This document shows, in pieces, positions 1 through 27,490 of a stretch of 27,490 nucleotides of DNA. The position numbers and the translations under genes were made by a program. Source of the stretch: Candidatus Thorarchaeota archaeon (GTDB lineage Archaea > Asgardarchaeota > Thorarchaeia > Thorarchaeales > Thorarchaeaceae). Positions within the stretch are counted from its first letter, which is position 1. The number at the start of each line of letters is the position of its first letter. Location: positions 1-27,490 of the forward strand of contig JAFGAR010000035.1 in NCBI GenBank assembly GCA_016933575.1. The letters run 5' to 3'. The notes under the pieces were generated by a model, which was given only the letters and a program-made list of their open reading frames with translations, was not told the origin of the DNA and did not search any database.

Positions 1-100
1 CGACTCTGTGAGGTCAGATGCGTGTCAGGACAACCTCACGATCCTATCTCTGGACTATTGTATTTAAAGACCTATAAGAATGGTTCAGTAAACATCAAAG

Positions 101-140
101 AGATGTCCAACTTTGTCCAGTATTTCAGTAGCTATTGTCA
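101..140 (-). mobile_element. Probable terminal inverted-repeat end of an insertion sequence (IS3-like) interrupting sfsA; element continues off the left edge
   Basis: The minus strand reads TGACAATAGCTACTGAAATACTGGACAAAGTTGGACA from exactly the point where SfsA similarity stops. It starts 5'-TG and carries TGGACA twice with 10-bp spacing (+ strand TGTCCA at 104-109 and 114-119), resembling IS3-family ends. No transposase is visible in the window. Confidence 0.45.
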
Positions 141-506
141 ACCCTCTAATCGGAAATCAAAACGTCCATCATAATGTCTTGGTTCAGGAACAACTCTTGA
201 GTAGTTTTGAAAAAAAGGAAGTCGGTGGTCGTCGAGGAGTTTTCGCAGAAACCGATTTGGTAGATTTGAATCAAGTGAAATGAGTACACCATCGTGAATG
301 ACTCCAATTAGGTCGAAGTTTGTCTTTCTGTGAGGTGCAGAATTCTCTCTGATGAAGAACTTCTTACCAGGAATCATCAATTCCTTCATTCTGCCAGGGT
401 TTGGGACGAAGACATCCACAATTGAATCATCGACTCTTACCTTAGCTAGAAAACGATTTGGTCGCTCAACAAAATAAGCCTCTAGAACTCGTTTCTTTGA
501 TGTCAC
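138..506 (-). pseudogene. sfsA: Truncated DNA/RNA nuclease SfsA (N-terminal half only)
   Basis: SfsA motifs RPNRF, VPNPGRMKEL, RKTNFDL, DSNLPN and GRFDF are present. The ORF stops at 122 aa, before the catalytic EVK motif (SfsA is normally about 230 aa), and no minus-strand frame downstream resumes the family pattern. Confidence 0.85.
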
Positions 507-617
507 CTATACTCCACTCGACATCGAGGTGAGGATATCCTTGATTAATAGAACTTGAGCTTTGTACATGATAATTATAACGGGAAGACCTATCACTGAT
601 TTTACTTGTTATAAGCA

Positions 618-1256
618 GTGCGAAGAGGAGATGATGTGCTATTGACTCGGGTTCTGTTTGTAGATGATGATATTGAATTGCTTGATATCGCAAAACTTCT
701 GTTGCAACAGAGTGATTTGGATATTGAGGTCATTGTAGCAACATCAGTCAAAGAGGCTTTAGAAAGACTCGAAAAAGAGCAGTTTGACATAGTCATTGCG
801 GACTATTTGATGCCAGATGCAAGTGGTATTGATCTATTGGAAGCAATACGCTCCAGCGATGATGCGATTGGATTTATTATGTGGACTGGACATTCTCGTG
901 AAGAGGTTGCAATCAAAGCATTAAATCTCGGAGCAGATTATTATATCCTAAAAGGAGCGAACTATAGAGATCAATTCAACACAATTAGGGATGTCATGAA
1001 GAAAATCATCTCTAAGAAGAATACCAACTCAAAAACAATACAGAACATAATCTCTCAAAAAAAAGCCAGTGAGTTCATCCATAGACTCTCTCATGACATT
1101 ACAGGAATTATCCATAATATAATTGGATATGCAACTCTTATTGAGGAAGAGCAAGACATGTCGTATATTCAAGGTATTTCTAGGCTAGTGACAAAACTGA
1201 GTGACAGGATGAAAAGCGCAGTAGAAACAGTTGATACAGGTGTCCTTACATTATAA
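618..1256 (+). CDS. Response-regulator receiver domain fused to a C-terminal HisKA/DHp-like helical domain (no HATPase); likely start GTG 636
   Basis: REC motifs are intact: FVDDD, ADYLMP (phosphoacceptor Asp), WTGH, YILKG. The C-terminus has an H-box-like RLSHDITGIIHNIIGY. SD GAGGAG at 625-630. Confidence 0.85.
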   Translation: MRRGDDVLLTRVLFVDDDIELLDIAKLLLQQSDLDIEVIVATSVKEALERLEKEQFDIVIADYLMPDASGIDLLEAIRSSDDAIGFIMWTGHSREEVAIKALNLGADYYILKGANYRDQFNTIRDVMKKIISKKNTNSKTIQNIISQKKASEFIHRLSHDITGIIHNIIGYATLIEEEQDMSYIQGISRLVTKLSDRMKSAVETVDTGVLTL

Positions 1257-1265
1257 AAAGCAATT

Positions 1266-2366
1266 TCAGAGAAACTCAGTTAGATAGAGCTGTTCAGGTG
1301 TTTCACTAAGACCTGAAACCTTTATACCAACTAATCTTACAGGTTTTTTAGGATCTCTTTTATGATCAAAAATATCAACTGCCATTCGTTCCAAGATACG
1401 AGTATCGTCAGTTTCCACAGGAATGCTTTTACTCCGCTGGATTGTTATGAAGTCATCATACCGCATCTTCACTGTAACTGTGCGGAATCTCAGTGCTTTT
1501 TGTTTTAATCGATCGCTAATCCGAGTGCACATCTTTCGAATAGCATTATGGAGGTAGTCAACTGCATCAGGCTCGATATCTTCCATGAATGTTAGGTCTT
1601 TACTTATTGATTTTCGAATTCTGGGCCCATTATCCATAAGTGGACGTTCATCTATCCCACGGGCTCTTTGGAAGAGCCAAACTGACCCTCTTCCCATAGC
1701 TGGCCAGAGTTCTGGAATACTCATACGTTGGATTTGACCTAATGTTTCAATGCCGCTTTCATTAAGCCGTTGAGTAGTCTTTCTTCCCACTCCATTTATC
1801 GCATCCACAGGAAGCGGTTCCAAGAACTTTTCGATAGTTGTTTGGTCTGGACCAACAAAAGTGATGCCTCGAGGTTTATTCATCCCGGTTGCTACTTTTG
1901 CTACTGCCATATTTGGAGCAATTCCAATCGAACAGGGTAATCTTGTTCGTTGCCAGATCTCTTCTTGGATCTCTTTTGCGAGGGCAGTTGGATGTTCATA
2001 ATTTTCACATCGCTGGGTGACTTCAATATATGCTTCATCAATGCTTGCTCTGCGAATACGTTCTCCATCTGCAAACTCTCGTAAGACATCCATGAATTCA
2101 TCAGATGCAATACTATAGCTTTCAAAAGTCCCATCAACAAAAGCTGCATCAGGGCATAGCCGGTAGGCTTTAGAGACTGGCATCCCTGCATGAATTCCCT
2201 TGGCACGAGCTTCATATGAAGCAGCCCTTACAACACCTCGACCGTTGCCACCCTTGGGATCGTGACCCACGCAGACAGGACGACCTACTAGCTCAGGATG
2301 GTTTCTGAACTGCTCCACACTAGCAAAGAAGGCATCCATATCGACGTGCATAATCCAACGTGCCAT
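1266..2366 (-). CDS. dinB: DNA polymerase IV (Y-family, DinB)
   Basis: HVDMDAFFASVEQ, ASYEARAKGI, SIDEAY, AKVATGMNKPRG, HhH NGVGRKT and little-finger VRLVGIKVS motifs. Confidence 0.97.
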   Translation of the reverse strand: MARWIMHVDMDAFFASVEQFRNHPELVGRPVCVGHDPKGGNGRGVVRAASYEARAKGIHAGMPVSKAYRLCPDAAFVDGTFESYSIASDEFMDVLREFADGERIRRASIDEAYIEVTQRCENYEHPTALAKEIQEEIWQRTRLPCSIGIAPNMAVAKVATGMNKPRGITFVGPDQTTIEKFLEPLPVDAINGVGRKTTQRLNESGIETLGQIQRMSIPELWPAMGRGSVWLFQRARGIDERPLMDNGPRIRKSISKDLTFMEDIEPDAVDYLHNAIRKMCTRISDRLKQKALRFRTVTVKMRYDDFITIQRSKSIPVETDDTRILERMAVDIFDHKRDPKKPVRLVGIKVSGLSETPEQLYLTEFL

Positions 2367-2566
2367 AATGACCCATCTTGAAGTAAGTTAATTGACCAAT
2401 CAAAATTGCTCAAACAACTAATGCGATGATGGGGACCAAATCATCCCGGAGAGATAGCCGAATCTAATGAAATTAAGAAATACGAAGGCACTACATGCTA
2501 GAGAGTTCTATATGGAATTGATACTAGACACATTGTACTACAGGATCTGGGAGATCAGCGCCCACC

Positions 2567-4840
2567 ATGCAGGACGAATCGAGAAATAGTTCTTCAGGTG
2601 AACTTACTCAAAAAGAGGAAGCCAGTAGATATAGAGTATTAGTTGAATCCATGAATGATGGATTTGGTATCATTGATAAAGAAGGCATCTTTACCTATGT
2701 CAATCTTCGTTTTGCTAGAATGCTTGCATATGAACCAGATGATATGGTTGGAAAAACCTTAGTTACTTTTCTTGATGAAGTCAACAAGAAAATACTTCGA
2801 GAGAATATTCGACAGCGGCAGAGAGGCGCATCCACACAATATGAACTTGCTTGGACAAGAAGCACTGGAGAACAAATTCCCACAATAGTTTCAGGAGCTC
2901 CTCTTCTCGATGATGATGGAAAGCATATTGGGTCCTTTGCAGTGATTACTGATATCACTGAGCTGAAAGCATCTCGTAAGGCTCTAGAAGAGAGTACAGA
3001 GATGCTAAAACGAATTTTTGAAGAATCGCCAGTTGGAATTGAGATCTTCGATGCAGAGGGAGTTCTCACTACTGCTAACAAAGCTGCTTTGGAAATTGGT
3101 GGATTAAAAGATATTAATGATTTGATAGGATTCAGTCTATTTGACGATCCTAATTTACCTAAAGAAATGAAAGCACGATTGATTCGAGGCGAGAGTGTCG
3201 AATTTGAAGCAATTCTTGACTTTGATAGAGTCAATGAAATGAAACTATACCCGACCTTGCGTTCAGGAAAAATTGTGTTGGAGTCATGGATTAAACCATT
3301 GGGTTTGGAAAATAATGGGGGGTTTAAAGGATACCTTAGCCAAATCATCGAGAAGACAGAACATAGAGCCGCCGAAGCCGCATTAGTTGATAGTGAGAAA
3401 CGGTACCAATTGCTTGCAGAAAATGTGACCGATGTTATCTTCACAACAGATTTGGAACTCAATCTTACCTATGTCAGTACTTCTGTCGATCATCTTCTTG
3501 GATATTCTGCGGAGGAGCTTGCTGGTCAATCAATGATCGAATTCATGAGTCCAGACTCAGTTTGGTTGGCAATTGAAACCATGAAAGAATCTCTTGAAGA
3601 TGAAAGATTGGGTCAACATACTCAACCTCGAGGTGAATCTCCACCACTTGAAATTCGATTGAAGCATAAGAATGGACAGGCTCTTTGGGTTGAGATTACT
3701 CGAACATTCCTACGTGATGATGAGGGTAGACCGACTGGAGTCTTGGGTGTTGCTCGTAACATCGAAGAACGGAAAGAGGCTGAGAAGGCATTAAGAGATT
3801 CCGAGATGAAATATCGTACATTGGTTGACCAATCATTCCAAGGTATAATGATTATTCAGGCTATTCCTCTATCAATTAAATACACAAACCCAGCATTTGC
3901 CAATTTTTTGGAAAGCTCTATTGAAGAAGTTCTGGCGTTCTCGCCAAAGGATATTCAGAACATGGTCCATCCTGAAGATTGGAATCTTCTAATGAATCGG
4001 CTTCAAGCACTCATGTCTGGTGAAGCTCCAGCAAAGATACCCATTGTAGTCCGCATATTCCAGAAAGATGGTGATATGCAATGGCTTGAGATGTTTGGTC
4101 GAAAGGTCGAATATGAAGAAACCGCAGCAATTCAATTGGTTGCAATCAATGTGACTGAGAAAATACACGCTGAGAGGAGTATACAGACTCAAAAGGAACG
4201 GGCAATTCTCTATCTGGATTTAATGTCCCATGATTTTCGTAATCAACTTCAGATTATTCTCGGGTCTACAATGGTAATGGAAACGAAATTACCAGATCCT
4301 GAGGCACGAAGGCTCCTAGATCAAATTGTATCTGCTGTTGAACGATGCCAGAGCATGATATCAAAAGTAAAAGTTACTGAACCCCTCATGTCTGTTCCGC
4401 TCCACCCGAGAAAGTTGAATCCAGCGATTGAATCCGTTGTTGACGCTCAAAGAGAATTACATCGGGATGTTGATATCGAATTACAGCTGAAGGTTAAGAA
4501 CGCAATAGTGGATGCAGATCAATTTCTTGAAAAACTACTTGAGAATATCATTGAAAATGCGATAGAACATAATCCAAATGCTGAACGCAAAGTGTGGATC
4601 ACTCTCACAAAAAGTGGCGATGAATATAAAATATCGATTTCAGATAATGGCCATGGTATCTCAGAATCTGTAAAATCTGCAATCTTTGATCTCTCTCGTA
4701 GATATGGAGGCGTAGGCCTTCATCAATCAAAGCAGATATGTGAAAAATATGGTGGTAGAATTGACGTAGGAGACCGGATAGAGAGCAACCCTGGTGAGGG
4801 AGCTGAGTTCATTATCTGGCTTCCAATGATGAAAGAATGA
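2567..4840 (+). CDS. Cytoplasmic multi-PAS (4 PAS/PAC) sensor histidine kinase
   Basis: Four PAS starts (RYRVLVESMNDG, KRIFEESPVGI, RYQLLAENVTDVI, KYRTLVDQSFQGI). H-box LDLMSHDFRNQL, N-box ENIIENAIEH, G1 DNGHGI, G2 GGVGL. No transmembrane segment seen. Confidence 0.95.
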   Translation: MQDESRNSSSGELTQKEEASRYRVLVESMNDGFGIIDKEGIFTYVNLRFARMLAYEPDDMVGKTLVTFLDEVNKKILRENIRQRQRGASTQYELAWTRSTGEQIPTIVSGAPLLDDDGKHIGSFAVITDITELKASRKALEESTEMLKRIFEESPVGIEIFDAEGVLTTANKAALEIGGLKDINDLIGFSLFDDPNLPKEMKARLIRGESVEFEAILDFDRVNEMKLYPTLRSGKIVLESWIKPLGLENNGGFKGYLSQIIEKTEHRAAEAALVDSEKRYQLLAENVTDVIFTTDLELNLTYVSTSVDHLLGYSAEELAGQSMIEFMSPDSVWLAIETMKESLEDERLGQHTQPRGESPPLEIRLKHKNGQALWVEITRTFLRDDEGRPTGVLGVARNIEERKEAEKALRDSEMKYRTLVDQSFQGIMIIQAIPLSIKYTNPAFANFLESSIEEVLAFSPKDIQNMVHPEDWNLLMNRLQALMSGEAPAKIPIVVRIFQKDGDMQWLEMFGRKVEYEETAAIQLVAINVTEKIHAERSIQTQKERAILYLDLMSHDFRNQLQIILGSTMVMETKLPDPEARRLLDQIVSAVERCQSMISKVKVTEPLMSVPLHPRKLNPAIESVVDAQRELHRDVDIELQLKVKNAIVDADQFLEKLLENIIENAIEHNPNAERKVWITLTKSGDEYKISISDNGHGISESVKSAIFDLSRRYGGVGLHQSKQICEKYGGRIDVGDRIESNPGEGAEFIIWLPMMKE

Positions 4841-4849
4841 ACTCACACA

Positions 4850-5806
4850 TTAGATGAGATTGTTAAAGAAATCAGTAAGGTCAATATTCCCCCCACTGAT
4901 TATGACACCCACTCGTTTGATCTTCACTTTTGATTTCATCTTTAGTAGTCCTGCTAATGATACAGCACCTGATGGTTCAACAACGAGTTTCATTCGTTCC
5001 CAGAGCAATTTCATTGCTTGTACAATTTCCTCTTCAGTCACTAGGACTATGTCATCAACAAGCTTTCGGATAATCTCAAATGTCAGGTCACCTAATTGAG
5101 TTCTAAGGCCATCAGCAATCGTATTAGGATTTACACTGGGGAATATTCGACCTGCTTTATATGAACGATAAGCATCATCAGCATTAGCTGGTTCAACTGC
5201 AATCACCTTGGTCATTGGAGATAGTCCTTTGGCAGCTATAGCAGTACCACTGATTAAACCACCACCTCCTACGGGAGCCAGAACATAATCGAGTGTTCCT
5301 ACCTCATTAAGAAGCTCTATGGTTGCTGTGCCAGCTCCTGCAATTATTCGAGGATTATTGTAGGGATGAATCAGAGTGAATCCATGTTTTTCAATCAGAT
5401 CGTTCGCAACAGATACTCGACTCTCAACCGTATTCTTGCAAAACACTATTGTAGCTCCATATTCCCGTGTTGCTTGGACTTTTACATTTGGAGAATTTTC
5501 AGGCATAACGATTGTTGCGTGAATTCCAAGCATTGAAGCAGCCAGTGCCAGAGCTTGTGCATGGTTACCGGAGCTATGTGCAATTACTCCCTTTGCACGT
5601 TCTTCAGGAGTCAGTTGAGATACTGTGTTGAAAGCTCCTCTGAATTTGAAAGCACCGACCCTCTGAAAATTCTCACATTTGAAGAAGGCTTGACCATCTA
5701 TCATCCTATTAATAGTACTGGAGGTCATAACAGGAGTCTTGATAATTGCATCTTTAATTCTGACATAGGCATCCTGAATGTCTTGCAGAGTGATCATAAA
5801 ACTCAA
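4850..5806 (-). CDS. PLP-dependent serine racemase / serine-threonine dehydratase family enzyme (no regulatory ACT domain)
   Basis: FKCENFQRVGAFKFRGA (PLP lysine), HSSGNHAQ, PVGGGGL, EPANADD, TIADG, SGGNIDL. Alternative start ATG 5797. Confidence 0.92.
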   Translation of the reverse strand: MSFMITLQDIQDAYVRIKDAIIKTPVMTSSTINRMIDGQAFFKCENFQRVGAFKFRGAFNTVSQLTPEERAKGVIAHSSGNHAQALALAASMLGIHATIVMPENSPNVKVQATREYGATIVFCKNTVESRVSVANDLIEKHGFTLIHPYNNPRIIAGAGTATIELLNEVGTLDYVLAPVGGGGLISGTAIAAKGLSPMTKVIAVEPANADDAYRSYKAGRIFPSVNPNTIADGLRTQLGDLTFEIIRKLVDDIVLVTEEEIVQAMKLLWERMKLVVEPSGAVSLAGLLKMKSKVKIKRVGVIISGGNIDLTDFFNNLI

Positions 5807-5960
5807 GGGACCTGCACTGCTGAAAAGGATTCCTTAGAATGGCACAATAGGTCTTGAGTATTGATTCCTGATTCTACGCAGACTATTAATACAACATAAT
5901 ATATTCTCAGAGATAGGAGTAAAGAGGCTCCTCGTAAATCAAATTCCGGTAAGTGGTACA

Positions 5961-6452
5961 ATGAAAGGAATTCGGAGGAAAGAGAAAGCCATTAAATCCA
6001 AAGAGGAAATGATGGCAACTCTTGAAAAGACAAAATACATCACAATTGCTATGTGCTTGGAGAACGAACCATATCTTGTCACTCTGAGTCATGGTTATTC
6101 TCGCGAGAAAAACTGCATCTATTTTCACTGTGCACAAGAAGGAAAGAAAATTGATATTCTACGAGTGAATGGAACTGTTTGGGGGCAAGCGATAAACGAC
6201 TTAGGATACGTGCCCGGTTCTTGCGACCATCTCTTCGTCACCACACAATTCAGGGGAAAAGTCACCTTCATTCAAGATATTGTTGAGAAAGAACTTGCTC
6301 TCAAGACGATGATCCATCAACTCGAACCAGATCCAGGGAAAGTGATCGAAGAGCAGATTACAGAGAGCTCACTCCAACGAGTCAATATAGGTAGAATCGA
6401 TATTGATTTTTTGAGTGGAAAGAAATCGAAAGAGACAATCATCTCTCTCTAA
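5961..6452 (+). CDS. NimA-like / pyridoxamine 5'-phosphate oxidase-family flavin-binding protein
   Basis: IRRKEKAI, PYLVTLSHGY and IYFHCAQEGKKIDIL fit the split-barrel NimA family. Confidence 0.85.
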   Translation: MKGIRRKEKAIKSKEEMMATLEKTKYITIAMCLENEPYLVTLSHGYSREKNCIYFHCAQEGKKIDILRVNGTVWGQAINDLGYVPGSCDHLFVTTQFRGKVTFIQDIVEKELALKTMIHQLEPDPGKVIEEQITESSLQRVNIGRIDIDFLSGKKSKETIISL

Positions 6453-6846
6453 TCTGCGATAGATTTTCCAAGATTGATAATGCATCTCGGACAGATTCGT
6501 AAGGAACAAAGAGGTGATCATGAAAATAGGCAGATACTACATTGACACTGATACCACCCTCTGCCAGTGCTTTTGTCAGAGCCGCTAGGAATCCAATTGC
6601 GGACAAATCAGAATGGATTGTGAGTGTGATGAGACCCCAAATCCCTTCATATTCAAGTCCGTGAAGATCTGCAATTTCCTTTCTAACTACTATTGTGATA
6701 GCTTCTTGCTCATGAAAAATTAAAAGCGGGGTCTCTTGCAGGTCATTCAGGTCCTTGTAATTTGTTGTAGAGAATACGAATTCACCTGGAATCAATACAG
6801 GTGACATATTCTTGACCAAGGAATCTAGATTCCGTTCTCCGCTCAT
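6439..6846 (-). CDS. Tandem ACT-domain protein (DUF2241/ACT_3 + ACT_7 type)
   Basis: MSGERNL..L...MSPVL..GEFVF, ITLTIHSDLSAIGFLAAL and ISVNVVSAYFHDHLFVP. Confidence 0.88.
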   Translation of the reverse strand: MSGERNLDSLVKNMSPVLIPGEFVFSTTNYKDLNDLQETPLLIFHEQEAITIVVRKEIADLHGLEYEGIWGLITLTIHSDLSAIGFLAALTKALAEGGISVNVVSAYFHDHLFVPYESVRDALSILENLSQIRER

Positions 6847-6852
6847 ATTAGT

Positions 6853-7368
6853 TCACTTATTCTTATTTCCAAAGGTCTCCCAAGAAACAATTTCATGTAG
6901 TGATAATCGAGTACTTGTCCGCTCCTGATCACCATAACCAACAGAAACTGCGCATATGACCCGAAAGTCTTCAGGAATATTCAATAATTGTCTAAATGCT
7001 GGTTCTATGTCAGTATCGCGCACTCCCATCCAGCATGTGCTTAGTCCCTGATGGTAAGCTGCAAGTAGCATGTTTTGCACAGCATTGTGTGGGTCAGCAA
7101 GATGATATTTTGGATGCTTCGTAGGGTCTCCAAGGACTACAATGACAACTGGAGATTCTTTCATGAACCGACCATAAGCATGAGCCTCAGCAAGTCTTGA
7201 ACGAATTGAATGGTCACGAACCACAATAAAATGCCATGGTTGTTTATTCGAGGCTGAAGGAGCCCATCGACCAGCTTGAAGAATTGTGTCGATTTTTTCG
7301 TCGGAGACTTCAGTAGGTTTGTACTTCCGAATGCTTCGTCGTTCTCTGATTGCTTTGATAACGTCCAT
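6853..7368 (-). CDS. Nitroreductase family protein
   Basis: RRSIRKY, WAPSASNKQPWHFIVV and NMLLAAYHQGLSTCWMG. Confidence 0.93.
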   Translation of the reverse strand: MDVIKAIRERRSIRKYKPTEVSDEKIDTILQAGRWAPSASNKQPWHFIVVRDHSIRSRLAEAHAYGRFMKESPVVIVVLGDPTKHPKYHLADPHNAVQNMLLAAYHQGLSTCWMGVRDTDIEPAFRQLLNIPEDFRVICAVSVGYGDQERTSTRLSLHEIVSWETFGNKNK

Positions 7369-7504
7369 GATAGTTCATTTATTCAATAACACACCTCATT
7401 ATGAAACCTGCGATTTATGACACAGAAAAAAGCGCTCAAATAGTAAACCTAAAAGGCTGAACGAAACTGCGCTCACTTCTAGACCACTACCGGAGTGGAT
7501 AGTT

Positions 7505-8941
7505 ATTCTAAAAACCCAGCAAAGAGAACTGACAAGTGTCGGTATTGACATCGGGTCCTCGACATCTCATGTTGTATTCAGCAAGATTGTATTAGAGAAA
7601 AATCTCAAGCATCCAACCGAAAAATACGAGATTGTTGACAGAGAGATTTTGCATTCTGGCCCGATTCATCTTACACCTTTCAAAGACCCCAAGACCATTG
7701 ACTTCGTTGCACTCCGAGACCTCCTTCTCGAGGATTATCGCGCAGCAGGTATCGGAGTTACAGATATTGATACAGGCGCAGTGATCATAACTGGAGAAAC
7801 AGCGAAAAAGAGCAATGCAGAATGGATTGTGAATGCACTGGCTGGCGAGAGTGGAAAATTTGTAGCTGCTACTGCTGGTCCAAATTTTGAATCCGTTCTT
7901 GCTGCATATGGCTCAGGAGCAGTTGCACGGTCGAGCATCACAGACAAGACTATCATGAACGCAGACATAGGAGGAGGATCCTCCAATATTGCGGTCTGTA
8001 GGGATGGGCGAGTTGTTGCCACAGCTGCCATCAACGTTGGTGGAAGACTTATTGCCACTGATGATTATGGAACAATTACCCGATTAGAAGATACTGGCAA
8101 GAAGGTAGCCTCATTGGTAGGCTATGATTTACATCTGGGTCAGAAACTCACAGATGATGATAAACAAAAGATAGCAGATACACTTGCGGATGCACTCATA
8201 GAAAGTCTCCAATCTAAGAATACTCTAGACTGTACAAGATTGTTGATGATGACTCAACCTTTGGAATACAATGAACCAATTGATATCATTACTTTTTCAG
8301 GTGGGGTAGCAGAATATATCTATGAAAATGAAAAGGACGAGTTCAATGACCTAGGGGCCCGATTGGCTCGTTCGATCATGTCAAAGGCTCAGAGCATTGG
8401 ACTACCAGTAGACAGACCAGACCAGAGAATCCGTGCAACAGTTATAGGTGCAGGTTCCTTTAGTCTACAGGTCAGTGGATCGACAACATTTCTATCATCT
8501 GGTCTTGAATATCCGATTCGTAATCTTCCAGTTATAGTACCGAACACCCCCAGACGGAAAGCATCAGCAGTGGAAATAGAGAAAGCAATCAAGAATGCGC
8601 TTCATAGGTTTGACCTAACAGAGGGCAATGATAGACTCATCCTCTCATTTAATGATGCAGTGAGACCATCGTACGAGAATTTGGCTGAATTTGCACGGGG
8701 AGTTGTCGCGGCACTCCCAAACACTGTTGCAACTAACCAACCAATCATGATGTGTTTTGATACAGATGTTGGAAACAGCGTTGGAAATATCATGCGTCGC
8801 GAGACCGGTATATCAAACGAAATCCTCTCCATTGATGAAATCTCTTTGAGAGAGGGAGATTTCATTGACATTGGTGCACCGATAATTGAAGATGTTGTCG
8901 TCCCTGTCGTTGTTAAGACTCTCGTATTTGATGTTGATTAA
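7505..8941 (+). CDS. eutA: Ethanolamine ammonia-lyase reactivating factor EutA (ASKHA ATPase); true start lies upstream of the tracked 7649 and is apparently non-canonical
   Basis: In frame upstream of 7649 the sequence encodes LTSVGIDIGSSTSHVVFS (from 7529). Further motifs: TGAVIITGETAKK, FVAATAGPNFESVLA, NADIGGGSSN, FSGGVAEYIY, IRATVIGAG, IDEISLREGDFIDIG, VPVVVKTLVF. Start at ATT 7505 is inferred from SD spacing. Confidence 0.88.
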   Translation: MLKTQQRELTSVGIDIGSSTSHVVFSKIVLEKNLKHPTEKYEIVDREILHSGPIHLTPFKDPKTIDFVALRDLLLEDYRAAGIGVTDIDTGAVIITGETAKKSNAEWIVNALAGESGKFVAATAGPNFESVLAAYGSGAVARSSITDKTIMNADIGGGSSNIAVCRDGRVVATAAINVGGRLIATDDYGTITRLEDTGKKVASLVGYDLHLGQKLTDDDKQKIADTLADALIESLQSKNTLDCTRLLMMTQPLEYNEPIDIITFSGGVAEYIYENEKDEFNDLGARLARSIMSKAQSIGLPVDRPDQRIRATVIGAGSFSLQVSGSTTFLSSGLEYPIRNLPVIVPNTPRRKASAVEIEKAIKNALHRFDLTEGNDRLILSFNDAVRPSYENLAEFARGVVAALPNTVATNQPIMMCFDTDVGNSVGNIMRRETGISNEILSIDEISLREGDFIDIGAPIIEDVVVPVVVKTLVFDVD

Positions 8942-8960
8942 ATATAGTGAGGTGAAATCC

Positions 8961-9827
8961 TTGTCCACTATCAGGAAATTGATGATCTCTGACAAAGAAG
9001 ATGTACTTGAGATCTCTCGACACATTTGGGATGGACATGACTACCTTCCACATATATTTGATAAAATTATGAATGATTGTAGTAGTCATATATTTGGTGC
9101 AGAAGTTAATGGCAAAATCATGGGAGTTGCGAATCTTAGGCTAGTTGAAGAGGGAAAAATTGGTTGGATGGAAGCTCTTAGAGTCCATCCAGAAGTAAGA
9201 GGATTAGGGATTGCTAGAAAACTTACGGAACGTCTAGTAGATGAAGCTAAGCAATTAGGAGTTGAGAAACTCCGTTATGCAACAGCATTTGATAATGACG
9301 CCTCTCTCAAATTGGCATCTAATATTGGTATGAAAAAAGTTGACGAATTTGCAATTAGATGGTTCAATTACTCAGATACTAAAGATCATAATATCATTGC
9401 ATCACAACTTCAGCAAGTCTCAGGGAAAGAATTCTATAAATGCCTGACAGGTCAATCAAAGGTGGACACGAAAGGACACATTGTTTATGATTGGAAAGTC
9501 ATTGATGTTACATTGAAGGGGCTTGAGGATCTGGAAGAATCTGTAGAGTACTGGGTTGAGAAGTCAGGTGAAATTCTACTTTCAGCCTCAATTGGTATTC
9601 TTCACTATTCTAATCATGGCTCTGCGTGGGATTTTACTATCTATGCTTCGAATCGTGAAACCTTTCTTTCACAGATGGTCTGTCATCTGGAGAGAATGGT
9701 TGTGCATAATACTGCCGTTGGCTCTTGTATTGTCCAGCCAGAGTTTGAATCAATCTTATTACACGAATTCAAGTTTTCTGATATTGATGATACAACAAAA
9801 ATGTTACTACTAGAACGGCAACTCTAA
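8961..9827 (+). CDS. GNAT family N-acetyltransferase
   Basis: IWDGHDYLP and acetyl-CoA motif A (WMEALRVHPEVRGLGIA). SD GAGGTGA at 8949-8955 supports TTG 8961 rather than 8886, which would overlap eutA. Confidence 0.88.
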   Translation: MSTIRKLMISDKEDVLEISRHIWDGHDYLPHIFDKIMNDCSSHIFGAEVNGKIMGVANLRLVEEGKIGWMEALRVHPEVRGLGIARKLTERLVDEAKQLGVEKLRYATAFDNDASLKLASNIGMKKVDEFAIRWFNYSDTKDHNIIASQLQQVSGKEFYKCLTGQSKVDTKGHIVYDWKVIDVTLKGLEDLEESVEYWVEKSGEILLSASIGILHYSNHGSAWDFTIYASNRETFLSQMVCHLERMVVHNTAVGSCIVQPEFESILLHEFKFSDIDDTTKMLLLERQL

Positions 9828-11035
9828 GTTTTTTTCTTGTTTCTCAGTTTTCGAACTTGAGAAGTCAGAATATAGTCTACAGGAACGGTGATCCAATCTT
9901 CTGGTGCAACTTGCATAACATCTGCTTTAGGAATCCGAATTGGCTCGTCTTCCCACCACATCAGATGAATATCATCATCCCAGACCTTGTATGTTTCCTT
10001 TATTGCTGGTCTATAACGATTCATAAAAACGAAACCGAGTATTGTTAGGAATGGTAGGGGTATCTGCAAATCGGAATTCATAACAAAGATACCAGATGTT
10101 ATGAAAATAATGATTGTATTGATCAGAGAAAATAGAATGGTTGGGAGAATATCTCCAAGTAGACCTATTCGTAATACTTGCCTTTTTTCAATCATCCCAT
10201 CAAGGCATCTGAATATATCGTTAATGAATCTGAAACGTAGGAAGCTTAGTGCAGCAAATATCGCGAATGCCTCAATTGTTAAGGAGCTAATGTACACAAA
10301 TGATGCTAACAGAGATTCTCTCAGAAGAGGTCCATAGAATCCAATATTGTAAGAGTAAGATATAGAGGTCATCCACACTTCATAATACCAATAACTGTTA
10401 ATTGTCACAAATATGGGAGTAAAGAATACGCCAATCCATAAAATGGTCGCGAAGATTTTATTTCGACTCAGTTGCAAGAAAGGATATGACTCAATATCTC
10501 TCATGGTTAGACCATGCATTTCCTGTGGGGAGGATGTTCTCACAACGAATCTCTTGATAAGTGGGAGACCTATAAACACTGGAATAATTAGAGAAGGAAG
10601 TACGAACAACCGTTCCATTAGATAATAAATGGGACTGACCCACCACATTTCTGTAAATAAAAGAATATACAATATAATTGGTAGAACAAGTGTAATCCCA
10701 GCAGCCAGGAGACCCCGAGGCCACATTCTTTGATTGACTGATTTCTTTGCAACCTTATATGCAAATACCATAGCTGGGAATGAGAGTAAAATTCCTAAGA
10801 TAAAGTTACGACCAAAGATTGTCAAATTGGTAAGATAAAATGAAAGATCGTCAAATAATACTTCAAAATAGGAATTGTATTGTGGTGTGTAAAGAAAGCA
10901 AGTCGTATATGGTGGAAACATGCTAGTGACATCATCAAGATTGATTGAGCCACTCATGGGTATCAGCATAATGAGAAGCGCTCTCAAGAAGAGGTTGATG
11001 GGTTCTTTGAAGCCCCTCACAAGATTCGACATCAT
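9824..11035 (-). CDS. Uncharacterised polytopic membrane protein (paralog of 23564..24685)
   Basis: About 8 hydrophobic segments and ordered motifs shared with the 23564 ORF. Start ATG 11035/11032 was chosen by comparison with the paralog; the ORF is open to 11104. Confidence 0.75.
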   Translation of the reverse strand: MMSNLVRGFKEPINLFLRALLIMLIPMSGSINLDDVTSMFPPYTTCFLYTPQYNSYFEVLFDDLSFYLTNLTIFGRNFILGILLSFPAMVFAYKVAKKSVNQRMWPRGLLAAGITLVLPIILYILLFTEMWWVSPIYYLMERLFVLPSLIIPVFIGLPLIKRFVVRTSSPQEMHGLTMRDIESYPFLQLSRNKIFATILWIGVFFTPIFVTINSYWYYEVWMTSISYSYNIGFYGPLLRESLLASFVYISSLTIEAFAIFAALSFLRFRFINDIFRCLDGMIEKRQVLRIGLLGDILPTILFSLINTIIIFITSGIFVMNSDLQIPLPFLTILGFVFMNRYRPAIKETYKVWDDDIHLMWWEDEPIRIPKADVMQVAPEDWITVPVDYILTSQVRKLRNKKKT

Positions 11036-11156
11036 TCCAGGATAAGTGAAAACAACGAAGCCATATAAAAATGACCAACTGGATAAGGTATCTCGTCGTT
11101 GCAAAAGTCATATAATAGCCCTGTGAGATAGCAATCTTGTCAGAGAAGGCGACATC

Positions 11157-12074
11157 ATGCAGACCACTACTATAACAATTACACCCCCCGATGCATTCAC
11201 GCAACCATTTGAATTCATTATATTTTACATCAATCAATTCCTTCCCTATATCATACTAGTTGGCACATTGATACTGGTAATGATTGTTTATCTAATTGTG
11301 ACAAGAATTGCTAAAAGCTCCCTCCAAGCAATGGGAATGGGAATAGAGGCTTCTTCAGGGATTGTACTTATTCTAAGACTCGTATTCTTCATGGCTGCTA
11401 TCATGATTATAATAGGTACTTTTGAAGCTAGTTTATCCACACTATTGTCTATTACCGCACTCTTTGGTACAGCTTTGGGTCTTGCATTTTCGCAAGCTCT
11501 AGGCAATATTGTAAGTGGTCTGTATGTGCTTGTCACACGTCCTTTTAGAATCGGAGACTATGTGAGAATAGGTACAGTAGAGGGATTGGTCAGAGAAATC
11601 ACACTGAATTATACGAGAATTCTCCTACCTGATGAAACAAAACAACTCGTACCAAACAACAAGGTTGTCGGGAGTGAAGTGACAAATTTCAGAATTGAGA
11701 TGTCTAAGTATATCGAAGAGAGGCAGGAAGAGATTAAAGATGCAGAAGAAGAAAACCAGGGAAGAAGATATGTGCGTTCACTTGAGAGTACCCTAGATCG
11801 ATTAAGAACCCTGACGACTGATTCAAACGGGTACCGATATACTTTCGATTTATCCATTCACATGAGCTACAATCACAAAGAGATGAGGAAGAAATTCGAT
11901 GAGGTCTGTGATAGATGGGCATCTGTCTTTTTGACTAGACCAATTTACTTTGTTTGGGCTAAACCAGTTGCCGCAATCACCTATCGTTTTGCATTCATAG
12001 TCCAAGATCCAATGATAATCATCAAAAGAAGCTCTGATTTCATGGAAGATCTTCTTGAACTCTATATGACATAG
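11157..12074 (+). CDS. mscS: Small-conductance mechanosensitive channel (MscS family)
   Basis: Three TM helices, then GTALGLAFSQALGNIVSG, RPFRIGDYVRIG, GLVREITLNYTRI, VPNNKV. Confidence 0.92.
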   Translation: MQTTTITITPPDAFTQPFEFIIFYINQFLPYIILVGTLILVMIVYLIVTRIAKSSLQAMGMGIEASSGIVLILRLVFFMAAIMIIIGTFEASLSTLLSITALFGTALGLAFSQALGNIVSGLYVLVTRPFRIGDYVRIGTVEGLVREITLNYTRILLPDETKQLVPNNKVVGSEVTNFRIEMSKYIEERQEEIKDAEEENQGRRYVRSLESTLDRLRTLTTDSNGYRYTFDLSIHMSYNHKEMRKKFDEVCDRWASVFLTRPIYFVWAKPVAAITYRFAFIVQDPMIIIKRSSDFMEDLLELYMT

Positions 12075-12087
12075 AGAATCATTCTAT

Positions 12088-12525
12088 CTACTTTGTATAT
12101 CGTGTTTCAAGATCTACAAACCATGGTGCAACCTGTGCATCATCAACCCGGTCAGATGAAGGGAGATATGGTTTGATATCTAAAATTGGAGTCATATCAT
12201 TAGCGTCTATATGGTCGACGCGAATTCGGTGCTTCTTTGTTTGAATTTCCAGTATTTTAGAAATTGTATGACCAATTGGATTTGGGCGAGCAGGGGAACG
12301 GCAAGCAAAGACTCCAGATGGAATAGGACCTTTCCCTCTGGGGGGATTCGCAAGAGTAATACTTCGCTTCTCTGGAGTGTCCATTCCATCAATCCACCAG
12401 AGTATAATGATATGAGAAAATAGTTCAAGATGGGTTGTGGCATCCCAAAAATCCTCTCTAATGACAAGATAATTTTCGTTGTCCGTCTTCTGTACCGTTC
12501 CAATCGGATTGACGATGTATGGCAT
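12088..12525 (-). CDS. trmO: tRNA (t6A37) N6-methyltransferase TrmO/TsaA-like
   Basis: PIGTV, LELFSHIIILWW, GVFACRSPARPNPIG and TPILDIKPY. Confidence 0.9.
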   Translation of the reverse strand: MPYIVNPIGTVQKTDNENYLVIREDFWDATTHLELFSHIIILWWIDGMDTPEKRSITLANPPRGKGPIPSGVFACRSPARPNPIGHTISKILEIQTKKHRIRVDHIDANDMTPILDIKPYLPSSDRVDDAQVAPWFVDLETRYTK

Positions 12526-12596
12526 TGCTTACACTCCATGGATCACTATCGAGATAACAACAGATTAATCCAACTATCTAACAACTCGAGGAACAG

Positions 12597-13091
12597 GTGT
12601 TATGCATATTGGATGAAAAAGCAGTTTCAGAGTCAAAAACTGTAATGACGCAGACAGTCTTTCCTAATGATGTCAATAACAATGGTACTCTCTATGGAGG
12701 AAGATTACTAGATTGGATAGACACACTGGGGGCAATAGTTGCAAAGAGACATAGTCGTAGTGCAGTCGTCACGGTCTCCATTGATTCTCTTAACTTTCTT
12801 GCCCCCACACGTCAAAGAGATATTGTGACCCTTGAGGCTTGGGTCAATTATGTAGGAAGAACCTCTATGGAGATTGAAGTACGAGTCAGCTCAGAGAATC
12901 CTATTACGGCTGAAACTGCTAAGAATTGTAGAGCATTTCTGACCTATGTTGCCATGGATGAGTATGGGAATCCAAAAGAAGTTCCGCCATTGAAACTGAC
13001 TTCTGAAGAGGAGAGAATCCGATTTGAGATGGCTAAGGAGAGAAGGTCAGAGCGACTTAGACATCGCGATCTTGGTGCTGTTGAGTGGTAA
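12597..13091 (+). CDS. Acyl-CoA thioesterase (hotdog fold, YciA-like); start possibly TTG 12609
   Basis: VFPNDVNNNGTLYGGRLLDWID, VTVSIDSLNFLAP, YVGRTSMEIEV and AFLTYVAMD. Confidence 0.93.
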   Translation: MLCILDEKAVSESKTVMTQTVFPNDVNNNGTLYGGRLLDWIDTLGAIVAKRHSRSAVVTVSIDSLNFLAPTRQRDIVTLEAWVNYVGRTSMEIEVRVSSENPITAETAKNCRAFLTYVAMDEYGNPKEVPPLKLTSEEERIRFEMAKERRSERLRHRDLGAVEW

Positions 13092-13775
13092 TCACCAGAG
13101 TGTCTTCTTGACCTTATCCTTTTGCTCTGAACTCAGACCTTCGAATCCCAAGAGATTCTCCTTTGGTATTCCCCAGATATCATCTGAAATGCATTCGAAG
13201 TGATGCCATCTATAGTTCAAGTGATCCATATAATAGGTAGGCTCTCCGACTCGAAGGGCATCCTTTTCGATGTTGTTCCCGCAAGTCTGACATTTGGCAC
13301 GACTGGACTTTGCCGCTTCAATCTTCCAATTATCCTTTGGAATGAACTTTCTTTTTGCAGCTGTTCCAAGATTCATCAGAAACATCTCAGGATCGTCTCC
13401 TACAAGTTCAGGCGTGAATCTTAGAGTGAATTTATCATATTCAGAAATGTCAAATGATACATCGACATTGTTGTTCTTGTAAGACTTCTTGTACTTAGCA
13501 CCTGGAGGATATTGGTTATTCTTTTTCATGAATGTAAATACTTGCTCAGTTAGAATCTTAGTCGCAGCTCGTTTATCCTCTAGATCAACAACGCCGCTTG
13601 CTTTTGCATAATGATAATCTGTATTTATGATGGACATCCCTGTATCAAGTTCTTCCTTGCGCTTCGTTAGGATGACAGAACCAACTGGTACCTTTCCTGT
13701 AATCTTTTGCATAGAGAAATTACTTGAATCAACATAATATGCCCAACTATGATTGAAAGTAACCCAATCAGTCAA
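13092..13775 (-). CDS. Protein with an unknown N-terminal domain and a C-terminal PARP-type zinc finger
   Basis: IEAAKSSRAKCQTC...IEKDALRVG...RWHHFEC...LLGFEGLSSEQKDKVKK gives C-x2-C-x26-H-x2-C with the zf-PARP flanking signatures. SD GAGGTG + 6 nt + TTG 13775; the ORF is open to GTG 13784. Confidence 0.85.
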   Translation of the reverse strand: MTDWVTFNHSWAYYVDSSNFSMQKITGKVPVGSVILTKRKEELDTGMSIINTDYHYAKASGVVDLEDKRAATKILTEQVFTFMKKNNQYPPGAKYKKSYKNNNVDVSFDISEYDKFTLRFTPELVGDDPEMFLMNLGTAAKRKFIPKDNWKIEAAKSSRAKCQTCGNNIEKDALRVGEPTYYMDHLNYRWHHFECISDDIWGIPKENLLGFEGLSSEQKDKVKKTLW

Positions 13776-13893
13776 AACATGCACCTCAAGATATCATAAT
13801 GCATTTTCCATATAAAATCTCATCTAAAATTCGAATGCACATCTCGATGCATTAAAAGGGGGTATAGACTTCATAATTGAACGGGTTGCAACA

Positions 13894-15003
13894 ATGAAGA
13901 CAATCAAGATTGGTAATGTGAAGAGTGAATCTGGCAAAATTAATTATGGATTCATAGATGCAATGGACTTGCCAACTGGAACAAAGGACAGAATCCCAGT
14001 AGTCATTGCTCAAGGGAAAAATGAAGGACCAACATTCTTTCTTACTGCGAATATTCATGGTAACGAACTAACTGGTGTTGCAGTTCTACATGAACTTGTT
14101 ACAGAAGATTTGGTTAAAGATCTGAAGGGAACTATTGTTTCAATACCAACACTCAATCCTACTGCTCTAAGATTATACCAAAGGCATCCAGAATATCAAG
14201 ATGAAGACCCTAACCGACAATTTCCAGAAGGTCCGTTCGCAAGACCAGATGAAGATGATGAAGATAAGAAATACCCAAAGCCCTTCGAACAGGTTGCAAA
14301 TCTGCTTTATTCATACTTTAAAAAATATGCAGACTATCATCTCGACATCCACAATCATTCTCTACGCTCAGTACCGTATTCAATCATAGACCGTATTTTC
14401 TATGATGGAGATGATGACAAGAAAGAAGCAGAAGAACTAGCAAAGAAACAATTGGGCATGGTGGAAGCTTTTGGAGCTGGAGCAATGATGACAGCAGATT
14501 TTCCACCAAAGAAATACCTGAATCTGAAATATCATCGTTCACTGTCAGGTGCCGTACTCAACTCGTTGAGAATACCAGCCTTTACCGTAGAATTGGGGAG
14601 CAATAGTGTTCTCTATCCTGAAATCATCGCAGGGGCTGTGAAAGCTACAAGAAACCTGCTTCGATGGGCAGGGATGCTTAATTCTCCTAAAGAGAAAATC
14701 ACTGAATATTCCGTCCCAATTCCTGAATATCGTCTTAGACGAATTGAACATCCCAGAGCAAACCAATCCGGGATAATCAAGTTATTAGTTGGACCAGGTG
14801 AAAAAGTGACTAAGGGACAAGCTATAGCAAAGATCACGGATATTCATGGAAGACCAATAGGCGAAGGCATTATCAAGACTGAGTATGATGGATACATGAT
14901 AGCACTCCGTGACCAGATGACCATCTACCCAAATATGGGCATTGCAGAGATGGGTATCAGAGATGTGGATGAGATTGTAGTGCCAATGCCTCCGAAAAAA
15001 TGA
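13894..15003 (+). CDS. Succinylglutamate desuccinylase/aspartoacylase family (M14) zinc hydrolase
   Basis: ANIHGNE (HxxE), DPNRQFP, HLDIH, FTVELG and a C-terminal barrel-sandwich segment (SGII...GEKVTKGQAIAKI). Confidence 0.9.
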   Translation: MKTIKIGNVKSESGKINYGFIDAMDLPTGTKDRIPVVIAQGKNEGPTFFLTANIHGNELTGVAVLHELVTEDLVKDLKGTIVSIPTLNPTALRLYQRHPEYQDEDPNRQFPEGPFARPDEDDEDKKYPKPFEQVANLLYSYFKKYADYHLDIHNHSLRSVPYSIIDRIFYDGDDDKKEAEELAKKQLGMVEAFGAGAMMTADFPPKKYLNLKYHRSLSGAVLNSLRIPAFTVELGSNSVLYPEIIAGAVKATRNLLRWAGMLNSPKEKITEYSVPIPEYRLRRIEHPRANQSGIIKLLVGPGEKVTKGQAIAKITDIHGRPIGEGIIKTEYDGYMIALRDQMTIYPNMGIAEMGIRDVDEIVVPMPPKK

Positions 15004-15008
15004 TTGTT

Positions 15009-16739
15009 TTATCCGGACGTAAAGAAGAGCTTAGAGACCGCAGAGCGAAGATCATCCTCTGATAGATATCCCGACATTTGATCCTCACCCAGATGGATAG
15101 TGGGCAGAGCAGGGAGATCTTCCTCTGATACACCACTTGCAGGATCATCCACATTTATTGTCTTTATAGAAGAGGTACTGACTCCCATTTCAGAGAGAAT
15201 TGAAACAAGACTATTCAACACTGGACCACAAAAAACGCAGTGGTCAGATTTGTAAAACAGAATAGTTGGAATCCTTAGTTCTTCCTTCCATGCAGGAAGT
15301 AAGACAACAAACTTTGAACCTTGACTATAATCACCAGATACTCTGTCTTCCACCCAGATTTTGCCGCCTATATCAGATAGATATCTATCAACTACTGTGA
15401 GGCTAAGACCTCTTCCTGCAAGTTGCTCTTTAACCTCTCCGCCTCTTCTAAAGATCTGAGTTTTCTCCGCATCATTCATACCTGGACCATAGTCTTCAAA
15501 TTCGATGCGGACCATATCCCCAACTTCTGTTAGTTCAGCACTGATATCGACCTGTACAATATCATTTGTATCAATACTACTGCAGTAGTGGATAATATTG
15601 AAGAACACGTACCAGAGAAAAGCATGTCCCACGACTTCAAATTTAATATTCTCAATATTCGTACTAATCTCGAGAGTCTTCCATTCAAAATCTCGCATGG
15701 CTTCACGAGTGGCTTTATTGAAATGTGGAAGCAGACGAGTCTGTACCTTATCTGGAGGGGATTGATCCAAAGATATCAGAATTCCCATATTTGCTATCAT
15801 TCGTCCAGCATTCCGGAGACTCCATGCAGTTTCGCTCAATAGTCCTTTGAGTCGGTCAGGTAATTCCAATGAGATGCTTAAATCTTCCAGAGCAAACAGA
15901 ACGTTCTGATTTGTCATGTTCAAATCGCTAGTCATCACTTCGAGGTAGAGATTCGCTCTCTCACTCTCTTCTCTTAGGTGCTGTTCAATGATTCGTCGAC
16001 GTGTAATATCTATGGCAGTAAGTCCAATCTCTATAGGTCTTTCAATACCTGACGAAAGCGCCCGGGATGAAACGCTTGCCCAGATTGATTTACCATCTTT
16101 GCCGAGCATCTCCATCTCAAGGCCAGATATGCTCTTTCCTCGAATTACTTCTCGTATGATATCTTCGCCAGGGTTGTAGCCGGGTTTAGGTTCTGGAAGA
16201 AAATCTGTGATGAGTCGCCCAATCATATCTTCAGCATCGAATCTAAGTAACTCTTCAGCAGCAGCATTTACTTGTTCGATCATTCCATTTCGATTAAGCG
16301 TGAAATATGCAACAGGAGACATATCATAAAGTGAGGCAAATCGATTCTCTAACTCAGTGACAGCTGCTTCTAGTTCTATCACCTTTGAGATATTCTTAAT
16401 GCTAGCGATGACAGCTGGATGTCCCTGCATAATAGTCGATGTTGGTTTTATTTCTACGTGCAGAATGCTCTTATTCTTGGATACTAATCGAGTTGAGAAT
16501 TTTGATAGGTTCTTCCCTGAAATGAGCGACTCTATCTTCTGGCTGTCATGTCTGCGTGAGGTGGGTTCCACAAGATCCTCAAAGGCGGTATCAATGATTT
16601 CTTCTGACTCGTACTCTATCATCTCAGCAAATGCCTCATTTGTCATTATGATATCCTCATCCTGAATGACAATCATGCCTTCATTGACAATATCAAGGAT
16701 CTTCTGAGTCCATTCCGCATCCTGTGTGGGATTTGACAA
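15009..16739 (-). CDS. PAS-PAS / pseudo-histidine kinase / C-terminal thioredoxin-like (CVFC) fusion protein
   Basis: Two PAS domains. H-box LEVMTSDLN has Ser where His is expected. Degenerate HATPase (FNIIHYC, EDYGPGM, GRGLSL, GGKIWVED, GSKFVVLLP). The tail FYKSDHCVFCGPV...INVD...ALPTI is thioredoxin-like. SD GAGGTG + 6 nt + TTG 16739; the ORF is open to 16748. Confidence 0.85.
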   Translation of the reverse strand: MSNPTQDAEWTQKILDIVNEGMIVIQDEDIIMTNEAFAEMIEYESEEIIDTAFEDLVEPTSRRHDSQKIESLISGKNLSKFSTRLVSKNKSILHVEIKPTSTIMQGHPAVIASIKNISKVIELEAAVTELENRFASLYDMSPVAYFTLNRNGMIEQVNAAAEELLRFDAEDMIGRLITDFLPEPKPGYNPGEDIIREVIRGKSISGLEMEMLGKDGKSIWASVSSRALSSGIERPIEIGLTAIDITRRRIIEQHLREESERANLYLEVMTSDLNMTNQNVLFALEDLSISLELPDRLKGLLSETAWSLRNAGRMIANMGILISLDQSPPDKVQTRLLPHFNKATREAMRDFEWKTLEISTNIENIKFEVVGHAFLWYVFFNIIHYCSSIDTNDIVQVDISAELTEVGDMVRIEFEDYGPGMNDAEKTQIFRRGGEVKEQLAGRGLSLTVVDRYLSDIGGKIWVEDRVSGDYSQGSKFVVLLPAWKEELRIPTILFYKSDHCVFCGPVLNSLVSILSEMGVSTSSIKTINVDDPASGVSEEDLPALPTIHLGEDQMSGYLSEDDLRSAVSKLFFTSG

Positions 16740-16800
16740 TCTCAACACCTCAAGTTATTTCCAATACACTGTCATTGATAAAAGAATGTAGGGAGTCATA

Positions 16801-16845
16801 AAAAGAAAAGAGGGGGCCATTTTCAATCGAAATGGCCCATTTTCT
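16801..16845 (-). terminator. Hairpin plus T-rich tract downstream of the transglutaminase-like gene
   Basis: GGGCCATTT (16814-16822) and AAATGGCCC (16830-16838) form a 9-bp stem, followed on the minus strand by CCTCTTTTCTTTT. Confidence 0.7.
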
Positions 16846-16855
16846 AAAAATAAGT

Positions 16856-18865
16856 CTATACCTTCCAATCGAGTATTATATCAAAAACTCTGAGATTAGA
16901 GCCATGATAAACATAGGTTGATGCTCTTGCAAACTGAATACCAATGTACTTCACTACACGATTAGGATTGATCGTACTTGAGTCATGTGTAAGTACAGTT
17001 CCACTTCCTAATTGACTCTTCACTGTATTACTTCCTGAATCAAACCAGAATTTCCAGTCCACTCTCCAAGAACCGGTTTTCGTGGCAACCAGTGTCTGAT
17101 CGATTACACCGTTCTCAAATTGATATTCGATGTAGCCTTTTGATGAGGAACTATACCATGAATCATAGAGACAGAAGACTTCAATGAGGTCATAATTATC
17201 ATCATAGAGAGTCACTATCAAATCACCCATTTTATTCAGAGAGCTGACCAACTGCAAGTCAGCCTTGAAGAGTACGATATCCTTGAGCTTGGGACCCATG
17301 GTAATTGTGTAGTAAAATGCGGGTCCATGTTTCCAAGCTGTTGACGAAGCAATATCATCACAGTAGAAGTACTCATTGCCCCAGTAGCTGCCTACCTTCA
17401 ATGTACCAGTCGAATCAAGAGTCCTGTATGTTTCAAAAACTCCAGTTGCGTCAAACCAACTATCTGTTGTATCACATGGTAAGTGCACATAGAAGTAGTC
17501 ATTTGGCCCATCATACTTGTAGTGATACCGCATATCTGCTGTGTACCATTGAATTCTACCATTTGTTGTTGTCCCATCAACATCACCATAGGTTGTCCGG
17601 GAATCATCAAAACCTGCATAGATGTAAATCAATTCTAGTTCTTCATCTTCAGCTCGATCATACCATTCCCAAGTAGGATCCGAAAGAATCCATGTCCATG
17701 AACCATCCTTAGGAGCCCATATCTCTAGTAAAGCATGTGCAAAAGTGGGGCTGTAGACGACTAGATATCTTACAGGAATACCCATTGCTCGGTACATACT
17801 TGTAGCAAGCACTGCATATTCATCACAAACTCCACGGTAGTTACTTGTAGCCATGATGTATGTATCGGAAAATACTGCTGAAACTGCATATTGATAGTCT
17901 GCATCATAGGTCATGCGATCGTGGACTTCACTATTCAATTCCTGACCAATTGAGTATACTGAAGATGCAGAACTAGTAGTTTTGTCTAGCCAAGAGGCTG
18001 CAGAATAACGTACACTCCAAGATTCTGGATGGAATATCTTGTAAGAGGATGACCAACTGAATCCATCATTTGAGCATCCTTCCCAGATATAATTGGGATT
18101 TCCAGTTGCTGTTGACATGGGATCTGATGGTGGTGTAGGCAGGCTTCCGAATATCTGGACAAATTCATTTCCATATTGATGGTAGTATGTTATTCCGCCT
18201 GATATCTCAGCAACCCCTGTTTTGAGACCTACAGAGGTATTGGGAACATACGTTCCGAGAGATACTGTCCTTGTAGTAAACGCATTTACTACTGCAGAGC
18301 TACTAACATACCATTCTTGACTTGTCCCTTCTTTTCCTCTAAAAGTACATGTTACGGTAATGGAATAATCATACATATTATGCAACTCAAAGCTCACTGT
18401 TGCCAGCTTGCCAATAGACCATACGCTAGGAACAGCGACTACACCATATGCATATCCACCACCAGGATCGCCTGGGTCCAATTCATAATCAAATCTGTTT
18501 CGATAACTGTTGTCCAGATCGCCAAATAATGGATATGATTCAACTTCACTATACTCTCCATTAAGTTCAATACTGTGTTCTTGCAAAATTTCATCGGGAA
18601 GACTAGTTCTAACAATACATTCCCCGGATTCAGGGTAATCGAATATTTTCGGAACCATTATGTCTTCAGATTTCTCAGCTGGTCGATATCCTATACGAGG
18701 ATCGTATGGGGGTATTGAACTTCTCATGTCTTCAGATGCGTGCTGGTCCAGAATCGACTCGATCATTGGACTCCCCACCTGAATCGTTGAAGAGCTGAAT
18801 AAGAATAGAAGGACAATGCCTAGAGCAAAAAACTTCAAGTTTCTATTTATCTTTGGAATTCTCAT
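16856..18865 (-). CDS. Secreted transglutaminase-like (Cys-His-Asp) domain protein with flanking beta-rich domains
   Basis: Basic + hydrophobic signal peptide. Catalytic core GVCDEYAVLATSMYRAMGIPVRY, HALLEIW, WILSDPTW. S/T/Y/W-rich extracellular composition. Confidence 0.88.
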   Translation of the reverse strand: MRIPKINRNLKFFALGIVLLFLFSSSTIQVGSPMIESILDQHASEDMRSSIPPYDPRIGYRPAEKSEDIMVPKIFDYPESGECIVRTSLPDEILQEHSIELNGEYSEVESYPLFGDLDNSYRNRFDYELDPGDPGGGYAYGVVAVPSVWSIGKLATVSFELHNMYDYSITVTCTFRGKEGTSQEWYVSSSAVVNAFTTRTVSLGTYVPNTSVGLKTGVAEISGGITYYHQYGNEFVQIFGSLPTPPSDPMSTATGNPNYIWEGCSNDGFSWSSSYKIFHPESWSVRYSAASWLDKTTSSASSVYSIGQELNSEVHDRMTYDADYQYAVSAVFSDTYIMATSNYRGVCDEYAVLATSMYRAMGIPVRYLVVYSPTFAHALLEIWAPKDGSWTWILSDPTWEWYDRAEDEELELIYIYAGFDDSRTTYGDVDGTTTNGRIQWYTADMRYHYKYDGPNDYFYVHLPCDTTDSWFDATGVFETYRTLDSTGTLKVGSYWGNEYFYCDDIASSTAWKHGPAFYYTITMGPKLKDIVLFKADLQLVSSLNKMGDLIVTLYDDNYDLIEVFCLYDSWYSSSSKGYIEYQFENGVIDQTLVATKTGSWRVDWKFWFDSGSNTVKSQLGSGTVLTHDSSTINPNRVVKYIGIQFARASTYVYHGSNLRVFDIILDWKV

Positions 18866-18884
18866 TTCAAACCACTTCTCGAAC

Positions 18885-18957
18885 TACGATTTCGTACGAT
18901 AAATCGTACACTTACCAACACTCGTGTAATCTTATAACTTTATGCATAAAATTATAA
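18885..18957. promoter_or_regulatory. Palindromic operator-like site and symmetric double TATA element between divergent surface-protein genes
   Basis: TACGATTT-N8-AAATCGTA at 18885-18908, and TTATAA-C-TTTATGCATAAA-A-TTATAA at 18932-18957 (26-bp palindrome with one mismatched pair). Confidence 0.55.
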
Positions 18958-19112
18958 AATATATTCTAGGTGCCAAAGGAAAAAGCGGTTCATCTTTTGT
19001 TAAGGATTCTCAAACCTCGAAGCGTTTACAATATGATTGATAAAGAAGTGTGGCTAGTAATACTGAATATTTCCATTATATAATAGAGCAGAAATTCCAG
19101 AGATTAAAATAG

Positions 19113-19922
19113 ATGTCACAGTACAGTAATAGAAGTGTGGTTATGATTGGTTTGATTATTTTTTTCTTCATATTCACATTGACACAAATTCCTATCGCTA
19201 AAGCTAGTGTGAGCTGGATGGATGATTTCAACGATGAATCATTGGATGATTGGATTGTGACAAGAGGCGTATTTTCAGCTGAGAAACAGACTCTCTGGGC
19301 TTATGGTTCAGAAAGCAGAATTTCGAATCGAGCATACCACATCTGTAATATCACAGCAGGTAAATGGAGATTCGATATTCTTGTACGACATGAATGGCTA
19401 TGGGACTATCATCCTCCATCAATTAGATTCATGGTAAGTAGTCTTAACGATTTAGATTGGCAGGGATATGTGGTTGATTTCTATACTATCTATCGTTCCA
19501 CAGGTGACGTTTTTGCAGTCTACTTAAGAAAACATACTACAACTTGGGCATATATTTCGCATTACGAATTTGATAGACCATCTAGCGGATGGCAAGATGT
19601 GGAGATCATAAGAGAATCAAATGGACACATAAAGATCCTACTGAATAGTACAGAGATAATTGATGCCATCGATACTTCAATCAATGAATCGAAGTATTTT
19701 GCGTTTGATACAGAGGATTGTGTCCAGACAGTCTTTGATCCAGCAACTCATACTGATTCATTCGTGCGAGCAAAAGAAAGTCCTATGCTAGATAACATCA
19801 TAGTTTATGAGACCCCTGGGACAACTGCATTAATTCGGAGTATGATATTAATCATAACCTGTGCTACAGCAGGAATAATCACTATCCTCTATTGTCGTGA
19901 TGAGTTATCACAAAGACGATGA
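19113..19922 (+). CDS. Exported, C-terminally membrane-anchored beta-sandwich (lectin/ConA-like) surface protein
   Basis: Signal peptide ending AKA, then WMDDFND..LDDW, GWQDVEIIRESNGHIKILLN, LDNIIV and a C-terminal TM helix. The fold is an inference. Confidence 0.7.
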   Translation: MSQYSNRSVVMIGLIIFFFIFTLTQIPIAKASVSWMDDFNDESLDDWIVTRGVFSAEKQTLWAYGSESRISNRAYHICNITAGKWRFDILVRHEWLWDYHPPSIRFMVSSLNDLDWQGYVVDFYTIYRSTGDVFAVYLRKHTTTWAYISHYEFDRPSSGWQDVEIIRESNGHIKILLNSTEIIDAIDTSINESKYFAFDTEDCVQTVFDPATHTDSFVRAKESPMLDNIIVYETPGTTALIRSMILIITCATAGIITILYCRDELSQRR

Positions 19923-19927
19923 AATTC

Positions 19928-21196
19928 TCAAGGATAAAGAATCTCTTGAGATTTCTCAAAACTACGAATATAGCGCATTATTCCTAGGAGCGCAACTGAA
20001 CTAAGAAGCATGATTATACCAGCTATCATCCAAACGACACGCAGACTATCTGTAACTTCCCATACTAAAGCACCAAAAAGCTGTGCAAAGATCCCAATGA
20101 TACCCATCAATAAATCATAAGTTCCTAAAGCCCGACCTTTTGTTTCCTCAGAAACAACAAGAACGATAATGCTTCGTTCAGCCCCAATCCAGAGTACAAA
20201 TGGAATTGCCCAGAAGAAGTTGATAAGATACATCATCAAAGCCCCACTTCCCAAGGCAAACCATACAAAGATGATTGCATTGCCAATGACACCAACAAAA
20301 AGTGTTGCTTTGAGATTTCTATCAGCAAGAATGCTAGCAGGATACATAATAATTGCGCTGGTGATAGAAAAAAGACTCCATGTTAGACCATATGTAGTTG
20401 TGTCAACATTCCATGGTCCAACACACAGATTTCCAAGATACTGGATTGACATACTCCAGGCAAATGAAAAACCAATCATTCCTAATGCAAGAAACCAGAA
20501 TTCACGTCCAAGATTCCGGATCGATATTTTTGGTCCAGCCCGCGCCTTAGCCCGAACTTCAGTACCTAATGACTCCTTTATCAAAACAACTGCTGCGAGA
20601 AAAGTGACAATAGATGCAATTGCAGCAAATCTATGGAGGTCCCCTGATTGATATCCAGAACTGAGGAGAATGGATCCTATAAGCGGTCCTAGCGCATCAA
20701 CGAACCATAATGGCATCATTACCATCATGAGTTTCCTTGCTGGATTTCGTCTATCATTAGCAATTTCATCAGCAGGTATTGCCCGAGCCATAAGTCGGGC
20801 AGTACTCATTCCAAACCAGACTAGACCATATTGAATCGCAACGAATGGCCAAATTGGAATATATGATAACGTGACCAGACCAACAGTGACAGGCAAAAAT
20901 CCGAGTGCAATTGTCCATCTGCGTCCGATGAAGTCAGCAATATATCCTGAGGATATACTTGCAATAAGACCCAAAAATGTAGCAAGCGAAAATACAACAC
21001 CCATCTGCCATGGCTCAAGAAAGCTCTCAAGGAAAATACTGAATTCCCATTTCCATAGTGAAACTGAGAGTTGTGATATCCCCATAACAGCAGCGAGCCG
21101 CCAGAGATTCTTACTTAGACCTAATCGCCCTTGATAGAGTTGGGGAACTCTCTGGATTGAGTCCTTAGAGTCTATGATATTGGTCTTGTCAATCAT
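19928..21196 (-). CDS. Major facilitator superfamily transporter
   Basis: About 12 TM segments, MFS motif A GYIADFIGRR, and KGRALG near the C-terminus. Confidence 0.92.
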   Translation of the reverse strand: MIDKTNIIDSKDSIQRVPQLYQGRLGLSKNLWRLAAVMGISQLSVSLWKWEFSIFLESFLEPWQMGVVFSLATFLGLIASISSGYIADFIGRRWTIALGFLPVTVGLVTLSYIPIWPFVAIQYGLVWFGMSTARLMARAIPADEIANDRRNPARKLMMVMMPLWFVDALGPLIGSILLSSGYQSGDLHRFAAIASIVTFLAAVVLIKESLGTEVRAKARAGPKISIRNLGREFWFLALGMIGFSFAWSMSIQYLGNLCVGPWNVDTTTYGLTWSLFSITSAIIMYPASILADRNLKATLFVGVIGNAIIFVWFALGSGALMMYLINFFWAIPFVLWIGAERSIIVLVVSEETKGRALGTYDLLMGIIGIFAQLFGALVWEVTDSLRVVWMIAGIIMLLSSVALLGIMRYIRSFEKSQEILYP

Positions 21197-21356
21197 GTAA
21201 ACAGCTCAACCTTCAAAAGCCACAACAGGCCATCTTAAGTCAATGTCGATGTGGGCCAGTGAAATACATCAATTTTTCTTTTGGTAAAGAGATAAGAATA
21301 AACATAGAATTGTTTTCTGATACCAATACGCATCGACAACCAATGGATGAAGAACC

Positions 21357-22100
21357 TTGACAGAGCCATTGACTCAAGACATCTTTACTAGATTGACATC
21401 AATCAAATCGGCGAATGTTATCCAACGATATGGTTTTGATGAATTTTTAGCCATAGCTAGAGAGGTCCGTGGGCGAGTCGGTGATGATGTCTGGTTAGAA
21501 GTAGGCTGGGAAATATTAGACGGCATTGGTTTAGAAGAATTTTACGGCTGCGATTATGATATTCTCACAGCCTTGGAACATATTCCATCAGATTCAGATC
21601 TTGAAGATATCCAGACATTCCTTAGGCACTCTTTGGTTGAAACGCTTCTAGAGCAATTTGATAACGAGGGAACAACTATCCTTTTAGATATAGCAAAGAT
21701 GGTCGGAACGCCGGCTGCTGCACTTATTCCAAAGATTATAGAATTAAGGAAGAAGGAGGTTCAAGATACAATAATCCCAATTATGGGCAAGGAAATCATC
21801 ATTTACGATATCTTCATGAATGAAGTTAATCGTACTTCAATACCTGAGAAAGCAGTCTGGCTTGAGCCGCTCTGGATGACTGCATATGGTTATCAAACGC
21901 TTTATTCTATGAACTTTGGATTATATACTAATCTCAAGGAATTGGATAGAATTGCTAACGTAATGAGAAAACTCGACGTGAGTTTCAGAACACTGTGGAA
22001 TCCAACTAGCGAAAAGAAACCACAGACTCAAACATCTGAAGCTTTACGTTCGATCATTTTGAAACGGGCAATCAATGGCCACAAACAGAAGAAAAGGTAA
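21357..22100 (+). CDS. Hypothetical soluble protein
   Basis: 247-aa ORF with protein-like composition filling the intergenic gap; no family recognised. Confidence 0.7.
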   Translation: MTEPLTQDIFTRLTSIKSANVIQRYGFDEFLAIAREVRGRVGDDVWLEVGWEILDGIGLEEFYGCDYDILTALEHIPSDSDLEDIQTFLRHSLVETLLEQFDNEGTTILLDIAKMVGTPAAALIPKIIELRKKEVQDTIIPIMGKEIIIYDIFMNEVNRTSIPEKAVWLEPLWMTAYGYQTLYSMNFGLYTNLKELDRIANVMRKLDVSFRTLWNPTSEKKPQTQTSEALRSIILKRAINGHKQKKR

Positions 22101-22115
22101 GGAATTGGATGAATT

Positions 22116-22433
22116 TTAGTCTAGATCGCTTTCCTTGTCAATTGATTCTTCATCATCTTCAATGTTGTATGTTCCCAGATAGAATTCCAAAATTTTCCCT
22201 TCACTTGCAGCTTTTTGAGCTAGACGGGTTTGCTCAGTAATTTGTTCTTGATTTAGAGTCCTAAAGCATTCTCCGCGGTAGATCTCCTTCACATGCCATT
22301 TGTCATACATAAACATCTATGGAGTACTTCCACCATACGGGCATTGGTGGTCTATTTCTTCATTCATTGCTGCCAGAAATTAAATGAACTTTTCAATAGA
22401 TATAACATACTTGTCTATGGATGATAATGACAT
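22116..22433 (-). pseudogene. Probable decayed small gene (possible former zinc-ribbon protein) with two in-frame stops
   Basis: From ATG 22433 (preceded by GTGAT): MSLSSIDKYVISIEKFI*FLAAMNEEIDHQCPYGGSTP*MFMYDKWHVKEIYRGECF..., in frame with the tracked 66-aa ORF. TAA at 22382-22380 and TAG at 22319-22317. Confidence 0.5.
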
Positions 22434-22502
22434 ATATCACAATCGAAGCTCTTGCCGCTGAATGGTACAGTAATTGCCGCTGCTTCTTTTATTGATGATA
22501 CT

Positions 22503-23414
22503 CTATGGCCAGAGGTCATTATCAGCGAGAAGTTCAACCAGTTTTGTTTCAGTTAATGGATGAACTATCTTTGCTGAGTAGTAGATCATTGGGATCACTG
22601 ATTGCACACCATCAAATGCATGAATTGATTTTGTGATGTTCTCCATGTCAAAAAGGTGAGGTACCATAAAAACACTGAACATTACTGGTTCTATCGCAGA
22701 AACATGGGAATAGAAATATTCTAAATCATACTTCTTTTGTATGAAATCATCAATTTCATCAGAAGTAATCAGAGTCGGATCGTATTCAATACGAGAGATG
22801 AAAGCCATACTATCTCCAGCATTTGGATTCCAATGAAATCCAAATTCAAATGCATCACTCTCAACAAGTTCTTCTACAATTCTTCGAACTCTGCGGACAG
22901 TTAGACCTGAACTCTCAGCTAAATGACTAAGATTCATTCTAGGGTCAATGAAAAGCCATTTCAAGATACAGAGATGTAATTTGGTCAATTCGATTTTTTT
23001 GCCGGGATGCATTGTAGTCGGATGGACTTTTACTTCTTGAATGCCAACAATCTGACGAAGGAATGAGTTAAGTTCTAGTAGGCCCTTAGCTCCCTCAAAG
23101 AACGCATGTAGGGCAAAATCACCAGTAGTCAAGGGCAGAATTACAAAGACATTTGGGTTTTTGCTAATGCTCTTTGTGAGCTCTTCTGTAGAATGTGTCT
23201 GGTCAGTTTTCAGTTCAACAAAGGAATACTGAACATCAATCATTACAGGTTTTAGTACTAGGGACCATTTTACAATGATTCCTGTTTCAATTAATTTGTC
23301 AACCCGTTTCTTTACAGCGTTAGCACTGATATTCAGTTTATTACCTAAGTACTGATATGATAGTCTACAGTTATTGTAGAGCTCTCGCCATAGAGCTTTG
23401 TCAATCGCATCCAA
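22503..23414 (-). CDS. Tandem (double wHTH-RAM) Lrp/AsnC family transcriptional regulator
   Basis: HTH1 MDAIDKALWRELYNNCRLSYQYLGNKLNISANAVKKRVDKL and HTH2 ILKWLFIDPRMNLSHLAESSGLTVRRVRRIVEEL, each followed by a beta-alpha-beta domain. Confidence 0.88.
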   Translation of the reverse strand: MDAIDKALWRELYNNCRLSYQYLGNKLNISANAVKKRVDKLIETGIIVKWSLVLKPVMIDVQYSFVELKTDQTHSTEELTKSISKNPNVFVILPLTTGDFALHAFFEGAKGLLELNSFLRQIVGIQEVKVHPTTMHPGKKIELTKLHLCILKWLFIDPRMNLSHLAESSGLTVRRVRRIVEELVESDAFEFGFHWNPNAGDSMAFISRIEYDPTLITSDEIDDFIQKKYDLEYFYSHVSAIEPVMFSVFMVPHLFDMENITKSIHAFDGVQSVIPMIYYSAKIVHPLTETKLVELLADNDLWP

Positions 23415-23446
23415 TTATATCAACAGCAGTAGTTCGTTTAGATGAC

Positions 23447-23496
23447 AAAGGCAATTATTACTGACTAATAAATCCTAAAGGCAAGCACTTTGCTTG
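23447..23496. promoter_or_regulatory. Candidate Lrp-type operator region
   Basis: 15-bp palindrome CAAGCA-CTT-TGCTTG at 23482-23496 and AAAGGCAA direct repeats at 23447 and 23477, in the divergent promoter of the Lrp gene. Confidence 0.4.
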
Positions 23497-23563
23497 AAAC
23501 TAATATGCTTTCAACCAACAATCTTAACTATGGCTGTATTGGATATAAGAAGGGGGAGAATGA

Positions 23564-24685
23564 TTGAAAGAGAGAAAAAAATGGTTAGTCCTAGTTATCA
23601 AAACCTTGCTACTGCTGCTCATTCCATATAATCTTATCAATAGCTCCACTAGAACATCTTCAACTTCTGCAATAATTGGAACATGGGGGCAGTGGCCAGT
23701 AGTGATTATGGATCCAGGTTCTTTGGATCAATTTTGGATAACAAATCAATTTCTAATCTCTTTGGCTTTTATTCTTCCATTGGTATTATTCTCTGTTATT
23801 TTTCAAGAAAGAGATGTTGACAAGATTTATGCAGGCTCAGCAATATTTGCTGCATCAATATCATTCACTTTAACACTCATTGTTCCGTTCCAAATTGGGA
23901 TATTGCCAGGAATTATGATGGTATATCCTTTCAATGTCATCCCTAGTGTGGTTACATTAGCCATATTCATATTCATTTTCTGGCCACTTCTTCAGAAATC
24001 TTGGCCAACATTCAGAAGCAATTTGGTAAAAGTTGATACGAAGAACTTCAAAACAAAAGTTGAATATGAGTTTCGACGAATAGTACCAAATAATCTTGCT
24101 ACTGCAATATGGATTGCATTATTTTTTGTCCCAACAGTACTTTCACTTACCAACTTGCTCTTTTCTGAAGAAGAAGTTAGGTATTCTATCTCGTTATTTG
24201 GGAGCATATTTGGAATCTACCACGAGTACATACTAATCGACTTTCCAGGTGGAGGATATTATCCAGTCATATACTCGACCACTATCCTTGCTGTTGCATA
24301 TCAAATAGCAATTGTTGCCATAATATTATCTTCCGTGAATCTCTGGCTTGGAATCACTGCAATGAGATATATTCAAGGAAAATCGACCAAGAAACGTATC
24401 TATATTCTTGTTATAGTATCAATTCTTCTCAGTGGACTGCCTGTTACGCTCATCGGTATTTTATCATTATTATTTGGTGGATGGCTAGGGCCGCTTTCTA
24501 TTCCGATACCAGTGTATCAAATTTTCATTCTTCTAATAGCAAAACATGTCAAGGCTCCAAGTCCTGATAGCGAATCATCTGAAGTTATGATTAAAGTACC
24601 ATTAAGAACACGATTGTCCATGTTGTTGCATAAAAAGCCAACAATTGAAGAAGATGATATAGGACAGGAAGATATGAGTGAATAA
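23564..24685 (+). CDS. Uncharacterised polytopic membrane protein (paralog of 9824..11035)
   Basis: About 8 hydrophobic segments, SD GGGGGAG upstream, and ordered motifs shared with the 9824 ORF. Confidence 0.78.
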   Translation: MKERKKWLVLVIKTLLLLLIPYNLINSSTRTSSTSAIIGTWGQWPVVIMDPGSLDQFWITNQFLISLAFILPLVLFSVIFQERDVDKIYAGSAIFAASISFTLTLIVPFQIGILPGIMMVYPFNVIPSVVTLAIFIFIFWPLLQKSWPTFRSNLVKVDTKNFKTKVEYEFRRIVPNNLATAIWIALFFVPTVLSLTNLLFSEEEVRYSISLFGSIFGIYHEYILIDFPGGGYYPVIYSTTILAVAYQIAIVAIILSSVNLWLGITAMRYIQGKSTKKRIYILVIVSILLSGLPVTLIGILSLLFGGWLGPLSIPIPVYQIFILLIAKHVKAPSPDSESSEVMIKVPLRTRLSMLLHKKPTIEEDDIGQEDMSE

Positions 24686-24745
24686 ATATCAACTACAAAA
24701 CCAAAAGGGTTGGTACCACCACATATGGACAATATTGGATAGAAA

Positions 24746-24776
24746 TATGACAGGGAGCCATAAGACTCCCGTCACA
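24746..24776 (-). terminator. 3' hairpin downstream of ssb
   Basis: Minus strand TGTGAC-GGGAGTC-TTAT-GGCTCCC-T-GTCATA followed by TTTCT. Confidence 0.6.
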
Positions 24777-24811
24777 ATTTACGAAATACTAGTTAAGACA
24801 ATAATGAAAGT

Positions 24812-25366
24812 CTAATATCGACGACCTCGATCATCTCCATCACGGCGATCTCGTCCACCGTAGCCGCCACCGCCGCCACGACGGTCTCTACCGCCATAGC
24901 CGCCGCCACCACCACCGCCGCCACCGTAGCCTCCGCCGCTACGACCGCCATAGCCGCCGCCTCGACCATAGGATCTGCGGGGGCGAGTGTCTTCATGTTC
25001 CTCCGCACTCATGTCATTCTCCATATTGACCTCTTCGATGGCCACTTCAGCCTCAGAGAGTTCACCATATTTTCCAACATTGAGTCGAAGATTTCCTTTG
25101 AACAAACCGGTATACCCATTCTTAAGGACATATGTGGAACCTACGGCAATTTTGTCAATCGCCTCATCCCAGAGTGGAACCTGCACTGTTCCTGTTGAAT
25201 CACCTACTGTGATATCTGCAACACGGTGAGTTGTGCCATCATTTCTAGATGTGACTTCACGCTCCTCACCAGCCTCTACCACCTTGAATGTGATGGTGAT
25301 ACTCTTCATCCGTGGCTTTAGCTCGGCCACAGTGGCTTCAATGGGTTCTCTTTCTGCGTAACTCAT
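24812..25366 (-). CDS. ssb: Single-OB-fold single-stranded DNA-binding protein (crenarchaeal SSB-like) with a Gly/Arg/Tyr-rich RGG tail
   Basis: VAELKP, VADITVGDSTG, PLWD, KNGYTGLFKGNLRLNVGKYG, then the tail RSYGRGGGYGGRSGGGYGGGGGGGGGYGGRDRRGGGGGYGGRDRRDGDDRGRRY. ATG 25366; TTG 25372 is also in frame. Confidence 0.9.
   Translation of the reverse strand: MSYAEREPIEATVAELKPRMKSITITFKVVEAGEEREVTSRNDGTTHRVADITVGDSTGTVQVPLWDEAIDKIAVGSTYVLKNGYTGLFKGNLRLNVGKYGELSEAEVAIEEVNMENDMSAEEHEDTRPRRSYGRGGGYGGRSGGGYGGGGGGGGGYGGRDRRGGGGGYGGRDRRDGDDRGRRY
24854..24895. repeat. 42-nt exact direct repeat, copy 1 (copy 2 at 27380-27421)
   Basis: TCCACCGTAGCCGCCACCGCCGCCACGACGGTCTCTACCGCC is present identically at both positions. 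Confidence 0.9.
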
Positions 25367-25554
25367 TTTCAAAACTCTCGCTTATGCGATTTGCAGGTGA
25401 ATCAAAACTAATGTGTATTTCTGTGGATGTGCGAAACGGGAATAACCAGTTACGAAACCATATTTGAAATGCGTCTATAGCTTGCCTACCTGCATCAATT
25501 CTAAGGACTTGAATCCTTATTATTTTGTTCGTAAACTGCATCCTCTTATAACTT

Positions 25555-26763
25555 TCACTCAATTATAAGACTCGATAGGTCTCTCGGGTATTTTGTAGTG
25601 ACCTCAACCCCATCTTCTGTTATGACAAAGGTATCGCTATGCCTGAATCCTCCAAGGCCTCTTTCGTAGATTCCAGGTTCACAAGAGAAGATCATTCCCA
25701 CCTCAAGGATATCTTCAGAACCAATGTCAAGAAATGGACGCTCATGTCCTTCCATACCTAATCCATGACCTGTATGGTGACGAACAAGATTGGAAACGCC
25801 TTTCTCTTTGAACACTCTTCTAGCGGCTCTATCAACTTCTGAGCATTTAACTCCTGGACCAGCAGCTTCCAAGGCAGCATCTTGAGCAGATAGCATGGCA
25901 GAAAACAACTCTTTCTGCCTAGGAGATGGCGCACCCATGAACATTGTTCGTTCCAGTTCAGATTCAATGCCATAGACATCTGAAGAAGCGCCCGTCACTA
26001 AAGTATCACCCTTCTTGAATGTAAGACCTCTGGATAGTGCATGCGGGAAGTAACTATTTGATCCAATCTGTCCACGATAGAGAGCAATAGCAGGGAACAT
26101 TGAAAATCCTGTGGGATGATAGGCATCACCCAACTCTGCGACCATATCATGAGAACCTTGTGCACTGGCTCGGATAGTCACATCAATCTCATTCGCCCCA
26201 ATCTCTGTATATTCTTGAAGATATTTGTGAGCACGATCAGCCCATTTCGAAGACTCCCTCATAATCTCGATTTCTTCAGGTTCTTTTATCACTCGCATAT
26301 CCATGACTGTATCAGGTAGAATTTTGAACTTCAAACAAGTCACATCTTCAAGACTTGGTCCCTTGTAGCCCCAATATCCAGGAGCTCCAGGAGATTCTGA
26401 TGCTACACGATTTGGTGAGATCTCTAACTCATCCTCTAGGACTCTAGCCAGATGATGCATTGGATGTTGTTCGTCAGGATATTCAAAGTACGAGAAGACT
26501 TCTGAAACAAACGGTACTTGATGTTGTACATGATCTATCTCTAATGAAGGGACAAAGAAGTACACTTCACCACTATGGACAATTAACACAATTGGCCGTT
26601 CAGTCGGAATGAATGAAAAACCGGTCAGGTAAAAGATATTCTTCGAGTTGAAAAGAAGAAATGTATGAATGCCTTCTTGGTCGATTTTTTCCTTTAATCG
26701 ATTGATTCGTTTCTTATGGTGGTCAGGTGTTAAGTAAGTGCGTGGCAAAGAGATGTACCTCAT
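25555..26763 (-). CDS. Xaa-Pro aminopeptidase / prolidase (M24B family)
   Basis: NIFYLTGF, DMRVIKEPEEI, HHTGHGLGMEGHERP, FSCEPGIY, GGFRHSDT. Start ATG 26763 is likelier than TTG 26817. Confidence 0.92.
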   Translation of the reverse strand: MRYISLPRTYLTPDHHKKRINRLKEKIDQEGIHTFLLFNSKNIFYLTGFSFIPTERPIVLIVHSGEVYFFVPSLEIDHVQHQVPFVSEVFSYFEYPDEQHPMHHLARVLEDELEISPNRVASESPGAPGYWGYKGPSLEDVTCLKFKILPDTVMDMRVIKEPEEIEIMRESSKWADRAHKYLQEYTEIGANEIDVTIRASAQGSHDMVAELGDAYHPTGFSMFPAIALYRGQIGSNSYFPHALSRGLTFKKGDTLVTGASSDVYGIESELERTMFMGAPSPRQKELFSAMLSAQDAALEAAGPGVKCSEVDRAARRVFKEKGVSNLVRHHTGHGLGMEGHERPFLDIGSEDILEVGMIFSCEPGIYERGLGGFRHSDTFVITEDGVEVTTKYPRDLSSLIIE

Positions 26764-26923
26764 TATTATCAATGTCAAAGCTTGATATATTTCTATTTTA
26801 GAATAAGAGTCGACCAATCCTGATAATAGAGCGAAATTTTGAACAAGTGTGTGAATTCTTGCGCCAATCTATTGACTATTTAACTTAGATGACTATTCAA
26901 TCATATTGCGTGGTGTATGAATA

Positions 26924-27277
26924 ATGGAGAAGATAAAAGAGAATCAATTCTTAACCACCAATTTCAAACTCGCAGTTGTCCCAATACAACTTATCAAGAA
27001 TTTTATTATTAATAGATCGATTCGTTGCGCAGGATGTTTTATTCTTGCCGTCGTATTGCTTCTGCCTGTATCGATTCTTCCAGGCTTAGCATTGTTTGTG
27101 GTACCAGCTGAGATTGCAGTCATTGGCAAAATCCATGATGAAGTCCAGCTAATTCAATGGGTACGATGGAATGCACTCCCACGTCGTGGATGCTGGGAAG
27201 ATGCTGAAAATGAAACTGAAATCAGTCACACAAAATCACTTGATAGACGTGATTCTACACTGGGATATATGAGATGA
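26924..27277 (+). CDS. Possible small membrane protein (doubtful)
   Basis: 117-aa ORF with GGTG upstream and one long hydrophobic stretch; no family recognised and it may be spurious. Confidence 0.3.
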   Translation: MEKIKENQFLTTNFKLAVVPIQLIKNFIINRSIRCAGCFILAVVLLLPVSILPGLALFVVPAEIAVIGKIHDEVQLIQWVRWNALPRRGCWEDAENETEISHTKSLDRRDSTLGYMR

Positions 27278-27298
27278 AATTAGGGATGAAAAATAGAT

Positions 27299-27330
27299 TG
27301 CAGCGGGTGAATATAGAATTCACCCGTGCA
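27299..27330 (-). terminator. 3' hairpin downstream of the second RGG-tailed gene
   Basis: CGGGTGAAT (27304-27312) and ATTCACCCG (27318-27326) form a perfect 9-bp stem, extended by TGCA/TGCA across a 1-nt bulge. The minus strand continues ATCTATTTTT. Confidence 0.7.
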
Positions 27331-27364
27331 GAATTCTAACTAGTTTATCTAATTTAATTTTGGA

Positions 27365-27490
27365 TTAACGCCTTCGGCTTCCACCGTAGCCGCCACCGCC
27401 GCCACGACGGTCTCTACCGCCGCCACCATAGCCGCCGCCACCGCCACCGCCACGACGATCGCCGCCATAACCGCCACCGCCGCCACCATA
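27365..27490 (-). CDS. 3' end of a second Gly/Arg/Tyr-rich (RGG/YGG) tailed protein, partial; possibly an ssb paralog
   Basis: The minus strand translates as YGGGGGGYGGDRRGGGGGGGYGGGGRDRRGGGGGYGGSRRR* (stop 27367-27365). It is absent from the ORF track because the start is outside the window. Confidence 0.85.
   Translation of the reverse strand, partial: YGGGGGGYGGDRRGGGGGGGYGGGGRDRRGGGGGYGGSRRR

What the first reader, a model, noticed from the sequence alone, without database searches (positions are those of the whole stretch)
13092..13775. Eukaryote-like PARP-type zinc finger on an unknown N-terminal domain
Seen: WKIEAAKSSRAKCQTCGNNIEKDALRVG...RWHHFEC...LLGFEGLSSEQKDKVKK (13328-13095), i.e. 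C-x2-C-x26-H-x2-C. Known: this matches the nick-sensing zinc fingers of PARP1 and DNA ligase III (EYAKSGRASC..C...I.K..LR...WYH..C...GF..L...DQ.KVKK). The domain is mostly eukaryotic, with sporadic bacterial occurrence. No PARP catalytic or ligase domain is attached, and I do not recognise the ~150-aa N-terminus. Inference: a stand-alone archaeal DNA strand-break sensor and a candidate eukaryotic signature protein relevant to the origin of PARP signalling.
Basis: partly seen in the sequence, partly recalled or inferred. Interest (0 to 1): 0.75.

Follow-up and report, generated by a model that had tools for sequence, protein, structure and literature searches.

The report
Asgard PARP-type finger on orphan domain
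A Thorarchaeota-type (Asgard) archaeon encodes a small protein with no enzyme domain that joins a genuine PARP1/ligase III-type DNA-break zinc finger to a ~150-residue domain with no known fold. It belongs to a conserved, unstudied family, but nothing links it to ADP-ribose signalling.

Summary
ORF 13092-13775(-) encodes 227 aa. Residues 153-230 score 58 bits against Pfam zf-PARP (cut-off 39.3), carry C-x2-C-x26-H-x2-C, and model onto human PARP1 Zn1 (TM 0.77-0.83). The Arg that grips the DNA backbone in PARP1 (R18) is invariant here (R162).

The N-terminal ~150 aa folds confidently (pLDDT 86) but matches no Pfam family and no solved or predicted fold. It is a domain family of its own: 95 clusters, 43 of them followed directly by a zf-PARP finger, and one by a SWIM finger.

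The two-domain architecture occurs in 42/85 genomes of the window's family and 23/31 of one Heimdall-labelled family. Two bacterial MAG copies nest inside the Thor copies. Other Heimdall-group families carry tandem fingers.

No PARP catalytic domain reaches cut-off in 400 Asgard genomes, and the window's own genome has no WGR domain.

On an 83-column tree these fingers sit with other prokaryotic fingers, apart from all eukaryotic ones (88/95).

Best reading: a non-catalytic adaptor that binds DNA breaks or unusual DNA structures. "Origin of PARP signalling" is not supported for this gene. This scan found the same family earlier on other DNA (e1-3705799, e1-3705800).

The parts
13092..13775 (-). 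Whole gene: 227 codons from TTG 13775 plus the stop codon 13092-13094.
   Evidence: ORF list and translation. The start is set by the alignment to 8 homologues that begin M-T-D/E-W, by the Atlas record that starts at residue 4 of the GTG-initiated ORF, and by the SD-like motif upstream.
13782..13787 (-). GAGGTG, a Shine-Dalgarno-like motif 6 nt upstream of the TTG start. The alternative GTG start at 13784 lies inside it.
   Evidence: Read directly from the sequence. Its function as a ribosome-binding site is inferred.
13329..13775 (-). N-terminal orphan domain ('NDOM', residues 4-152 of P0001). It has a beta-rich half (about residues 7-67) followed by a long helix plus a three-stranded sheet (about 71-123) and two short helices.
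13095..13328 (-). zf-PARP zinc finger (residues 153-230).
   Evidence: PF00645 at 58.2 bits, E 1.4e-15. PARP1 F1 by sequence at E 2e-10. Foldseek to PARP1 Zn1 (3od8, 3oda, 4av1) at E 1e-6 to 3e-5 with TM by target 0.77-0.83, and to the ligase III finger 1uw0 at E 5.6e-3.
13191..13292 (-). Span holding the four zinc-ligand codons: C165 (13292-13290), C168 (13283-13281), H195 (13202-13200), C198 (13193-13191).
   Evidence: All four are invariant in alignments A1 and A3. They align to PARP1 C21, C24, H53 and C56.
13299..13301 (-). R162 codon, the equivalent of PARP1 R18 (phosphate backbone grip).
   Evidence: Aligned to R18 and invariant. The role of R18 is taken from PMC8150716.
13224..13235 (-). 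Y184-Y185-M186-D187, the stretch aligned to PARP1 P42-M43-F44-D45 (base-stacking loop and the activation Asp).
   Evidence: HMMER alignment. The family consensus here is Y-F-Q/E-D/E-H. A base-stacking role is inferred.

Best explanation
This is a real, conserved, protein-coding gene for a two-domain protein with no enzyme domain. The C-terminal domain is a genuine PARP-type zinc finger. It most likely binds DNA without sequence specificity at discontinuities such as nicks, gaps, ends or other exposed base steps, the way PARP1 Zn1/Zn2 and the ligase III finger do: one conserved Arg grips the backbone and a hydrophobic/aromatic loop caps exposed bases. The N-terminal ~150-residue domain is an undescribed fold joined through a short flexible linker. 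It has no conserved catalytic-looking residue cluster and is acidic in most family members. It is found behind different DNA-related partners (zf-PARP, SWIM finger, RPA32-type winged helix). It therefore most likely acts as a protein-binding or ligand-binding adaptor that the finger delivers to damaged or unusual DNA. Shown here: the gene, the domain identities, the conservation, the phyletic distribution, and the absence of PARP and WGR partners. Inferred: DNA-break binding and the adaptor role of the N-domain. No partner has been identified.
For: Finger identity: Pfam 58 bits, PDB sequence hits to PARP1, and fold match with TM 0.77-0.83 to DNA-bound PARP1 Zn1. The DNA-contact Arg (PARP1 R18 = R162) and R178 (= PARP1 R34) are invariant across Thor, Heimdall-group and tandem-finger relatives; the role of R18 comes from PMC8150716. 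The full model has pLDDT 88 with a dip to 67 at residues 141-150, between the domains. The N-domain is a family of its own: 95 clusters, of which 39 are NDOM-finger, 4 are NDOM-NDOM-finger and 51 are NDOM without a finger. Variants carry a SWIM finger (P0166) or an RPA_C winged helix (P0183). Across 66 diverse N-domains the conserved positions are mainly hydrophobic or aromatic, plus K41, K71, K103, N104 and D117, with no His/Cys/acidic cluster. The median N-domain pI is 5.3. The family is kept in 42/85 genomes of the window's family, 19/27 of its genus and 23/31 of family f8, with clear purifying conservation at 43-61% identity over the full length. No enzyme partner was found: PF00644 is absent from the window's genome and below cut-off in 400 Asgard genomes, and WGR is absent from the window's genome.
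Against: No DNA-binding measurement exists. The residue aligned to the PARP1 stacking residue F44 is Met or Gln/Glu in the family, with the aromatics one or two positions earlier, so the stacking loop may work differently. PARP1 needs two fingers to read a nick, and this protein has only one. Gene neighbours are not conserved between lineages (thioesterase and AstE-like here; rubrerythrin-like, HhH protein or hsp20 elsewhere), so context gives no pathway. In this particular protein the N-domain is basic (pI 8.9), unlike most relatives.
Confidence: 0.6

Rival explanations
1. The gene is a stress- or conflict-linked accessory module. In this reading it is part of a patchily inherited, laterally moving stress-response or defence-like system, and the finger senses foreign or damaged nucleic acid rather than serving housekeeping repair.
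For: Presence is patchy: 19/27 in the genus and 42/85 in the family. There are at least four deep subclades inside one archaeal family. Same-genus genomes carry different subclades at different loci. Two bacterial MAG copies nest in the Thor clade (98/87). In subclade C the gene sits in an NDOM-finger / hsp20 / NDOM-only row. In one bacterial genome a long NDOM-finger gene is followed 7 bp later by a WGR-domain gene.
Against: There is no PADLOC hit for this protein or for the bacterial neighbours. The window's neighbours look like housekeeping genes (TrmO-like, 4HBT thioesterase, AstE/AspA-like), with no integrase, transposase or tRNA nearby. The hsp20 and WGR contexts were each seen in only a few loci.
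Confidence: 0.17
2. The protein is a general DNA-binding, chromatin or transcription factor. Here the finger binds intact duplex or specific structures and the protein acts as an architectural or regulatory factor, not a break sensor.
For: PARP1 fingers also bind undamaged DNA (abstract of PMC6135609, listed). The protein is small, has a single finger and no enzyme.
Against: There is no helix-turn-helix or other sequence-reading element. The conserved residues are the sequence-independent backbone grip. Fusion partners in relatives (RPA_C winged helix, Ssb-like OB fold, tandem fingers) point to replication and repair.
Confidence: 0.13
3. One reading: this gene is a vertically inherited eukaryotic signature protein and a direct forerunner of the PARP1/ligase III break sensor.
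For: zf-PARP is common in the Heimdall-labelled families and the Thor family of Asgard archaea and absent above cut-off from the other families sampled. Eukaryotic fingers are not nested among bacterial ones.
Against: The NDOM-linked fingers fall on the prokaryotic side of an 88/95 branch. Only the second fingers of Heimdall-group two-finger proteins sit on the eukaryotic side, and those are long branches. The N-domain was not seen in any named eukaryotic protein. Myxococcota carry many fingers. With 83 columns the tree cannot be rooted or resolve a donor.
Confidence: 0.1

Closest known systems
Human PARP1 zinc fingers Zn1/Zn2 (F1/F2; PDB 3od8, 3oda, 3odc, 4av1, 2n8a)
   Same: Same Pfam family. 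Same CCHC ligands with comparable spacing. Same fold (TM 0.77-0.83). About 32% identity. The backbone-grip Arg is conserved, and so is the C-terminal helix (...K-V-K-K-T).
   Different: There is a single finger rather than a tandem pair. Zn3, BRCT, WGR and the catalytic domain are all absent. The residue aligned to F44 is not aromatic. The finger is attached to an unrelated N-terminal domain.
DNA ligase III-alpha N-terminal zinc finger (PDB 1uw0)
   Same: A single PARP-type finger used as a nick or break sensor on a larger protein. The fold match is E 5.6e-3 with TM by target 0.55.
   Different: No ligase domain follows. In ligase III the finger is N-terminal, whereas here it is C-terminal. 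Similarity is lower than to PARP1 Zn1.
Plant ZDP (polynucleotide 3'-phosphatase with 2-3 PARP-type fingers)
   Same: PARP-type fingers used without a PARP catalytic domain to target a DNA-end-processing activity. ZDP proteins were the top profile hits to the Asgard finger alignment.
   Different: ZDP carries a recognisable HAD-type phosphatase domain (PF08645). The archaeal N-domain has no recognisable enzyme signature.
Heimdall/Hodarchaeales-type tandem zf-PARP proteins (about 264-327 aa; families f10 and f11; scan notes e1-5454594, e1-5416257)
   Same: Asgard proteins without an enzyme domain that carry PARP-type fingers.
   Different: They have two fingers and no NDOM. Their second finger groups with eukaryotic fingers, whereas the finger studied here does not.
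Myxococcota/Planctomycetota two-finger zf-PARP proteins (about 175-200 aa, or C-terminal on longer ORFs)
   Same: Prokaryotic PARP-type fingers without a PARP domain. Their first fingers cluster with the Asgard fingers.
   Different: Most lack NDOM. Only L075 and L076, and metagenomic long forms such as P0172 and P0164, have NDOM, behind a 200-350-residue N-terminal extension.

Membership tests
zf-PARP (Pfam PF00645) | Profile score above the curated gathering cut-off over the whole domain | tested here: met
   58.2 bits against a cut-off of 39.3, E 1.4e-15, profile positions 1-86 of 87. A six-frame genome search gives 60.5 bits.
zf-PARP (Pfam PF00645) | CCHC zinc ligands (C-x2-C-x(26-34)-H-x2-C) | tested here: met
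   C165, C168, H195 and C198 are invariant in A1 and A3 and align to PARP1 C21/C24/H53/C56. Zinc binding itself was not measured.
zf-PARP (Pfam PF00645) | PARP1 Zn1/Zn2-like three-dimensional fold | tested here: met
   The AF2 model (pLDDT 88) matches 3od8, 3oda and 4av1 with TM by target 0.77-0.83 and rmsd 2.2-2.8 over 83-85 columns.
zf-PARP (Pfam PF00645) | Phosphate-backbone-grip arginine (PARP1 R18/R122) | tested here: met
   R162 aligns to R18 and is invariant. The role is taken from PMC8150716.
zf-PARP (Pfam PF00645) | Hydrophobic base-stacking loop (PARP1 F44; L161/I164) | tested here: inconclusive
   The aligned residue is M186 (Q/E in relatives). Aromatic Y184/Y185 lie 1-2 positions earlier.
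zf-PARP (Pfam PF00645) | Preferential binding to DNA nicks or ends | not testable with these tools
   This needs EMSA or anisotropy with purified protein.
PARP1-like poly(ADP-ribose) polymerase | ADP-ribosyltransferase catalytic domain (PF00644) in the protein or genome | tested here: not met
   The ORF ends with the finger. There is no PF00644 in the window's genome (85.5% complete), and none reaches cut-off in 400 genomes of the phylum. The control genomes also lack it, so the search has no positive control.
PARP1-like poly(ADP-ribose) polymerase | WGR domain cooperating with the fingers | tested here: not met
   No PF05406 in the window's genome. The control rang in E. coli and D. radiodurans.
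DNA ligase III-like | ATP-dependent ligase domains fused to the finger | tested here: not met
   No Pfam domain other than zf-PARP in the 227-aa protein.
Eukaryotic signature protein (Asgard plus eukaryotes, otherwise rare) | Absent or rare in bacteria and other archaea | tested here: not met
   Many Myxococcota and some Planctomycetota genomes encode zf-PARP fingers (L075-L111). The N-domain was not seen in any named eukaryotic protein.
Eukaryotic signature protein (Asgard plus eukaryotes, otherwise rare) | Sister or ancestral position to the eukaryotic fingers on a tree | tested here: inconclusive
   NDOM fingers are separated from all 32 eukaryotic fingers by a branch with 88/95 support, but the tree has 83 columns, is unrooted, and has long branches.
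Known fold for the N-domain (gelsolin-like, DNA-clamp-like, sushi-like) | Significant structural match covering most of the domain | tested here: inconclusive

The most novel reading that the evidence does not exclude
The NDOM-zf-PARP family may be a prokaryotic DNA-break signalling adaptor that works without PARP. In this reading the finger marks the lesion and the orphan domain recruits an as yet unknown effector. The Asgard pool of PARP-type fingers (this family plus the Heimdall-group tandem-finger proteins) would then be the source from which the PARP1/ligase III/ZDP break sensors of eukaryotes were assembled, before any ADP-ribosyl transferase was attached.
Probability: 0.15. Interest if true: 0.75.

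Novelty: new variant of a known kind. Interest (0 to 1): 0.5.

Why it matters
PARP-type fingers are the first responders to DNA breaks in eukaryotes. Their prokaryotic history is barely described; five full-text searches found no paper on Asgard PARP-type fingers. Three results here bear on that history. First, the finger is common in two Asgard lineages. Second, it is there without any PARP catalytic domain. Third, in this family it is welded to a conserved domain of unknown fold that also pairs with other DNA-related modules. Together these offer a tractable, small (227 aa) protein for asking what a break-sensing finger did before ADP-ribosylation was attached to it. They also define a new domain family worth a structure and a partner search. 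For this particular gene, the claim of relevance to the origin of PARP signalling is not supported by the tree.

Tried and rejected
Homodimer test: complex prediction on the N-domain homodimer gave no verdict (score 0.17, mark 0.42). It was meant to test whether two single fingers could be paired as in PARP1 F1-F2, and it says nothing either way.

Expression: no RNA holder was listed for the locus. Two metatranscriptome runs from the probable source study laid nothing on it, and neither did the contigs of the probable source run X1. This gives no information on expression.

Homologue searches: the search for homologous proteins with the finger region alone and 'longer' lengths found nothing. 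That scan is limited to two peptide patterns, so it says nothing about absence elsewhere.

N-domain fold: Foldseek PDB, VIA wide, Atlas by structure and Atlas by features all gave only weak, partial or unrelated rows. Gelsolin-like, clamp-like and sushi-like leads were considered and not adopted.

Weak sequence hits: the Pfam 'Coagulase' hit (E 0.014, below cut-off) and the PDB staphylocoagulase hits (E 0.07) on residues 43-122 were treated as noise.

Defence: PADLOC gave no hit.

P0209: the Ku-domain protein's weak N-domain repeats were not reproduced by my own N-domain HMM, and the protein could not be located on a contig. The lead was dropped.

Literature: searches for Asgard with PARP, zf-PARP, PARP-type, Hodarchaeales or Heimdallarchaeia found nothing relevant.

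Full report
**1. The observation**

ORF 13092..13784 on the minus strand encodes 230 aa from a GTG. Eight full-length homologues of 226-234 aa align from M-T-D/E-W, which corresponds to the TTG at 13775. That TTG lies 6 nt downstream of GAGGTG (13787-13782), and the ESM Atlas holds the protein from exactly that residue.

Residues 156-228 match Pfam zf-PARP (PF00645) at E 1.4e-15 and 58.2 bits, against a cut-off of 39.3. phmmer against PDB returns PARP1 F1F2 at E 2.3e-10, aligning to both Zn1 and Zn2. The ligands C165, C168, H195 and C198 give C-x2-C-x26-H-x2-C. NCBIfam has no match.

**2. Structure**

An AF2 model built from the 9-sequence family alignment has mean pLDDT 88, dipping to 67 at residues 141-150 between the two domains. 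Its C-terminal part superposes on DNA-bound human PARP1 Zn1 (3od8, 3oda, 4av1) with TM by target 0.77-0.83. It also matches Zn2, and more weakly the DNA ligase III finger 1uw0.

In the HMMER alignment, PARP1 R18 corresponds to R162 and R34 to R178. Both are invariant in the family and in a broader set of Asgard fingers. R18 is the phosphate-backbone grip, F44 the base-stacking residue, and D45 the inter-domain activation residue (PMC8150716). Here F44 aligns to M186 (Q/E in relatives), with aromatics at 184-185, and D45 aligns to D187.

**3. The N-domain**

Modelled alone (residues 4-152), the N-domain gives pLDDT 86 and pTM 0.78. It has a beta-rich first half, then a 19-residue helix packed on a three-stranded sheet, then two short helices. 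Fold searches returned nothing usable:
- Foldseek against PDB: nothing below E 0.1.
- ESM Atlas: TM at most 0.37.

A profile search of 1.84 billion representatives found 95 clusters at E<=1e-3, of which 57 were at E<=1e-10. Re-scanning them gave these architectures:
- NDOM-finger: 39 clusters.
- NDOM-NDOM-finger: 4 clusters.
- NDOM without a finger: 51 clusters, some of them fragments.

Longer forms of 411-581 aa put an unknown N-terminal extension in front of the same NDOM-finger pair. Other variants are P0183, which adds an RPA_C winged helix after the finger, and P0166, which replaces the PARP finger with a SWIM finger.

Across 66 diverse copies the conserved positions are mostly hydrophobic or aromatic, plus K41, K71, K103, N104 and D117. 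No His/Cys/acidic cluster suggests catalysis. The domain is acidic in most members (median pI 5.3) but basic in this protein (pI 8.9). I read it as a binding or adaptor module of unknown partner, not as an enzyme. This is inference.

**4. Who has it**

The window's genome is a 3.47 Mb MAG, 85.5% complete, with one zf-PARP gene. Named close relatives are Candidatus Thorarchaeota, and more distant ones are Candidatus Heimdallarchaeota, including AB_125.

Among 400 genomes of the phylum, 101 have a zf-PARP match. They are concentrated in a few families:
- f1, the window's family: 42/85, with 19/27 in its genus.
- f8: 23/31.
- f9: 3/3.
- f10: 10/12.
- f11: 20/22.
- f12: 1/2.
- The largest family sampled, f22: one sub-threshold match with internal stops in 135 genomes.
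- All other families: none.

The NDOM-finger architecture is found in the loci from f1 and f8. The f10 and f11 loci examined (L023, L028) carry two-finger proteins without NDOM.

A pattern scan of about 185,000 species genomes also returned many Myxococcota and two Planctomycetota loci. Most of these are two-finger proteins. L075 (Polyangiaceae) and L076 (Planctomycetota, on a 182-kb contig) carry NDOM-finger.

**5. Trees**

The full-length NDOM-finger tree has 61 rows and 226 columns, from a careful search.
- The f8 (Heimdall-labelled) copies form one clade (100/100) on a long branch.
- The Thor copies fall into at least four deep subclades. The window's subclade has 100/99 support.
- The two bacterial copies group together (99/68) and nest beside a Thor copy (98/87). 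This suggests transfer from Asgard archaea to bacteria, assuming the MAG bins are correct.
- Same-genus genomes carry different subclades at different loci.

The finger-only tree has 119 rows and 83 columns, with the bootstrap not fully converged.
- All 32 eukaryotic fingers (PARP1 F1 and F2, plant ZDP) lie on one side of a branch with 88/95 support.
- On the same side are three unnamed or probably eukaryotic metagenomic proteins and the second fingers of Heimdall-group two-finger proteins.
- Every NDOM-linked finger lies on the other side, with Asgard first fingers and bacterial first fingers.
- Bacterial second fingers are very divergent.

With so few columns and no root, no donor can be named. 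The finger studied here is neither nested in a bacterial clade nor the closest prokaryotic relative of the eukaryotic fingers.

**6. Context and partners**

In the window the gene is flanked by a convergent 4HBT thioesterase whose ORF abuts its stop, a TrmO-like gene beyond that, and a divergent AstE/AspA-like gene. Only the thioesterase neighbour recurs, and only in close relatives.

Other lineages have other neighbours:
- A rubrerythrin-like ORF in f8 genus g28, and an HhH protein in g24.
- In Thor subclade C, a row of NDOM-finger, hsp20 and NDOM-only genes. An earlier scan note (e1-3705800) reported this, and I verified it in L068.
- In one bacterial genome, a long NDOM-finger gene followed 7 bp later by a WGR-domain gene.

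The window's genome has no PARP catalytic domain, no WGR domain and one macrodomain gene of a widespread kind. No PF00644 match reaches cut-off in 400 Asgard genomes; the control genomes also lack it, so that search has no positive control. PADLOC gives nothing.

**7. Verdict**

The finding is a real member of a conserved, uncharacterised Asgard family: an orphan domain fused to a PARP-type finger.

The most likely function is non-catalytic recognition of DNA discontinuities by the finger, with the orphan domain acting as an adaptor (confidence about 0.6 overall, lower for the adaptor part). Rivals are a stress- or conflict-linked accessory role and a general DNA-binding role.

The domain is indeed frequent in the Asgard lineages labelled Heimdall and Thor and is used there without PARP. 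However, this gene's finger is not the one closest to eukaryotes, and bacteria have many such fingers.

The same family was reported earlier in this scan on other DNA (e1-3705799, e1-3705800). My full-text searches found no paper describing it.

Noticed in passing
L113:6001-9138 (JGI metagenome contig of 1.5 Mb; same arrangement in L114): In a bacterial genome, a 543-aa protein (unknown extension, then NDOM, then a zf-PARP finger truncated after the zinc site) is followed 7 bp later by a 499-aa WGR-domain protein. It is preceded by two same-strand genes of unknown family. Finger plus WGR recalls the PARP1 break-sensing set, but no catalytic domain is present.
   Followed up: partly
L068:3482-5215 (Thorarchaeota WORH6); same layout in L022: An NDOM-finger gene, an Hsp20 gene (PF00011, E 8e-12) and an NDOM-only gene (145-160 aa) lie in a row on one strand. 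This is a paralogous subclade of the family linked to a small heat-shock protein.
   Followed up: partly
P0183, P0166, P0091 (metagenomic proteins): Variant architectures were seen. P0183 is NDOM-NDOM-finger-RPA_C winged helix. P0166 is NDOM plus a SWIM zinc finger. P0091 is finger, Ssb-like OB fold, finger. All point to replication and repair contexts.
   Followed up: partly
L023, L028, L079, L099; families f10 and f11: Heimdall-group genomes carry two-finger zf-PARP proteins of about 264-327 aa without NDOM. Their second fingers fall on the eukaryotic side of the finger tree (long branches, weak). These proteins, not the gene studied here, are the better candidates for relatives of the PARP1 F1-F2 pair.
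   Followed up: partly
window 13713-13784: Three candidate starts exist: GTG 13784, TTG 13775 and ATG at M25 (13712). One database gene call (P0002, 206 aa) uses the ATG and cuts off 21 conserved residues. Homologues and the SD-like motif favour the TTG.
   Followed up: yes
window 12600-14900, laid against run X2: Contigs of a freshwater sediment metagenome from a different study cover parts of this locus at 95-99% identity. A close relative of this organism therefore occurs in a second habitat sample. Three of the four listed differences inside the finger gene are at third codon positions.
   Followed up: no
L020, L025, L030 versus L001, L003, L027, L029 (all genus g1): Genomes of the window's own genus carry one NDOM-finger gene each, but from two deep subclades at two different loci. 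One locus has a NosD/beta-helix neighbour and the other a 4HBT thioesterase neighbour. This suggests old paralogues with differential loss, or replacement.
   Followed up: partly
P0209 (1577 aa, ENA metagenome): A protein with a Ku70/80 beta-barrel hit (39 bits) gave five weak partial N-domain stretches in the library search. My own HMM did not reproduce them and no contig could be fetched.
   Followed up: partly

Follow-up and report, generated by a model that had tools for sequence, protein, structure and literature searches.

A histidine-less PAS-PAS kinase homologue with a C-terminal CxxC thioredoxin domain in Thorarchaeota: a candidate thiol- or metal-linked regulator

Introduction

To our knowledge, only a handful of pseudo-histidine kinases have been described, DivL among them, and none of them shows so clear a path from an active kinase as the protein described here. 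Control of kinase output by the oxidation state of cysteine is familiar from RegB/PrrB and ArcB, which use a single Cys in the DHp or in the PAS linker, with no dedicated thioredoxin-fold domain. The gene analysed in this study lies in a stretch of 27,490 nucleotides (the window) of a Candidatus Thorarchaeota archaeon MAG (GCA_016933575.1, contig JAFGAR010000035.1; completeness 85.5%, contamination 6.9%), and encodes a kinase homologue without acceptor His, ending in a thioredoxin domain.

DivL of Caulobacter crescentus is a pseudo-histidine kinase which regulates the intact kinase CckA through protein contacts (PMC4211667). The window protein shares with it multiple PAS domains and a conserved DHp-CA core without the acceptor His. 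However, DivL is bacterial, carries Tyr at the His position and has no thioredoxin domain; nor does it stem from a recent duplication of its target kinase, and for the window protein an interaction with a partner is putative. MsmS and RdmS of Methanosarcina acetivorans (MA_type 2 kinases) are redox sensors without H-box, which bind and hydrolyse ATP and are not autokinases (PMC11784639). Like the window protein they are archaeal, cytoplasmic and histidine kinase-like with no phospho-acceptor His, and cysteines have been implicated in their behaviour. In these two proteins, however, the whole H-box region is absent, a heme in the GAF domain does the sensing, ATP hydrolysis is kept and no thioredoxin domain exists, while the window protein lacks the Mg-binding Asn and has a DHp that is intact save for the His.

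A thioredoxin-fold domain and a histidine kinase core also occur in one polypeptide in SasA (1t4z), but there the domain is N-terminal, has no CxxC and binds KaiC, and the kinase is active. For the tail itself, the nearest described proteins are the MJ0307/Mt0807 mini-thioredoxins (TIGR00411, PF13192; 1fo5, 1nho), with about 85 residues in beta-alpha-beta-beta-beta-alpha order, whose CxxC and xPT(I/V) motifs align with it over the full length. They are free-standing with a CPxC site, whereas the window tail has HC(V/I)FC, and its ancestral form has four extra Cys. No description of a C-terminal CxxC thioredoxin fused to a kinase core was found, and such a fusion is unmentioned in a census of archaeal two-component systems (PMC5847659) and in a survey of Asgard kinases (PMC10343646). 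A preliminary description of the window, made from its letters alone, had known of no characterised protein with this architecture; SasA is a characterised precedent, without the cysteines, for joining a thioredoxin fold to a histidine kinase.

Results and Discussion

Gene and domain organization

The His-less PAS-PAS-DHp-CA-Trx gene occupies 15009..16739 on the minus strand, encoding 576 aa from a TTG at 16739, with the stop codon at 15009-15011. A longer ORF (15009..16748, minus strand) was present in the ORF list, with a GTG start and 579 aa. An SD-like GAGGTG is located 6 nt before the TTG, and the database protein P0002, also of 576 aa, is 100% identical to the TTG-start product; TTG 16739 is thus likely to be the true start rather than GTG 16748, and it agrees with the coordinates of the preliminary description. 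Residue numbers throughout refer to the 579-aa frame from GTG 16748.

Two PAS domains form the N-terminal part. The first covers residues ~15-125 (16374..16706, minus strand; Pfam PAS_3 at residues 34-100, E 3e-6), and the second residues ~135-255 (15984..16346, minus strand; Pfam PAS_9/PAS at residues 136-252, E 1e-21). NCBIfam sensory_box also matched two stretches of the protein. In the consensus of the PAS domains we saw neither a LOV Cys nor a His plainly suited to binding heme. The product is a cytoplasmic PAS-PAS sensor built on a histidine-kinase core, and is presumably dimeric.

Catalytic residues of the kinase core

The DHp helical hairpin comprises residues 257-329 (15762..15980, minus strand), with helices 257-293 and 298-329 in the AF2 model. 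Pfam HisKA gave no match to this hairpin, but the model has the build of a class I (HisKA-type) kinase core, with the hairpin of a DHp four-helix bundle followed by a CA domain. With Foldseek, the DHp-CA model matched HK853, WalK and DivL (E 1e-11 to 4e-13) as well as CpxA, and among the full DHp-CA matches DivL (4q20) had the top target-normalised TM-score (TMt 0.71, rmsd 4.8). The DHp is the best-conserved part of the protein, with a within-clade identity of 0.84 in helix 1 and 0.74 in helix 2, and it is also the region closest to an intact paralogue ("type A", described below; identity 0.47-0.57).

Ser274 (codon 15927..15929, minus strand, read 15929-15927) stands at the phospho-acceptor His position (MT-S-DLNM) of the H-box stretch LYLEVMTSDLNMT in alignments to the intact kinase of the window (2567-4840, plus strand) and to type A. 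BLASTP against the former aligned MSHDFRN to MTSDLNM and ENIIENA to FNIIHYC, which puts other residues in place of the His and of the second N-box Asn, the one that binds Mg, just as the preliminary description had read them. In the DxxN phosphatase motif, Met stands where the +4 Asn should be. Among 111 full-length orthologues the His position is occupied by Ser in 89, Asn in 11, Thr in 6 and Gln in 5, and never by His (0/111). The residue is variable overall (S/N/T/Q/K), which argues against a new acceptor at this position; one might lie elsewhere.

The CA domain (HATPase_c, Bergerat fold) extends over residues ~335-487 (15288..15746, minus strand; Pfam HATPase_c at 394-486, E 5e-13), and was modelled by AF2 as an alpha/beta sandwich whose lid, residues 436-445, is disordered. 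In the degenerate N-box FNIIHY (15585..15602, minus strand), the loss is limited to the second Asn: the first, N384, is kept and invariant in the orthologues, while the Mg-binding Asn became Tyr388 (codon 15587-15585). The latter position is Y in 64, F in 31, N in 11 and H in 5 of the 111 orthologues, giving Y/F/H in 100/111. It was lost only in the genus-level clade of the window, where all 13 sampled sequences of the window's genus have Y/F/H; the 11 orthologues retaining N are deeper ones. The G1 box DYGPG (15480..15494, minus strand) and the G2 box GRGLSL (15399..15416, minus strand), which had been read as remaining, are indeed present and near-invariant, with the adenine-contacting Asp419 in 109/111 orthologues, G445 in 109/111 and G447 in 111/111.

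Since the acceptor His is changed to Ser, the +4 Asn to Met and the Mg-binding Asn to Tyr, the protein is predicted to be incapable of canonical His phosphotransfer. Judging from the retained Asp419 and G2 box, nucleotide binding and even hydrolysis could persist.

The C-terminal thioredoxin domain

Residues 494-579 (86 residues; 15012..15269, minus strand) were assigned as an MJ0307-like mini-thioredoxin on the basis of AF2, Foldseek, VIA-align and profile comparison. The AF2 model of the tail has a pLDDT of 86.6 and a beta-alpha-beta...beta-beta-alpha topology. Every Foldseek match listed was a thioredoxin, a glutaredoxin or a thioredoxin fusion with probability 1.0, as were all 32 matches at E<=0.001, and VIA-align gave Z 9.6 with rmsd 3.1 over 85 residues. 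Among solved structures, the tail profile matched 1fo5/MJ0307 best (E 0.0095, full length). The tail alone gave no NCBIfam match, and in Pfam PF00085 at E 0.21, so that it scores below every curated cut-off. Because these searches were insignificant, homology was shown through structure, profile and standalone relatives, of which L006 from Thorarchaeota scored E 8.7e-9 against PF13192 and E 6e-15 against TIGR00411, with the TIGR00411 match under the trusted cut-off. By these models the tail is predicted to adopt a thioredoxin fold, as had been proposed from its motifs, and it appears nearest to the MJ0307 mini-thioredoxins through a transitive, profile-based link.

The active-site motif HCVFC is encoded at 15228..15242 (minus strand); in the AF2 model C504 belongs to the loop leading into helix 1, and C507, the first residue of that helix, to its first turn. 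None of the 111 orthologues departs from H503, C504, F506, C507 and P509. All 59 type A/B sequences have the CxxC too, and 55 of them the His in front of it. LPALPTI (15096..15116, minus strand) aligned to AVPTI of MJ0307; L545-P-A-L-P549 is invariant in the 111 orthologues, and Pro549 (15104-15102) directly precedes strand 3, at the cis-Pro position. The CVFC and cis-Pro-like motif of the preliminary description could be recovered in this way, with HCxFC and LPALP conserved throughout. The predicted arrangement of the CxxC and the cis-Pro, the latter assigned by position, is that of a canonical thioredoxin. Across ~170 sequences no tail residues vary less than the CxxC, the His in front of it and the cis-Pro.

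Conservation and integrity of the gene

The full architecture was found with 100% coverage in >120 protein clusters, all from Thorarchaeota-type MAGs of many samples, and the fusion recurs in the genomes of ~60 species, which shows that no chimera is involved. His loss and CxxC are conserved together in all 111 orthologues. The dN/dS ratio is 0.05-0.15 in every domain, CA and Trx included; strong purifying selection thus acts on an uninterrupted reading frame, which upholds the earlier view of a maintained pseudokinase. The missing catalytic residues and the state of the MAG (85.5% complete, 6.9% contamination) would speak for a decaying pseudogene or an assembly chimera, but the open frame, the same architecture in >120 clusters, dN/dS of 0.05-0.15 and the conserved synteny rule this out, and the chance left to it is negligible.

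The AstE/AspA-like and transglutaminase-like genes flanking the pseudokinase are not conserved in related loci, and the zf-PARP gene 3' of it occurs in just 4/32 loci. An operon partnership with these neighbours was rejected, since no immediate neighbour is conserved; the pseudokinase locus itself therefore gives no hint of a partner.

An intact paralogue and the order of losses

In relatives, synteny is conserved and an intact second copy (type A) lies about 17-20 kb downstream; both copies are present in 24/27 other genomes of the genus. Type A retains the His, the DxxN motif, the N-box Asn and the six-Cys thioredoxin tail, in all 16 genera of the family; the acceptor His was found in 30/30 type A sequences and the N-box Asn in all of them. 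The six Cys of the ancestral tail and of standalone relatives are those of a CxxxxC before strand 1 and of the CxFC, one at the end of strand 3 and one at the C-terminus. No type A copy was found in the 85.5%-complete assembly of the source organism, because its expected position is ~5 kb beyond the window and the contig start; its presence there is predicted from synteny.

Type A is divergent to genes for ArsR and a CPC-type P1B heavy-metal ATPase in 11/16 further genera, and DsrE-like genes also occur beside it; this context fits a thiol, metal or sulfur signal. In the genome of the source organism, a standalone six-Cys copy lies near NifU/IscS-like genes, a single case which is suggestive.

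All His-less copies form one clade in the tree (SH-aLRT 100), inside which those without the Asn group together as a single sub-clade (support 99). The His-less clade goes back to a single duplication of an intact PAS-PAS-HK-Trx gene with six Cys. The intact partner bears the same tail, so the thioredoxin fusion is older than the His loss. The order of losses in the His-less clade was His, then the four accessory Cys, then the Mg-binding Asn. Four of the six tail Cys are gone in the window clade, and the window protein is the most degenerate state of the His-less clade. The linked intact type A paralogue, and the place of the window protein as the degenerate member of a paralogue pair, are new here.

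Possible function

The protein is most likely a non-phosphorylating, thiol- or metal-linked regulator working with its intact paralogue in the manner of DivL; we consider this explanation as a whole to have somewhat better than an even chance. The parts differ in strength. That it is a maintained non-phosphorylating pseudokinase is very probable, and nearly as probable is that the CxxC is functionally essential, in redox or in metal binding, while action on or with the intact paralogue, for which the linked intact copy and the conserved DHp are circumstantial evidence, is a tentative proposal, a little short of an even chance. In this scheme the pseudokinase would regulate the pathway to which the intact paralogue belongs. 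Its conformation would be set by the PAS inputs together with the state of the CxxC (thiol, disulfide or metal-bound), and the signal would leave by protein-protein contact via the highly conserved DHp, whether in a heterodimer with the intact kinase, by docking to that kinase or by contact with its response regulator (cf. DivL/CckA), without any transfer of phosphate. We infer, as the preliminary description did, that PAS input is coupled to thiol chemistry or to a partner kinase.

The tail could instead be a metal- or Fe-S-binding module with metal occupancy as the signal rather than a thiol-disulfide site, which we regard as somewhat unlikely; the HCxxC of two subunits (a homodimer, or a heterodimer with type A) would then ligate Zn, Cu, Cd or an Fe-S cluster. 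This alternative to thiol-disulfide chemistry is raised by the six Cys conserved in the ancestral tail and the standalone relatives, and favoured by the His before the CxxC (invariant in 111 orthologues, present in 55/59 type A/B sequences), by the ArsR and CPC-type P1B ATPase genes divergent to type A in 11/16 further genera, and by the standalone copy near NifU/IscS-like genes. However, the gene context comes from the paralogue and not from the window gene, the window clade has dropped four of the six Cys with the classical CxxC and cis-Pro geometry retained, and MJ0307, the best solved profile match (E 0.0095), is a disulfide oxidoreductase. A metal module would be compatible with a pseudokinase regulator. 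The invariant, canonically placed CxxC and cis-Pro might also mean that the tail is the output, a PAS-gated disulfide reductase or isomerase for specific targets on a dead kinase core acting as dimeric scaffold. T4 glutaredoxin and NrdH have sites similar to CVFC, namely CVYC and CVQC, and NrdH is a structural match to the tail (Z 8.4), in line with such an enzyme. The same tail is nevertheless found on the intact kinase, whose obvious output is the kinase, no linked thioredoxin reductase or target gene was found, and the DHp instead of the tail is the most conserved region, which makes this reading unlikely. A mere protein-binding module of the KaiB or N-SasA kind, with structural cysteines, is very improbable: N-SasA (1t4z, Z 8.6) and KaiB (4kun, Z 8.3) match the tail structurally and the standalone relatives have weak KaiB Pfam matches, but the CxxC, the His before it and the cis-Pro are the most invariant tail residues in ~170 sequences, and KaiB and SasA lack catalytic cysteines (PMC3161067).

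A phosphate-transferring enzyme was considered as well, in which the CA domain would bind ATP and phosphorylate in trans the REC-DHp protein of the window (618-1256), type A, or a Ser/Tyr substrate. Asp419 and the G1 and G2 boxes are kept, the Mg-binding Asn is present in deeper His-less orthologues, MsmS/RdmS bind and hydrolyse ATP without an H-box (PMC11784639), and the REC-DHp protein has a His without an ATPase. Such activity is nonetheless quite unlikely, as the Mg-binding Asn is Y/F/H in 13/13 sequences of the genus and 100/111 orthologues, the H-box of REC-DHp, LSHDITG, has no relation to the ERANLYLEVMT-x-DLN type, and the REC-DHp gene is 14 kb off with unrelated genes between.

The intact HK-Trx and its His-less paralogue might together make up a module of two proteins, whose thioredoxin domains would sense a thiol-disulfide, persulfide or metal signal or relay it between them, for conversion into kinase output. 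We regard this as unlikely. If true, the module would be a redox relay wired straight into a two-component system, and the loss series would record the change of a kinase into a dedicated allosteric redox subunit in Asgard archaea.

Significance

The scope of the finding is narrow, with the fusion confined to one Thorarchaeota-type family. This one archaeal family holds the intact ancestor type together with three successive degenerate states, all under purifying selection, and with these preserved the order of losses can be read directly and tested. In the prokaryotes most closely related to eukaryotes, such a fusion would tie two-component signalling to thiol or metal state by compact, genetically encoded means.

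Gene structure and domains of the pseudokinase

The ORF of the pseudokinase gene is on the minus strand and spans 15009-16748. An SD-like GAGGTG (16751-16746, minus strand; within window 16737-16751) lay 6 nt 5' of a TTG codon at 16739, and the identical database protein had 576 aa. The alternative GTG start at 16748 falls within this SD-like motif, so TTG 16739, the start taken in the preliminary description, is the probable one. Residues are numbered here from GTG 16748 (579 aa). With Pfam and NCBIfam, two PAS domains and one HATPase_c domain were found, while HisKA was not detected and the last ~90 residues had no match.

Lost and retained residues

All motifs and codons quoted for this protein in the preliminary description were present where it had placed them. 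When aligned by BLASTP with the intact kinase of the window (2567-4840, plus strand; PAS x4-HisKA-HATPase_c), MS-H-DFRN was paired with MT-S-DLNM and ENIIE-N-A with FNIIH-Y-C, and both replacements that had been proposed, of the acceptor His and of the second, Mg-binding Asn of the N-box, were confirmed. The protein kept the first Asn of the N-box, the Asp of G1 and the G2 box. When 111 full-length family members were aligned with MAFFT, the His position was occupied by Ser (89), Asn (11), Thr (6) or Gln (5) and never by His, and the Mg-Asn position by Tyr (64), Phe (31), Asn (11) or His (5). D419 and the G2 box (G445-x-G447) were nearly invariant, and H503, C504, F506, C507, P509 and L545-P-A-L-P549 of the tail were invariant.

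A search with residues 260-579 returned 213 proteins, and the best 120 clusters showed 53-75% identity and 100% query coverage, tail included; their named members were all Thorarchaeota/Promethearchaeota MAGs from many independent samples. The fusion thus recurs beyond this assembly. Overall dN/dS was 0.05-0.15 (Nei-Gojobori, five unsaturated pairs) and was similar in every domain, CA and Trx included. Both an assembly chimera and a pseudogene were ruled out by the full-length architecture conserved across independent samples together with these ratios. What is retained, and under selection, is the CxxC together with the cis-Pro position, the DHp and the residues of the nucleotide pocket; His, DxxN and Mg-Asn are lost.

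Within the clade of the window protein, identity was 0.84 in DHp helix 1, 0.74 in DHp helix 2/linker, 0.67 in PAS2, 0.65 in Trx, 0.60 in CA and 0.51 in PAS1. In the window protein, helix 1 was also the region most similar to type A, the intact paralogue, of the same genus (0.51-0.57). The AF2 model of residues 256-579 (pLDDT 85, pTM 0.69) contained a DHp hairpin of canonical form, a CA sandwich whose lid was disordered, and the Trx domain, and its DHp-CA part matched HK853, WalK, ZraS, CpxA and DivL in Foldseek. That the DHp is catalytically dead yet the best-conserved part of the protein suggests a surface for binding or dimerisation.

The C-terminal thioredoxin domain

The tail (residues 494-579) was modelled by AlphaFold2 from a 41-sequence alignment (pLDDT 86.6) with the topology beta1-alpha1-beta2 ... 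beta3-beta4-alpha3, in which C504 lies in the loop preceding alpha1, C507 in the first turn of alpha1 and P549 directly before beta3. All PDB matches listed by Foldseek were thioredoxins, glutaredoxins or thioredoxin fusions (probability 1.0, TM about 0.65), and 32 of at least 500 matches reached E<=0.001. A Foldseek-independent scan with VIA-align gave Z 9.6 for human Trx2, 8.6 for the N-terminal domain of SasA (1t4z), 8.4 for NrdH and 8.3 for KaiB, and the thioredoxin fold first proposed from the CxxC and a cis-Pro-like motif was borne out by these models and matches. The tail sequence alone stayed below threshold (PF00085, E 0.21; PfPDO 1a8l, E 0.8). A profile from 30 tails matched MJ0307 (1fo5) over its full length with E 0.0095, with CxxC and xPTI aligned. 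Four small standalone ORFs of the same genome were matched by the tail (E 5e-6 to 7e-4), and these relatives matched PF13192 (8.7e-9) and TIGR00411, the MJ0307 family (6e-15). On the structural matches, the profile match and the assignment of the standalone relatives, the tail is a divergent MJ0307-like mini-thioredoxin.

The intact paralogue and stepwise degeneration

When 400 genomes of the phylum were scanned with the tail, 84 of the 85 that belong to the window's family had it; most of these carried it at the end of two frames of about 590-610 aa, 17-20 kb apart on one contig. Forty tail-bearing genes from family genomes were retrieved for comparison. The second of the two genes, type A (L039-L058 and L060, e.g. 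G353:C5:113837-115615 and G342:C41:10455-12242 in relatives' genomes) has the same PAS-PAS-DHp-CA-Trx architecture and keeps the H-box His (MT-H-DLNN) with a DxxN phosphatase motif, as well as the N-box Asn, G1 and G2. Its tail carries HCxFC and four further conserved Cys, in CGRxxC before beta1, at the end of beta3 and in a C-terminal C(Y/F)P. Every one of the family's 16 genera had type A, and His-less copies were found in 11.

Standalone Thorarchaeota proteins of ~110 aa (P0141, P0142, P0145, P0149) form a family that shares the six-Cys pattern of the type A tail (CxxxxC, CxFC, IC and C-terminal CF). The six-Cys member of the window's own genome (L101:5250-5585, i.e. G000:C5:33749-34084, plus strand) adjoins a MarR-like HTH gene, and a NifU_N and class-V aminotransferase (IscU/IscS-like) pair lies 1.7 kb away.

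In an IQ-TREE tree of 60 sequences, read with a trait table, all 29 His-less sequences formed one clade (SH-aLRT 100); the outgroup was distant and the rooting uncertain, while the split between intact and His-less types was independent of the root. Basal His-less members (genera g16, g3, g11, g12) had lost the His (Q/S/K/T) and kept six tail Cys and the N-box Asn; intermediate ones (g4-g7, g9, g14) had two tail Cys and still the Asn; in the window's genus g1, one sub-clade with support 99, two tail Cys remained and the Asn was changed to Y/F/H. Read from the traits and the tree, under this uncertain rooting, the order of loss is His, then accessory Cys, then Mg-Asn. Of the 29 His-less copies, 27 had also replaced the +4 Asn of DxxN and two, both g12 sequences, kept it, and the CxxC and Pro of the tail were never lost in the 60-sequence set. 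The His-less clade had a single origin from an intact HK-Trx, to which it is linked.

Gene neighbourhoods

G342:C41 and G353:C5 were colinear with window 1-15000, in a genus-wide synteny including SfsA-like, REC-DHp, DinB-like polymerase, 4xPAS kinase and PALP enzyme genes. By this synteny type A would be expected about 5 kb past the window start, where the contig also ends; this position beyond the contig explains why it was not found in the 85.5%-complete assembly. The REC-DHp protein (618-1256, plus strand) has a REC domain (Pfam E 8e-23), then a short helical stretch whose H-box-like LSHDITG is not related to the ERANLYLEVMTxDLN type seen in the kinase pair, and no ATPase domain.

The pseudokinase had no conserved immediate neighbours in the related loci compared. 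An AstE/AspA-like (succinylglutamate desuccinylase/aspartoacylase) gene (13894-15003, plus strand), a transglutaminase-core gene (16856-18865, minus strand) and the ORF after it (19113-19922, plus strand) were missing from the region of same-genus G342:C41, which is colinear in other respects, and look like local insertions flanking the pseudokinase gene. In only 4 of the 32 related loci was the pseudokinase directly followed by the zf-PARP gene (13092-13784, minus strand), whose product has an unknown N-terminal domain; the sole copy in ~34 kb examined of G353 adjoins the intact type A kinase, just upstream.

Type A is divergent to an ArsR-family regulator and a 645-aa P1B ATPase (CPC, DKTGT and HP motifs). 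Among 16 further genera, the regulator was beside type A in 11, a full-length P1B ATPase in 11 and both in 9, and type A was convergent to a DsrE-like gene and a small membrane protein gene in 7. These ArsR, P1B ATPase and DsrE-like neighbours lend the ancestral system a metal, thiol or sulfur flavour; being the context of the paralogue, they bear on the window gene itself only indirectly.

Comparison with known systems and possible function

To our knowledge, SasA is the only characterised Trx-fold/HK fusion. Its Trx-fold domain is N-terminal and without cysteines (PMC3161067), whereas that of the pseudokinase is C-terminal with a CxxC. In function, DivL is the nearest known counterpart (PMC4211667); the archaeal redox sensors MsmS/RdmS, which lack the H-box and bind and hydrolyse ATP yet are not autokinases, are also close (PMC11784639). 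An HK-thioredoxin fusion was mentioned neither in the archaeal TCS census (PMC5847659) nor in the Asgard kinase survey (PMC10343646), and a prior description elsewhere may exist. Related Asgard architectures are known, namely PAS-Trx-...-HATPase_c of about 660 aa with an internal MJ0307-like Trx (P0202, P0239, P0228; "Asgard group archaeon") and Trx_3-V4R with an MJ0307-like thioredoxin domain (P0204, Jordarchaeales).

The pseudokinase is probably a non-phosphorylating sensor and regulator. Its tail, left with two Cys, could serve as a metal or Fe-S site, a reading compatible with such a regulator and possible at rather low probability. That the tail, with its invariant CxxC, is a catalytic output seems unlikely, and residual trans-kinase or ATPase activity in a protein with the nucleotide pocket kept and His and Mg-Asn lost is slightly less likely still. 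A KaiB-like binding module is very improbable.

As a regulator, the pseudokinase would have its protein-protein signalling through the DHp controlled by the PAS domains and by the CxxC state (thiol-disulfide or metal), and the target of this signalling would probably be the type A kinase or the regulator of type A.
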